From positions 1 through 53,839 of the forward strand of contig JAQTVQ010000004.1 of the NCBI GenBank assembly GCA_028706715.1: a stretch of 53,839 bases of DNA, in the 5' to 3' direction. Below the pieces are notes generated by a model that saw nothing but the letters and a program-made list of their open reading frames with translations, did not search any database and was not told the origin of the DNA. This document shows positions 1-53,839 of this stretch, one piece after another; the stretch's first letter is position 1, and the number at the start of each line of letters is the position of its first letter. The position numbers and the translations under genes are program-made. Source of the stretch: Minisyncoccota bacterium. Its GTDB lineage: Bacteria; Patescibacteriota; Minisyncoccia; Minisyncoccales; JAQTVQ01.

Positions 1-114
1 GATTTGCTGGAAATGTTTGGAGGCCATCCTCCGGCCGCCGGCTTTACCGTCAGAAATGATAATTTGGAAAAATTCAAAGAAAAACTAATAGATTATTTCA
101 GCAAAAAAAAATAG
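1..114 (+). CDS. recJ: 3' end of a RecJ-like single-stranded-DNA exonuclease (partial; start lies outside the window)
   Basis: Frame 1 reads DLLEMFGGHPPAAGFTVRNDNLEKFKEKLIDYFSKKK*. FGGH..AAG is the conserved C-terminal block of RecJ. Stop TAG at 112-114. Confidence 0.5.
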   Translation, partial: DLLEMFGGHPPAAGFTVRNDNLEKFKEKLIDYFSKKK

Positions 115-143
115 CCCCAAGAAAAAAGACACAGGAAAAAATA

Positions 144-188
144 CACAGGTGCCACCTGTGCGAAAACTTGCACAGGTGCCACCTGTGC
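144..188. repeat. Tandem pair of 17-bp perfect palindromes CACAGGTG-C-CACCTGTG
   Basis: Copies at 144-160 and 171-187, separated by cgaaaacttg. The same two-palindrome module recurs at 22272-22317, and a single copy at 1520-1536. Confidence 0.9.
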
Positions 189-248
189 AACTGGGGGTGG
201 ATAACTTATGCATTGAGCCAAAACATTTTCTTGGTTATAATATCAATA

Positions 249-1421
249 ATGAACATTTTTAATCTTTCTAGCTTTTTATCCTCCATCAAACAAAAATTGG
301 GAAAGGCCAAACAAAAAGATGCCAAAGCCTTTACTCTCATAGAGCTGATACTTGTTGTTGCCATCATCGGCATCCTTACTGCCGTAGTTCTTGTGTCCAT
401 CCAAGGCCCTCAAGCCTCAGCTAGAGACAGTCGCAGACAAAGCGATCTTTCTCAAATCGGAAAAGGCTTGCAAGCCTATTACCTTACCCATAACACTTAT
501 CCTCAAAGCGAAGAGATATCCTTGGAAAACGACGAAGAAAACGCAGAATTTGCCCAAGCCATGGAGCAGGGAGGATATTTTTCTGTCTTGCCCGAAGATC
601 CAAGCTATACGGCAGGAGGAGAATATACCTACAAATATATTTCCACAACTTCAGACTCATATACTCTTTGCGCTAAAGCAGAATCCAAAGAAGGCTACTA
701 TTGCGTCAGTCCGGAATTCAGCGGCGTCAGCCAAGAGGACAGCGTCCCGATGTTTGCGGGCTGGGGAGGAGGGGGATCTGGAGAAACATTTGTTTGCGGA
801 GTTAGCACAGTGGAAGGCGCGGGCGGTTTGACCTACGGGACGGTTCTTGGCCCGGACGGCAAGTGCTGGCTGGATCGCAACCTGGGCGCCACGCAAGTGG
901 CCACTTCCGCCAGCGATGTCAATTCCTATGGCTATTACTACCAATGGGGCAGACCGACAGACGGCCATCAGGTTTCTAATAGTCCCGCGACCATTATAAA
1001 GAGTCCGACTGATATTCCTGGTCATGGTTATATTATTAGGGTATGGGCAGAGCCTTATGATTGGCGCAATCCGCAAAGTCCAAACGAAGCAACCCTTTGG
1101 GCTGGCGCTAATGGCGGGTCGAACAATCCGTGCCCGACCGGTTGGCATGTGCCGACACAGACGGAATGGGCGACGGTGGCGGGTTATTTTTCGCCGCAAA
1201 ACAGCGTTGGCGCGTTTAATTCAACATTGAAACTGCCACTAGCCGGTTATCGCATTTCCCAGGATCCCATTCTTTGGCTCCAGGGCACAGTCGGTCATTA
1301 TTGGTCTAGCAACCCGAGCAGTGGCAAGGCTTTGTATCTTAGTTTCAGTTCGGATCATATGAATTCCTATATTATGACCGGCAGGGATAATGGTTTTTCG
1401 GTGCGGTGCGTCAAGGATTAG
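249..1421 (+). CDS. Type IV pilin-like protein fused to a FISUMP-type (Fibrobacter succinogenes major paralogous) C-terminal domain
   Basis: ORF 168-1421; the first ATG past the palindromes is at 249. A 27-aa leader is followed by FTLIELILVVAIIGILTAVVLV (class III signal, Glu at +5, Ala at -1). C-terminal blocks CWLDRNLGA, YYYQWGR, CPTGWHVPTQTEW, GHYWSS and GFSVRCVKD match the TIGR02145-type domain. Confidence 0.8.
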   Translation: MNIFNLSSFLSSIKQKLGKAKQKDAKAFTLIELILVVAIIGILTAVVLVSIQGPQASARDSRRQSDLSQIGKGLQAYYLTHNTYPQSEEISLENDEENAEFAQAMEQGGYFSVLPEDPSYTAGGEYTYKYISTTSDSYTLCAKAESKEGYYCVSPEFSGVSQEDSVPMFAGWGGGGSGETFVCGVSTVEGAGGLTYGTVLGPDGKCWLDRNLGATQVATSASDVNSYGYYYQWGRPTDGHQVSNSPATIIKSPTDIPGHGYIIRVWAEPYDWRNPQSPNEATLWAGANGGSNNPCPTGWHVPTQTEWATVAGYFSPQNSVGAFNSTLKLPLAGYRISQDPILWLQGTVGHYWSSNPSSGKALYLSFSSDHMNSYIMTGRDNGFSVRCVKD

Positions 1422-1439
1422 TCCGGCAATTTGACAATT

Positions 1440-1479
1440 CGTCCTTGCCGTTACGCGGCAAGGACGGCGTGAATTTTTT
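1440..1479 (+). terminator. Rho-independent terminator after the pilin-fusion gene
   Basis: An 11-bp perfect stem (cgtccttgccg 1440-1450 / cggcaaggacg 1456-1466) with a 5-nt loop. A T-run follows at 1474-1479. Confidence 0.6.
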
Positions 1480-1519
1480 GATAATATCGGAACTTATATA
1501 TATTAAATTATTTTTTTTG

Positions 1520-1536
1520 CACAGGTGGCACCTGTG
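1520..1536. repeat. Single copy of the CACAGGTG-G-CACCTGTG palindrome
   Basis: Same 8-1-8 palindrome as at 144-188 and 22272-22317. It lies in the pilin/alaS intergenic region. Confidence 0.9.
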
Positions 1537-1660
1537 TATTTTTTCTGTGGGGTTGCGCTATTTTTTGTTTATTTTGGGGATTTTTCATTTGGCTGTAATT
1601 TTGATAATATATAAATACTAAAAAGGCTGCGATTATTTTAATCGTTTTTTTATAGAAGAT

Positions 1661-3529
1661 ATGGAGTCAAAAGAAGTCAGGGAAAAATTTTTGAAATATT
1701 TAGAAAAAAAAGGATGCAAAATAACGCCGTCCGCTTCTTTGGTTCCGGAAAACGATCCCACGACTTTATTTACCAGCGCGGGGATGCAGCAGATGGTTCC
1801 TTATTTATTGGGAGAAAAGCATCCTCTTGGCGCTCGTATTGCGAATTCCCAAAAATGCTTTCGCGCCAAGGACATTGAAGAAGTCGGGGATTTGCGCCAC
1901 AACACTTTTTTTGAAATGCTGGGAGACTGGTCGTTTAACGATTTTTTCAAAAAGGAGCAGATATCTTGGATCTTTGAATTTTTAACCGAAGAAATAGGAC
2001 TTGATCCGAAAAGGCTTTACATCACCGCTTTTCGCGGAAGCCCGCAGAATGATATTCCCAAAGACGCCGAAACCGTTGAAATTTGGAAAGAGCTTTTCAA
2101 AAAAAACGGGATAGAGGCTAAAGAAGCCGACTTTTCAGAAAAAAACGGAATGAAAGAAGGGGAGAGAATTTTTTACTATGATGAAAATAAAAATTGGTGG
2201 TCCAGGTCGGGCAATCCGGAGAATATGCCCGAGGGAGAACTGGGAGGCCCGGACTCTGAAATTTTTTGGGACTTTGGGGAAGAATTGAAGCTGCACGAAA
2301 ATTCGCCATGGAAAGACCAGCCATGCCACGTTAACTGCGATTGCGGCCGGTTTTTTGAAATAGGAAATAATGTTTTTATGCAGTATATCAAGGAGCAGGG
2401 TAAAATCAGGCCTTTTTCCAAGAAAAATGTTGATTTCGGAGGAGGGCTGGAACGCATTGTCGCCGCTTCCCAAAGCAGTCCGGATGTTTTTAAAACCGAT
2501 TTATTTTTGCCTGTGATCAATCATATTGAAAAAATATCAGAAAAAAAATACGCCGGTTCGGAAAGCGAAAACGATAAATGTTTTCGCGTTATCGCCGACC
2601 ATATCAGGGCGGCTGTCTTTTTGATTTCCGATGGAGCGAATCCCTCCAACAAGGCGCAGGGATATTTTACTAGAAGAGTTATCCGCCGGGCGGTTGTAAA
2701 AGCCCAAAAATTAGGGATAAACGAAAATTTTATGGCGCGATCAGCCGAGATTGCTTACAATATTTATGATGGAATTTACGATTTTCCGAAACAAAAAGTA
2801 GAAGAGGAGCTGGAAAAAGAAGAAAGCAAATTCAGAAAAACGCTGGCTGAAGGATTAAAAAGGTTCAACAATCTTGTTTCCGAAAACGCTGACAGCGGAA
2901 AAAAACTTCTAAGAGGATCGGAATCTTTTTATCTTTACCAATCGTTTGGGTTTCCAAAGGAGTTAATCCAGGAGTTGGCTGCGGAAGAAGACTTTGAATT
3001 TGACGAAAAAGGATTTGACAATGAATTTTTGAAGCATCAAGAGTTATCACGCACTGCCAGCGCCGGAATGTTTAAAGGCGGATTAGCCGATGCCGGAGAG
3101 CAAACCACAAAATTGCACACCGCGGCTCATTTAATGCTGGCCGCTTTGCGTTCGGTGCTCGGAAGCCATGTATCGCAAAAAGGTTCAAATATTACGGCTG
3201 AAAGGCTTCGTTTTGATTTTTCCCATCCTCAAAAAGTCACGCCTGAAGAGCTTGAAAAAGTTGAAGCCTTGGTTAATGAACAAATAGCCGAGGATATTGC
3301 GGTTGAAGAAAAAGAAATGAGCTTGGAAGAGGCAAAAAATCAGGGCGCTGTCGGAGCTTTTGAAAATAAGTACGGCGAAGCGGTAAAAGTTTATACTATC
3401 GGCGGATTTTCCAAGGAAATTTGCGGAGGCCCCCATGTTAAAAGAACGGGAGAGCTCGGAGCTTTTAAAATAATCAAAGAAGAAAGTTCAAGTTCCGGAA
3501 TCAGGAGAATTAAAGCGGTTTTAAATTGA
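1661..3529 (+). CDS. alaS: Alanyl-tRNA synthetase, short form (622 aa)
   Basis: The N-terminus ...KITPSASLVPENDPTTLFTSAGMQQ is the AlaRS signature. The editing-domain motifs HTAAHLM and CGGPHV are present. The protein ends just after the editing domain, with a TGA stop. Confidence 0.9.
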   Translation: MESKEVREKFLKYLEKKGCKITPSASLVPENDPTTLFTSAGMQQMVPYLLGEKHPLGARIANSQKCFRAKDIEEVGDLRHNTFFEMLGDWSFNDFFKKEQISWIFEFLTEEIGLDPKRLYITAFRGSPQNDIPKDAETVEIWKELFKKNGIEAKEADFSEKNGMKEGERIFYYDENKNWWSRSGNPENMPEGELGGPDSEIFWDFGEELKLHENSPWKDQPCHVNCDCGRFFEIGNNVFMQYIKEQGKIRPFSKKNVDFGGGLERIVAASQSSPDVFKTDLFLPVINHIEKISEKKYAGSESENDKCFRVIADHIRAAVFLISDGANPSNKAQGYFTRRVIRRAVVKAQKLGINENFMARSAEIAYNIYDGIYDFPKQKVEEELEKEESKFRKTLAEGLKRFNNLVSENADSGKKLLRGSESFYLYQSFGFPKELIQELAAEEDFEFDEKGFDNEFLKHQELSRTASAGMFKGGLADAGEQTTKLHTAAHLMLAALRSVLGSHVSQKGSNITAERLRFDFSHPQKVTPEELEKVEALVNEQIAEDIAVEEKEMSLEEAKNQGAVGAFENKYGEAVKVYTIGGFSKEICGGPHVKRTGELGAFKIIKEESSSSGIRRIKAVLN

Positions 3530-3554
3530 TTTATTAATTATTAATCAAGTTCTT

Positions 3555-4856
3555 ATGGCTAAAAAAATATTTGATATAATTCCGCCCGGCGGATCTCTTA
3601 AAGAAAAAGATTCTTTAAAAACAAAAAATTTTTCAAAAAAATCAGACTTTCAACGCCGTTCGGATAAACCTGAAAAAGAGTCTTCCTCCAATTTTTCAGC
3701 AAAATTTTTAGCGCTGGCGATTGTTTTGATCTTGTTGGGAGCGGCGGCTTATTTTCTAGTTGAATCCGAGGCGAATATTAAGATATGGCCGGAAATTTTT
3801 TCAGCAAAAACCCAAGATCAAGTTTTGCTGAAAGCCGGAGACGCGGGCCAGCAGATTGACTTTGAACAAAAAATTGTTCCTGCCGTTTTAATTCAAAAAA
3901 CATTAGAGCAAGGAATCACCGTTTCCGCGACCGGTCCGTTGGAAAACGACGCCAAAGCCAAAGGGACTTTGAGAGTTTATAATAAATATGAACCGCCCAC
4001 GGCCCTTACTCTTGTTAAAAACACCAGGTTCCTTTCTTCACCGCAAGAAAAAACTTTTAAAGCTTTAAGCGCCATTCATCTGCCGGCTGCCACATACGAG
4101 GGAGGCAAGCTTGTTCCCGGTTTTGTTGACATAACGGTGGAGGCTGACGAGTCAGGGTCTGGATATAATATAGATTCTTCTTCAAGATTTTCTATCCCGA
4201 AATTGGTTGGAACAAGCTATTTTTACACAACTTGGGCTGAAAACATAGGTTCTCTTGAAGGAGGGTCGGACACGGGAGCGAAAACGGTCACAAAAGAGGA
4301 TCTAGACGATGCCAGGAGCCGTTTTTTTGAAGAAGGATTTGAAGAAGCTAAAAAGAATTTATCTTTAGACGTCCAATCAGGCTTTGTCTTAATTGACACT
4401 TTGGTAAGCCAAGAACTGGAGGGAGAACTTGAATTTTCGGCCGAGGAAGGAGACGCAAGGGATGCTTTCGTCGCTTCCGGCAGAATTATTTCCAAAGCTT
4501 TAGTTTTTAGACAGAAAGATATTGATACCTATGCTTCTAACTTGCTTTCCAATCTTTCCGACTCTTCCGGCCAAGTGGTGCCCGAGAGCCTGAAAGCTGT
4601 TTCCGCGGGCAGATCTATTGATTTTGGAGAGCAGACAGCTTTGCTGGATTTATCCATTACGGCAAAGACTTATTCGTTGGAAGAAGAGAAGAAAATCAAA
4701 GAGCTTCTGCGAGGGCAAAAAATTGACTCCGCCGTTTCTTTAATCAATAATTATTCGGGCATAAAAAAGGCGGACATTGAATTATCTCCTTTTTGGAAAA
4801 AGCAGCTTCCATCAGATTTAAGCAAGATGCAGGTTGAGCTTATTTTCAACGAATAA
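3555..4856 (+). CDS. Hypothetical membrane-anchored protein
   Basis: 433-aa ORF with a basic N-terminus, one TM helix (FLALAIVLILLGAAAYFLV) and a large soluble part. I recognise no motif. Confidence 0.6.
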   Translation: MAKKIFDIIPPGGSLKEKDSLKTKNFSKKSDFQRRSDKPEKESSSNFSAKFLALAIVLILLGAAAYFLVESEANIKIWPEIFSAKTQDQVLLKAGDAGQQIDFEQKIVPAVLIQKTLEQGITVSATGPLENDAKAKGTLRVYNKYEPPTALTLVKNTRFLSSPQEKTFKALSAIHLPAATYEGGKLVPGFVDITVEADESGSGYNIDSSSRFSIPKLVGTSYFYTTWAENIGSLEGGSDTGAKTVTKEDLDDARSRFFEEGFEEAKKNLSLDVQSGFVLIDTLVSQELEGELEFSAEEGDARDAFVASGRIISKALVFRQKDIDTYASNLLSNLSDSSGQVVPESLKAVSAGRSIDFGEQTALLDLSITAKTYSLEEEKKIKELLRGQKIDSAVSLINNYSGIKKADIELSPFWKKQLPSDLSKMQVELIFNE

Positions 4857-4970
4857 ACAAGTATAAATTTAAAATAGGCGAGAGGTTTTTCTGAAAGGAA
4901 TTTTACCTGTCTTTTTGAAATATTTTTCGTGAGGAAGAGAAAAAACCGGCATATGGCCTTGCGCGCGGGG

Positions 4971-4999
4971 TTGACCAGAATTGTGATTTTTGTTAGACT
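4971..4999 (+). promoter_or_regulatory. Candidate sigma-70-type promoter of the infA-ribosomal protein operon
   Basis: TTGACC (4971-4976), a 17-nt spacer, then TAGACT (4994-4999), about 20 nt upstream of the infA ATG. Confidence 0.4.
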
Positions 5000-5018
5000 G
5001 GCTTTGCTTTAAAAACTA

Positions 5019-5243
5019 ATGGAAAACAAAGAAGCAAAAATTAGAAAAGAGGGAGTGGTAGTGGAGAGCTTGCCAAATGCGTATTTTCGGGTATCATTAA
5101 ACGAAGATAATTCAATTATCCTTGCTCATTTGGCTGGAAAATTGAGAATTCATCGGATTAAAATTTTACCCGGAGATAAAGTTACAGTAGAGCTTACCCC
5201 GTATGATAAAACGAGGGGTAGGATAACTTACCGAGGAAGGTAA
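5019..5243 (+). CDS. infA: Translation initiation factor IF-1
   Basis: 74 aa. [15 protein letters not shown]...[35 protein letters not shown] is the canonical IF-1 S1-fold sequence. Confidence 0.95.
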
Positions 5244-5315
5244 CTAAATTTTTCAATGGTAGTAATCTGAAATTATCTAAGATAATTTTGGGTTGTCCAT
5301 TGGAATTTTGATTTT

Positions 5316-5432
5316 GTGAAAGTTAGACCGTCAGTTAAAAAAATATGCAAAGATTGCAAAATTGTCCGACGCAAAGGATATATTTATGTAATCTGTAAAA
5401 AGAATCCCAAGCATAAACAAAGACAGGGATAA
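5316..5432 (+). CDS. rpmJ: 50S ribosomal protein L36 (GTG start; too short for the ORF track)
   Basis: Hand translation gives [38 protein letters not shown]. This has the canonical L36 Cys/His pattern and sits in the expected position between infA and rpsM. Confidence 0.9.
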
Positions 5433-5455
5433 TTTTAATTGTAAAATAAAAACAA

Positions 5456-5845
5456 ATGCCACGTATTGCGGGAATCAACATTCCAGAAAACAAACAAATA
5501 GAATTTTCTTTAACTTATATTTACGGCATAGGCCGCGCTTTAAGCAGGAAAATTTTGGCAGAGGCTAAAATTCCGAACAACAAGCTTGCCAAAGACTTGG
5601 AGCAGCAGGAAGTAGCCGCTTTAAAAGAAATTGTTGAGAAAAGACATAAAGTTGAAGGAGACTTGAAGAGGTCTTTAATGATGAGCATAAAAAGGCTCAA
5701 AGACATAGGCAGTTATAGAGGATACCGCCATGCCAAGAGACTGACTTGCAGAGGACAGACAACCAGGATTAACAGCCGCACTGTCCGCGGAAACGTTAGA
5801 AGGACGGCGGGCTCCGGCAGAAAAGCCGCTCCGACTCCTACTTAA
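5456..5845 (+). CDS. rpsM: 30S ribosomal protein S13
   Basis: MPRIAGINIPENKQIEFSLTYIYGIGRALSRKIL... is the canonical S13 N-terminus. Confidence 0.95.
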   Translation: MPRIAGINIPENKQIEFSLTYIYGIGRALSRKILAEAKIPNNKLAKDLEQQEVAALKEIVEKRHKVEGDLKRSLMMSIKRLKDIGSYRGYRHAKRLTCRGQTTRINSRTVRGNVRRTAGSGRKAAPTPT

Positions 5846-5888
5846 TTCAGTTTAAGTTTTTCGCTTAATTTTATTTATATCAATTCCT

Positions 5889-6344
5889 ATGGGTAAAAAG
5901 AAAATTATAACAACCAGCCCTGAACAGCTTATTAAAGAAAAAGAGAAGATAGACAAAGCTATTGTGGCCGAAGCGGCTGCGCCGGTAAAATCTCAAGCGG
6001 CAAGAGAGGGCAAAATTTGCATTTTTAGCACCTACAACAACACAATAATTGTTTTGACTGACAGTTCCGGCAATGCTATGGCGCAAAAAAGCGCCGGAGG
6101 CATCGGCTTCAAGGGCAGCAAGAAGTCAACCCCTTTCGCCGCTTCCAAAGTGGCTGAAACGCTGGGGCAGGTTGCTTTAAAAGCTGGGATTAAAAGAGTT
6201 TTTATAGATGTTAAGGGGATTGGATCCGGCCGCGAATCTGCTTTAAGGTCTATTGCCAACCAAGGTTTTGATATCATTGGCATTAAAGATAAAACGCCGG
6301 TGCCGCATAATGGATGCCGTCCTAAAAAGCCAAGAAGGTTATAG
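5889..6344 (+). CDS. rpsK: 30S ribosomal protein S11
   Basis: GKICIFSTYNNTIIVLTDSSGN...GFKGSKKSTPFAA...KTPVPHNGCRPKKPRRL are S11 signature blocks. Confidence 0.95.
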   Translation: MGKKKIITTSPEQLIKEKEKIDKAIVAEAAAPVKSQAAREGKICIFSTYNNTIIVLTDSSGNAMAQKSAGGIGFKGSKKSTPFAASKVAETLGQVALKAGIKRVFIDVKGIGSGRESALRSIANQGFDIIGIKDKTPVPHNGCRPKKPRRL

Positions 6345-6370
6345 GTTTAATTTATCAAGAATACATTTTT

Positions 6371-6994
6371 ATGGAAAAACTAAAATGTAAAATCTGCAGA
6401 AGATTGGGATTGAAGCTTTTTTTGAAAGGCGAACGTTGCTATTCCGCAAAATGCGCAATGATTAAAAGGCCCTATTCTCCGGGAATGAAAGGAAAAAGAA
6501 GGCCTTCGGCTCTTTCTGAATACGGAAAACAACTTCAAGAGTCGCAGAAAGTCAAGAAGTGGTATAAAATCAGCGAGTCGCAATTTGGAAATTATGTAAA
6601 AGATGTTTTGACTCATAGAGAAGGAGGGCAGGACGTGACGAATATCCTTATTCAAAAATTAGAAAAAAGATTGGATAACGTCGTTTTTAAGCTTGGTTTT
6701 GCAGGATCAAGATCTCAAGCAAGACAATTAGTGAACCACAGGCATTTTTTGGTCAATGGCAAAATAGTTGACATTCCGTCTTATCAGACGAAAATAGGAG
6801 ACAAAATATCCATAAAAAAAGAAAAGGACGGAGCCTTTAAAGATTTAGCTGTTTCCATCAAGAAGTATAATGCTCCTGCTTGGCTTGAACTTAACAAGGA
6901 AAAGATGGAAGGCCAGGTTAAAAGAGATCCGGTTTTGGAAGACGCTCAATTGCCGGCCGAAATTACTACTATTTTTGAGTTTTATTCTAGATAG
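6371..6994 (+). CDS. rpsD: 30S ribosomal protein S4
   Basis: N-terminal zinc-ribbon-like segment CKICRRLG...GERCYSAKC. The S4 RNA-binding domain (RLDNVVFKLGFAGSRSQARQLVNHRHFLVNG) follows. Confidence 0.95.
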   Translation: MEKLKCKICRRLGLKLFLKGERCYSAKCAMIKRPYSPGMKGKRRPSALSEYGKQLQESQKVKKWYKISESQFGNYVKDVLTHREGGQDVTNILIQKLEKRLDNVVFKLGFAGSRSQARQLVNHRHFLVNGKIVDIPSYQTKIGDKISIKKEKDGAFKDLAVSIKKYNAPAWLELNKEKMEGQVKRDPVLEDAQLPAEITTIFEFYSR

Positions 6995-7063
6995 CAATTA
7001 ATAAAATAAGCATATTAAAACGTTCCAGCTCTTCTCTAGAGCAAACGTAGGTTAAACAAAATT

Positions 7064-8053
7064 ATGATTCCCTTGCCTCAATCGTTCAAAGTTAAAAAAA
7101 TCAAGGAGAACCATGCTTCTTTTGAAGCGGAAGGCTTTTGGCCGGGATACGGCACTACTTTGGGAAACGCTTTGAGAAGAGTGCTTTTATCTTCTTTGGA
7201 AGGAGCGGCCGTTACAGAGGTGAAAATTCAAGGGGCTTCCCACGAATTTTCTACAATTTCCGGAGTTTCCGAAGACGTTTTGCAAATCCTTATGAATTTA
7301 AAGAAGTTGAGATTCAAAAGTTTTTCCGGCGAACCGCAAAAAGTTACTTTAAGCGTCCAAGGAGAGAAAGAAGTCAAGGGATCGGATATAAAGCTTTCTC
7401 CTCAAATTGAGCTGGCAAACCCGGAACTGGTTATCGCCACTATCAACGACAAAAAAGCCGGCTTAGATATGGAACTGCAGATTGAAAAAGGGGTTGGATA
7501 TGTTTCCCAAGACTTAATAAAGAACAAAAAGCCGGAAATAGGCGTAATTGCCTTAGACGCTATTTTTACTCCCATTAAAAGCGTTAATTACAAAGTGGAG
7601 AATATGCGTGTCGGAGGAAGAACGGATTTTGACAAGCTTGAAATTGAAGTAGAAACAGACGGCACAGTAGATCCTGAAACCGCTTTTTCTCAAGCTATTG
7701 ATATTTTGCTTGGCCAGTTGCAGTTTATGAAAGAAAATTTAAATCCGGCCGAGCCTAAAATTGTTATATCCGAAGAACCTGAAGAAACCGAAGAGACGGC
7801 AAAGGAACCCGAAGAAGCTGCCGAAAAAGAAAGCGAGAAGGAAGAAGCTCCTTCCGCCCTTGACAAAGAGCTTGGCGAATTAAAAATTTCCAGCCGCACA
7901 TTGAATGTTCTAGCCGAGCACAAGATTAAAACTGTCAGCAAATTGGTTTCCAAGACGGCAGAAGACATTGCCGGATTAAAAGGAATGGGAGACAAAGGAA
8001 TGAAGGAAATAAGGAAAGCTTTAAAGAAGATGGATTTGGACTTCAAACTGTAA
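7064..8053 (+). CDS. rpoA: DNA-directed RNA polymerase alpha subunit
   Basis: NTD segment FEAEGFWPGYGTTLGNALRRVLLSSLEGAAV and CTD helix-hairpin-helix segment LKISSRTLNVLAEHKIKTVSKL. An acidic linker (EEPEETEETAKEPEEAAEKESEKEE) joins the two domains. Confidence 0.95.
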   Translation: MIPLPQSFKVKKIKENHASFEAEGFWPGYGTTLGNALRRVLLSSLEGAAVTEVKIQGASHEFSTISGVSEDVLQILMNLKKLRFKSFSGEPQKVTLSVQGEKEVKGSDIKLSPQIELANPELVIATINDKKAGLDMELQIEKGVGYVSQDLIKNKKPEIGVIALDAIFTPIKSVNYKVENMRVGGRTDFDKLEIEVETDGTVDPETAFSQAIDILLGQLQFMKENLNPAEPKIVISEEPEETEETAKEPEEAAEKESEKEEAPSALDKELGELKISSRTLNVLAEHKIKTVSKLVSKTAEDIAGLKGMGDKGMKEIRKALKKMDLDFKL

Positions 8054-8118
8054 ACTTATTAAAATAATTCGTTAATTTAGCGAGATTGCCGAAGAAACGG
8101 CTTAACAAAAAAAGAAAG

Positions 8119-8466
8119 ATGCGGAACTTAATTAAAGGTAGAAAATTTCATAGGGAAACGGCGCAAAGAAAAGCTATGTTAAGGACAATGGCCACTTCTT
8201 TGATCATGAAGGAGAAAATAAAGACGGGAGAGGCTAAAGCTAAAGAATTGTCAGGCTATGTGGAGAAAAAAATCACTCGCGCCAAAAAAGGAGATTTGGC
8301 CGCCAGCCGTTATTTAGCCAAGTTTTTTTGCCCGAGAGCTGTTTCAAAATTAGTAAAAGAAGTCGCTCCTAAATATAAAGATCGCGCCGGAGGATATACG
8401 CGCATTGTCAAATTGGGTCCGAGAAAAACAGACGGAGCCAAAATGGCAATAATAGAATTAGTTTAA
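8119..8466 (+). CDS. rplQ: 50S ribosomal protein L17
   Basis: MRNLIKGRKFHRETAQRKAMLR matches the usual L17 start. The ORF-track start at 8086 is a TTG that would add 11 basic residues, so the start is ambiguous. Confidence 0.9.
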   Translation: MRNLIKGRKFHRETAQRKAMLRTMATSLIMKEKIKTGEAKAKELSGYVEKKITRAKKGDLAASRYLAKFFCPRAVSKLVKEVAPKYKDRAGGYTRIVKLGPRKTDGAKMAIIELV

Positions 8467-8476
8467 TTATTTAGAT

Positions 8477-8827
8477 ATGGAAGAAAGAAAAACTCATATT
8501 ATTGATGCCGCAGGCAAGCCGCTAGGAAGGCTCGCAACGGAAATAACCGTGCTTTTAAGAGGAAAGCAGAAGCAAGAATTTGCTCCGAATAAAGATTCGG
8601 GAGATTTTGTAGTTGTTAAAAATATCAAACAAGTTGTTTTCAGCGGGAACAAGTTTAAGCAAAAAACATATTTTATCCACACCGGATATATCGGCCATGA
8701 CAGAGAACAGCCTATGTCTGAAGTTTTTGAAAAAAATCCGGGAGAAGTTTTAAAAAAAGCAGTTTCAGGGATGATGCCTAAAAACAAATTAAGGCCGATT
8801 CAAATTAAAAGACTAAAGGTCCAATAA
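8477..8827 (+). CDS. rplM: 50S ribosomal protein L13
   Basis: IIDAAGKPLGRLATEITVLLRGKQK...GDFVVVKN...HTGYIG are L13 blocks. Confidence 0.9.
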   Translation: MEERKTHIIDAAGKPLGRLATEITVLLRGKQKQEFAPNKDSGDFVVVKNIKQVVFSGNKFKQKTYFIHTGYIGHDREQPMSEVFEKNPGEVLKKAVSGMMPKNKLRPIQIKRLKVQ

Positions 8828-8848
8828 GGATTTGCGAGCAAAATCAAT

Positions 8849-9442
8849 ATGCCAACTAAACCAAAAGAAACCAAAACAACGAAAAAGGCTCCCGCCAAGA
8901 AGAAAGAAGCGGTAAAGAAACCTGTTGTTAAGCAGCCTGTCGCTGAAGAAAAAAAAGCCGCAGCAGCTGTTGTTGAACCGGAAATTTCTGAAAAAGCCAA
9001 ATCGGTGATAATTGACGGAGAAGAATTTACCGCCGAGCCAACCGACAAAGACGCTAGATATTTTGCCGGATTGGGAAGAAGAAAAAATGCTTCTGCCAGA
9101 GTTTTGCTTTTTACCAAAGGAAACAAAGAATTTATCATTAACGGCAAAGATTATAAAGACTATTTCCAAACTTTTGATTTGCAAGAAAAAGCCGCCGGCG
9201 CCTTAAACAAAATGAAATCTTTGGAGAGGTTTAAGATAACAGCTGATGTTCGCGGCGGAGGGCTTACCGGCCAGGCCGAAGCCATTAGGCTGGCCATTGC
9301 CAGAGCTTTGATTGTTTTTAGCGCTGACTACAGAAAAAGGCTTAAAAAAGCGGGATTTTTAACTAGAGATTCTAGAAAGAAAGAAAGAAAGAAACCGGGA
9401 TTGAAGAGAGCGCGCAAAGCTCCGCAGTTCAGCAAGCGTTAA
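8849..9442 (+). CDS. rpsI: 30S ribosomal protein S9 with a Lys/Ala-rich N-terminal extension
   Basis: The C-terminal 130 aa (GLGRRKNASARV...VRGGGLTGQAEAIRLAIARAL...TRDSRKKERKKPGLKRARKAPQFSKR) is canonical S9. About 65 extra N-terminal residues are low-complexity K/A/P/E. Confidence 0.9.
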   Translation: MPTKPKETKTTKKAPAKKKEAVKKPVVKQPVAEEKKAAAAVVEPEISEKAKSVIIDGEEFTAEPTDKDARYFAGLGRRKNASARVLLFTKGNKEFIINGKDYKDYFQTFDLQEKAAGALNKMKSLERFKITADVRGGGLTGQAEAIRLAIARALIVFSADYRKRLKKAGFLTRDSRKKERKKPGLKRARKAPQFSKR

Positions 9443-9460
9443 GCTCAAATTTCAAAACCC

Positions 9461-9490
9461 AAAAAACGCGCCTCTCGGCGCGTTTTTTTT
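9461..9490. terminator. Bidirectional rho-independent terminator between convergent genes
   Basis: aaaaaacgcgcc-tctc-ggcgcgtttttttt: a GC-rich stem with an A-run and a T-run on either side. Confidence 0.8.
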
Positions 9491-9523
9491 GCGATTTTTC
9501 CCGCAGCTGATAAAAATTTTGGA

Positions 9524-10915
9524 TTACAAAATTTTGTCCGAAGCAAAAATGGAGCCGTTGCTTAAGATATAAATCTTTTTATTTTTGGGACAGAACCAAA
9601 TTTTCGGATCATTAAATTCTCCGATTTGATAAGTATTAAGGTCTGACCGCGTGTCTATTTCGCTTAGAATGATTTTATTTTCATTGGCAAAAACAAAATA
9701 ATCGTTTTCTATCCAGTCAGAGCTTTGTATCGGCTGGCTGAAACGGGAAATAAATATTTTTCCCCCGGCTTTTTTTAAAAATGGCGTATCAATATCTTCA
9801 AGCAAATAAATTTCAAATTCATTTTGCATTTGACAAAGCAGCTTATCGCCAAAAGGGGAAGCCTTTATTTTTTTTATTCCGCCAAAAATTTTTTTAAAAT
9901 TCTTTTCGTTTTCATCCAAGGCATATAAAGATTCGTCTTCTTTCAAGAATATTTTCTCTCCGAAAACAGCTAGATCATAATAAGAATCGTCTTTAAAATC
10001 AAAAGGCTCTTTTATCAAATTTTGAGCCGGAAAGCTTTGGTTTTGGTCTATTTTTAAAAGTTCTCCTTTGTCGCTTAAAAGGTAAAAGTAATTGTTTGCC
10101 AGGGTAAAAGCTTTTATCTCGTAATTCGTAAACAAAATCGGAAATCCGTTGTTATCAAGAGATTTTTTCAAAAGCAGCGGCCCGTCTTGCCAAAAAAGGA
10201 TGCTTCCTCCAAAGGATTCGGCCAAAAAGATGTTTTTGGCTTCTTTGCTCAAAAAATCCAATTTTTGCATAGAAGGATCTTCTTCCTTCAAGTCCGCGAA
10301 AAAATATTTTTCTTCTTCTGTTTCTTTATTTTGCAGCAAGAAAAGCAAATATCGCGAATTAATTATCCGCAGATCAAGAAAGTCGTGTTCGCTTAAAAAA
10401 AGATTAATTTTTTCCAGCCGAGCTCCTTCTTCTTTCTCCGGATCATATATGGAAAATTCTTCAGGCTGGCCCGGCTCAATAAGCTTCTGAACTATTATTT
10501 TTTCTCCGTCAACCGGATAAAAATTATCAACCTTTGCTTTTATTTGGCTGAAAAATATTTCTTTTGGAAAAAGAATGATATTTTTGGCTTCAATAACTTC
10601 GGTTTCCTTTACCTGAAAAGTTTTTGACCAAGAGGAATATCCTTCTTTTTCTATGAGAAGACTGTATTCTTTGGGTAAAAGACTTTGAGAAAAAAGATAG
10701 TCGTTAATAAATTGGGTGCGGCCGATTAATTTTCCGTCCAAAAAAACTTTGGCGTTAGAAGGGGAGACCTTTACAAAAATTCCTCCTGTTTTCAGATATT
10801 TAAAATTATTAAAGTCAAAGCGGTATCCTTGGGCATAAAAAACAGCGCTTACAGCCCCTAAAACAAAAAAGAAAGAAACTATTAAAAATAAAAAAGTCCT
10901 TGTTTTTTTAGTCAT
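9524..10915 (-). CDS. Membrane-anchored PEGA-domain protein, function unknown
   Basis: N-terminal TM helix (FLFLIVSFFFVLGAVSAVFYA). A PEGA-like segment (VKVSPSNAKVFLDGKLIGRT) follows, then a long repeat-poor extracytoplasmic part. Confidence 0.6.
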   Translation of the reverse strand: MTKKTRTFLFLIVSFFFVLGAVSAVFYAQGYRFDFNNFKYLKTGGIFVKVSPSNAKVFLDGKLIGRTQFINDYLFSQSLLPKEYSLLIEKEGYSSWSKTFQVKETEVIEAKNIILFPKEIFFSQIKAKVDNFYPVDGEKIIVQKLIEPGQPEEFSIYDPEKEEGARLEKINLFLSEHDFLDLRIINSRYLLFLLQNKETEEEKYFFADLKEEDPSMQKLDFLSKEAKNIFLAESFGGSILFWQDGPLLLKKSLDNNGFPILFTNYEIKAFTLANNYFYLLSDKGELLKIDQNQSFPAQNLIKEPFDFKDDSYYDLAVFGEKIFLKEDESLYALDENEKNFKKIFGGIKKIKASPFGDKLLCQMQNEFEIYLLEDIDTPFLKKAGGKIFISRFSQPIQSSDWIENDYFVFANENKIILSEIDTRSDLNTYQIGEFNDPKIWFCPKNKKIYILSNGSIFASDKIL

Positions 10916-10945
10916 TTTTGGCTATTATAGCCCAATTTTTCGGGC

Positions 10946-10974
10946 TTGCCAACCCAAAAAAATTAAGTTAAGAT
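10946..10974 (+). promoter_or_regulatory. Candidate murA promoter (would give a near-leaderless mRNA)
   Basis: TTGCCA (10946-10951), a 17-nt spacer, then TAAGAT (10969-10974). The ATG is at 10982. Confidence 0.3.
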
Positions 10975-10981
10975 AGCCGTA

Positions 10982-12247
10982 ATGGAAGAGAAATTCGTTA
11001 TAAAAGGGGGCAAAAATCTATCGGGAGAAGTGGAAATCGGAGGATACAAAAATGCGGCCGGACCAGCGTTGGCCGCAGTGTTATTGACGGAGGAAGAATG
11101 CCGTTTGTCCAATATGCCTTTGGTTGAAGATGTTTTCAGATTGGTTGAGCTTTTGAAAGGAATGGGAGCCGAAGTTTCTTGGATAGGCAAAAACGAATTG
11201 AAAATTAAAGCCGGGTCAAACCTTGACCCGAATAAAATAGATCCTGCGCTGGTCAGCAAATCCCGTATTTCCGTTTTATTGATAGGAGCTTTGGCCGCCC
11301 GCTTCAAAGAGTTTAAAATCGCCCATCCCGGAGGGGATCGCATAGGACTAAGGCCGATTTTTACCCATCTTAAAGCGCTTGAAGCTTTAGGGGTAGAATC
11401 TTTTCCTGAAGACAATTTTTACCATTTTAAAAGAGACGGGCTCAAGGGCGCGGAAGTTATTTTAAAGGAATTTTCCGTGACCGCTACCGAGAACTTGATT
11501 TTAGCTGCGGTTTTGGCGGAAGGGACAACTGTTATCAAGATAGCGGCAGCGGAACCTCAAGTCCAAGATCTTTGCTTCCAGCTTGTTAAGATGGGAGCCA
11601 AAATTGAAGGAATCGGCACTCATACTTTGAAAATAGAAGGACAAAAAAAACTTTCAGGAACCGATTACAGCATCGTTCCGGATGTTAACGAAGCCGCAAC
11701 TTTTATTGTTGCCAGCGCTTTTACAAAAGACAAAATCAAAGTTATCAACGCCATTCCCGAACATATGGATTTGTTTTTGGACAAATTGCAGGAAATAGGC
11801 GTCAAGCTGAAAAAGGGAAAAAATTTTGTAGAAATTTTTGCTTCTTCAAATTTTCGTTCTACGAGAATTCAAGCTTTGCCTTTCCCGGGGCTCGCCACTG
11901 ATTTCTTGCCTGTAACCTTGCCTCTTTTAACCCAGTCTTCTGGAAAAAGCTTAATTCATGATCCTCTTTATGAAAATAGGCTGAACTATACCCAAGAGTT
12001 AAAAAAAATGGGAGCGGATATTGAAATAGTGGATCCTCACCGCGTCATTATTTTCGGCAAGACTCCCTTGAACGGAGTTGACATTGAAAGCTGGGACATC
12101 AGGGCGGGAGCGTCCCTCGTCATAGCCGGTCTTTTGGCCAAAGGCACCACTGTCGTTAAAAATATTTATCAAATAGACCGCGGCTACGAAAAGATGGAAG
12201 AAAAATTGCAAAAAATGGGAGCAGATATTAAAAGAGTTAAAATCTAG
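10982..12247 (+). CDS. murA: UDP-N-acetylglucosamine 1-carboxyvinyltransferase
   Basis: FVIKGGKNLSGEVEIGGYKNAAGPALAAVLL plus the EPSP-synthase-fold repeats. The length of 421 aa is typical of MurA. Confidence 0.9.
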   Translation: MEEKFVIKGGKNLSGEVEIGGYKNAAGPALAAVLLTEEECRLSNMPLVEDVFRLVELLKGMGAEVSWIGKNELKIKAGSNLDPNKIDPALVSKSRISVLLIGALAARFKEFKIAHPGGDRIGLRPIFTHLKALEALGVESFPEDNFYHFKRDGLKGAEVILKEFSVTATENLILAAVLAEGTTVIKIAAAEPQVQDLCFQLVKMGAKIEGIGTHTLKIEGQKKLSGTDYSIVPDVNEAATFIVASAFTKDKIKVINAIPEHMDLFLDKLQEIGVKLKKGKNFVEIFASSNFRSTRIQALPFPGLATDFLPVTLPLLTQSSGKSLIHDPLYENRLNYTQELKKMGADIEIVDPHRVIIFGKTPLNGVDIESWDIRAGASLVIAGLLAKGTTVVKNIYQIDRGYEKMEEKLQKMGADIKRVKI

Positions 12248-12261
12248 ACGAGAAAAAATAT

Positions 12262-13266
12262 ATGAAAATAGGAATTGATTTAGGAACAAAAAATTCGTTG
12301 GTTTTTTTGCCTAAGAAAGGAGTTGTTTTAGATGAGCCGTCAGTGATTGCCGTATCTCTTGAAGAAAATAGAATTTTAGCCGTAGGCAAAGAGGCCAAGG
12401 AAATGGTCGGCCGCACCCCGGACAGCATCCAAGTTTTCCGTCCCTTAAAGGACGGAGTGATTGCCGACCATCGCATTACACAGGCGATGTTAAGATATTT
12501 TATTAAAAAAGTCTGTGTCGGTTTTAGGCGCTTTATAAAGCCGGAGCTTCTAATCGGAGTTCCGGTCGGCATTACTTCAACCGAAAGGAGAGCGGTTATT
12601 GAAGCCGGCGTCTTGGCCGGAGCCAAAGAAGTATTTATTGCCAAAGAGCCTATTTTATCAGCTATCGGCGCGGGAATACCGATTAATTCCTGTTCCGGAC
12701 ATTTGATCTTGGATATGGGAGGGGGGACTTCCGAAGTGGCTGTAATTTCTTTGGGAGGCATTGTCTCCGGACGATCTATACGCATCGCAGGGGACGAACT
12801 TGATGAAGCGATTGCCCAATATATCAAGGATAAATACAATCTGGCAATAGGAGATCAATCGGCGGAAGAAGCAAAGATAAAGATCGGAACGGCTGTTGCC
12901 GAAAAAGATGCCCGGTTTTTAGAAATTCGCGGAAGAGACCTTATATTGGGGCTTCCAAAAACCATAAAAATTTCTTCCAATGAAGTTTGTGTTGCCATAG
13001 AAGAGCCTTTGATTGAGATTATCCAATGCGTAAAAGATGTCTTGAGAGAAACTCCGCCGGAGCTGGCCGCTGATATTATGAATACGGGAATGGTAATGGC
13101 CGGAGGAGGCGCTTTAATCCGCAATATTTCCACTTTAATCTCCCAGTCCATAGGGGTGCCTTGTTTTATCGCCGACGACTCTTTGCGCTGCGTTGCGAAA
13201 GGAGCGGGAATTATGCTTGATAACCTTGATTTTTACAAGCGGAGCGTAATGACGAAGAAGATATAG
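12262..13266 (+). CDS. mreB: Rod-shape/actin-like protein MreB (paralogue 1)
   Basis: IGIDLGTKNSLV, EPSVIAV, GRTPDSI, LDMGGGTSEVAVISLGGIV and MAGGGALIRN are the MreB phosphate and adenosine motifs. Confidence 0.9.
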   Translation: MKIGIDLGTKNSLVFLPKKGVVLDEPSVIAVSLEENRILAVGKEAKEMVGRTPDSIQVFRPLKDGVIADHRITQAMLRYFIKKVCVGFRRFIKPELLIGVPVGITSTERRAVIEAGVLAGAKEVFIAKEPILSAIGAGIPINSCSGHLILDMGGGTSEVAVISLGGIVSGRSIRIAGDELDEAIAQYIKDKYNLAIGDQSAEEAKIKIGTAVAEKDARFLEIRGRDLILGLPKTIKISSNEVCVAIEEPLIEIIQCVKDVLRETPPELAADIMNTGMVMAGGGALIRNISTLISQSIGVPCFIADDSLRCVAKGAGIMLDNLDFYKRSVMTKKI

Positions 13267-13287
13267 TTTTATTTATTTTTACAGATT

Positions 13288-14196
13288 ATGCTGATAGGCC
13301 TTCAAAAACAATGGCAGATTTTAAGAACAGCGGCAGAGAAAGATAAATTACCCCATGCTTTTTTATTTTCCGGACCGGACAAAGTCGGCAAAAAAACCCT
13401 TGCTTTAAATTTGGTAAAATTTATTTTTTGCCAAGGAGAGAAAGAGATGGAAGGTTTCTCTTGCGGAAAATGCCGAGCTTGCATTGATGTCGGCAAAAAA
13501 GCTCATCCTGATCTCGCGCTGATTGAACCAAAAGACGGCTCAATAAAGATATCGCAAATAAGAGATTTGGAGTGGAAGCTTTCATTAAAGCCTTATAGCG
13601 CCAAAATGAAAGCGGGAATTATTGACGATGCCCATCTTATGCTTCCGGACGCCCAAAACAGCTTGTTGAAAACATTGGAAGAACCGAGAGGGAAAGCTCT
13701 TTTGATTTTAATTTCTTCGGATCCTCAAAGGCTCTTGAAGACGGTTTTTTCAAGAGTTAGAACTATGAAATTTTTTTTGGCGCCGGATGCGGAGATAAAA
13801 GAAAAGCTTGCGAGTTTTGAGTCCGATTTTGAAAAAATAGAAAAAATTACAAATCTCTCCTTGGGAAGGCCCGGCCAGGCGATGGAATTTTTAAATGATC
13901 ATGAAAAATTTTCAGCTAGAGAAAAAAAATTGGAGGAGATTGAAAAAATTATGAAAGCCAAAATTCCGGAAAAATTCAAATATGCCAAAGAAATTGCGGA
14001 CAGCCCGGAGATTATTGAAGAAACTCTGGCTTTATGGGAAAGAAGAATAAGAGAAGAATTAATTTTATGCAAAGAATCTTCTTCTTGCTTGGTAAGGCCG
14101 CTTAGAGAACTGGAAGAAGCTTTGAGGTTGGTTAAAACGACCAATGCCAGTCCAAAATTGATTTTAGAGAATTTAATGTTAAATTTTAATATTTAA
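13288..14196 (+). CDS. holB: DNA polymerase III delta' subunit
   Basis: LPHAFLFSGPDKVGKKTLA (degenerate Walker A), zinc module CGKCRACIDV...HPD, and the SRVRTMKF sensor motif. Confidence 0.75.
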   Translation: MLIGLQKQWQILRTAAEKDKLPHAFLFSGPDKVGKKTLALNLVKFIFCQGEKEMEGFSCGKCRACIDVGKKAHPDLALIEPKDGSIKISQIRDLEWKLSLKPYSAKMKAGIIDDAHLMLPDAQNSLLKTLEEPRGKALLILISSDPQRLLKTVFSRVRTMKFFLAPDAEIKEKLASFESDFEKIEKITNLSLGRPGQAMEFLNDHEKFSAREKKLEEIEKIMKAKIPEKFKYAKEIADSPEIIEETLALWERRIREELILCKESSSCLVRPLRELEEALRLVKTTNASPKLILENLMLNFNI

Positions 14197-14272
14197 ATTG
14201 CCCGACGCGGGCAGCTGCTGTCTTGATTTCGCGGGCGAAAGCCAAAAAATGAAGCGGCAGAGTAAAATATTT

Positions 14273-14833
14273 ATGCCAACATACAAAGAAATTATAGATT
14301 CAATCAAGCCCGACCTCTTGAAGGCAACAGACTTTTTGCAAAAAAAACTGTCTTCCATCCGCACGGGAAGGGCTACACCCGCTTTGGTTGAAAATATTCA
14401 AGTTGAAATTTTTGGAGATAAAATGCCCGTCAAACAGCTGGGCGCGATTTCCATTTTAAACGCCCAACAGCTTTTGATACAATGCTGGGACGCTTCTTAT
14501 ATGGAACCGATACAAAAAGCCGTTCTTGAACATGGATCCGGCATAGGCTGTTCAGTTGACAAAGACGGCGTAAAAATAAATTTGCCTCCTCTCTCTTCGG
14601 ATCTTCGCAAAGAACTGATTAAAGTGCTTTCCCAAAGCGAAGAAGAGGCCAAGAAAGTGATAAGGCGTTTTAGAGACGAAGCTTGGTCAACTTTGCAGAA
14701 AGAGCAAAGAGAGGGAAACATCAGAGAGGACGACAAGTTTAAGGGGAAAGAAGGACTGCAAAAGCTGATAGACGAATACAATAAAAAAATTGAAGATATG
14801 ATAAAAAACAAGCAAAAAGAATTGGAAGAATAA
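14273..14833 (+). CDS. frr: Ribosome recycling factor
   Basis: From the internal ATG at 14273 the product is 186 aa, the usual RRF length, and reads ...LSSIRTGRATPALVENIQVE..G...PVKQLGAISI. The ORF-track start at 14198 adds 25 non-conserved residues. Confidence 0.9.
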   Translation: MPTYKEIIDSIKPDLLKATDFLQKKLSSIRTGRATPALVENIQVEIFGDKMPVKQLGAISILNAQQLLIQCWDASYMEPIQKAVLEHGSGIGCSVDKDGVKINLPPLSSDLRKELIKVLSQSEEEAKKVIRRFRDEAWSTLQKEQREGNIREDDKFKGKEGLQKLIDEYNKKIEDMIKNKQKELEE

Positions 14834-14881
14834 CACGCAGCCGCAAAACAATACATTACATTAAAATTTTAATTTATTTCA

Positions 14882-16015
14882 ATGGCCTTAATAATCACCA
14901 TCATTGCCTTCATAATTATCCTTAGCGGATTGATTTTTGTCCATGAGCTCGGGCATTTTTTGGCCGCCAAAAAAACCGGCGTAAAAGTGGAAGAATTTGT
15001 CTTGGGCTTCCCCCCTTTGATTTTAAAAAAACAGATAGGGGAAACTTTATATGGAATAGGGCTTATACCTTTCGGCGGATATAACAAGATTTTAGGGGAA
15101 GACGCAAATAATCCGGAATCTTTTTCCAATCCCCGTTCTTATGAGTCCCAAGGGCCGATGGTGAAGTTTTTGATAATATCCGGCGGCGTTTTTATGAACT
15201 TGATGCTCGCTGTTGCCATTTTTTATTCTTTGGCGGCTTTTCTCGGGTTCCAGCTTTGGCAGCCCCTTCTTTACTCGGATTACAATTTTCCTTTTGGGAA
15301 ACAGCAAAACTTTCCTATGGTTGCCGGCGTTTTTGAGGATTCGGCCGCTGGAAAAGCCGGATTGGAAGCAAGAGATGTTATTCTTTCGGCTAACGGAGAA
15401 CATATGGCTGATTCCCAGGCTTTTGTAGAATTTATCGGCAAAAACCAGGGGAAGGAAATAAGCCTTGATTTAAAAAATACCAGGACGAGGCAGGAAAAAA
15501 CGGCGACAATTGTCCTTGGAGAAAAAGATGGGGAAAAACAAACTTTAGGAGTGTCTCTTTCCAACGCCGCTCTTTTGTCTTATGAGAGTCCTTTTGAAAA
15601 GATATCTGCCGGATTTCTTCATTCTTTTAATCTTATTGATTTTTCTTTTTCTACGATTGGAAGAGTGATTAAATACTCTTTCGTGCAGAAAGATGCGGCT
15701 CTCTTGGGAGCATCTTTTGTCGGTCCGGTCGGAATATACGCTATAACAAAGATTATAATAGATTACGGCTGGGTTGAAATACTTAATTTTTGCGGATTGA
15801 TTTCTTTAGCTCTTGCCGTTACCAACATTCTGCCCTTTCCGGCTTTTGACGGAGGCAAGCTGGTTTTTATCTTGCTGCAAAGCATTGATAAGAAAAGATT
15901 TTCTTTGGCGGTGCAGTATAAAATTGAACAAGCCGGAGCAATGTTTTTAATCTGTTTGGCGATACTGATTACTTTTAAAGATTTTTGGTTTTTTAAAGAT
16001 ATAATATTCAAATAA
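14882..16015 (+). CDS. rseP: Site-2 (RIP) zinc metalloprotease RseP family
   Basis: HELGHFLAAK zinc motif in TM1, a central PDZ-like segment, and C-terminal NILPFPAFDGG. Confidence 0.85.
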   Translation: MALIITIIAFIIILSGLIFVHELGHFLAAKKTGVKVEEFVLGFPPLILKKQIGETLYGIGLIPFGGYNKILGEDANNPESFSNPRSYESQGPMVKFLIISGGVFMNLMLAVAIFYSLAAFLGFQLWQPLLYSDYNFPFGKQQNFPMVAGVFEDSAAGKAGLEARDVILSANGEHMADSQAFVEFIGKNQGKEISLDLKNTRTRQEKTATIVLGEKDGEKQTLGVSLSNAALLSYESPFEKISAGFLHSFNLIDFSFSTIGRVIKYSFVQKDAALLGASFVGPVGIYAITKIIIDYGWVEILNFCGLISLALAVTNILPFPAFDGGKLVFILLQSIDKKRFSLAVQYKIEQAGAMFLICLAILITFKDFWFFKDIIFK

Positions 16016-16019
16016 AAAT

Positions 16020-17474
16020 ATGGCTGAAAAAATTTTTGAAAAAAAACAATTGGCCTCAAAAAAGGAAGATTTTTCAGGATGGTATACCGATGTCATTTTG
16101 AAATCCGGCTTGGCTGACTATGCTCCGGTCAAAGGATGTATGGTTTTCAAGCCTTACGGATACGCCATCTGGGAGCTAATCCAAAAAGTTTTGGATGAAA
16201 AAATCAAAGCCAACGGAACGAAAAACGCTTATTTCCCGGTATTTATTCCGGAAAGCTTTTTAGACAAAGAAAAGGAGCATATTGAAGGCTTTTCTCCGGA
16301 ATTGGCCGTAGTCACGATTGGAGGAGGGAAAAAACTGGACGAGAAGCTTGTTGTCCGTCCCACTTCGGAAACGATAATGTATTCTATGTTTTCAAAGTGG
16401 ATAAGCTCTTGGAGGGATCTGCCCTTGAAAATAAACCAATGGTGCAACGTTGTCCGATGGGAAAAAAGGCCGAGATTTTTTATCCGCAACATAGAATTTC
16501 TTTGGCAGGAAGGGCATACTGTCCATTCTTCCGAGGCTGAAGCGAAAGAGCAAGTTAATTGGGCGATGAAAACTTATGAAGAAATATACAGAAGCTTCTT
16601 GGCGATAGAAGGAATAACCGGCCAAAAGTCTGAAAGCGAAAAATTTCCAGGAGCGGAAAGCACCCTGACCTTGGAATCTCTTATGCCTTCGGGAATGGTT
16701 TTGCAAAGCGCGACTTCCCATAATTTGGGACAGAAATTTTCCAAGTCTTTCAATATAGAATTTTCCGACCAAGAAGGGAAAAAATCTTTTCCTTGGCAGA
16801 CTTCGTGGGGTCTTTCCAGCCGAAGCATCGGCGCGTTAATTATGGCTCACGGCGACGACGCCGGATTGGTCCTGCCTCCGGCTTTGGCTCCGATTCAAAT
16901 CGTAATAGTTCCGATCTTCAAAGGCAAAGAAGGAGACGAAGCAATCATTAATAAAGCCAAAGAAATAAAAGAAGAGATTTTAAAGGATTATCGGGTAGAG
17001 CTTGATTTAAGAGAGGGATATTCGGCTGGCTGGAAATTCAATGAATGGGAAATGAAGGGGGTTCCTTTAAGGATAGAGTTCGGTCCGAAAGAGATGGAAC
17101 AGAATAAAGCTTCTTTAACAAAAAGGAACGACGGGCAAAAAATTTCCGTCGGCCTTGGCGATTTGAAAGAGCAAACAGCGAAAATTTTAGATAAAATACA
17201 AGAAGAGCTTTTCCAAAAGAATAAAAAATATCTTTTAGAGAATATACGGGAAGCCGCCGATTACGATGATTTTAAAAAAATAATGTCCGGTCCCAAAGGC
17301 TTTATCAAAGCTTATTGGTGTGAAGATCCCGTTTGTGAAAGAAAAATAAAAGAAGAGACAAAAGCTACGACAAGATGCTTGCCTGAATCCGGAGCCCAAG
17401 AGGCGGAGGCAGGCAAATGCGTCTATTGCGGCAAGCCGGCAAAAAACAAATGGCTGTTTGGCCAAGCGTATTAA
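16020..17474 (+). CDS. proS: Prolyl-tRNA synthetase, archaeal/eukaryote-like type
   Basis: FSGWYTDVILKSGLADYAPVKGCMVFKPYGYAIWE, class II motifs, and a C-terminal zinc-binding tail (CEDPVCE...CVYCGK...FGQAY). Confidence 0.9.
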   Translation: MAEKIFEKKQLASKKEDFSGWYTDVILKSGLADYAPVKGCMVFKPYGYAIWELIQKVLDEKIKANGTKNAYFPVFIPESFLDKEKEHIEGFSPELAVVTIGGGKKLDEKLVVRPTSETIMYSMFSKWISSWRDLPLKINQWCNVVRWEKRPRFFIRNIEFLWQEGHTVHSSEAEAKEQVNWAMKTYEEIYRSFLAIEGITGQKSESEKFPGAESTLTLESLMPSGMVLQSATSHNLGQKFSKSFNIEFSDQEGKKSFPWQTSWGLSSRSIGALIMAHGDDAGLVLPPALAPIQIVIVPIFKGKEGDEAIINKAKEIKEEILKDYRVELDLREGYSAGWKFNEWEMKGVPLRIEFGPKEMEQNKASLTKRNDGQKISVGLGDLKEQTAKILDKIQEELFQKNKKYLLENIREAADYDDFKKIMSGPKGFIKAYWCEDPVCERKIKEETKATTRCLPESGAQEAEAGKCVYCGKPAKNKWLFGQAY

Positions 17475-17480
17475 AGATTA

Positions 17481-17509
17481 TTAACAAGAAGAGGAAATTT
17501 TGTTACAAT
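17481..17509 (+). promoter_or_regulatory. Candidate extended -10 promoter of the second mreB
   Basis: TTAACA (17481-17486), a 17-nt spacer, then TGtTACAAT (17501-17509). Confidence 0.45.
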
Positions 17510-17517
17510 GACCCATT

Positions 17518-18612
17518 ATGTTTAATTCTAAAATGCTTAATTTAATAAAGGGAAAGTTTATCCATGATATTGCAATTGATTTGGGAACCGCCAATTGCTT
17601 GGTTTATGTCAAAGGGAGAGGAATAATTTTAAGCGAGCCTTCAGTGGTGGCCGTTAACAAGAAAACGGGCAGGATTTTAGCCATAGGCAGAGAGGCTGAA
17701 AAAATGGTCGGGCGCACCCCGGGCCATATTATTGCCAACAAGCCTTTGGTCGGGGGAGTCATTTCGGATTTTGAAGTGACGGAACAGATGCTAAGGTATT
17801 TGATAGGACGCAGCCGTCAAAAAGGGCTATCCCTGTCTCCTTTTTGCCGGGCGGTGATAGGCGTTCCTTGCGGAGTGACTGAAGTTGAAAAGAAAGCGGT
17901 AAAAGACGCGGCTAGATCCGCCGGAGCGAGAGAAGTCTTTTTAATTGAGGAACCGATGGCTTCGGCTATAGGAGCTCATTTGCCCGTCCAAGAAGCGTCT
18001 GGAAATTTTATTATTGATATCGGAGGAGGAACTTCCGAAGTGGCGGCTGTTTCTTTGGGAGGAATAGTGGTTTCTAAAAGTTTGCGGATAGCCGGCAATA
18101 AATTTGATGACGATATAGTTAATTTTTCCCAAGAAGAATACAAGCTTTTAATCGGTCAAAGAACCGCTGAACAAATCAAAGTCAGTATTGGCTCTGTTTT
18201 TTCGGACGCTGTCCGTTCAAGTTTTGACGAAAAAAGCGGGTCCAAAGAAATTTCAATGAGGGGCCGCAACTTGGTAACGGGACTGCCGGAAGAAGTTTTA
18301 ATAACTCAATCCGATGTGCGCCGGGCTTTGGAAAAATCCGTTAGGCAGATAGTCGCAGAAGTCAAAGAAACGATAGAACTTACTCCGCCGGAGCTTATTT
18401 CAGATATAATGAAAAAAGGAATTTTTATGTCCGGAGGGGGAGCCTTGCTGCGGGGGTTGGATAAGCTGATTGCAAAAGAAACAAAAATTCCAACAATGAT
18501 CATTGAAGATCCCATGACTGCCGTAGTGCGCGGAGCGGGAGTGGTTCTTGAGAACTTGGATGAATTCCATAATGTTTTGGCGGAAATAGAAGAGCTGGAA
18601 GCCCCGAAATAA
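17518..18612 (+). CDS. mreB: Actin-like protein MreB (paralogue 2)
   Basis: IAIDLGTANCLVYV, EPSVVAV, GRTPGHI, IDIGGGTSEVAAVSLGGIV, MSGGGALLRGL. Confidence 0.9.
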   Translation: MFNSKMLNLIKGKFIHDIAIDLGTANCLVYVKGRGIILSEPSVVAVNKKTGRILAIGREAEKMVGRTPGHIIANKPLVGGVISDFEVTEQMLRYLIGRSRQKGLSLSPFCRAVIGVPCGVTEVEKKAVKDAARSAGAREVFLIEEPMASAIGAHLPVQEASGNFIIDIGGGTSEVAAVSLGGIVVSKSLRIAGNKFDDDIVNFSQEEYKLLIGQRTAEQIKVSIGSVFSDAVRSSFDEKSGSKEISMRGRNLVTGLPEEVLITQSDVRRALEKSVRQIVAEVKETIELTPPELISDIMKKGIFMSGGGALLRGLDKLIAKETKIPTMIIEDPMTAVVRGAGVVLENLDEFHNVLAEIEELEAPK

Positions 18613-18648
18613 TAAATTTTTAAATTCAATCATTGAAAATTAGAATTT

Positions 18649-18945
18649 ATGATTTCTGAAGAAGAAATAAAACATATTGCCAAATTATCGCGGTTGGAGT
18701 TTTCTGAAAGCCAGTTGGAAAAATTTCAAAAAGAATTTTCCGCAATTTTGGAATATGTTGAAAATTTAAAAAAGGCCGATACCAAGAACGTTGAGCCGAT
18801 GGCGCATTCAATAAAAGTCGCCAATGTTTTTAGAACGGATTGCGCTATTGAAAAAGGAGAAGATACAAGCCGCCGCAGCCAAAAACTGCTGGAAGCGGCC
18901 CCTGATTCAAAAGACGGTTACTTAAAGTCTAAAGCGGTTTTTTAA
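18649..18945 (+). CDS. gatC: Asp/Glu-tRNA amidotransferase subunit C
   Basis: 98 aa with IKHIAKLSRLEFSESQLEKF...VEPMAH, directly upstream of gatA. Confidence 0.85.
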   Translation: MISEEEIKHIAKLSRLEFSESQLEKFQKEFSAILEYVENLKKADTKNVEPMAHSIKVANVFRTDCAIEKGEDTSRRSQKLLEAAPDSKDGYLKSKAVF

Positions 18946-18946
18946 T

Positions 18947-20389
18947 ATGGAACTGGAAAAACTTTCAATACGGCAAATCCATCAGGATTTAATTGACAAA
19001 AAATTTTCAGCGGAAGAGCTGGCGAAGTTTTTTTTGGACAAGATCAGAAAGGAAGACGGAGAAATTAATTCTTTTATTACAATAACCGAAGATCTTGCGC
19101 TGAAACAAGCAAAAAAAGCGGATGAAATTATCGCCAAAAAAAATGATTTGCCTTTACTGGGAGGAGTGCCGTGCGCCATAAAAGACAATATTTTGGTAGA
19201 AGGGATCAAATGCACTTCGGCTTCTAAAATTTTAGAAAATTATATTGCTCCTTACGACGCTACGGTTATTAAAAAAATAAAAGAGCAGGGGGCGGTAATT
19301 TTAGGCAAGACGAATATGGATGAGTTTGCCATGGGATCTTCCACTGAAAATTCCGCTTTCTTTTGCACTAAAAATCCTTGCGATACCAGCCGCGTTCCCG
19401 GAGGATCTTCGGGAGGATCGGCTGCGGCGGTTTCCGCCGGTTTTTGCAAATTTGCTTTGGGTTCGGATACCGGAGGATCAATAAGACAGCCTGCTTCTTT
19501 TTGCGGGGTGGCCGGATTAAAGCCTTCTTACGGAACGGTTTCGCGGTATGGAGTGATGGCTTATGCTTCTTCTTTGGATCAAATAGGCTCTTTCGGCAAA
19601 AGCGTAGAGGATTGCAGGGACGCCTTTAAGGCTATCAAAGGAAAAGACCCTTTGGATTCAACTTCTTTAAAAGAACCGGCGGATTCGGAGAAAATAGATT
19701 TGAGAAATTTAAAGATAGGGATACCAAAAGAATATTTTGTTGCCGGTATGGATAAGGAAGTGGAAAAAACGGTAAAAGAAGCGATTGGTAAATACGAAAA
19801 GATGGGAGCGGAAATAATTGAGGTCTCTTTGCCTCATACGGAATATGCTCTGCCTTGCTACTATATAATTGCCACGGCGGAAGCGAGCGCCAATTTGGCT
19901 AGATTTGACGGTATAAAATACGGATCTTCGGAAGTCGGCAATTCTGAAGTAAAAGACTTGCTGGAAGTTTACATAAAAAGCAGGGAAAAATATTTTGGCA
20001 GCGAGGTGAAGCGCCGCATTATGCTTGGCACTTATGTTTTGTCTTCGGGATACTATGACGCTTATTATAAGCAGGCGCAAAAAGTAAGATCGTTAGTCAG
20101 GGGCGATTTTGAAAAAGCCTTGAGCCGGGCGGATATTTTATTGACTCCGGTCTCTCCGACTTTGCCTTTCAAAATAGGCGAGAAGATGGACGATCCTCTT
20201 GAAATGTATTTGTCTGACATTTATACGATTTCCATCAATCTTGCCGGAGTGGGAGCCTTGTCTTTGCCCGCCGGATGGGTGGAATCTCCGGACGATAAAG
20301 CAAAAAAACTGCCGATAGGAATGCAGCTGATAGCAAAGCCTTTTGAAGAGGAAAAGATTTTCCAAGCCGCTATGGCTTTTGAAAAATAA
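18947..20389 (+). CDS. gatA: Asp/Glu-tRNA amidotransferase subunit A
   Basis: Amidase signature GGSSGGSAAAVSAG...GSDTGGSIRQPASFCG. Confidence 0.9.
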   Translation: MELEKLSIRQIHQDLIDKKFSAEELAKFFLDKIRKEDGEINSFITITEDLALKQAKKADEIIAKKNDLPLLGGVPCAIKDNILVEGIKCTSASKILENYIAPYDATVIKKIKEQGAVILGKTNMDEFAMGSSTENSAFFCTKNPCDTSRVPGGSSGGSAAAVSAGFCKFALGSDTGGSIRQPASFCGVAGLKPSYGTVSRYGVMAYASSLDQIGSFGKSVEDCRDAFKAIKGKDPLDSTSLKEPADSEKIDLRNLKIGIPKEYFVAGMDKEVEKTVKEAIGKYEKMGAEIIEVSLPHTEYALPCYYIIATAEASANLARFDGIKYGSSEVGNSEVKDLLEVYIKSREKYFGSEVKRRIMLGTYVLSSGYYDAYYKQAQKVRSLVRGDFEKALSRADILLTPVSPTLPFKIGEKMDDPLEMYLSDIYTISINLAGVGALSLPAGWVESPDDKAKKLPIGMQLIAKPFEEEKIFQAAMAFEK

Positions 20390-20401
20390 ATTAAGCAAAA
20401 A

Positions 20402-20929
20402 ATGGCTTTTCAGGAAATAATTTCATATTTGAATTCTTCCGAAGTCCAAGGGTTTATTTTACCTTTTAAAATTATTTTTATATTTCTTTCGGTTTTTTTT
20501 GCCGGAGCGGTTTCTTATTTCATTTATAAAGTTCCGGACGATTTTTTATTGAAAAAAGAAAAATATTCAGACTTTTTGTCTTTTAATAATTTTAAAGAAA
20601 AAAACAACACGAAGCTCAGAAAAGATTGGAATAAAATATGCGGATTTTTGAAAAACGATATTGAAGCGGATTATAAGCTGGCTATTATTGAAGCTTATGC
20701 GCTTTTTTCCGGCCTTTTAGCGGCAAGAGATTGGACCGGAGAAAATTTAGCCGCCCAAATTGAATCAACTCAAAATGACAGAGAATTTATGTTTAACAGG
20801 ACCAACCTTTTGTGTTTGGCTTCTTTGCGGGAAAAAATAGTCGCTGATAAAAATTACAGGCTTGATCTGAAAGAGGCCAAAAGCCTTTTTAGCGAAATAG
20901 AAAAAGACATCCAAAAAGCCGAAAAATAA
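20402..20929 (+). CDS. Hypothetical membrane protein
   Basis: 175-aa ORF with one TM helix (ILPFKIIFIFLSVFFAGAVSYFIY). No recognisable motif. Confidence 0.5.
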   Translation: MAFQEIISYLNSSEVQGFILPFKIIFIFLSVFFAGAVSYFIYKVPDDFLLKKEKYSDFLSFNNFKEKNNTKLRKDWNKICGFLKNDIEADYKLAIIEAYALFSGLLAARDWTGENLAAQIESTQNDREFMFNRTNLLCLASLREKIVADKNYRLDLKEAKSLFSEIEKDIQKAEK

Positions 20930-20952
20930 TTTTTAACAATAAAAATTTAAAA

Positions 20953-21525
20953 ATGGCTGCAAATATCTTCTCTCCTTTTTTTATTTTCTCCTGCCTTTAT
21001 TTTTTTCTGCCGATCTACGCGGCGAATATGATTCCTCCTTTGGCGGCCAATGTTTCTTTTCTCCGCAAATTTGATTATCCTGTTGATTTTGGTTGGAAAA
21101 TAAACGGCCATCGCTTGCTGGGCAGCCATAAAACATGGAGGGGCGTTATTTGCGCCGTTATTGCCGGAGTATTTGTTATCTTTATCCAGGGCTGGCTGGA
21201 ATTTAATTTTAGCGTTTTTCAAAAAATTTCCTTGATTGATTATAAAGATTTTAATTTGTTTTTTTTAGGAGGTTTAATGTCTTTCGGGGCGATGGCCGGA
21301 GACTTATTTGCGGCTTTTATCAAGCGCCGGCTGGGATTGCGGCCGGGACAGGCTTTTATTCCTTGGGATCAGACTAATTATGTGATAGGCTCTTTCTTTT
21401 TTTTGCAGCCTTATGTTCACTTTAACTGGAACATATGGATAACGCTGCTAATCGCGACTTTTTTTCTTCATGTGCTGGTTAACAGATGGGGATATATACT
21501 AGGAATACATCAAGCAAAATGGTAA
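20953..21525 (+). CDS. carS: CDP-archaeol synthase (CarS/DUF46) family membrane protein
   Basis: The blocks YPVDFG...GHRLLGSHKTWRG and GAMAGDLFAAFIKRRLGLRPGQAFIPWDQTNYVIG match the CarS family pattern (G..KT.RG; GD...SFIKRR.G...G...P..DQ). Confidence 0.7.
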   Translation: MAANIFSPFFIFSCLYFFLPIYAANMIPPLAANVSFLRKFDYPVDFGWKINGHRLLGSHKTWRGVICAVIAGVFVIFIQGWLEFNFSVFQKISLIDYKDFNLFFLGGLMSFGAMAGDLFAAFIKRRLGLRPGQAFIPWDQTNYVIGSFFFLQPYVHFNWNIWITLLIATFFLHVLVNRWGYILGIHQAKW

Positions 21526-22166
21526 CGAAAAAAACAGTTAAAAAAACAAAACTGCGCCTCAAAAAATTTTTTCAGAACAGGTATTTTATTTTTCGGCACG
21601 GCCATTCCGACATCCAAACGGAAAAAGCCGCTGGCCGCCGGCCGGCAAAAGAAAAAGAATACAATTTGACGATGAAAGGAAGGGAAGAAGTTTCAGCAAG
21701 CGCCAAGAAAATAAAAAAAGAAGATATAGACTTAATAGTCTCTTCTGATTTGGAAAGAGCCAGGCAGACATCGGAAATTATTAGCCACATTACCAAAGCA
21801 AGAGTTGTTTTCGACAAAAGGCTTCGTGAATTTGATGCGGGTGATTTAAAAGGATTAAAGTCTGAAGAAATATGGAAACATCTGTGCGATGATGATGATT
21901 TGGCTTTTTGCGTTTTGCCTAACGGCGAGAGCTTTGCCGACGTCAGAAAGAGAGCTTACGGATGTTTGGTTGAGCTGGAGAGAAAGCATAAAAACAAAAC
22001 GATTGTTATCGTCTCTCATGAATTTCCCCTAATGCTTTTGGAGTGGACTTTAAAAGGCATGGAGATAGAAGATATCATAGCGAAAAGATGCGCCGGCAAA
22101 ATTAAAAAAATGAAAACAGGCTCTTTCTGCGAATTGTGCTTTAAAAATTGCCAAGAACAAGAATAA
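21519..22166 (+). CDS. Histidine phosphatase (phosphoglycerate mutase-like) family protein
   Basis: RHG motif (YFIFRHGHSD) and a distal catalytic His in IVSHEFP. The start is set at the ATG at 21519, which overlaps the carS stop. Confidence 0.7.
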   Translation: MVTKKTVKKTKLRLKKFFQNRYFIFRHGHSDIQTEKAAGRRPAKEKEYNLTMKGREEVSASAKKIKKEDIDLIVSSDLERARQTSEIISHITKARVVFDKRLREFDAGDLKGLKSEEIWKHLCDDDDLAFCVLPNGESFADVRKRAYGCLVELERKHKNKTIVIVSHEFPLMLLEWTLKGMEIEDIIAKRCAGKIKKMKTGSFCELCFKNCQEQE

Positions 22167-22239
22167 AAATAAGAGCAAGAGTAAGAGAAGGATCAAGAAC
22201 AAAGAGTAATAGAAAGAGGAATAATAAGAATAAGAGCAA
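22153..22239. repeat. About 87-bp near-pure polypurine (AAGA/AAGAG-rich) low-complexity tract
   Basis: aagaacaagaataaaaataagagcaagagtaagagaaggatcaagaacaaagagtaatagaaagaggaataataagaataagagcaa. It straddles the stop codon of the phosphatase gene. Confidence 0.8.
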
Positions 22240-22271
22240 CTGAATTCAACCAACCCAACCCCTCCAAATCT

Positions 22272-22317
22272 GCACAGGTGCCACCTGTGCAAAAACTTGC
22301 ACAGGTGGCACCTGTGC
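22272..22317. repeat. Second tandem pair of GCACAGGTG-S-CACCTGTGC palindromes
   Basis: Copies at 22272-22290 and 22299-22317 with the spacer aaaaactt. The architecture is the same as at 144-188. Confidence 0.9.
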
Positions 22318-22358
22318 AGAATTTGGTGCGTGCGGATTTGGGCGGCTAAGTGTCCAAA

Positions 22359-22424
22359 ATTACCGAGGAAATTACCGAGGCCCGGCCTCTGTATTGTCCG
22401 AGATTACCGAGGCCCGGCCTCTGT
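22359..22424. repeat. Direct repeats ATTACCGAGG(CCCGGCCTCTGT), each with the palindromic core GAGGCC-C-GGCCTC
   Basis: A 22-bp unit at 22371-22392 and 22403-22424, plus a 10-bp partial copy at 22359-22368. Confidence 0.85.
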
Positions 22425-22644
22425 TAGCGCTTTCCAGGATTTTTTGCCGTATGGGCATACTTTCGCCGCGTCAATTAACCTTATCTGTCTTTGGGCGATA
22501 TCCATCGCAACCTTTCTTCTTTGATTGTTTTTGGCATATTTATACACATATACCAAGATATTACCTATCTCGGCAAAAACCGCCAAATGTGTGTGGACAT
22601 TACCGTTTTTGCTTGCCATTTTTTAGAAATTATTTTATAGTATC

Positions 22645-23018
22645 AAAGCCAAGCAGGCAGGCGATCGCCTTTTTTCCGTTAAGGAAAAGGGGAGGAAAGT
22701 CCGAACACCCAATTCCGCTTCGGCGGTAATTAAAAGTAGAGGGCAATACCCTTCGTCCGCGAGGATTGAGGTGCGAACAGAGACGCGCAAGGCTGAAAAG
22801 CCAAGCAGCCCCGCAGTTTGCGGGGACAGTCCTATGGCAACATAGGGGTGAAACGGCTAAATCCTTACTCGGGTGCAAGAGCAAACTTGGCTGCGAAAGC
22901 GGCCAAAGAAAAGTAGCTCGCTAGAACCGAAAAGCAATTTTCGGTCCAGATAGATGATCGCTAAGCCTTTCTTTCAAGAAAGGCCGTACAGAATTCGGCT
23001 TATTCCCTGCTTGGTCGT
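22645..23018 (+). ncRNA. rnpB: RNase P RNA, bacterial type A
   Basis: The universally conserved GGAGGAAAGTCCGAACAC and ACAGAATTCGGCTTAT blocks are present. The P1 helix pairs ccaagcagg (22649-22657) with cctgcttgg (23006-23014). The ends are approximate. Confidence 0.85.
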
Positions 23019-23028
23019 TGATTTCTAG

Positions 23029-23055
23029 AATCCATGGCTTGTCTATGGATTTTTC
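23029..23055 (+). terminator. Candidate terminator after rnpB
   Basis: A 7-bp stem (aatccat / atggatt) with a 9-nt loop, followed by TTTTT. Confidence 0.45.
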
Positions 23056-23104
23056 TATCGGATAAATCCTTTTTAATTATTATTAAAAAGGTTAAAATAT
23101 TATT

Positions 23105-24766
23105 ATGATTTTAGGAAAAGTTCTAAATTCTTCGGCAAAAAGCGTCAATTATGCCGCAATCATTTTAGCGGTTACTGTTTTTTTCAGCCAAATTTTAGGC
23201 CTGTTGAGGGATCGTTTGCTTGCCGGATCATTCGGGGCGAGCTTAGACCTTAGTATTTATTATGCGGCTTTTCGCATACCCGACTTTGTTTACAATATTC
23301 TTTTTGCCGGAAGCATAGTTGTCGCCTTTTTGCCTATTTTCGCCGAGCATTATGCTGAAGACAAAGAAGAGGCTTGGGAGATGTCTAGCTTTGTTTTAAA
23401 CTCTTTTTTATTGTTTAGTTTCATTTTGATAGCTCTTCTTTTTATTTTTGCTCCTTTCCTTATTAAATTGATTGTTCCGGGATTTGACAATGAGGCGCAG
23501 GCCGAGACGGCTTTCTTGGCAAGAGTGATGCTCCTAAGCCCGTTGTTTTTCGGAATGTCTTCTTTTTTCTCTTCCATCCTGCAGTATTTCAATAAATTTT
23601 TGGCTTACTCTTTGGCCCCTCTTCTTTATAATTTGGGGATTATCTTAGGCATTGTTTTTTTGTCTCCGAGGCTTGGAATATTGGGAGCGGCCTTGGGAGT
23701 GGTTTTTGGAGCGGCGGCCCATTTGCTTATCCAAATCCCGGTTGCCGTTAAATGCGGATTTAAGTATCGGCCTTTGTTCAGCTTAAAGCATCCCGCAGTG
23801 CTGAAGATTGTTAATTTGGCTTTTTTCCGTTCTTTGGCGGCTTCCTTAAGCCAAATTAATTTTATGGTTATTGCGGCAATAGCTTCCGGTATTGGCTTGG
23901 GGGCCATAGCCATTTTTAACCTTTCCTATAACCTTTCTTTTTTGCCGATTGGAATATTGGGCGTTTCTTTGGCTACCGCTGTTTTTCCCAGCCTTGTTCA
24001 AAGCTGGACGGAAGGAAAAAAGGAAGAATTTTACGAAAGCTTTTCTTTGGCCTTCCGCCGGATTATTTTTTTAGCCCTTCCTATCGGCATTCTTTTTTTT
24101 GTTTTGAGAGAGCCTATTGTTGAAACAATTTTGAGAACCGGCCAGTTCAATATGAAAGACGCGTCCCTAACTTCAGCTTGCTTGGGCATTTATTCCTTTG
24201 CCATATTGCCGCAATGTTTGGTGCCTTTGATTTTAAGGGGATTTTTCAGTGCGAAAGACACAAAAACTCCTGCAGTTTTAGCTTTTTTGTTTGTTGTTTT
24301 TAATATAGTTTTATCTATGGCCTTAGTCTCTTTTGCCGGCCAACCCAATATTTTTTCCTCTTTTTTGAAAGAGAGCTTCGGCCTCAACAGATCCGCAGAA
24401 GATTTAAAAATGCTGGCTCTTTGCTTTGCTTTTCTAGCTGCTCTCATATTCCAATTTATTATTTTTATGGTTTTTCTTTACAGAAAAATAGGCAACTTTA
24501 AAATTGCGGAAATTTGCCGCGCTTTTTGGAAAATGCTTTTTGCCGCGCTGGCTTCTTGCTTTTTTGGCCAGTATCTTTTGGAAAAAATGTCTTTATCCGC
24601 CGGAAGCGGGTTTTGGGCCGGTTTTTGGCAGGTTGCGGCTGTCGGAGGAATAAGTTTTCTGCTATACTTTCTAATAACAATTATTTTGGGTTCAACCGAA
24701 GCAAAAGGCTTTATCTCCAGCCTTTTAAATCGTTTTAACAGATATGGAAAAACAAAGACAGATTAG
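23105..24766 (+). CDS. murJ: Lipid II flippase MurJ (MviN family)
   Basis: GLLRDRLLAGSFGASLDLSIYYAAFRIPDFVYNIL and about 14 TM segments; 553 aa. Confidence 0.85.
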   Translation: MILGKVLNSSAKSVNYAAIILAVTVFFSQILGLLRDRLLAGSFGASLDLSIYYAAFRIPDFVYNILFAGSIVVAFLPIFAEHYAEDKEEAWEMSSFVLNSFLLFSFILIALLFIFAPFLIKLIVPGFDNEAQAETAFLARVMLLSPLFFGMSSFFSSILQYFNKFLAYSLAPLLYNLGIILGIVFLSPRLGILGAALGVVFGAAAHLLIQIPVAVKCGFKYRPLFSLKHPAVLKIVNLAFFRSLAASLSQINFMVIAAIASGIGLGAIAIFNLSYNLSFLPIGILGVSLATAVFPSLVQSWTEGKKEEFYESFSLAFRRIIFLALPIGILFFVLREPIVETILRTGQFNMKDASLTSACLGIYSFAILPQCLVPLILRGFFSAKDTKTPAVLAFLFVVFNIVLSMALVSFAGQPNIFSSFLKESFGLNRSAEDLKMLALCFAFLAALIFQFIIFMVFLYRKIGNFKIAEICRAFWKMLFAALASCFFGQYLLEKMSLSAGSGFWAGFWQVAAVGGISFLLYFLITIILGSTEAKGFISSLLNRFNRYGKTKTD

Positions 24767-26576
24767 GAATTTTAGCATCATTTCTCATATAGATCATGGA
24801 AAATCCACTTTAGGGGATCGGCTTTTGGATACAACCGGAACAATCGCCAAAAACAAATTGACGCCGCAATTTTTGGATTCAATGGACTTGGAAAAAGAAA
24901 AAGGCATCACTATAAAAATGAAGCCGGTTTCAATGAATTACAAGCCTAAAAATTCTGACTTGGAATATAATATAAATTTAATTGATACTCCCGGACATGT
25001 TGATTTTTCTTATGAGGTTTCCAGGTGTATGGCTGCCGTAGAAGGAGCGGTTCTTTTAGTTGACGCGACAAAGGGAATCCAGGCTCAAACTCTTTCCAAT
25101 TTGGAAATGGCGAAAAAAGAAGGGATAACCATTATTCCGGTTATTAACAAAATTGATTTGCCCCAAGCAAGAGTGGAAGAAAGCAAAAAAGAGCTGGCAA
25201 ATCTTTTGAATGTTCCAAGGGAGGAAGTTCTTCCGATTTCAGCAAAAACCGGGGAAAATGTTGAAGCTCTTTTGGAAAAAATTATTTCTTTGGTTCCGGC
25301 TCCCGACTTGGCGCCGGACATATCTGTCTGTCCGTCAGGCAAGCCTTTCCGCGCTCTGATTTTTGATTCCAAGTTTGACCCTTTTTTGGGAGTCTTGGCT
25401 TATGTCAGGGTAGTTGACGGAAGCATCAAAAAGAATGACAAATTTTTTCTTTGTGCCAGTAAAGCCCGCGGAGAAGTTAAAGAGCTCGGATTTTTCAAAC
25501 CCAATTTAGTTTCGGCAGATGAGTTAAAATCAGGAGAAATCGGCTATATAGCCACAGGGATTAAAGAGCTGGAAAAGATAGGAATAGGAGATACGATTGC
25601 CAAAGATTACGGTTCGGAGGGCCCTGTTGTTGAGACCGAACCTTTGCCGGGCTACCAGCAAGCTAATCCAAAAGTGTTCGTTTTTATATGTCCGGAGAAT
25701 CAAGCTGATTTTGAACTTTTACGCATTGCTTTATCAAAACTTAAGCTCAACGATTCAGCTTTATTTTTCCAGCCTCAAACTTATCAAGTTTTAGGAAGAG
25801 GTTTTTTATGCGGATTTTTGGGAACATTGCATGGAGAAATTACGATAGAAAGGCTAAAAAGGGAATTTAATTTGAATTTAGTCATCGGAGCTCCGCAAGT
25901 TTGCTACAAGGTTATTGAAGCGAACGGCAAAGAGTCTTTGATTTTCAGTCCCAGCGAGTTTCCGGAAAATCCGAAAACGGTAATGGAGCCTTGGGCGGAG
26001 ATAAGAATTATTACTCCCGCCCAATACTTGGGAAGCGTTTATGACCTTTTGAAAAGCTTTGAAGGAGAGCATATTGATTCGGTCTCTTTTATGGGCGAGA
26101 GGTTCCTTTTGACTTATAATATTCCGATGAGAAATTTAATCGGCAGTTTTTACGAGAGGCTTCTGAACTCCAGCCAAGGATTTGCTTCTTTGTCTTATAA
26201 AGAAATAGGGTTCAGACCCGGAGAGCTTGTCAAAATGGAAATTTTAATTTCCAGTAAAAAAGAAGAGGCTCTTTCCCGCATCGTGCCCAAAGACAATGCC
26301 TATTACGAAGGAAAGAGAATGGTGACGATGCTTGAAGATGTCTTGCCCTCCCAAATGTTTTCCGTTTCCATTCAGGCTCAAGCAATGGGCCGCGTTATAG
26401 CCAGGGGGGACAAGGGAGCCAAACGCAGGGATGTTACGGCGCCGTTATACGGAGGAGATTACACCAGGAAAAGAAAACTATTGGAACAGCAGAAAAAAGG
26501 AAAGGAAAAATTGAAAGCAAGAGGACAGCTTAGAATTCCGCCGGAAGTATTTGTTAAAATATTCACTTCTTCTTAA
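24744..26576 (+). CDS. lepA: Elongation factor 4
   Basis: IRNFSIISHIDHGKSTL, DTPGHVDF, NKID, and the LepA-specific C-terminal domain (...GGDYTRKRKLLEQQKKGK). Confidence 0.95.
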   Translation: MEKQRQIRNFSIISHIDHGKSTLGDRLLDTTGTIAKNKLTPQFLDSMDLEKEKGITIKMKPVSMNYKPKNSDLEYNINLIDTPGHVDFSYEVSRCMAAVEGAVLLVDATKGIQAQTLSNLEMAKKEGITIIPVINKIDLPQARVEESKKELANLLNVPREEVLPISAKTGENVEALLEKIISLVPAPDLAPDISVCPSGKPFRALIFDSKFDPFLGVLAYVRVVDGSIKKNDKFFLCASKARGEVKELGFFKPNLVSADELKSGEIGYIATGIKELEKIGIGDTIAKDYGSEGPVVETEPLPGYQQANPKVFVFICPENQADFELLRIALSKLKLNDSALFFQPQTYQVLGRGFLCGFLGTLHGEITIERLKREFNLNLVIGAPQVCYKVIEANGKESLIFSPSEFPENPKTVMEPWAEIRIITPAQYLGSVYDLLKSFEGEHIDSVSFMGERFLLTYNIPMRNLIGSFYERLLNSSQGFASLSYKEIGFRPGELVKMEILISSKKEEALSRIVPKDNAYYEGKRMVTMLEDVLPSQMFSVSIQAQAMGRVIARGDKGAKRRDVTAPLYGGDYTRKRKLLEQQKKGKEKLKARGQLRIPPEVFVKIFTSS

Positions 26577-26584
26577 AAAAGGCA

Positions 26585-26614
26585 AAAACCAAAAAACCTC
26601 TTTGGCAAAAGAGG
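26585..26614 (-). terminator. Rho-independent terminator read on the minus strand
   Basis: Stem cctcttt/aaagagg (26597-26614). On the minus strand it is followed by ttttttggttttt; on the plus strand only ctt follows. Confidence 0.5.
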
Positions 26615-26638
26615 CTTTAGGCGGAGAGGCAAAAGATT

Positions 26639-26749
26639 CTACTGAAAGGCCGGAGAAACCAAAGACAGAACCGTAGAAATGACAATTAGCGCGATAATGC
26701 CGGTTCCAAGATATCTAAGTATTTTCTTTGACTTTTTGCTGTTAAACAT
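26639..26749 (-). CDS. Possible 36-aa single-TM micro-protein
   Basis: Hand translation gives MFNSKKSKKILRYLGTGIIALIVISTVLSLVSPAFQ*: a basic N-terminus followed by one hydrophobic helix. It has its own minus-strand terminator at 26585-26614. No conservation evidence is available. Confidence 0.3.
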   Translation of the reverse strand: MFNSKKSKKILRYLGTGIIALIVISTVLSLVSPAFQ

Positions 26750-26758
26750 ATCGGCTAT

Positions 26759-27172
26759 ATGATAGCAAAAAAACAAAAAATTAAAAAGAGCTTTTTTACG
26801 CCTAAAAATAAAAGGCTGGTTTTGGTTTTTTTGCTTTTGCTGCCTATTATTTATTTGGCGGAAACTAATTTAAATCTTAACCAAGAGAGAAAAAAGCTCA
26901 TTGAAGATTTGGAGCAAACCAAAAAGACTCTTGCCGATTCCATTGATAAAGAAAACCGTTTGAACAATTTATTAAGCCATATTTCCAGCTCCCAAGCGTT
27001 GGAAAAAGTGGCTCGCGAAGATCTAAATTTGCAGAAGCCCGGAGAGAAAATTTTAGTGGTGAAAAACGAAGACGATATGCAGAAACAAGGAGAAGGCTCT
27101 TCTCAAAAAGAAGAAACTGGATTTTCTTTTGGAAATATAATAGATTGGATAAAAGAAAAGACAGGGATATAG
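26759..27172 (+). CDS. Septum-formation initiator (FtsB/DivIC-like) protein
   Basis: Basic N-terminus, one TM helix, a coiled coil, and the family motif VAREDLNLQKPGEKILVV. Confidence 0.55.
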   Translation: MIAKKQKIKKSFFTPKNKRLVLVFLLLLPIIYLAETNLNLNQERKKLIEDLEQTKKTLADSIDKENRLNNLLSHISSSQALEKVAREDLNLQKPGEKILVVKNEDDMQKQGEGSSQKEETGFSFGNIIDWIKEKTGI

Positions 27173-27297
27173 TAGAAAAGCAGTCCCGTGGCGGGCTTTG
27201 CCCCGCCGAAGCCGAGCCATCAAAAAAAGAGATAGTTTGGGATAAAAGAAAGACTATGCTCGTCTTCGCTTCTTTCAGGAGCTACGGCGAGGCAAAG

Positions 27298-27372
27298 GCG
27301 GGTGTCGTATAACGGTTATTATGGTTCCTTCCCAAGGAACAGACGGCGGTCCGACTCCGCTCACCCGCTCCA
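27298..27372 (+). tRNA. tRNA-Gly (anticodon CCC), CCA encoded
   Basis: Acceptor GCGGGTG/CACCCGC. Anticodon arm GTTCC-TTCCCAA-GGAAC. T arm GGCGG-TCCGACT-CCGCT, with an unusual C at position 55. Discriminator T followed by CCA. Confidence 0.8.
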
Positions 27373-27385
27373 AAAATGAGAAGAT

Positions 27386-28651
27386 ATGAGTTATAATAAT
27401 ATTATGTTGAAAAAATTTTTTTCTGTTGTCTTTGCTGTCGCGTTTTTTGTATGCGGTTTTGCTTTTGCGAACGGAGAAGGAATCGTCGTCCATGTCTTTA
27501 CCAGCACCACTTGTCCTCATTGCGCGCAGGCCAGGAGTTTTTTGGATGATTTTGAAAAAGAAAACAATTTTGGATTAAAGATTAATGATTACGAGTTTGG
27601 AGAAAACATTAATAAAATCAACGAATTTTACGATGCTTATTCCGTTCCGGAAAGCAGGAGAGGATTAGTGCCGGCTATTTTTGTCGGCAATAGATATTGG
27701 GTCGGATTTAACGATTCGGTAACAGGGGAGATCAGCTCTTATTTGGTTGAGTGGAAAAATGCTACAAGCACGGAAAATACGACTACCACGGAAAACGCCA
27801 CCACTTCGGAGAATCCTATTGCTTCAGAAAACGCGTCTACGTCAGGGAATTCCGCCGCCGGAAATAATACCGGCACCGGGAGCGCCGGCAATACGCACAA
27901 TAGCGAAACAATGATCAATCTGCCTTTTTTCGGCGAGGTTAATTTGCTTGATTTTTCTCTGCCGGCGCTGGCGATTGTATTGGGGGCGATGGACGGATTT
28001 AATGTCTGTTCTTTGGGGGCTTTGGTAATGATCTTGGGATTGGTTATTGTTTTGCGATCCCGCAAGAAAATTTTTCTTTTTGGAGGGATCTTTCTTTTGA
28101 TTACCGGGACGGTTTATGGCTTTTTAATCCTTGCGTGGCATCAATTTTTCGTTTTTATCTCTCCTTATATCAGGAGAATGGAAGCTCTTATAGGGTTGTT
28201 GGCCTTAGCTGGCGGGGCGTATTTGCTTAGGGAATTTTATAAAGCGTGGAAAAGCGGTCCGGTTTGCAGCTCAAACAATTTAATGTCCCGCCTGTCTCCG
28301 AAGATTGAAAAGCTTTTTGTGGAAAAATCAGGCTGGATAACCCTTTCCGCGGCAATCGTTCTGTTCGCCGCGATAGTAACGATAGTTGAATTTCCTTGCT
28401 CCGCTTTTCTGCCCGTTCTTTTCGCCGGAATATTGGCGGAGTCCGGCCTTTCTACGAGTTTATCTCTTGCTTATATGGCGCTTTATATAATATTTTATCT
28501 GATTGACGAAGTAATTATTTTTACGATAGCGGCGCTCACTTTAAAAATAAGAATTGTTTCTCCAAGGATTATTGTCTTCTTAAACTTGGCGGCGGCTTTA
28601 GTTTTTATCTTCTTGGGAGTCTATTATTTATTCGGCCATAGCCTCTTTTAG
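27386..28651 (+). CDS. Thioredoxin-fold (CPHC) domain fused to a DsbD/CcdA-like multi-TM thiol-disulfide transporter
   Basis: VHVFTSTTCPHCAQARSFL, then a T/S/N/E-rich linker (TSTENTTTTENATTSENPIASENASTSGNS). About 6 TM helices follow, with Cys in FNVCSLG and EFPCSAF. Confidence 0.65.
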   Translation: MSYNNIMLKKFFSVVFAVAFFVCGFAFANGEGIVVHVFTSTTCPHCAQARSFLDDFEKENNFGLKINDYEFGENINKINEFYDAYSVPESRRGLVPAIFVGNRYWVGFNDSVTGEISSYLVEWKNATSTENTTTTENATTSENPIASENASTSGNSAAGNNTGTGSAGNTHNSETMINLPFFGEVNLLDFSLPALAIVLGAMDGFNVCSLGALVMILGLVIVLRSRKKIFLFGGIFLLITGTVYGFLILAWHQFFVFISPYIRRMEALIGLLALAGGAYLLREFYKAWKSGPVCSSNNLMSRLSPKIEKLFVEKSGWITLSAAIVLFAAIVTIVEFPCSAFLPVLFAGILAESGLSTSLSLAYMALYIIFYLIDEVIIFTIAALTLKIRIVSPRIIVFLNLAAALVFIFLGVYYLFGHSLF

Positions 28652-28690
28652 TTTTGAATATCTGTCTTTGGAATAATAAAAATAGACAAG

Positions 28691-28720
28691 AAAAAACGAC
28701 CGCCTAAGGCGGTCGTTTTT
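28691..28720. terminator. Bidirectional rho-independent terminator
   Basis: aaaaaacgaccgcc-taa-ggcggtcgttttt, between convergent genes. Confidence 0.8.
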
Positions 28721-29144
28721 ATATCTTGCTAGAGGAGGAAGAAGTTGTGTTGAGTTTGTTTTCGTTAGACGCCGCGTTCGCCGGACTTGATGTCGCGTTT
28801 ATGGTTGATGAGGCGGTGCTTGTCGGATTGGAAGAGGCGGGAAGTCCTTGCTTTATGAAAATGTCGGGATAATCTTTTTGATTAGTTTTCTTCAATCTAT
28901 CTTGCCTTATTTTCCATTGCTCCAAGACTTGGCGGAATGTTTCTTCGTCAAATTGTTCCGGTATTTTTTCAACGCCGACCATTATTTCTTTTTGGTTCTT
29001 AACGGGCCGGTAAAGAAAAACAAAAATCAAAAGGGCTGACAGCAAAAAAAGAATCAAAAAAATCCAAAAAGAGCGCTGTGCCAAACGATAGGGGATTTTT
29101 TTAAAATCTATTTTTTTACTTTTATAAATGCTCCTTTTTTTCAT
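28719..29144 (-). CDS. Pilus-cluster membrane protein with a Ser/Thr/Asn-rich tail (unknown)
   Basis: Last ORF of the minus-strand pilus operon. It has one TM helix (FWIFLILFLLSALLIFVFLY). Confidence 0.5.
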   Translation of the reverse strand: MKKRSIYKSKKIDFKKIPYRLAQRSFWIFLILFLLSALLIFVFLYRPVKNQKEIMVGVEKIPEQFDEETFRQVLEQWKIRQDRLKKTNQKDYPDIFIKQGLPASSNPTSTASSTINATSSPANAASNENKLNTTSSSSSKI

Positions 29145-29145
29145 T

Positions 29146-29763
29146 TTATTTAGTATAAACTTTTAAATTGAAAGAAGCGCGGGCTTTTTCTTCTTGGTTT
29201 AAAATTTTTGTTGCGTTTTCTTTCTCGTTTTTTTCGCTGGCGGCTTCTTTTGCTTTATCTTGATTTTGAACCTGCGATTCTTTTGCAATATTTAATCCGT
29301 TAATTTCAACCAAGTAGGGAAGATTGGCCATTCTTTCCAAAAATTTTAAGATTTCAGGCATTGTTCCGTTAAGGCTGATTTTAAAATTTAAAGACGGCCA
29401 AGGCTCTTCGGGCGCGTTTTGAGCGGTAAAGATTTGAGCTGAAGAGATATCAATAACAAGGCCGTTTTGCAAAGCGGATTCTTCCATCAAAGAAATAAAG
29501 AAAACCGGATTTTGAGGATCTATAAAAAGGTCTTCCTTGGACTGGAGAATCGGCTTTATCTCTTTTTCGTATTTCGGCTTAAAATTTTGCAGGTTTTTAA
29601 TTTTAGTTTCCAAAACGGCTGATTCTTCTTTCATTTCCGACAATTTTTCTCCGCTTTTTACGGCTTGAGTCAAGCAAGGCTGGATTAGAAAGAACAGCAA
29701 AAGAAAAGCCAGGGCCGTAACGGTTGCTATTGATATGTTTGTTTGCGTTTTCAAGTCTTTCAT
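29146..29763 (-). CDS. pilO: PilO-like type IV pilus assembly protein
   Basis: Architecture of TM helix, coiled coil and small alpha/beta domain. It lies directly downstream of pilM-pilN. Confidence 0.5.
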   Translation of the reverse strand: MKDLKTQTNISIATVTALAFLLLFFLIQPCLTQAVKSGEKLSEMKEESAVLETKIKNLQNFKPKYEKEIKPILQSKEDLFIDPQNPVFFISLMEESALQNGLVIDISSAQIFTAQNAPEEPWPSLNFKISLNGTMPEILKFLERMANLPYLVEINGLNIAKESQVQNQDKAKEAASEKNEKENATKILNQEEKARASFNLKVYTK

Positions 29764-29769
29764 ATGATA

Positions 29770-30312
29770 TTAATCAATCAAAATATTGAAGCTTATTGAA
29801 AAATTTATATTGTTCTTTTTAATCCAGCTTTCGGGAGGGAAAAAAACATCGGAAAAATCTTCTTCGGCGCCTTCAAGATTTGTTTTTAATAAATTCAGGC
29901 CTTCTCTCGTGTCGGAAGATCCTTGCATGGAAATGCTGATGCCTTTATCGTTTTTTGAAAGAAAGCTTATAGAAGATAAATAGACGTCTGCAGGGATTTT
30001 CGGATAAAGCTTATTGAATATTTCCGTATAATCAGTTTGGCCGCCGTAAAAATTTTTTAATTTTAAAATTTTCGTATTCACGGACGCTGTTTCTTCTTCC
30101 AATCCTTTCAAAGATTCCAGCGAGGCTTTTTTATCGTTGTAATAAATTTTTTGGATTTCAAGATCAGCGTCAAGAAAGCCTTTTACGAGAAATAAAAGCA
30201 ATCCCAAAGACAAGAGATAGGCGATTAAAATAAGGCCAAGGATTGAAACAATCTTCAGTTTTTCTTCCTGCCTTATCTCTTTTTTTTGATTGTCTGGCAA
30301 AAGGTTGATCAT
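29770..30312 (-). CDS. pilN: PilN-like type IV pilus assembly protein
   Basis: Starts MINLLPDNQKKEIRQ (the INLLP motif), followed by one TM helix. It overlaps the pilM stop. Confidence 0.65.
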   Translation of the reverse strand: MINLLPDNQKKEIRQEEKLKIVSILGLILIAYLLSLGLLLFLVKGFLDADLEIQKIYYNDKKASLESLKGLEEETASVNTKILKLKNFYGGQTDYTEIFNKLYPKIPADVYLSSISFLSKNDKGISISMQGSSDTREGLNLLKTNLEGAEEDFSDVFFPPESWIKKNNINFSISFNILID

Positions 30313-31436
30313 TCTTCGTTTAAGGCTCTTCTAGCCAGGCCTAATGCGGTGGCGTATTTGAGCGATTTTTCCATTGGCATATCAGGATTTTGCTTATTGG
30401 CTATGCCTATCCAAGGAGCTGCTATCTCTACGTCGGATTTAAGCTCTAAAGAAAGCAAGTTCTCCAATCCTTTCAAGCTGGCTCCGCCGCCGCAAATTAT
30501 TAATTTCTTAATTTTCTTAATTTTTTTTGACATGACTTGGCATGACGGTGATTGATAAAAATCCATATATTTTTTAACTTGTTGGACCATGTCAATCAAA
30601 GGAGGGATTAAAGCCTGGAAGATTTCGCCTTTGGTGATTTCCGCTCCGACTTCTTCTTTTATCCTTATCCTCATTCTTTCCTTGATGCCGTAGCGGGCGA
30701 TTAACGTTTCGGCTTTTTCCATATCAACTCCCAAATCCTGCGCTATTATTTTTTTAAACAGATATCCTGAAATTGGAATTGAGGCGGTAAACCTTATGGA
30801 CCCTCCGCAAAAGACGACAAAAATAGTGCGGCTTTCTCCCAAATCAAGTATCGCGACAGGATCTTCTAGCTTTTCTTTGATTATAGCGCGGCTTATCGCT
30901 TGAGATTCCACTTCAAAAGCTATGGGTTCCAACCCGGCCAGCTTAAGGCATGATGAATAATCGTCCGCTATTTTTTTCGGTATGGCGGCTATTAAAATTT
31001 CTTGATTTTCTTCAACGGCTCCGCAGCTGCAGACGTTTGAAGATGCTACCGGCTGGAAATCAAGATAAACATCGTTAATTGACATAGGAATATAATTTTC
31101 TGCCTCGTAAAATACGGCGGACTTAAGCTCTTCTTCCGAAAGCGCCGGCATCTTGATTACTTGCAGGAAAGTTTTTTCTTCGGGAAGAGAGGCAACGACA
31201 TACTTGGTTTTTATTTTTTTTCCGCAAGCGTTTTTAAGAGATTTTTTGATTATTTCGGCGAGTTTTTTTTGATCTTTAATCTCTCCTTCTTTTATTATGC
31301 CCTGATCTATCTTTTCGCATCCAAAAGATTCCAATTTTAAATCATCGCCGCTCTTTTTAAGTTTGGCGATTTTCAAAGACAAATCGGAAACATCCAATCC
31401 AAAGGCTTCTTTTTTCAAGTTTAGAGATTCAAACAT
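30309..31436 (-). CDS. pilM: PilM, actin-like type IV pilus assembly ATPase
   Basis: GLDVSDLSLKIAKL..., ILDLGESRTIFVV, ICGGGASLKGL: the FtsA/PilM fold motifs. Confidence 0.8.
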   Translation of the reverse strand: MFESLNLKKEAFGLDVSDLSLKIAKLKKSGDDLKLESFGCEKIDQGIIKEGEIKDQKKLAEIIKKSLKNACGKKIKTKYVVASLPEEKTFLQVIKMPALSEEELKSAVFYEAENYIPMSINDVYLDFQPVASSNVCSCGAVEENQEILIAAIPKKIADDYSSCLKLAGLEPIAFEVESQAISRAIIKEKLEDPVAILDLGESRTIFVVFCGGSIRFTASIPISGYLFKKIIAQDLGVDMEKAETLIARYGIKERMRIRIKEEVGAEITKGEIFQALIPPLIDMVQQVKKYMDFYQSPSCQVMSKKIKKIKKLIICGGGASLKGLENLLSLELKSDVEIAAPWIGIANKQNPDMPMEKSLKYATALGLARRALNEE

Positions 31437-31525
31437 TTTTTAGAAAAATCTGAAGTATTTTATTTATTATATATTTTTTTCAGATAAAAATTAAGGCTAT
31501 TTTATCAACAATTTCATTTGGAAAG

Positions 31526-33001
31526 CTAATAAAGCTCTTCCCAATGATCAATAGTTATAACCGGTGAAAATTCCGGTTGTGTTCCTCCTGGAGGAGGCGT
31601 GGATCCTCCCCAAATACCTTCTTGAATTTTTTGTTCGTCAAAATAAAATTCAAGCGGCTGAAAGACGCTGAACATAGCAAATTTGCTGGCCATTATTCCA
31701 CCGACTATTTGGAAATTTTGCGGTAGGCTTATCAAATCCATTTTGTCTCCAGCATAAATTATTCCTTCTATGGAGGAGCTTGTTAAAGAAGAAAACAGAT
31801 CAAAATTAACGCTTCCTTTGCTTAGGAGCCCCGATGGTATCCCAACTCCGGGATCATTGACTTTAACTTGGTCAAAACCGCACTGTATTCCCCAGCAGAG
31901 TTTTTCTCCAATTTCAATATCGCCGTCGGCAATCAAAACTCCGTTAATTTCCATTTTTCTTTGGCCTTTTAGCTCAATTGCTCCGGTTACATAGTAGGTG
32001 GAAGTGGCTATCCCGTTTGCTTTGTGGTTTAGATATAATGTTCCGTTCCATCCGATATTGCTGAGAAGATTTCTAAATTCGGAAGAAGTAAAAAGACATT
32101 TATCGCTGGTTACGACAACAGATCCGTTGTAATTTTTTCCGACGATTTCGCATTGGCCTTGATTTTGGGCGTTAATAGCCTTATTTTTGTAGGAAGACGC
32201 CAGCCCGGAATCAAAATCAACAGCAGGCATATCTTTTTTTTCAGGAGGACAATTGCCTGTCGGACAATTTGGTCCGCATCCTTTTTTTGAACAAGTTGAA
32301 GAGCTGTTAAAAGAACTATCCGTAATGTTGATATTGTTGTAGGCGAAAGCAAGTCCTTCCTGCTCAATCGTTGATTGGTTATCGTAAAGATTTACCGTGC
32401 TTGCCGATTTGATATTGATATTGTTGTTGCTGAAAATATTGCCGTTGTGTATGTTTATTTTACTTGCATGGATTGTGATTTCGCCGCTCGGAGAGCCGGA
32501 GAAAACGGAGCTGCTTTCAATTAGGCTGCCAAGAGCTTTATAAACTTTTATTTTAACTATTCTTTGGTTGCCGTGAGTTGAACTTGCCATGGTTGTTATC
32601 TCTCCGTTGCCGCAAGAAGAATTTTCAATTGATACAGTATAACTATTTCCAAAGATTAAAGATCCTGCTTCTTTTTGACTAGAGGTTGTCCAGTTATAAC
32701 AATCACAATAAGCAGTTGAGCTTGTAAAGCAAAGATTCCAATCAGAGTCGTTTTTTAATCTCCAAATGGCTTCGTTTATTCCGGCTTCGGCGATGTAGTA
32801 AGTCTGCAAGGTTTGAATTTGGCTTTTTGATATTTTATATTCAGTAACAGAAAGAGAAAGGAAATAAGAACTGATTAACAGCAAAATCAGCATCGCTCCC
32901 ATAGCGATAATGATGACCGATCCCTTTTGGCTTTTTTTTCTGTAAAAGCGATTAGAGATTGCGGCCCAATATTTTATTCTCAATTTCCAGCAGCTGCTCA
33001 T
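31526..33001 (-). CDS. PilX-like large pilus-associated protein
   Basis: KGSVIIIAMGAMLILLLISSYFL plus YYIAEAGINEAIWRL (PilX N-terminal pattern). A roughly 400-aa Asn/Ser/Gly-rich beta-type region follows. The start is uncertain (50-nt overlap with the upstream gene). Confidence 0.6.
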   Translation of the reverse strand: MSSCWKLRIKYWAAISNRFYRKKSQKGSVIIIAMGAMLILLLISSYFLSLSVTEYKISKSQIQTLQTYYIAEAGINEAIWRLKNDSDWNLCFTSSTAYCDCYNWTTSSQKEAGSLIFGNSYTVSIENSSCGNGEITTMASSTHGNQRIVKIKVYKALGSLIESSSVFSGSPSGEITIHASKINIHNGNIFSNNNINIKSASTVNLYDNQSTIEQEGLAFAYNNINITDSSFNSSSTCSKKGCGPNCPTGNCPPEKKDMPAVDFDSGLASSYKNKAINAQNQGQCEIVGKNYNGSVVVTSDKCLFTSSEFRNLLSNIGWNGTLYLNHKANGIATSTYYVTGAIELKGQRKMEINGVLIADGDIEIGEKLCWGIQCGFDQVKVNDPGVGIPSGLLSKGSVNFDLFSSLTSSSIEGIIYAGDKMDLISLPQNFQIVGGIMASKFAMFSVFQPLEFYFDEQKIQEGIWGGSTPPPGGTQPEFSPVITIDHWEELY

Positions 33002-33764
33002 TTTTAGCTAGATTAATTTTTATATTGATAAGCTTGTTTCCCCAAAATTTTATACCTTGAACGAATTCTCCAACGAGCTCGGGTCCTTCCAGCAGTTTTG
33101 AAGTCAAGATTTCGCTGGACGAAGTAGCATTATGAGGGAGATAACAATAGGGATCGCTTGGAAAATAATAAACCTTAACTTCTTTGTAAAGTTCAGTTGA
33201 GCTGGCAAAATACCTGATATAATAATAATCGCTGCTTATGCTGTAGATTGATGCGACAGTCGGAATTGGATCTTCCCATGGCCGGTCAATTGTGGCGGCT
33301 TTCGTGCTTCCGTCATATCCGGTGATTTTTCTTATTTTATTATTTTCGTTTCCCCATCCGGAAGTTATTTCCATAAAAGAATCTTTATAAAAATCGTCAG
33401 TTGGCGAAGAGTCTGCCGCTAAAGCAATCGTGCTTGTTGATGCGGATTGAGGAGATCCGTTAATGTTGAAAGAGCCAAGGTGTCCGTCCTGGAATTCTAT
33501 TTCAGAGGCGGCAGTGATTTCTTCTTCTGTTATGTTGTTGGATATCTGCTTTGATTGGCGGATTTCCCTGGTGATTCTTTCCATTATTATCCTTCCGTTT
33601 TGCGTAATTTCAGCCAAATCTTGCTGTTCCATAAAAATTTTTTGTCCGTAAAATTGGGCTGAAAAAATCGCGCCTGCGGCAATGGCAAAAACCGTGATTA
33701 CAATCATAGTTTCCAAAAGAGTGAATCCGTCCGATTTTTTCTGTTTGAATTTTTCTTCTTTCAT
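32952..33764 (-). CDS. Minor (pseudo)pilin with prepilin-type N-terminal cleavage/methylation motif
   Basis: KKSDG|FTLLETMIVITVFAIAAGAIF. Confidence 0.75.
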   Translation of the reverse strand: MKEEKFKQKKSDGFTLLETMIVITVFAIAAGAIFSAQFYGQKIFMEQQDLAEITQNGRIIMERITREIRQSKQISNNITEEEITAASEIEFQDGHLGSFNINGSPQSASTSTIALAADSSPTDDFYKDSFMEITSGWGNENNKIRKITGYDGSTKAATIDRPWEDPIPTVASIYSISSDYYYIRYFASSTELYKEVKVYYFPSDPYCYLPHNATSSSEILTSKLLEGPELVGEFVQGIKFWGNKLINIKINLAKNEQLLEIENKILGRNL

Positions 33765-34156
33765 TTTCTTGAATATAGAGTGGAGAGCTCAACGGTTTGC
33801 TCGGGAACGTCCCGCCCCCAAAATACTTTAATTTTTATTCTCTTAATTCCAAGATCGGTATCGGTAGCGTTTAAATCGTCAAGGGGATCAATATAAGCGA
33901 CATTGGTTTGGATATAATAGTTTAAGGTGCTCGTAGTTGTTGTCCCTGTGGAGAGTAAAGGGTTGTCGTAGTCATAAGAGAGGAGGGTTTCCAATTGTCC
34001 TTGTGCGAGATAAGCGGCGGTTGAATTATTTTTGGCAATGCCTTCTTTCTGCACCGCCGCAGGGAAAGACTGCAGGATTCCTATAATTCCGATAGACAAG
34101 ACCGCCAAAGCAACAATGACCTCTATTAAAGTAATGCCTTTTTGATTTTTAGACAT
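33761..34156 (-). CDS. PilV-like minor pilin
   Basis: NQKG|ITLIEVIVALAVLSIGIIGIL; 131 aa. Confidence 0.75.
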   Translation of the reverse strand: MSKNQKGITLIEVIVALAVLSIGIIGILQSFPAAVQKEGIAKNNSTAAYLAQGQLETLLSYDYDNPLLSTGTTTTSTLNYYIQTNVAYIDPLDDLNATDTDLGIKRIKIKVFWGRDVPEQTVELSTLYSRK

Positions 34157-34157
34157 A

Positions 34158-34778
34158 TTAATCCGTTTTTTTAATGAAGCCTGACGGCTTTACTTCTACT
34201 GTTGAAGTAGAGTATTCATTGTTTTCAATCGTTATTGATCCCGCTTCAACCGCTGCGCCGTAAATATTAAATATCAATTTATTGTCAGTAAAATTAATTT
34301 GGCGGAGGCTGATTGCGGAAGGAAGAAAAATATTCTTGATTAATTCTTCAGGCTGGGAACATTTAATAACTTGGTATTTTTTCTCGCTCGGATAAAAATA
34401 TACGCCATAGTTTATTTGCTGGGATACGGCTAATTGCTGGGCGTAGCGCATATTGCTTATTATTTCTTTGGAGGTGTTTGACAATTCCAAAGCCGGCCGA
34501 TAAAGAGAAAAAGAAAAAAGGCACAGGCCGGCCATTATTCCGGCAACGGCAAAGACAATCATTATTTCAATCAGAGAGAACCCTTTGCCGTTTTTTTCTT
34601 CTGTTGTTTTTTTATAATCAGAGCCGCTTTTAAGGCAATAGTTTATTATTTTGTTTTGGAGCCAGGGGATAATCAAAAATTTTAAAGCAAAAAGCAGCGC
34701 CAGCAGAAAAACCTTTCTTCTCTTTCTTTTGATTTGTTCATTTTGCTGCTCGTTTTGGGATTGGAGCTCTTTAATCAT
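34158..34778 (-). CDS. FimT/GspH-like pseudopilin with an unusually long (~74 aa) pre-sequence
   Basis: GKG|FSLIEIMIVFAVAGIMAGL lies at aa 73-95. The ATG at 34778 sits 1 nt from the pilC stop, and there is no internal ATG before the cleavage motif. Confidence 0.65.
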   Translation of the reverse strand: MIKELQSQNEQQNEQIKRKRRKVFLLALLFALKFLIIPWLQNKIINYCLKSGSDYKKTTEEKNGKGFSLIEIMIVFAVAGIMAGLCLFSFSLYRPALELSNTSKEIISNMRYAQQLAVSQQINYGVYFYPSEKKYQVIKCSQPEELIKNIFLPSAISLRQINFTDNKLIFNIYGAAVEAGSITIENNEYSTSTVEVKPSGFIKKTD

Positions 34779-34779
34779 T

Positions 34780-35946
34780 TTAATGAATTCCGTGCATTAT
34801 GCTGTTTAAGGGCTGCATCATGGAAACGGCGAAAAAGCCGATGCCTCCTCCGAGAATCAAAATCATTATCGGTTCAATAATAGAGGCCATATTCTTGGTG
34901 GTTTCGGTGACGTTTTGCTCATAAAAATCGGCGAGTTTTTCCAGTATCGTTGAGGTCTCTCCCGTTTCTTCTCCTACGGCAACCATTTGGATTACTGTTT
35001 GAGGATAAATGCCGGAATAATCTTTCAGGGCTTCTGAAAGCTTTTCTCCCTTTCTTACCCTGTTTGCGGAATCAACAAGAGCTTTTTTATAATAACCGTT
35101 GCTGACGGTTTCTGAAGTTATTTCCAAAGATTTAGGCAAGGGCACTCCGGCCGCGGACAAAGAGCTTAGATTTCTAACGGTATAAGCGGAGTTTATATCT
35201 TTGACTAGGGGAGATATAACCGGAAATTTTAAGGCAGTCCAATCAAGTATTTTTTTCCCGAAGGGCTTTTTTGAGAACCACATAAAGAAAATAACAGAGC
35301 CTGCAATAATCAGCAGGGCGATATACCATTTTTCAGCCAAAAATTTTCCCAAACCGATCATTATTTGGGTCGTCATGGGGAGTTCTATATTCATGCTTTC
35401 AAACACCGAAGATAATTGGGGAACAACGATTATAAGCATTGCCGCTCCGATTAAAAGCATCGCGGAAACAATAACGGCCGGATAAGTCATTGCTCCTTTA
35501 ATTTTGGACTGTAATTCGTAAGATCTTTCCATTTGAGTTGCTAGAGTTTTCAAAACTTCTTCCATTGTCCCGGTTTCCTCTCCCACTTTAATCATGCTTT
35601 GGAAAAGACTGGGAAAAATTTTAGAGTGGGAAGAGAGGGAGTCGGACAATCTTTGCCCTTTAGCTACTTGATCTTTGATGTTGGTAAGGGCTTTTTTGAA
35701 AGCAGGGCTTTTGACTTGGCAGGAGATAATATCAATGGCGCGGGGAATGGAAAGCCCGGCAGAAATCATTACTTGAAGGTTTCTGGTAAAAAACATTTTT
35801 TCCGCCAAAGAGACTCCTCCGATTCCAATACTGATTTCGGATATTTTTTTCAACCCTCCTTTTTTCCCCTGCGGGCTTGCTTTTATCAAAACTAACCCTT
35901 GGCTGCGCAAAAGGCTGGCCAGCTGGTTTTCATCTTTGGCTTCCAT
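34780..35946 (-). CDS. pilC: PilC/GspF-family pilus platform protein
   Basis: Two GspF repeats. The in-frame codons upstream of the first ATG encode ANYFYKAKSLKGLQRSGQ, which looks like the conserved PilC N-terminus. The true start may therefore be a non-canonical codon near 36003. Confidence 0.85.
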   Translation of the reverse strand: MEAKDENQLASLLRSQGLVLIKASPQGKKGGLKKISEISIGIGGVSLAEKMFFTRNLQVMISAGLSIPRAIDIISCQVKSPAFKKALTNIKDQVAKGQRLSDSLSSHSKIFPSLFQSMIKVGEETGTMEEVLKTLATQMERSYELQSKIKGAMTYPAVIVSAMLLIGAAMLIIVVPQLSSVFESMNIELPMTTQIMIGLGKFLAEKWYIALLIIAGSVIFFMWFSKKPFGKKILDWTALKFPVISPLVKDINSAYTVRNLSSLSAAGVPLPKSLEITSETVSNGYYKKALVDSANRVRKGEKLSEALKDYSGIYPQTVIQMVAVGEETGETSTILEKLADFYEQNVTETTKNMASIIEPIMILILGGGIGFFAVSMMQPLNSIMHGIH

Positions 35947-36022
35947 CTGTCCGGATCGTTGAAGCCCTTTTAGGGATTTTGCTTTGTAAAAATAATTGGC
36001 GATAAGATTTTGAAATTATTTT

Positions 36023-37771
36023 TTAATCTATGATGACTCTCATTACTTCTTCAATGGAAGTCAGCCCCAAGGCCGCCTTAATGAATCCGTCTTCAAACAT
36101 TGTAATCATTCCTTCGTTTTTAGCGCGATCTTCTATTTGGTCCGAAGTTCCCTGGCTTATGATTAAATCTTTGATAGTTTCGGTAACGGGGAGAACTTCG
36201 TAAATACCGACGCGTCCGGAATATCCGTCCGGGTTGTCTTTGTTTGGCTTTGGCCGATAAAAGGGGATGGTCGTCCATTTATCGGACGCCTTTACTATTT
36301 TTTCTTTTTTTAGAATATCCAAAGTTTTTTCAATGTCGCAGTATTTTCCTATGTCTTTTATTTCAGCTTCTTTCAAGAAATATTTCTCTTTTTCTTCGCA
36401 TAGTTTTCGGACCAATCTTTGGGCGAGAATGCAATTAAGAGTAGACGCTATCAAAAAAGGCTCAATCTTCATGTCAATCAAGCGAGGCAGGGATCCGGCG
36501 GCGGAATTGGTATGCAAAGTGGAAAGAACCAAGTGTCCGGTCAAAGAAGCATTAACGGCCAAGGAAGCGGTTTCGTTGTCGCGGATTTCTCCGACCATAA
36601 TAACATTCGGGTCTTGCCTTAAAAGGGATCTTAATCCGCTGGCGAAAGTCATTCCTATTTTAGCGTTTACTTGAGTTTGGTTTATCCTGGGCATACGGTA
36701 TTCTACAGGATCTTCAATTGTTGAAATATTTACCCCCGGACTATTTAAAATTTCCATCATTGAATAAAGAGAGGTTGTTTTTCCCGATCCGGTCGGTCCG
36801 GTGACCAAAAGTATCCCTACCGGTTTGCGCAATGCGTCTTGCAAGTCATCAAGTTGTTTGCCGCGCAAGCCAAGCTGTTCCAAGCTTAAGGCTTTGCTGG
36901 TTTCGGGAAGTAAACGCATTACTATTTTTTCTCCGTCAAAGACAGGCAAGATTGAAACACGCACGGAATATTTATAATCTTCGCTTTCTATCTTAAACCG
37001 TCCGTCTTGCGGAAGGCGATGCTCGTCAAGCTTAAGATTGGAAAGGACTTTAATTCTTGCCACTATTCCTTGAGCCGCCATTTTGGGTAAGACCATAGCG
37101 TCGCGCAGAATTCCGTCTATGCGATATCTGACCAGCACTTCTTTGTCGGTCGGCTCAATGTGGATATCGGAGGTTCTTTGCAGTATGGCGTGCTTCATCA
37201 AGGTATCCACGATTTTTATAATCGGCAAGTCCTCGGCTATTTTTTGCAAGTCGTTTTTATCTCCAAAAACGTCTTCGTCTTTAATGTGCTTGATTCCGCC
37301 GGCTTCCTTTTTAATAATGTCTCCGAATTCCGCTTCCAAGGTCTGCTGGTATTGGCGTAAAACTTTTTTGATTGAAGCTTGGCTGGTAAGGCGCGGGAGA
37401 ATTCTTAGAGATGTTGTTTTTTTGATAAATTCAATGGTGCGCAAATCTTCCGGATCAATCATGGCAACTTCCAAATCCTGCCCTCTCTTTCTAAAGGCGA
37501 CTATGCTATGAGCTCGGGCAATAGGCTCGGGAATCATTTTTAGGATTTTTGGGTCAATGGCTTCTTTTTCCAAGTCAACGAAAGGAATTCCCAATATGTA
37601 AGCCGAAAGCTTGATAATCTTTTCTTCCGGAACAAAATCTCTTTCAACTAAAATCTCTTCAACCGTTTTCTTGTTTTTTTCGGCTTCCGCCTGGGCTTGG
37701 TCAAACTGCTTTTCGGTCAGCATCCCGGCGTCAAGCAGGAAAGACTTTAATTGTTGCGGTTCAACTCTCAT
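36023..37771 (-). CDS. pilB: PilB/GspE-family type IV pilus extension ATPase
   Basis: GspE-N domain, Walker A (GPTGSGKTTS), Asp box, Walker B (VIMVGEIRD) and His box (GHLVLSTLHTN). Confidence 0.9.
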   Translation of the reverse strand: MRVEPQQLKSFLLDAGMLTEKQFDQAQAEAEKNKKTVEEILVERDFVPEEKIIKLSAYILGIPFVDLEKEAIDPKILKMIPEPIARAHSIVAFRKRGQDLEVAMIDPEDLRTIEFIKKTTSLRILPRLTSQASIKKVLRQYQQTLEAEFGDIIKKEAGGIKHIKDEDVFGDKNDLQKIAEDLPIIKIVDTLMKHAILQRTSDIHIEPTDKEVLVRYRIDGILRDAMVLPKMAAQGIVARIKVLSNLKLDEHRLPQDGRFKIESEDYKYSVRVSILPVFDGEKIVMRLLPETSKALSLEQLGLRGKQLDDLQDALRKPVGILLVTGPTGSGKTTSLYSMMEILNSPGVNISTIEDPVEYRMPRINQTQVNAKIGMTFASGLRSLLRQDPNVIMVGEIRDNETASLAVNASLTGHLVLSTLHTNSAAGSLPRLIDMKIEPFLIASTLNCILAQRLVRKLCEEKEKYFLKEAEIKDIGKYCDIEKTLDILKKEKIVKASDKWTTIPFYRPKPNKDNPDGYSGRVGIYEVLPVTETIKDLIISQGTSDQIEDRAKNEGMITMFEDGFIKAALGLTSIEEVMRVIID

Positions 37772-37779
37772 TTAAGATT

Positions 37780-38145
37780 CTATTCTAATATTCTTTTTAT
37801 TTTTTCCAATATTTCCGTTAGGCTGTATTGCGCTTTGCAAAGATAAGTCGTGGCTCCGGCTTCAATCGCTCTTTCAACATTTTCCAGATTTTCCAAATTT
37901 GTCATTACCACAACGGGGATTTCTTTGGTTTCTTCGCACGACTTAAGGCTTGCCAAAACATCAAAGCCGTTCATCTTTGGAAGAATCAAATCTAAAAGAA
38001 CAAGGTCCGGTTTTTCTTTTTTGGCCAGTTCCAATCCGGTTTCGCCGTCCAAGGAGCTGATTACTTTAAAATCTTCTTGCGTTAAAACTTCGCTCAAGGT
38101 TTTTTGCAGAGCTTCTTCGTCTTCAATAAATAATATTTTTTTCAT
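37780..38145 (-). CDS. Single-domain (CheY/PilH-like) response regulator
   Basis: ILFIEDEE, the phospho-acceptor context DLVLLDLILPKMNG, and no output domain (121 aa). Confidence 0.85.
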   Translation of the reverse strand: MKKILFIEDEEALQKTLSEVLTQEDFKVISSLDGETGLELAKKEKPDLVLLDLILPKMNGFDVLASLKSCEETKEIPVVVMTNLENLENVERAIEAGATTYLCKAQYSLTEILEKIKRILE

Positions 38146-38164
38146 TTTTTTGCGCGTAAAATTA

Positions 38165-39151
38165 TTATTTTTTATTTATCGGCAGGGCAAACCAAAAAGT
38201 GGTGCCTATATTCTCTTGGCTTGCGAATCCTATTTTTCCTTTTGAATTTTCTATAATGGATTTCGCTATGTAAAGACCGAGACCGGACCCTTGGGTCTGT
38301 CTTTTCATTGCGTTTTCCGAACGGAAGAATTTTTGAAACAGATATTTTTGGTCGTTTTTTGGAATTCCCACTCCCATATCTTTTATGGAAAAAAGAACAG
38401 AATTGTTCTCCTTTCCGATACTGACTTCTATTTTTCCTTTGCCTTTAGTGTATCTGATGGCATTGTCCAAAAGATTTTCAATTACCATTTTGACTTGCTC
38501 CGGAGAGGCGAAAATTTCGGGAAGATTTTTTTCAAAATTAGTCTTGATCTCTATATTTGAAGCCTTGGCATAAGGGCTGAATGACTTAATTGCTTCGGTT
38601 GTGACTTCTTCTATGAAAAAAGGCTTTTCTCTCGCGCTTAAATTGGCGGACTGCAAGCGGGAGACAGTCAAAAGATCGGAAACCAAATCTTTCATTCGTC
38701 CGTTGTTTTCCCGCAATATTTTGAAATATTCAAGCTGTCCGGCTTCTATTTTTCCCAGCCTGCCAGACATAATCAGTTCTATCGTCCAGCTTAAATTGGA
38801 AAGAGGGGCTCTTAACTGGTGCGAAACGATATTAATGAATTCCGATTTCATACGGTTTGATTCGGCCAAATTTTCAAATCCTTTAACAATTGTAAAGGCG
38901 ATTATAAACAATATTCCAGTCAGTCCGCTGATTACCAAAACGACTATTTTCGGATCTTTTATGTAGTAGCTTCCTAGAAAATAAAAAACAAATTCGCTCA
39001 AAATTATAACAATCCCCATAACGAGGAAAAGAAACTGGGGGCATTGCCACGGGCTTAATCCGTATCTTTTGCATTTGCCCAAGATATTAAAAGATTCAAG
39101 AAAATTTTTAAAATCCATTATAATAATTCTAGCACAAAATTGTTGAGGCAA
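38165..39151 (-). CDS. Sensor histidine kinase (2 TM, HisKA + HATPase_c)
   Basis: H-box FINIVSHQLRAPL, N-box LLDNAIRYT, G-boxes DMGVGIP and GSGLGLYIAKSII. Confidence 0.85.
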   Translation of the reverse strand: MPQQFCARIIIMDFKNFLESFNILGKCKRYGLSPWQCPQFLFLVMGIVIILSEFVFYFLGSYYIKDPKIVVLVISGLTGILFIIAFTIVKGFENLAESNRMKSEFINIVSHQLRAPLSNLSWTIELIMSGRLGKIEAGQLEYFKILRENNGRMKDLVSDLLTVSRLQSANLSAREKPFFIEEVTTEAIKSFSPYAKASNIEIKTNFEKNLPEIFASPEQVKMVIENLLDNAIRYTKGKGKIEVSIGKENNSVLFSIKDMGVGIPKNDQKYLFQKFFRSENAMKRQTQGSGLGLYIAKSIIENSKGKIGFASQENIGTTFWFALPINKK

Positions 39152-39210
39152 AAATAAAACTTTCCACAGACTGGGAAAGCTTTGAATCTTTTTTATTCTT
39201 TTTTGGAATA

Positions 39211-39480
39211 TTATTTTTTAACGAATAGCCAGCAGAGGCAATGTCCCGATTTTTCAATTTCTTCTTCCGAATAAGAGCAAGGGCAAATATTTTTTTGATC
39301 AATTTCCGGTTTTCCCTTGACCACTCGGCAGGGGCAGTAGCGCGCGCCGTATTTTTTCTCGTTTTCAATAAGCCTTTTGGCCAGGCCTTCCAGCATCTCA
39401 TGGTTGTCGTTTAGTCCAATTCCTTTCTCTTCTGCATATTGCCTGTATTCCTCTATGATTTTTTCAATTTCTTTTTCCAT
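39211..39480 (-). CDS. Ferredoxin:thioredoxin-reductase catalytic-chain-like protein
   Basis: The Cys pattern YCPCR...ICPC...GHCLCWLF is typical of the FTR beta chain. Confidence 0.65.
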   Translation of the reverse strand: MEKEIEKIIEEYRQYAEEKGIGLNDNHEMLEGLAKRLIENEKKYGARYCPCRVVKGKPEIDQKNICPCSYSEEEIEKSGHCLCWLFVKK

Positions 39481-39537
39481 AAAAAATAAAAGGCCAAATG
39501 CCTGTTAATTTCCGCGGATAAATGCGGAAAAAGGGAA

Positions 39538-39864
39538 TTATTTCTTCAAGCCGGATTCTATCCATTCCTTTACGGCTTCTTCGGGCATAAAGCCCAAAAA
39601 ATCGGCAACAGCTTCTTTGTTTCTGAAAAGCATTACGGTCGGAATCTGCTCTACCTTAAACTGGCGGGCTGTTTCCGGCGATTCGTCAATATTAAGCTTG
39701 GTAAAAATAAGCTTATCCTGCATTTCTTTTTCTTTGGATATCTTTTCTATAATATTTCCTAAAAAGGAGCAGGGAGGGCACCATTCCGCGAAAAAATCAA
39801 CTAAAACCGGCTTTTCGGCTTCTTCAATGAATTTTTTAAAATTTTGGTCGTTTAATATTGTCAT
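39538..39864 (-). CDS. trxA: Thioredoxin
   Basis: 108 aa with the VLVDFFAEWCPPC active site. Confidence 0.85.
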   Translation of the reverse strand: MTILNDQNFKKFIEEAEKPVLVDFFAEWCPPCSFLGNIIEKISKEKEMQDKLIFTKLNIDESPETARQFKVEQIPTVMLFRNKEAVADFLGFMPEEAVKEWIESGLKK

Positions 39865-39949
39865 ATAATGATATTTTACCCGAAGCTTTTAAAAAGGGCA
39901 ACAAGTATTTTCATCAAACTTTATCTTTGAATTTTAAGGGAAATTTGAT

Positions 39950-40117
39950 ATGCTGGATTTATTGATATCAGAACAGCTTGGCGATGACAGCGTTTTTCGC
40001 CGGACGGACAAAGGAGCGGCTTTCGCCAAAAAGGCTCCTTCCCGCCGGCAGGCAATGGCGCTAACAAATGGTGTTGACGGAGCGGTTCCTGCCTATCGGC
40101 GAGCAACAAATGGCTGA
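39950..40117 (+). other. GC-rich segment: either a 55-aa ORF or a structured RNA (unresolved)
   Basis: ATG at 39950 and TGA at 40115-40117, giving MLDLLISEQLGDDSVFRRTDKGAAFAKKAPSRRQAMALTNGVDGAVPAYRRATNG. The same DNA forms an imperfect long hairpin (gccggacggacaaaggagc / ggctccttcccgccggc). It also carries the direct repeat aacaaatgg twice. Confidence 0.25.
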
Positions 40118-40131
40118 TGAGCAGATATTTT

Positions 40132-40203
40132 GCCGAGGTAGCTCAATGGCAGAGCAACGGTATCGTAAACCGTAGGTTGGAGGTTCAACTCCTCTCCTCG
40201 GCT
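40132..40203 (+). tRNA. tRNA-Thr (anticodon CGU)
   Basis: Acceptor GCCGAGG/CCTCGGC, D arm AGCTCAATGGCAGAGC, anticodon arm ACGGT-ATCGTAA-ACCGT, T arm GGAGG-TTCAACT-CCTCT. CCA is not encoded. Confidence 0.9.
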
Positions 40204-40305
40204 CTTGTGTGATTGGAGCCGGCAAGGGTTTATCCGGCCATCCGACCGGATGCCCGATCGGATAGCTGGGAGGCTTACGTCTTTAACTCCTCCCTTTCTG
40301 CAAAT

Positions 40306-41410
40306 ATGGAAAATCTTAGCCAAACAATTGAAGAGTTAGAAAAAGAGGCTCTCCTCCTGGAGGGCCATCTTTGACTTAGCCAGCTTTCCGGATAAAATAA
40401 AAGAACTGGAAGAATTATCGGCAAGAGAGGATTTTTGGCAGGATCAGGAAAAGGCGCAGGAAATATCCCAGGAATTGGCTCACAAGAAAGAACAGCTGGA
40501 AGAACTTAACGGAATTAAAAACGAAATAAAAGAAATTAAAGAGCTTTTGGAGCTTTGCAAAGAAGATTTTTCTTTGGAAAGCGAATTGAGTAAAAAGATA
40601 GATCTTTTAAGATTAAAAATAAAAAAGAAAAATATTGAAGTAAGATTCAAAGGGAAGTATGATAAAGGAGACGCTCTTTTATCAATCTATTCAGGAGCGG
40701 GAGGACAGGACGCGCAGGACTGGGCGGCAATGCTTTTGAGGATGTATCAAAGATATTGCCAAAAAGCCGGGTTTAAGAATGCGATTCTTGACCAAGATTT
40801 CGGCCAAGCCGGAGGTCCGGAAGGACGTGTTGGCGTCAAATCCGTTACTATTGAGATTAAAGGAAAATATGCTTACGGCACGATAAAGAAAGAAACCGGA
40901 GTCCATCGCTTGGTAAGAATATCGCCGTTTTCAGCCCAAAAATTGCGCCATACTTCTTTTGCCCTTGTGGAAGTTCTGCCACGAATTAAAGACGGAAAAG
41001 AAATTGAAGTAAATCCCTCGGACTTGAAAGTTGATTATTTCCACGCTTCCGGCCCGGGAGGCCAATATGTGAATAAAAGGATGTCCGCCGTTCGTATTAC
41101 TCATGAACCTACGGGAATTATCGTGTCAGCCCAAACTGAAAGATCTCTTGCTCAAAACAAGGAAACGGCGATGCAGATGCTTTACGCCAAGCTTTACCAG
41201 CTGAAAACAATGGAAAAGCAGAAAGAGTTATCCGAAGTTAAGGGAAGCAAAATTTCGGCCAGTTGGGGAAATCAAATTCGTTCTTATGTAATCCATCCTT
41301 ATCAATTAGTTAAAGATTTGCGAACCGATGTGGAAACTTCGCAAGTCAACGCCGTTCTTGACGGCAGCTTAGATGAATTTATAACCGCGCAAATACAACA
41401 AAATGATTAA
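40306..41410 (+). CDS. prfB: Peptide chain release factor 2, expressed via a programmed +1 frameshift: join(40306..40371,40373..41410)
   Basis: Frame 0 reads MENLSQTIEELEKEALLLEGHL and then TGA at 40372-40374. The +1 frame continues DLASFPDKIKELEELSAREDFWQDQEKAQ... into ORF 40475-41410. That ORF carries the SPF and GGQ (SGPGGQYVNK) motifs. Confidence 0.9.
40359..40375 (+). promoter_or_regulatory. RF2 autoregulatory +1 frameshift site
   Basis: GGAGGG (internal Shine-Dalgarno-like), ccat, then CTT TGA C. Compare E. coli AGGGGG uau CUU UGA C. Confidence 0.85.
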
Positions 41411-42098
41411 ACTTGAAAACATCTCAAAAATATACCCCTTGAGCTTCAGCCGCGAACAAAAAGCGGCCCTGCAAAATGTTTCTTTTGATGTTGAGTCCGG
41501 AGAATTTATCACTTTCTGCGGACGATCCGGAGCCGGAAAAACAACTTTGCTTAAAATTATCGCTTGCCAGGAAAAGCCTACGGACGGCAATGTTTTTTTT
41601 GAGGGAGAAGACCTTTGCAGAACCAAAGACAAAGACATCTGTTCTTTTAGGCATCAAATAGGTTTTGTTTTTCAGGATTATAAATTGCTTTCGTATAAAA
41701 CGGTTTTTGAAAATGTTTCTTACGCTTTGGAAGTTACTGATTATCAAAATGGCGGAATGGATGAAGAAGTGGAGCAGATTTTGGAGCTGGTGGGATTACA
41801 GAACCAAACCAATTCTTTCCCCCATGAATTATCAGGAGGAGAGAAGCAAAGAGTGGCTATCGCCCGCGCCTTGATACACAGGCCGAAAGTTGTTTTGGCG
41901 GACGAGCCGACGGGAAATCTTGATCCTTACCATACAAGAGACATTTTAAAAATTTTTAATAAAGTCAATGAAATGGGGACAACCATTCTTTTGGCAACGC
42001 ACAGCAAGGAGATCGTCAATTCTTTACAGCGCCGCGTCATTACCATTGAAGACGGGGAGATAAGAAGCGACGAAGCCAAAGGCAGATTTATTCTGTAA
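41403..42098 (+). CDS. ftsE: Cell-division ABC ATPase FtsE
   Basis: Walker A GRSGAGKTT, signature LSGGEKQRVAIARAL, Walker B VVLADEPTGNLD. It overlaps the prfB stop and precedes ftsX. Confidence 0.85.
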   Translation: MIKLENISKIYPLSFSREQKAALQNVSFDVESGEFITFCGRSGAGKTTLLKIIACQEKPTDGNVFFEGEDLCRTKDKDICSFRHQIGFVFQDYKLLSYKTVFENVSYALEVTDYQNGGMDEEVEQILELVGLQNQTNSFPHELSGGEKQRVAIARALIHRPKVVLADEPTGNLDPYHTRDILKIFNKVNEMGTTILLATHSKEIVNSLQRRVITIEDGEIRSDEAKGRFIL

Positions 42099-42108
42099 AC
42101 TAAAAATT

Positions 42109-43017
42109 ATGAGCAAGAAAACTTTTAAAAAGATTTTAAGATCCGGCTGGAATAACTTTCAACGGCAGGGAATACTGACTTTCGCCACTTTATTCATAAT
42201 CTTTATCGCCGTTTTTTTGGCAAGCTCGCTTTATCTTTTCGGCGGAGCTATCTATTTTTTAAACGACCGCCTCCAGGAAAGAATAGATATTTCGGTTTTC
42301 TTTAAGGAAAATACCGCCCGTGAAGATATTGCCGGTATAGAAGAACAGCTAAAAGCTGTGCCTGAAGTAAAAAAAGTGGAATATATATCCGCGGACGAAG
42401 CTTATCAAAAATTTGTTGAAGAACACAAAGACGACCAATATTACGAAGCGTTGCAGGCTATTGAAATGAATCCTTTTTTGGCTTCGGTCCATGTCCAGGC
42501 CAAAGACCCGTCCCAGTATGGGGAGATTTCAAGTTTTTTGAAAAAAGACGAATTTCAAAGCGTGATACAGAATGTTAACGATTACAAAAGGGGGACGGTC
42601 ATTCAAAAGCTGACAGATTTAACGAAAAACATTAGAACCATAGGATTTGCTCTGATAGGCTTTTTAAGCTTGATTGCGGTTCTTGTTACTTTCAACACCA
42701 TCAAACTGACCATTTTTTCTCAAAAAGCGGAAATTGAAATAATGCGCTTGGTCGGAGCCAAGAAGAGTTTTATCCAGGGCCCGTATTTCATCCAAGGATT
42801 GCTTTGCGGCTTGTCCGCATCTCTGTTTGCTTTTGTTCTTTTCGGCGCTTTCGCTTTTATCCTGCAAGACAAGCTGTCCGGAATATTTTTGGGATTCAAT
42901 ATGTTTGATTTTTATAGGACGAACCTTTGGCAGCTATTGGCTTTGCAGTTCGGGACAGGCTTGCTTTTGGGCACGATTTCCAGCGTTTTGGCCGTCCAAG
43001 CTTACTTGAAAAAGTAA
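42109..43017 (+). CDS. ftsX: Cell-division permease-like protein FtsX
   Basis: TM1, a periplasmic alpha/beta domain and 3 C-terminal TM helices; it follows ftsE. Confidence 0.75.
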   Translation: MSKKTFKKILRSGWNNFQRQGILTFATLFIIFIAVFLASSLYLFGGAIYFLNDRLQERIDISVFFKENTAREDIAGIEEQLKAVPEVKKVEYISADEAYQKFVEEHKDDQYYEALQAIEMNPFLASVHVQAKDPSQYGEISSFLKKDEFQSVIQNVNDYKRGTVIQKLTDLTKNIRTIGFALIGFLSLIAVLVTFNTIKLTIFSQKAEIEIMRLVGAKKSFIQGPYFIQGLLCGLSASLFAFVLFGAFAFILQDKLSGIFLGFNMFDFYRTNLWQLLALQFGTGLLLGTISSVLAVQAYLKK

Positions 43018-43046
43018 AGAAAATGAGGTATTAAAATTTAGTGTTT

Positions 43047-43072
43047 GGAAGAGCCCGCTCCGGGCTTTTTCC
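43047..43072 (+). terminator. Rho-independent terminator after ftsX
   Basis: ggaagagcccg-ctc-cgggcttttt(cc). Confidence 0.65.
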
Positions 43073-43086
43073 AAATGTTATTGCAT

Positions 43087-43157
43087 TGCGGGATCGTCTA
43101 ACGGTAGGACAACGCCCTCTGGAGGCGTCTATCTAGGTTCGAATCCTAGTCCCGCAG
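43087..43157 (+). tRNA. tRNA-Gln (anticodon CUG)
   Basis: U1:A72 acceptor TGCGGGA/TCCCGCA, anticodon arm ACGCC-CTCTGGA-GGCGT, T arm CTAGG-TTCGAAT-CCTAG. The last 5 nt belong to the island's inverted repeat. Confidence 0.9.
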
Positions 43158-44574
43158 CCGAATTGTTTAGTACAAACTCGTTTTGCTGGAAGGGCGGAAT
43201 TAAATCCGCTCTTTTGGTTAAAAAATTTTGCGCGCTCGGCGCGCCTTGTCGGGGGGAATGGCCGGAAGCTAAAACCGGTTGATTTTGAAGCAAAAACAGC
43301 GTTATTTTAATGCTTTCCTTGGCATAAACAATCTCTTTGAAAAATCTTTTAGCCAAAAGATTTTTCGCGATGCCGGTTCTTTTTCCAAGCTCGGCGTAAA
43401 CCGCTTTTAAGGTTGAAATAACCTTTTCGGCGGTGAGATCGTATGTTTTGGCCGAAGGTTCGTATCCAATGCGGTACCCGGAATTTTCTGCGTGATTTAT
43501 CCTGAAAACCAGATTTTCCACATATTCCTTGTCGTTGGAGATTCTTTCCAGATTTTCTAAAACATAGCGGTCGAGTCGGTCGGCGTTCACTTGTTTTGTT
43601 TCGCAGGATTGCCAATCGTTTTTTAGCGTTGAAGTACAGCGGTAATAATAATATCGCTTTTGGAATTTTCCATCTCTCGTTTTGTTGCTGTAAGATGGCG
43701 TCATTTTCGCTCCGCAATCCGCGCAATTTATAATTCCGCCGAAAAGGTGGTTTTTATAAATCCTGTTTTTATTCGTTTTTTTCTTGTGTGTTTGCTGGGC
43801 GCAGCCAAACACTTCTTGCGAAATAATCGGCTGGTGCAATCCGGGGTAAAATTCGCCTTTGTGGCTAATTTTACCGGTATATATTACATTCCTTAACATA
43901 TAGGCAATGGCGGTTTTGGTGAAAGGTTTTCCATTTCTGTTTTTCAAATTACTTTTTGCCAAATAGTTGTAAACTTTCGACAAAGAACCGGTTTCAACGT
44001 AATTTGAAAAAATTGACCTCACCGTTTCAGCCTCCTTTTTATTGATAAATATTTTTTTATCTTTTCTGGAATAACCGTAAGGCGCAAAACCGCCATTGCT
44101 CATTCCTTTTTTCGCCCGTTCCAGCATTTTGTCTTTTGTACGCTCGCTGGTTAGTTCGCGTTCAAATTGCGCAAAGGTAAGCATAATATTACGCAACAAA
44201 CGGCCGGCGGGCGTGGAAGTATCAAATCGTTCCGTAATAGAGATAAAATCAACGCCGAACCGATCAAAGGTTTCAATAAGCTCGTAAAAATCCTTAGGGG
44301 AGCGGGTAAGGCGGTCTATTTTATACGCCAAAACCAGATCAACTCTTCCTTCCTTGATGTCGTTTAACAACTCCTGCAACGCCGGGCGGTTTGTGTTCGC
44401 ACCGGTATATCCTGCGTCGGAATAAACTTTAAAAACGGAAAAATCATTTTGGCTTTCAACAAAATGCTTGATTTTTTCCTCTTGCGCTTCGCAAGAGGAA
44501 AATTCTTTTTCCGCTTGTATATCGGTAGAAACCCTGGTATAGACAGCGCACATTTTGAATTGAATATTCGCCAT
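43129..44574 (-). CDS. Large serine recombinase (resolvase/invertase N-domain + recombinase domain + zinc ribbon)
   Basis: Catalytic-Ser context CAVYTRVSTDIQ, YKIDRLTRS, and CADCGAKM...YYYYRC. The C-terminal tail is encoded by IR-L and the ORF runs into the tRNA-Gln 3' end. Confidence 0.85.
   Translation of the reverse strand: MANIQFKMCAVYTRVSTDIQAEKEFSSCEAQEEKIKHFVESQNDFSVFKVYSDAGYTGANTNRPALQELLNDIKEGRVDLVLAYKIDRLTRSPKDFYELIETFDRFGVDFISITERFDTSTPAGRLLRNIMLTFAQFERELTSERTKDKMLERAKKGMSNGGFAPYGYSRKDKKIFINKKEAETVRSIFSNYVETGSLSKVYNYLAKSNLKNRNGKPFTKTAIAYMLRNVIYTGKISHKGEFYPGLHQPIISQEVFGCAQQTHKKKTNKNRIYKNHLFGGIINCADCGAKMTPSYSNKTRDGKFQKRYYYYRCTSTLKNDWQSCETKQVNADRLDRYVLENLERISNDKEYVENLVFRINHAENSGYRIGYEPSAKTYDLTAEKVISTLKAVYAELGKRTGIAKNLLAKRFFKEIVYAKESIKITLFLLQNQPVLASGHSPRQGAPSAQNFLTKRADLIPPFQQNEFVLNNSAAGLGFEPR
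43153..43299. repeat. Left copy of a 147-bp inverted repeat (IR-L)
   Basis: The reverse complement of 43153-43299 matches 46696-46842 at 137/147 positions with no gaps (hand alignment). The outer end lies inside the tRNA-Gln acceptor stem. Confidence 0.9.
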
Positions 44575-44647
44575 ATTTTTGATAGAATCTCTTTAAAGAC
44601 GTCATTTTTATTTCCTATAAATACAGTGTATAATAATACTCTATAAT

Positions 44648-44854
44648 ATGTCAAAGAATTTTTATTTAAGCAATTTAAAACGTCTTAGAGAGCAAAAAGG
44701 TTGGACGCAAGAAAAACTTGCCCAGCAATCAGGTGTTTCCTATCATACGCTTATTAAAATTGAACGCGGAACGATACAAGATCCACGCATAGAAACCGTG
44801 GCCAATATAGCTAGGGCTCTAGGTCTATCTCTAGATGAATTAGTTAATTTCTAA
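44648..44854 (+). CDS. XRE-family helix-turn-helix regulator
   Basis: LKRLREQKGWTQEKLAQQSGVSYHTLIKIERG...IARALGLSLDELV. It is divergent from the recombinase gene. Confidence 0.8.
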   Translation: MSKNFYLSNLKRLREQKGWTQEKLAQQSGVSYHTLIKIERGTIQDPRIETVANIARALGLSLDELVNF

Positions 44855-44860
44855 AATTTT

Positions 44861-46648
44861 ATGGAAACGAAATCTTGCAAATGCCAAAATTGCGGGCTAA
44901 CTTCAGAATCATTTTTTATCGCTGATGCTAAAAATTTTAGAAAAAATATCTCCCGTATAACCGAAGGCGAAATAGGCATTTGCAGTCTTTGCAACAATTG
45001 TTATTCTAAAAGAAAAGATTGTTTAGAGGCGATTATTAATACTGCGAAAGATAAAAAAATAATAGTGGCCGGACCCGGCACAGGAAAAACACATACATTT
45101 GGTGAACTTTTGAAGCAACTACCGGCAGAGGGAAGGGCTATCGTCTTCACTCTTATAAATAACTTGGTTTTTGATTTGAAAAAAGAATTAAGCTCTATCG
45201 GAAATAACAATATTAAAGCAACTACATTCCATGGATTTTGCAGGGAAATGCTTCACTCGAAAATTCATTTTAAGCCCGGTTTTGAATATTTCCCGAAATT
45301 AACGAAGTTGATTTGTGCGGATGCAGATTTATTGTCTTCTGGATTTTCAAAAGAAGACTTTGACAAAAGCTTTGCAAATTTAGATGAAAATAAGGCGATG
45401 GAGTTCTATTTAGAAAGAGCAGACTACTACAATTCCGCAAGCCATAATGATGCTGTTTTTAAAATTTATAATTTTTTAAAAGAAAATACCGAAGAAATTC
45501 CTGAATATGAAATAGCGATTGCCGACGAATACCAAGATTTTAATCTTCTTGAGTCTTCATTCATAAATCTTCTTGCAACTAAAAATAAAATCTTAATCGC
45601 AGGTGACGACGATCAAGCATTATATAAATTTAGATTTGCCGAAAAGAAATTTATAAGAGATTTAAGAAAAAACACTGACTTCCAATTTTTTCCATTGCCA
45701 TTTTGCAGTCGTTGTAGTCCGGTTTTGGTTGATGCAACCAATTATTTTGTAAAAAAGGCTCAAATGGATGGGTTACTTAAAGAAAGAATTCCAAGGGATT
45801 ATCTTTGTTATTGGCCGGATAAATATATTGAAAGTATAAATTATCCTAAAATCTTTGTTGCACATTGTTCTACCGCAAAGACGATGAATGAGTTTATTGT
45901 GGCTCGTATCCAAGAAATTAAACAGGCAGAATCTATTGATGGTACTGAAAAAGACATACAATTCCTTATTATAGGTCCAGAATCAGGGTACCATATAAAT
46001 AACTTAGCTGTTTGTTTAAAAGAAAAACTTGACGGAAGTATTTATGAAATTCAAACTGCCAAAGAAAAGGAAGCTCTGACGATAGATGAAGGCTATTCAA
46101 TTATCCAACGAGGCAATAATAATTTAGGATGGCGCATTGTCATGGAACTCGATCCAATAGATGGCCAAGCAGATATTATTAACAGATCTTATGAAGCTAA
46201 GGCGGGCCTTGAGGGTTTGCTTCCTGTGGAATATATTGAAAAACATCAAACATCAATATCTGGGAGAGCTGGCATCGCCGACGAAAATGTTTGTTTGTCT
46301 GAAGACGAACTTCCCGAAGAAAACAATAATCGGAAGATTAAGATTAGGATGACAAATTTTTACGGATCGAAAGGTCTCACCGCCCTACATGTTTTTGTAA
46401 TAGGGTTAAACAATAGAACTTTCCCAAAGAATCCTGACAATATCAAAGATGACGAAATATGCAAATTTATTGTTTCATTAACTAGGGCAAAAAAATCTTG
46501 TACGCTTGTTCCAAACAGAGAATATAACTATGAACTTCAAAGATCGGTTGACTCGCCATCGATTTTTATTGGCATGTTGCCTCAAGATAAACTACTAAAA
46601 CAAGAATATAGAATCAAAAAAGGGCAATTACAATTAGAGGGGCAGTAG
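44861..46648 (+). CDS. Short UvrD/Rep-like SF1 helicase-domain protein with an N-terminal Cys-rich (zinc-ribbon-like) segment
   Basis: CKCQNCG...CSLCNNC; motif I IIVAGPGTGKTHT; motif II IADEYQDFN; motif III LIAGDDDQALYKFRFA; motif VI YGSKGLTALHVFVIG; LTRAKKSC. Confidence 0.7.
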   Translation: METKSCKCQNCGLTSESFFIADAKNFRKNISRITEGEIGICSLCNNCYSKRKDCLEAIINTAKDKKIIVAGPGTGKTHTFGELLKQLPAEGRAIVFTLINNLVFDLKKELSSIGNNNIKATTFHGFCREMLHSKIHFKPGFEYFPKLTKLICADADLLSSGFSKEDFDKSFANLDENKAMEFYLERADYYNSASHNDAVFKIYNFLKENTEEIPEYEIAIADEYQDFNLLESSFINLLATKNKILIAGDDDQALYKFRFAEKKFIRDLRKNTDFQFFPLPFCSRCSPVLVDATNYFVKKAQMDGLLKERIPRDYLCYWPDKYIESINYPKIFVAHCSTAKTMNEFIVARIQEIKQAESIDGTEKDIQFLIIGPESGYHINNLAVCLKEKLDGSIYEIQTAKEKEALTIDEGYSIIQRGNNNLGWRIVMELDPIDGQADIINRSYEAKAGLEGLLPVEYIEKHQTSISGRAGIADENVCLSEDELPEENNNRKIKIRMTNFYGSKGLTALHVFVIGLNNRTFPKNPDNIKDDEICKFIVSLTRAKKSCTLVPNREYNYELQRSVDSPSIFIGMLPQDKLLKQEYRIKKGQLQLEGQ

Positions 46649-46695
46649 GAAATTTCCTGTTTTATTAGGGATATTTAATCAAATATTAAAACGGC

Positions 46696-46842
46696 CTGTT
46701 TTTGCTTCAAAATCAACCAGTTTTAGTTTCCGACCATTCCCCCCGACAAGGCGCGCCACGCGCGCAAAATTTTTTAACCAAAAGAGCGGATTTGATTCCG
46801 CCCTTGCGACAAAACGAGTTTGTATTAAACAATTCGGCTGCG
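46696..46842. repeat. Right copy of the 147-bp inverted repeat (IR-R)
   Basis: See IR-L. Similarity stops exactly after ...caattcggctgcg (46842). Confidence 0.9.
46696..46842 (+). pseudogene. Orphan 3'-terminal fragment equivalent to the serine recombinase tail
   Basis: ORF 46702-46923 begins LQNQPVLVSDHSPRQGAPRAQNFLTKRADLIPPLRQNEFVLNNSAA. The recombinase tail reads LQNQPVLASGHSPRQGAPSAQNFLTKRADLIPPFQQNEFVLNNSAA. No recombinase body lies upstream of the fragment. Confidence 0.7.
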
Positions 46843-46924
46843 CATTCCGATAATCTGCAAACTTTGACTATTGTTTTGCCAAATACAATCCATCAGTCAA
46901 AAGAGAGGGTTTTGCAGGATTAAT

Positions 46925-47042
46925 CTGCCCCCGACTGAGCGTCGCTTGCCCTTCCGAACTGCGGTTCTCCAGGGCGGCGCTCGCAAAGGGGCAGCCGGGC
47001 TCGAATTGGGCTCAGGCCAACGCATTTTAGCCGCAGGTGGGG
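46925..47042. other. GC-rich, strongly self-complementary non-coding segment (candidate structured RNA or recombination site)
   Basis: Nested helices: ctgcccc (46925-46931) with ggggcag (46988-46994); gagcgtcgc (46937-46945) with gcggcgctc (46974-46982); gaac-tgcg-gttc (46956-46967). There is also a possible long-range pair, ctgcgg (46959-46964) with ccgcag (47031-47036). Confidence 0.4.
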
Positions 47043-47082
47043 GTAAAAAGGGGAATTTAAAAATATATAAAATAATATAAAT

Positions 47083-47100
47083 CGAAGCCAGCAGGCTTCG
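47083..47100. terminator. Isolated hairpin cgaagcc-agca-ggcttcg upstream of dcm
   Basis: A 7-bp perfect stem with a 4-nt loop and an A/T-rich flank, but no clean T-run. Confidence 0.3.
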
Positions 47101-47183
47101 CGAAATTTTAAAAAATTTTAAATTGAAAAAAGTCGGCAAAAAGAGTAAATTCAATACATAAAGATAGGGTTTTAAAAATCAAA

Positions 47184-48164
47184 ATGCCCGTTAATTCAAA
47201 CAAAAAGAAACTGACTTTTATCGACCTTTTCGCAGGAATAGGCGGTATTAGGTTAGGCTTTGAATCGGCAGGCTTCGAATCAGTTTTCGCAAATGATTTT
47301 GATCCAAAGGCTTCAGAAACATATAAGGCAAATTTTGGCGATTCAATAGATACCTCTAATATAAAAGACGTTATAAAGGATGGCATGGGTAAAATTCCTA
47401 AAAAATTTGATGTTTTAGCCGCCGGGTTCCCGTGCCAGCCTTTCTCAATAGCGGGCCATAGGTTAGGATTTGCCGATAAGGAGAGGGGCAATTTGCTCTT
47501 CGCTGTTATTGAAATTTTAAGAACAAGAAAACCCAAAGCTGTTTTTTTGGAAAACGTCAAAAATTTGCAGAAACACGATGATGAAAAAACATACAAAAGG
47601 ATAGAAGAAGAAATGCGCGGAGCAGGATATACCATAAAAGCAGAGGTTCTTAACAGCATGCATTACGGGAACGTACCTCAAGCGAGGGAAAGAATTTATA
47701 TCGTTGGTTTTCAAACGCCGCGCGCTTTGATGAAATTTCATTTTCCCGAGAGCCAGCTTTTGACTAAAAGCGTTTTAGGATTGCTCGAAAAATCAGTAGA
47801 CGAGAGATTTTATTACAACGAAGAAGACGAATTCATTTATCCGAAGCTTAAAAAGGATGTTAAGTCGAGGGAAAGAGTATACCAATATAGAAGAATATAT
47901 GTCAGAGAAAATAAAAATGGAGTTTGCCCAACTCTTACAGCCAGTATGGGAATGGGCGGGCATAATGTTCCGATCATCAAAGACCATAAGGGAATAAGGA
48001 AGCTAACTATGCGAGAATGCGCCCGCTTGCAGGGATTTCCCGAATCATTTATATTGCCTTCGCATCTTTCGGATACGTCAATCTATAAACAGATCGGCAA
48101 TTCAGTAACAGTTCCGGTTATAGCCAAAATAGCCGAAAATATCCGGGTAGCATTAGAGTCGTAA
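47184..48164 (+). CDS. dcm: DNA (cytosine-5)-methyltransferase
   Basis: Motif I FIDLFAGIGGIRLGFE, motif IV GFPCQPFSIAG, motif VI FLENVKNL, motif VIII QARERIYIVGF, motif IX RKLTMRECARLQGFP, motif X QIGNSVTVPV. Confidence 0.9.
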   Translation: MPVNSNKKKLTFIDLFAGIGGIRLGFESAGFESVFANDFDPKASETYKANFGDSIDTSNIKDVIKDGMGKIPKKFDVLAAGFPCQPFSIAGHRLGFADKERGNLLFAVIEILRTRKPKAVFLENVKNLQKHDDEKTYKRIEEEMRGAGYTIKAEVLNSMHYGNVPQARERIYIVGFQTPRALMKFHFPESQLLTKSVLGLLEKSVDERFYYNEEDEFIYPKLKKDVKSRERVYQYRRIYVRENKNGVCPTLTASMGMGGHNVPIIKDHKGIRKLTMRECARLQGFPESFILPSHLSDTSIYKQIGNSVTVPVIAKIAENIRVALES

Positions 48165-48171
48165 TAAAAAA

Positions 48172-48579
48172 ATGGCAGATGTTTTTTCGAAGAAAAAGCG
48201 CAGTGAAATAATGTCAAAGATCCGCAGCAAAGATACGGGCATAGAAAAAATTGTTTTTGCCTATCTTAGAAAAAATAATATTTATTTCCAAAAACATTAT
48301 TCAAAGATTCCCGGGAAGCCGGATATTGCCTTGCCTTCCCAAAAGAAGGCAGTTTTTATAAACGGAGATTTCTGGCACGGCTACCGGTTCGGCGATTGGA
48401 AGGATAGATTGCCAAAGGATTATTGGAAAAATAAAATTGCAGGCAACATCAAGCGGGACGCAAAAAATTATAGGCTTCTGAGAAGAAAGGGATGGAGGAT
48501 ATTAAAGGTATGGAGCCATCGCCTAAAAAAGTCGCCGGTTGCAGAGTGCCAAAAAATAGCTGATTTCCTTAAAAAATAG
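48172..48579 (+). CDS. vsr: Very-short-patch repair endonuclease
   Basis: KKKRSEIMSKIRSKDTGIEK, GKPDIALPSQKKAVFINGDFWHG and KVWSH are Vsr family blocks. It starts 7 nt after dcm. Confidence 0.85.
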   Translation: MADVFSKKKRSEIMSKIRSKDTGIEKIVFAYLRKNNIYFQKHYSKIPGKPDIALPSQKKAVFINGDFWHGYRFGDWKDRLPKDYWKNKIAGNIKRDAKNYRLLRRKGWRILKVWSHRLKKSPVAECQKIADFLKK

Positions 48580-48597
48580 GATTATATTGCATAGGTA

Positions 48598-48628
48598 TTG
48601 ACAATAATGTAAATGTGGAATACATTTA
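48598..48628 (+). promoter_or_regulatory. Candidate promoter with an overlapping inverted-repeat operator
   Basis: TTGACA (48598-48603), a 17-nt spacer, then TACATT (48621-48626). A perfect 7-bp inverted repeat, TAAATGT-ggaat-ACATTTA (48610-48628), spans the spacer and the -10 element. Confidence 0.45.
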
Positions 48629-48655
48629 TATTTAAAGTTATCTAATTGTATTTTT

Positions 48656-48874
48656 ATGGAAAACAAGCGCAGAGAAAATTTTAAACGCCTTGCCGAAGCA
48701 AGAACCAATCAGGTTTTAAAAAAGCTGAAGGTTCTTGGCAATTGCTCGAATAGAAGCTCTTATGATTACACAGAGGAAGAGGTCAATAAAATATTTTCCG
48801 AAGTGGAAAAGAAAATCCGAGAGGTGAAAGCTAAATTTACTTTTCCCAACAGACAGAAAGAATTTAAACTGTAA
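48656..48874 (+). CDS. 72-aa basic helical protein, first gene of the operon (unknown; possible regulator)
   Basis: The ORF ends 6 nt before the next gene. It reads MENKRRENFKRLAEARTNQVLKKLKVLGNCSN... and shows no recognisable HTH. Confidence 0.5.
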   Translation: MENKRRENFKRLAEARTNQVLKKLKVLGNCSNRSSYDYTEEEVNKIFSEVEKKIREVKAKFTFPNRQKEFKL

Positions 48875-48880
48875 ATACTT

Positions 48881-50770
48881 ATGGCAATATTTTCAAGAAT
48901 TAAACCAAAAACTAAAGCTGAACCAGAAAATTCTTTAACATGGTATTTCCCAAGTACTGATCACTGTTCGGTAGATGGTTTTGCTGATTCGCAATTAGAG
49001 TATTTTCAGGGAAATCACGAAAAATACATAGCAAGAGAAGCGATACAAAATGCCGTAGACGCCCGTAGCAACAGCGAAAGGCCAGTAATTATTATTTTTG
49101 AAAAGTTCGATCTTTTAGTCTCTCAAATTCCGGGATGGCAAATGTTGTTAGATAGGTGCAAAAGATGCCTTGATTTTGACAAAGGGCAAGAAAAATCAGA
49201 AATTTTTTTTCGCAATGCAATAGAATTATTAAAAAGCGAAACAGTTTCGGTATTAAAGATAAGCGATTACAATACCATTGGCCTTTCGGGACAAGATGAC
49301 GACCGTAGCGGTGGCTGGTATCGGTTAGTTCGAGCCGATGGAGTTAGTTCTCCCAAAGGAGTAAGTGGAGGTTCTTTCGGAATAGGGAAAGGAGCTCCCA
49401 TCGCTGCTTCGCAGCTGAGAACTGTTTTTTATTCCAGTATTAACGATAAAAATGAGCCGGTATTCCAAGGCAAGGCCCGCCTCGTAAGCCATTATGGCGA
49501 GGATGATGATGTTAAGCGCGGGATCGGATTCTACGGCATTGACGGATACCGTTCAATAAGAGACGCAAAGCTTATACCTGATATTTTCGAAAGGAAAGAG
49601 CGTGGAACGGATATTTTCATTATTGGGTATGATGCGGGCGAAAAATGGAAGGAAAAATTAATTGAATCCGTAATGGAAAATTCTTGGCTTGCAATTTACG
49701 ATGGCGATCTCGAAGTAATTATTCGCGACGGCGATGAAAAAATTATAAATAAAAATAACCTCAAGGATTATTTTTCTAATTACGAAACAGGCGAATCAGC
49801 TTTTTTCTACGAAGCTAGAACGAATTGGACTCAGAAATTTGAAAAAGAATTAAAACATCTTGGGTCGGTTGCGCTTTTTGTTAAGAAACATGATTGCTAT
49901 CCCGGGGAGGTCATGATGGTGCGCAAACCAAAAATGCTAGTGGAAACAAAAGCCTATAGGGCGCTTAGGGAGCCATACGCAGGAGTTTTTATATGCGACA
50001 ACGATAAGGGCAATTTTATGTTAAGAGATTTAGAAATTCCAACTCACGATAAATGGGATAGAGATCGGGCAAAAAATGGATGGGCGGCGATGGGCGAGCT
50101 GGATTTGTTTATTAAAGAATCTCTGAAAAGCATGGGGCAAACATCCAGCAACGAGCCGCAAGACATTCCGGGATTAGATCGCTATCTTCCAGATAGCGAC
50201 GATAGGGATTATCTGTCCGAATCGGAAGAGATGCCAACGCAACCGACCGAATCTGCAGAAAATGAAGAATCAGGCAGGGAAATCGGAGCAGTCAAAGAAC
50301 CTACCTCTGAGGAAGTTGAGGGCATATTAAGAAAAGTTAATGTAAAAAGCCCATCGATTGGAAGCGGTTCACTGCCCGGTGGCGGAGAATCGAACAAGAC
50401 AACCGGCGGCGATAATGAGGGCACTGGCAGTGGAGATGAAGAAGGAGACCGCCAAGGGAAACGGATTAGGACGGCAGATGTTAGCTTCAGAAGTTTTGTC
50501 CAAAAAACGAAACATGGAATTGAATACCATTTTGCTATTTTGGGCCGCGAAGAATGCGACGGTTCGATCAGAATAGTGGCAGTCGGCGATGACGGAAATT
50601 ATTCAGTCGATTTGGCAAATGCCAAGGATGTAGATTCCCAAAAAGAATTGGAAATTAGCGGAGCATTTATTAAAGGATTATCAATCAGAAAAGGCAAAAC
50701 TGTCCGTCTTTCGGTCAGCTTAAAGTCGAGAAAAAAATACTCATTAGCAATAGAAAACTATGAAGGTTAA
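48881..50770 (+). CDS. GHKL-superfamily (MORC/Hsp90/sacsin-like Bergerat-fold) ATPase-domain protein
   Basis: N-box AREAIQNAVDA (aa 51-61), G1 ISDYNTIGLSG (aa 127-137), G2 GGSFGIGKGA (aa 163-172). An acidic Gly/Ser-rich linker spans about aa 425-525, and a roughly 100-aa C-terminal domain follows. Confidence 0.65.
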   Translation: MAIFSRIKPKTKAEPENSLTWYFPSTDHCSVDGFADSQLEYFQGNHEKYIAREAIQNAVDARSNSERPVIIIFEKFDLLVSQIPGWQMLLDRCKRCLDFDKGQEKSEIFFRNAIELLKSETVSVLKISDYNTIGLSGQDDDRSGGWYRLVRADGVSSPKGVSGGSFGIGKGAPIAASQLRTVFYSSINDKNEPVFQGKARLVSHYGEDDDVKRGIGFYGIDGYRSIRDAKLIPDIFERKERGTDIFIIGYDAGEKWKEKLIESVMENSWLAIYDGDLEVIIRDGDEKIINKNNLKDYFSNYETGESAFFYEARTNWTQKFEKELKHLGSVALFVKKHDCYPGEVMMVRKPKMLVETKAYRALREPYAGVFICDNDKGNFMLRDLEIPTHDKWDRDRAKNGWAAMGELDLFIKESLKSMGQTSSNEPQDIPGLDRYLPDSDDRDYLSESEEMPTQPTESAENEESGREIGAVKEPTSEEVEGILRKVNVKSPSIGSGSLPGGGESNKTTGGDNEGTGSGDEEGDRQGKRIRTADVSFRSFVQKTKHGIEYHFAILGREECDGSIRIVAVGDDGNYSVDLANAKDVDSQKELEISGAFIKGLSIRKGKTVRLSVSLKSRKKYSLAIENYEG

Positions 50771-51605
50771 TACTAAATCATATCCTCATCCGGTATTGGG
50801 CAACGGAGACGACATCCAAGGATCATTTAAGGCGGCTTTTACCTACGAGTTGGGTAGAAATAATATTGTCTTAAACCCGGTATTTACGCTTGAAAATAAA
50901 ACTATTGATGGCCTTATTAAAAAGGGAAAAGCAGCTTTTGTTACTGAAGCAGAGTGCCGCAATACTTTTTTTAGAGCCAGCTTTTCATCGAACAACCCGG
51001 CGGAAAAATTTACTATTCCCGCAAGAATTTTGCGGGAGCGCGTTTCAGTAGGTTTTTATATTTGCGCTAACGAAGACATCAAAAATTATAAACCGGACGG
51101 ATGCCATACCGACTATGAAGGCACTTCGTTTGAGATTGATAAGGGAGATGTTCTTGCCGTCGGCGGAAGCTGTGATTTTATAGCCGCGAAAAATTTTGAT
51201 CCGTTGCGTCCGCCCGTTTCTTCTTTTATGTCGATAAGAGAAGGGCGCTTTCATGAAGGGCCGATTGAAATTGATTATACTTCGGATAAAATTACTATTG
51301 AGCTTTCAAAATCAGACTGGCAGAATTACGGAAACATCAGGAGCCAAAAAGTTGCCGAAGGCGCTTTGCACGCTTCAGTGGTTCTCCCGGTTTTAGTAGA
51401 CGCAATTTATAAGGTGCAAAACGAAAGCTCCGAGTATGGCGACCAAAATTGGTTTGGAAGATTGGATGCCATACTTGACTCAAAAAGCTTAAAGAAAAGA
51501 GAGCCCTTTGAAGCTGCGCAAAAAATTCTTGATAATCCGTCCGCAAGGAATTTTCAAAGCATAAATTCTATGCTTGGATTCAATTCGGCAGAAGACAATG
51601 GCTAA
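50760..51605 (+). CDS. Unassigned 281-aa protein
   Basis: Its start overlaps the upstream stop (ATGAAGGTTAA). The N-terminus is KSYPHPVLGNGDDIQGSF. I can assign no catalytic motif. Confidence 0.55.
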   Translation: MKVNTKSYPHPVLGNGDDIQGSFKAAFTYELGRNNIVLNPVFTLENKTIDGLIKKGKAAFVTEAECRNTFFRASFSSNNPAEKFTIPARILRERVSVGFYICANEDIKNYKPDGCHTDYEGTSFEIDKGDVLAVGGSCDFIAAKNFDPLRPPVSSFMSIREGRFHEGPIEIDYTSDKITIELSKSDWQNYGNIRSQKVAEGALHASVVLPVLVDAIYKVQNESSEYGDQNWFGRLDAILDSKSLKKREPFEAAQKILDNPSARNFQSINSMLGFNSAEDNG

Positions 51606-52404
51606 AAAACAATTCCAAAAAATATTTAGAGGGGCAGCTGTAGACCGATTGCGTTCTGAATTGAGATCGGGAGATTCATTACAACAGTATTATGATGCAG
51701 ATTTTTCTACACAAGAAAAAGAGCTTTTGCAATCTACCATAGAAGTAGGCGATAAGCCGCCAGCATTAAAGACGCCAAAGGAGGACATAGTTTCCGCAGA
51801 TCTTGAGAATGCAATCATGCTTCACGGTTATTATAAGGATATCGACGAAACGCAGGCGTCTGATCCTCGTTTTTGGGCGTATCTTAGCCATGTTCAATTC
51901 AGAGGCTATGCTTTAGCTCGCTGGGGTATGCCTGAAAAATATAGGAACGTAACAAACGACGCGGAGAAGAAAAAAGCGATAAATCAAATATTCGATCATT
52001 GGTTTGTAGATAAAAATGACCGCGACTTAAGGCGCCATGCGCTTGCCCGTTTGTGGTGGGCGGCATATTTAACTTATGCGCCTTGGGAAAGAGAGCCTGA
52101 ATTTTTTTCTGATTTTAAGAAAGAAGACCCCTACTACTACACGAAAGTCATGCTTTCAACGCAGGATATATTCCAGCAGGTTTTGGAGCGTTCGATGGGC
52201 CGTTCTAACAGAATATTAATTTCGATACTCGATTATTTAGACAAAAATAAGGAATTTGCTGCTTCCAGGGACAACATAAGAGACTTAATAAAAGAATTGA
52301 ATCTTGTTTATGGAACGAAAAAAATTATTACCCTCAGCAGAGAATCTATGTTTGACTTAATAGACCAAACGGCGACTGAAATAAAAAAAGGAGAGGTAAT
52401 TTAG
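51598..52404 (+). CDS. Unassigned ~269-aa protein (Trp/Arg-rich helical)
   Basis: ATG 51598 overlaps the upstream stop (ATGGCTAA); an alternative ATG lies at 51574. Blocks: ASDPRFWAYLSHVQFRGYALARW and RHALARLWWAAYLTY. Confidence 0.55.
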   Translation: MAKKQFQKIFRGAAVDRLRSELRSGDSLQQYYDADFSTQEKELLQSTIEVGDKPPALKTPKEDIVSADLENAIMLHGYYKDIDETQASDPRFWAYLSHVQFRGYALARWGMPEKYRNVTNDAEKKKAINQIFDHWFVDKNDRDLRRHALARLWWAAYLTYAPWEREPEFFSDFKKEDPYYYTKVMLSTQDIFQQVLERSMGRSNRILISILDYLDKNKEFAASRDNIRDLIKELNLVYGTKKIITLSRESMFDLIDQTATEIKKGEVI

Positions 52405-52417
52405 TAATTTAAGCAGT

Positions 52418-52822
52418 ATGGAAAATAAGCAAAAACATCTTGAGTTTATTCAGAACATTATTGGCAGAATGGCAGGTAATTTATTTTTCTTAAGGGGTTG
52501 GTCGATAACATTAATCGCGGCACTGCTTGCACTAATTGCCAAAGGGGGGAGCTCTAACTATATTATTTATTTTCTCATTGTCCTTACTTTGGTTTTTTGG
52601 ATTTTAGACGGCTATTTTCTTTCTCAGGAGCGTTTATTCAGGAATCTATACGATCATGTGAGAAAATTGAAAGAAGATGAAATAGATTTTTCAATGGATA
52701 CAAACGAATATAAAAAATACAAGAAAAATACCGTAATATATGCGATGTTTTCGTCTACTCTTTTGACTTTTTATTTGCCCTTAATCATCGTTGCGCTGTT
52801 AATCGCTTATTTAATGAAATAA
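52418..52822 (+). CDS. Small multi-pass (3-4 TM) membrane protein
   Basis: HLEFIQNIIGRMAGNLFFLRGWSITLIAALLALIA, IIYFLIVLTLVFWILDGYF and LLTFYLPLIIVALLIAYL. Confidence 0.55.
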   Translation: MENKQKHLEFIQNIIGRMAGNLFFLRGWSITLIAALLALIAKGGSSNYIIYFLIVLTLVFWILDGYFLSQERLFRNLYDHVRKLKEDEIDFSMDTNEYKKYKKNTVIYAMFSSTLLTFYLPLIIVALLIAYLMK

Positions 52823-52835
52823 ATACAAATTTATT

Positions 52836-53522
52836 ATGCCAAGAAAAATCTTTGTTAGCTATAAATATGGCGATTCAAAGGTTCTGCACATTCCTAGATA
52901 TGGAGAATACGATCCTACAACAGCAAGGCATTATGTTGACGTATTGCAAGCGCACTTGGCCGCTAACGATCATATAAACAAAGGCGAAGCCGATGGAGAG
53001 GATATGAGCGGATTTAAGGATGAAACAATTGCCTCTAATTTGAGGGATAAAATTTATGATAGCTCCACTACTTTGGTTTTAATCTCAAAAAACATGAAGG
53101 ACAACTCTGTGCCGGAGGAGGATCAATGGATACCTTGGGAAGTGGCATATTCACTACGAGAGAAAACAAGAGAAGATAGGTCGAGTAGAACTAATGCTAT
53201 GTTGGCGGTAGTTATTCCAGACGAAAATGGGAGTTACGAATATTTTGTTCAGCCGATAGGATGTGCTCATTGTGGCGGTATCAGATGGAAACAAGACACA
53301 TTATTTCAAGTTCTTGGAAAAAACATGTTTAATAAAAAACAACCGCAAACGACAGTATGCCCGACTGGTATATGCGGTGTACTCCACACCGGCAACGATC
53401 ACTCCTACATCCATCCCGTCAGGTGGGATCATTTCATAACAGACATCAACTTCTACCTCGATCATGCAACAAGATTGAACGAGAATATTAATAACTATAA
53501 TCTTGTAAAAGTTGTAAATTAG
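52836..53522 (+). CDS. TIR-like (DUF1863/ThsB-like) domain protein
   Basis: Begins RKIFVSYKYGDS. Central block TLVLISKNM...QWIPWEVAYSL. The C-terminal half contains CAHCGG...CPTGICG. Confidence 0.55.
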   Translation: MPRKIFVSYKYGDSKVLHIPRYGEYDPTTARHYVDVLQAHLAANDHINKGEADGEDMSGFKDETIASNLRDKIYDSSTTLVLISKNMKDNSVPEEDQWIPWEVAYSLREKTREDRSSRTNAMLAVVIPDENGSYEYFVQPIGCAHCGGIRWKQDTLFQVLGKNMFNKKQPQTTVCPTGICGVLHTGNDHSYIHPVRWDHFITDINFYLDHATRLNENINNYNLVKVVN

Positions 53523-53527
53523 TAATT

Positions 53528-53728
53528 ATGGCGACGAAACGACAAGTTTTTTATAGTTTCCATTATAAACCCGACTGTTGGCGTGCCGCCCAAGTAAGGA
53601 ATATCGGCGCCATTGAAGGAAATAAGGCAGCCCCAGATAATGATTGGGAGACAATTGCCAGTAAGGGTGAAGAGTCAATCAAAAAATGGATAGATGATCA
53701 GATGCAATATCGATCTTGTTTTGCTTAA
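53528..53728 (+). pseudogene. 3'-truncated second TIR-like (DUF1863-type) gene
   Basis: RQVFYSFHYKPDCWRAAQVRNIG...KKWIDDQMQ is a typical N-terminal third of the family. After about 53706 the frame runs into recombinase-derived DNA and stops (YRSCFA*). Confidence 0.6.
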
Positions 53729-53839
53729 TATCGTTCATCAATTCCTGTAAAGCCGGGCGGTCGGTATTTGCGCCGGTGTAGCCGCCGTCAGAATAAACCT
53801 TAAAAATGCCGAAATCGTTTTGGCTTTCAATGAAATATT
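53706..53839 (-). pseudogene. Fragment of a second large serine recombinase gene (N-terminal part; continues beyond the window; 3' part missing)
   Basis: The minus strand reads YFIESQNDFGIFKVYSDGGYTGANTDRPALQELMNDIKQNKIDI. The first recombinase reads HFVESQNDFSVFKVYSDAGYTGANTNRPALQELLNDIKEGRVDL. Similarity ends near 53706 and the frame stops at 53679-53681. Confidence 0.7.

Follow-up and report, generated by a model that had tools for sequence, protein, structure and literature searches.

Iyer, Abhiman & Aravind (2008; PMC2292703) described "paraMORC" families of GHKL ATPases that are associated with cytosine methylases and Vsr, and one GHKL-controlled defence nuclease, paraMORC3/VcSduA, has been validated by experiment (PMC12137116). 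PDC-M33 and PDC-M50 were listed as "guilt-by-embedding" candidates by Payne et al. (2024; bioRxiv 10.1101/2024.01.29.577857), PDC-M33 being cassette CAS_00129 with three families and a table count of 98. The window analysed here is the whole 53,839-nt stretch of contig JAQTVQ010000004.1 from a Minisyncoccota bacterium. Three of its proteins, A, B and C, were matched along their whole length by the PADLOC-DB v2 profiles PDC-M33A, PDC-M33B and PDC-M33C, in that order. An earlier note on this DNA had proposed an undescribed seven-gene system that matches no named one, and had held that assignment of the trio to a named system by a profile search would speak against this. The profiles assign the trio to PDC-M33, which is a candidate system, and the membrane protein behind it to PDC-M50A; judged by these matches, the trio and the membrane-protein/TIR pair are two already catalogued candidate anti-phage systems that adjoin each other. 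Our preferred reading, with a probability of roughly 0.55, is that the locus holds two independent anti-phage modules, of which Module 1 would be paraMORC-type and restriction-modification-like and Module 2 Thoeris-like. It draws on the observed gene content and synteny, on the way A and B fold, on the conservation of the regulatory DNA and on the defence-island context.

Seven ORFs were called on the forward strand across 48656-53728, and their junctions are gaps of 5-13 nt or overlaps, as described before. The first is s72 (72 aa, 48656-48874), which lies 6 nt ahead of A (629 aa, 48881-50770). The A gene overlaps the B gene (281 aa, 50760-51605) through ATGAAGGTTAA, and the B gene overlaps the C gene (268 aa from the ATG at 51598, 51598-52404) through ATGGCTAA. 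Gaps of 13 nt follow both C and the gene of a small membrane protein (134 aa, 52418-52822), and 5 nt separate the gene of the TIR protein TIR1 (228 aa, 52836-53522) from a truncated second TIR gene (66 aa, 53528-53728). Upstream on the same strand lie dcm, which encodes a C5-cytosine DNA methyltransferase of 326 aa (47184-48164) and had been left outside the proposed unit, and vsr, which encodes a T:G mismatch endonuclease of 135 aa (48172-48579). The description of the genes as co-oriented and defence-type held, and the tRNA-linked island with recombinases was located, with tRNA-Gln at 43087-43159 and a large serine recombinase at 43129-44574.

The 629-aa product A had been taken for a GHKL ATPase from its motifs, and these stand at the residues given: AREAIQNAVDA at 51-61 (nt 49031-49063), ISDYNTIGLSG at 127-137 and GGSFGIGKGA at 163-172. 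Across 51 full-length homologues their positions varied little or not at all, the invariant residues being E53/N57/D60, D129/N131/G134/G137, G163-K170, R348 and E385-x-P-x-H389-x-x-W392. The ATPase region had no match in Pfam even at E<=10, HATPase_c and HATPase_c_3 included, and the PDC-M33A profile matched A at E 8.2e-139. In a Foldseek search of the PDB, the AlphaFold2 model of A (mean pLDDT 75) matched Hsp90/GRP94, Topo VI-B, SMCHD1, MORC3/4 and GyrB/ParE with E-values of 1e-8 to 1e-5 and probability 1.0, covering the ATPase and transducer domains; no nuclease fold was found. The model thus confirmed A as a GHKL ATPase by fold with intact ATP-binding motifs. It places the GHKL ATPase and transducer at about residues 20-420, and the acidic linker and small C-terminal domain noticed earlier reappear in it as a disordered segment (421-525) and a beta domain (534-624).

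The protein B was matched by PDC-M33B (E 1.1e-62). Its model (AF2 mean pLDDT 86) shows two beta-sandwich domains and a C-terminal helical bundle, for which Foldseek, proposed in the earlier note for A, B and C, returned no nuclease fold and nothing beyond weak matches of FnIII/cytokine-receptor-like type (E ~1e-3). As modelled, B is a tandem beta-sandwich protein and no nuclease. C matched Pfam DUF6339 (1.1e-40) and PDC-M33C (5.8e-37), and a sequence-profile search against solved structures returned no match. The DUF6339 family comprises 1358 clusters at 50% identity. Rare members carry C-terminal fusions to an NgoFVII B3-like DNA-binding domain (5.7e-16) or a DnaA C-terminal HTH (1.9e-25), and relatives of C are thus fused to two different dsDNA-binding domains. 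For s72, no significant match was obtained against Pfam, PADLOC, PHROG or PDB, and the profile searches recognised no DNA-binding fold. Curated Pfam/NCBIfam families were found for none of A, B and s72, and only DUF6339 for C; to this extent the earlier difficulty in placing s72, B and C is supported.

A homologue of s72 stood directly 5' of A in 38-42 of 62 loci, in all cases as the first gene of the cassette, with invariant F9, A13, R16, N32, Y36 and F61. It would act as a controller or else be a small subunit. In front of it, a promoter with 10/12 matches, TTGACA (48598-48603), a 17-nt spacer and TACATT (48621-48626), is overlapped by the palindrome TAAATGT-N5-ACATTTA (48610-48628). The window holds 22 promoter-like sites against 18 expected, and by this count alone the s72 promoter is unremarkable. 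Among 19 close loci, TTGAC[ATC] lies upstream of the s72 gene in 17 (9.9/kb vs 0.61/kb background) and ATGTA[AG] half-sites in 12 (7.9 vs 0.73/kb), and L009 and L016 have longer palindromes of the same sequence. The palindrome is a probable operator. The regulatory site proposed earlier at 48598-48628 is thus borne out by conservation in orthologous loci.

The synteny sample comprised 62 genome loci, 38 of them well-flanked, from Patescibacteria, Proteobacteria, Bacteroidota, Omnitrophota, Planctomycetota, Elusimicrobiota, Deinococcus and Clostridia. A was present in 61, C in 51 and B in 46, and the next most frequent family beyond those of the module in 8. The co-occurrence of the trio elsewhere was seen in many phyla. 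The dcm product (Pfam DNA_methylase 2.9e-87; TIGR00675 2.2e-92) has M.HhaI as its closest solved relative (1.7e-54 over full length), and the vsr product matched Pfam Vsr (1.5e-21) and TIGR00632 (9.3e-29, above cutoff). Across the 62 loci the recurring block was dcm-(vsr)-72aa-A-B-C: dcm adjoined A-B-C in 38-46 and vsr was present in 26-31, lying directly 3' of C in L028, L029, L039, L044, L073 and L077. In L073, dcm sits inside the operon, between s72 and A. No other genes accompanied the cassette as constantly as these two, one or both of which occurred in 31 of the 38 well-flanked loci, and by this arrangement the conserved unit starts 5' of the boundary drawn earlier at 48598 and includes dcm-vsr. 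A separation of the operon from dcm-vsr, as first claimed, is not supported.

It is possible, though rather unlikely, that s72-A-B-C (PDC-M33) is self-sufficient and needs no methylase, and that dcm-vsr are frequent neighbours, either orphans or the remnant of a separate restriction-modification system on the same mobile island. Seven of the 38 well-flanked loci (Deinococcus, five Clostridia/Lentisphaera and one other) have A-B-C without dcm or vsr in their flanks, a HTH protein of ~920-1020 aa taking the upstream place in the Clostridia/Lentisphaera loci; Lactococcus plasmids also carry A-B-C without dcm/vsr. The methylase is therefore not obligatory. Moreover, the dcm-vsr pair that adjoins the cassette on an Arthrobacter plasmid comes with an annotated type II restriction enzyme of its own. 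A separate promoter also stands before the cassette, and PDC-M33 as defined by Payne et al. comprises three families only. Between lineages the associated dcm genes are non-orthologous and fall into separate subfamilies (in Bacteroidota, 23-28% identity), which is hard to square with a restriction component whose sequence specificity is fixed. Against self-sufficiency stand the linkage in 31/38 loci, which covers many phyla and varied arrangements including dcm inside the operon, and the identity of A to the A of the window, which tracks the identity of dcm to the dcm of the window (Spearman 0.82, p 3e-10). In addition, the genes that flank dcm/vsr on the outside were unrelated ones in 10 loci, and neither a classical restriction enzyme nor another dcm partner was found among them.

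The constant linkage to dcm and vsr would also suit DNA-methylation housekeeping on a mobile element, in which a MutL-like A, with B and C, would help Vsr in very-short-patch repair or read m5C marks. MutL stimulates Vsr in E. coli. A functional interaction of MutL with Vsr and a similarity of paraMORC to MutL were noted by Iyer et al. 2008 (PMC2292703), and many of the hosts are reduced-genome Patescibacteria. However, vsr is absent from about half of the loci, dcm and vsr are both absent from some, and a separate, tightly regulated promoter with an operator is what typically precedes a toxic component. The surroundings likewise argue for defence: the cassette often lies beside large serine recombinases and on plasmids, where it adjoins Shedu, AbiG or an AlwI R-M system, it was found in 8 viral contigs, and across plasmids, viral contigs and recombinase-flanked islands its neighbours include CBASS, DarTG, Shedu, AbiG and R-M systems. 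We regard the housekeeping explanation as very unlikely.

Behind C, the earlier note had placed a membrane protein and TIR-like proteins, and this content was largely confirmed. The membrane protein matched PDC-M50A (1.9e-47) and phrog_19896 (1.2e-35), has about three hydrophobic helices by eye, and in Pfam gave no hit to the ligand-binding domains Macro, SIR2 and SLOG. TIR1 was matched by PADLOC ThsB1 (PDLC00428, 1.7e-78), Pfam ThsB_TIR (7.5e-6) and PDB 9vyl, "cyclic ADP-D-ribose synthase TIR1" (3.1e-68); W101-E102 is its candidate catalytic site, and it is 53% identical to the TIR partner of the membrane-protein homologue in a Vibrio plasmid. The seventh ORF also matched ThsB_TIR, and its PADLOC match (PDC-M50B/ThsB type) covers profile positions 2-63 of 164. 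Its frame ends at 53728, where a serine-recombinase gene fragment begins on the opposite strand. Contrary to the seven-gene proposal, the seventh gene is, by its profile match, a fragment holding the N-terminal 66 residues of a TIR protein of ~160 aa.

The slot 3' of C was occupied in relatives by CBASS, DarTG, an unrelated TIR plus membrane-protein pair, Shedu or DUF6119+DUF2130, and in about half of the loci nothing operonic follows C. By this variety the slot holds interchangeable cargo. In the closest relative, L068/L069, the unrelated pair lies there, and the 84% DNA identity between the window and L068 does not extend beyond C, the pattern that a cargo junction would give. That the seven ORFs form one system, in which the GHKL trio senses infection and the TIR and membrane proteins are abortive-infection effectors, is accordingly an improbable alternative. 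It would fit the gap of only 13 nt without a predicted terminator between C and the membrane-protein gene, and also the pairs 3' of C here and in L068/L069 and the membrane-protein homologue 3' of C in L010. Furthermore, paraMORC4 with a fused or neighbouring TIR domain was described by Iyer et al. 2008 (PMC2292703), and the trio itself lacks a recognisable effector, none being found in A and B by fold or in C by profile against solved structures. On the other hand, homologues of the membrane protein or TIR1 follow C in only one other of the 62 loci and in 0/38 well-flanked ones; the occupied slots elsewhere include complete CBASS, DarTG and Shedu, and the pair stands alone, without A-B-C, in 130 plasmid records, Vibrio, Klebsiella and Terribacillus plasmids among them. 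These distributions speak against the single system claimed at first. The short gap and the lack of a predicted terminator indicate that Modules 1 and 2 are probably co-transcribed here.

In the two-module reading, Module 1 (47184-52404) would comprise dcm, vsr, the promoter/operator, s72, A, B and C; its mechanism, DNA restriction included, we infer at every step. Dcm would mark the host's own DNA, Vsr would repair the T:G mismatches that arise from m5C deamination, and the products of s72-A-B-C would target unmarked incoming DNA. By analogy with MutL, MORC and Topo VI-B, A may act as an ATP-driven dimeric DNA clamp or motor, with C as the DNA-contacting subunit and best candidate for the catalytic part, and B as a putative scaffold. 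In classical R-M operons, controller proteins delay the toxic half; s72 may likewise be an operator-binding repressor that delays it, or a small subunit. Several observations count against this reading of Module 1: no nuclease or other effector domain was seen in A and B by fold or in C by profile, s72 shows no recognisable DNA-binding fold, and dcm and vsr are missing near A-B-C in some loci, vary in dcm subfamily between lineages and have a restriction enzyme of their own on the Arthrobacter plasmid. Module 2 (52418-53728) would be a Thoeris-like abortive-infection pair, in which the ThsB-type TIR enzyme presumably makes a nucleotide signal on infection and the small membrane protein is the presumed effector; the second TIR gene was probably destroyed by a rearrangement.

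Type II Thoeris (ThsB TIR plus macrodomain-TM ThsA; bioRxiv 10.64898/2026.06.04.730250) and PDC-M50 share with Module 2 a ThsB-type TIR protein adjoining a membrane protein. Module 2 differs in that its membrane protein has only 134 aa and no Macro, SIR2 or SLOG domain, and in that its second TIR gene is truncated. Module 1 resembles paraMORC in the GHKL plus S5/transducer architecture, the neighbourhood of cytosine methylase and Vsr, and laterally mobile genes; moreover, the invariant ExxxH (E385...H389) in the C-terminal transducer of A corresponds, by comparison of descriptions, to a feature of paraMORC2 (PMC2292703). The paraMORC operons are described with SF2 helicases and recognisable RE-fold, HNH or TIR nucleases (PMC2292703); none of these is conserved in the cassette, where s72, a beta-sandwich protein and DUF6339 stand instead. 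The lack of MORC-type helicases and nucleases pointed out earlier is thus right in that A and B have no nuclease fold, but gives no ground for setting the locus apart from the paraMORC class. In VcSduA/paraMORC3-type Shedu, anti-phage activity depends on the GHKL ATPase, which is presumed to gate the effector on DNA (PMC12137116), as could be the case for A. VcSduA differs by a fused PD-(D/E)xK nuclease (DUF4263), which A lacks. Mza, described by Gao et al. in 2020, reportedly consists of a MutL-like ATPase, Z1 and AIPR. The PADLOC hits of the window proteins are limited to the profiles given above, and therefore no Mza or Shedu model was matched. In BREX, a methyltransferase marks self DNA and an ATPase-containing complex without a recognisable nuclease blocks unmarked DNA. 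The cassette is similar in its presumed self-marking methyltransferase, its presumed multi-protein ATPase complex and the absence of a recognisable nuclease, whereas the proteins are unrelated, PADLOC hits to PglX, PglZ and BrxC were absent from the window, the methylase is a C5-cytosine rather than an N6-adenine enzyme, and Vsr is present. PDC-M33 agrees with the window in the same three profiles in the same order, both among other defence genes; its entry gives three genes and states no function, fold or partner. Beyond that entry, s72 and the promoter/operator are conserved in the cassette of the window, a C5-methylase/Vsr partner accompanies it almost constantly, and the models add to PDC-M33 the GHKL ATPase fold of A and the tandem beta-sandwiches of B.

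Seven ORFs were found on the forward strand in the window, as the earlier note gave them: s72 (48656-48874, 72 aa), the GHKL ATPase A (48881-50770, 629 aa), B (50760-51605, 281 aa), the DUF6339 protein C (51598-52404, 268 aa), a membrane protein (52418-52822, 134 aa), the TIR protein TIR1 (52836-53522, 228 aa) and a TIR remnant (53528-53728, 66 aa). The spacing between successive ORFs is 6, -11, -8, 13, 13 and 5 nt, and no terminator-like site was predicted inside the run. A C5-cytosine methyltransferase gene (dcm, 47184-48164) and a Vsr gene (48172-48579) lie upstream of s72. The note had read 48598-53728 as one operon apart from dcm-vsr and a candidate undescribed defence system; the observation was confirmed, while the interpretation was supported only in part. 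The 20 nt preceding the start codons (48636-48655, 48861-48880, 52398-52417, 52816-52835, and 53508-53527) are AT-rich and showed no Shine-Dalgarno-like GGAGG by eye, so the "tight coupling" described before may rely on non-SD initiation in this host.

The proteins were then compared with the catalogue profiles of PADLOC-DB v2. A, B, and C matched PDC-M33A (E 8.2e-139, residues 20-628), PDC-M33B (1.1e-62, residues 1-272), and PDC-M33C (5.8e-37, 44-270), respectively, in order and from contiguous genes on the same strand, and C also matched Pfam DUF6339 (1.1e-40). The 134-aa membrane protein matched PDC-M50A (1.9e-47) and the 228-aa TIR protein matched ThsB1 (1.7e-78). The 66-aa ORF matched ThsB/PDC-M50B (M50B profile 8.7e-25, positions 2-67 of 162); this truncated ORF was the only match to the PDC-M50B profile, its intact neighbor being a TIR of the ThsB1 type. 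The PDCs come from a guilt-by-embedding screen, in which 145 PDCs were stated to be untested, and the supplementary table gives three families for the PDC-M33 cassette and two for that of PDC-M50 (Payne et al., bioRxiv 10.1101/2024.01.29.577857). Our literature searches turned up no paper text naming PDC-M33, PDC-M50 or DUF6339. The locus is a member of a catalogued, uncharacterised candidate family, and the word "undescribed" cannot be kept when A, B, C and the membrane protein all fall to catalogued profiles. What is added to the PDC-M33 entry is the methylase/Vsr linkage, a fourth gene (s72), a conserved stretch that is a probable operator, folds for A and B, and the DNA-binding fusions of C.

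A profile scan for A homologues, with one genome per species, yielded 62 loci from Patescibacteria, Gamma- and Alphaproteobacteria, Omnitrophota, Bacteroidota, Planctomycetota, Elusimicrobiota, Deinococcus, Clostridia, Lentisphaera, and others. Clustering of all ORFs in the 62 loci gave six recurring families, namely A (61 loci), C (51), B (46), dcm (46), s72 (38), and vsr (26); the next commonest, a large serine recombinase, occurred in 8. Among the 38 loci with enough flank, 31 contained dcm or vsr. In close relatives these genes precede the cassette on its own strand, in many Bacteroidota they follow it on the opposite one, and vsr is immediately 3' of C in several loci. The tightest linkage, with the order s72-dcm-A-B-C-vsr, was seen at 4761-9939 of the IMG/VR viral contig L073, and the A-B-C cassette was present in eight viral or prophage contigs. 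The identities of A and of dcm to the window's copies were correlated (Spearman 0.82, p 3e-10, n = 38), despite the Bacteroidota dcm being a distant subfamily. On the outer side of dcm/vsr no restriction enzyme was found in 10 loci, where the neighbors were unrelated (pseudouridine synthase, peptidase, sigma factors, halogenase, etc.). The linkage of dcm/vsr and the lack of a restriction enzyme beside them indicated that the conserved module is dcm-(vsr)-s72-A-B-C, and a left boundary at 48598, which leaves out dcm-vsr, splits it in two.

Both dcm and vsr were absent from 7 of the 38 well-flanked loci (a Deinococcus plasmid-like locus, five from Clostridia/Lentisphaera, and one other). At six loci of Clostridia and Lentisphaera (L048-L054), dcm-vsr is replaced directly upstream of s72-A-B-C by a protein of ~920-1020 aa, whose sole recognisable domain is a sigma-70 region-4 HTH. 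On conjugative plasmids of Lactococcus lactis, A-B-C stands beside AlwI-type R-M (N6-adenine methylases) and AbiGI/GII without dcm; one L. lactis plasmid version spans 10342-13967 of NZ_CP102523. An Arthrobacter plasmid carries dcm-vsr with its own annotated type II enzyme, adjoining s72-A-B-C and Shedu. The methylase-free loci indicated that the A-B-C core need not be accompanied by a dcm of its own.

The separate promoter/operator proposed at 48598-48628 is conserved in position among the relatives, though matches to the consensus, TTGACA-17-TACATT (48598-48626) among them, number 22 in the region versus 18 expected. Of 19 close loci, 17 have TTGAC[ATC] within 110 nt upstream of s72, at a density ~16 times that of the background, and 12 have ATGTA[AG] half-sites there (~11 times background). 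The half-sites form the palindrome TAAATGT-N5-ACATTTA at 48610-48628 in the window, TGTAAATAT-N5-ATATTTACA in the related locus L009, and GTAAATATG-N3-CATATTTAC in L016.

The assignment of A to the GHKL superfamily was borne out by its fold. The AlphaFold2 model has a Bergerat fold with N-box (ExxxNxxD), G1 (DxxxG), and G2 (GxxGxG), followed by a transducer/S5 domain. Foldseek against the PDB matched it over 400-550 columns, covering the ATPase and transducer domains (E 1e-8 to 1e-5, probability 1.0), with Hsp90/GRP94 N+M domains, Topo VI-B, the SMCHD1 ATPase module, MORC3/4, and GyrB/ParE 43K fragments. The three motifs are invariant among 51 full-length homologues, as are R348 and the loop E385-x-P387-x-H389-x-x-W392 at the transducer end. 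Residues 421-525 are a disordered acidic linker and residues 534-624 a beta domain in the model. By sequence, A was not recognised in Pfam, NCBIfam, or the PDB, including with a 34-sequence profile or at E ≤ 10. Pfam HATPase_c_3, the MORC family proper, gave no match to full-length A or to residues 1-260 at E ≤ 10; that family has a GhXhhpXXRhl motif in S5 (Iyer et al., 2008; PMC2292703). The similarity of the C-terminal domain to Runt-like DNA-binding domains was sub-threshold, with a Pfam E of 0.002 and 18 bits where the cutoff is 27, and an E of ~1 in the PDB; it was retained as a hint only.

Neither single sequences nor profiles of A, B, C, and s72 gave a significant match to solved structures, and no PHROGs phage family matched any of the four. 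The AlphaFold2 model of B (pLDDT 86) consists of two beta-sandwich domains and a helical bundle. We considered B as the missing nuclease and rejected this, since the model is confident and its structural neighbors in the PDB and BFVD were generic FnIII-like only. The DUF6339 family of C comprises 1358 clusters at 50% identity (E ≤ 1e-3), and almost every member is a ~250-aa protein that stands alone. In a diverse homologue set the invariant positions are limited to W93, R108, and W153. An HEPN RNase assignment through R142-x4-H147 was discarded because H147 is not kept in distant homologues, and the matches of C to SUZ12 and histone H4 (E 0.007-1) were disregarded as low-complexity helical, as were designed-protein matches of s72. 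A few DUF6339 members (P0459; P0276, P0298, P0302) carry a C-terminal NgoFVII B3-like DNA-binding domain or a DnaA C-terminal HTH, of which the DnaA fusions could be gene-calling artefacts. These fusions in rare relatives would place C on DNA, and in the NgoFVII-like fusion C sits where the catalytic domain would be.

The distal genes gave a different picture from the A-B-C core. The window's membrane and TIR genes were found in 0 of the 38 well-flanked loci. The closest relative, L068, occupies the same chromosomal site, after RF-ftsE-ftsX, and its A is 81% identical; its DNA is 84% identical to the window over 46860-52334 and divergent beyond. There, 10 nt after C, come genes for a ThsB_TIR protein of 140 aa, not homologous to that of the window, and for a multi-pass membrane protein of 226 aa. 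Elsewhere the slot after C holds type I CBASS (effector 9e-60, cyclase 2e-191), DarT/DarG, DUF6119 with DUF2130, or nothing. The window's pair stands alone on Vibrio, Klebsiella, and Terribacillus plasmids, its membrane-protein gene is carried by 130 plasmid records, and the pair has PHROG families. Judged from sequence, the distal genes are a module separate from A-B-C, and the view of seven genes as one system was not supported. Since TIR and membrane cargo recurs behind C in three close relatives, we still give its functional link to A-B-C a small probability; TIR domains fused to or beside paraMORC4 have been noted (Iyer et al., 2008; PMC2292703). With the distal genes as a separate module, the segment 48598-53522 mixes two systems and omits the probable self-protection genes, which could give toxicity or uninterpretable phenotypes.

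The slot after C repeatedly takes up two-gene cargo of the abortive-infection or toxin type, on the same strand and with gaps of ~10-150 nt (L068 12538-13647; L005 5785-7615; L047 3929-6060). The cargo kinds are TIR plus membrane protein (two unrelated kinds), CBASS 1TM effector plus cyclase, and DarT plus DarG.

In the PDB, TIR1 has a close homologue in 9vyl, "Putative cyclic ADP-D-ribose synthase TIR1" (3e-68). Type I Thoeris pairs a ThsB TIR with a ThsA that has SIR2 and SLOG domains; despite the ThsB match (1.7e-78), no ThsA, SIR2, or SLOG match was found among the proteins of 44861-53728, and without ThsA membership in type I Thoeris fails. Type II Thoeris combines a ThsB TIR with a macrodomain-TM ThsA binding His-ADPR (bioRxiv 10.64898/2026.06.04.730250), and membership there fails likewise, the 134-aa membrane protein having no Macro match. 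The 66-aa ORF is a remnant, which covers the first ~63 positions of TIR profiles of ~160 residues and stops where an opposite-strand serine-recombinase fragment begins (53706-53837). At 53700-53730 two truncated genes, the second TIR gene and this fragment, meet tail to tail; the TIR frame runs ...WIDDQMQY and then RSCFA-stop, and the recombinase frame ...KQNKIDI and then ASDHLSIF-stop. The join may be an assembly junction, or else a scar left by a deletion or an inversion.

An intact large serine recombinase (43129-44574) lies upstream of the helicase gene and dcm-vsr. Its 3' end overlaps tRNA-Gln (43087-43159) by ~30 nt, which fits island integration into a tRNA gene. A second large serine recombinase has left two remnants: at 46696-46842 (forward strand) an inverted 147-nt copy of the 3' end of the intact gene (43153-43299, reverse strand; 93% nt, 90% aa), and at the window end the fragment at 53706-53837 (reverse strand), which is N-terminal (residues 37-80, with 73% of aa identical). 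The two remnants flank the dcm-to-TIR segment on both sides. The UvrD/GajB-like SF1 helicase (44861-46648, forward strand, 595 aa) is Cys-rich near its N-terminus (CxCxxC...CxxCxxC), lacks a GajA partner, and may be a separate defence gene. A role as a paraMORC-associated helicase was rejected, its family recurring in just one other A-B-C locus (L047).

On the best-supported reading, the locus combines an R-M-like module, of the paraMORC kind that Iyer et al. (2008) predicted, with an independent cargo module behind it that is Thoeris-like. The putative defence role is supported by the genomic context and, by analogy, by one validated relative of the class, paraMORC3/VcSduA (PMC12137116). A-B-C is widespread: at least eight phyla have it, and viral contigs and the plasmids of dairy lactococci carry it too. 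For the effector step, no recognisable nuclease was found in A-B-C, by fold in A and B and by PDB sequence match in C. A bolder proposal, which we consider unlikely, is that dcm(-vsr)-s72-A-B-C would be a new class of methylation-guided immunity without a conventional nuclease. DNA without the host m5C would be recognised by the MORC-like GHKL clamp acting with the beta-sandwich protein and DUF6339, and would be inactivated through a new DUF6339 catalytic fold or by non-nucleolytic, ATP-driven entrapment or compaction; if true, this would be a prokaryotic counterpart of the eukaryotic MORC/SMCHD1-DNA-methylation silencing axis. If the R-M-like reading is right, methylation-based immunity would gain a further mechanistic type, one with a GHKL ATPase at its centre and no recognisable nuclease. 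The role of paraMORC ATPases, a question since 2008 that bears on the origin of eukaryotic MORC, would then become accessible to experiment.

Compared with classical type II R-M, the locus has the methyltransferase, but dcm-vsr is without a flanking restriction-enzyme gene (10 loci), A and B show no nuclease fold, and C has no PDB sequence match. In controller-regulated R-M operons, a small conserved gene heads a separately controlled downstream unit, and its product is an HTH regulator that binds palindromic C-boxes in its own promoter. The small first gene s72 and the conserved palindrome over the promoter resemble this arrangement, whereas s72 matched no HTH or other DNA-binding family. Iyer et al. 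(2008; PMC2292703) described a linkage of GHKL+S5 ATPases with cytosine methylases and Vsr, and defined paraMORC2 by an ExxxH motif. The invariant E385-x-P387-x-H389 of A resembles, as compared by description, the ExxxH of the paraMORC2 C-terminal S5, and the R-M-type neighborhood of paraMORC2, with cytosine methylase and Vsr, fits that of A.
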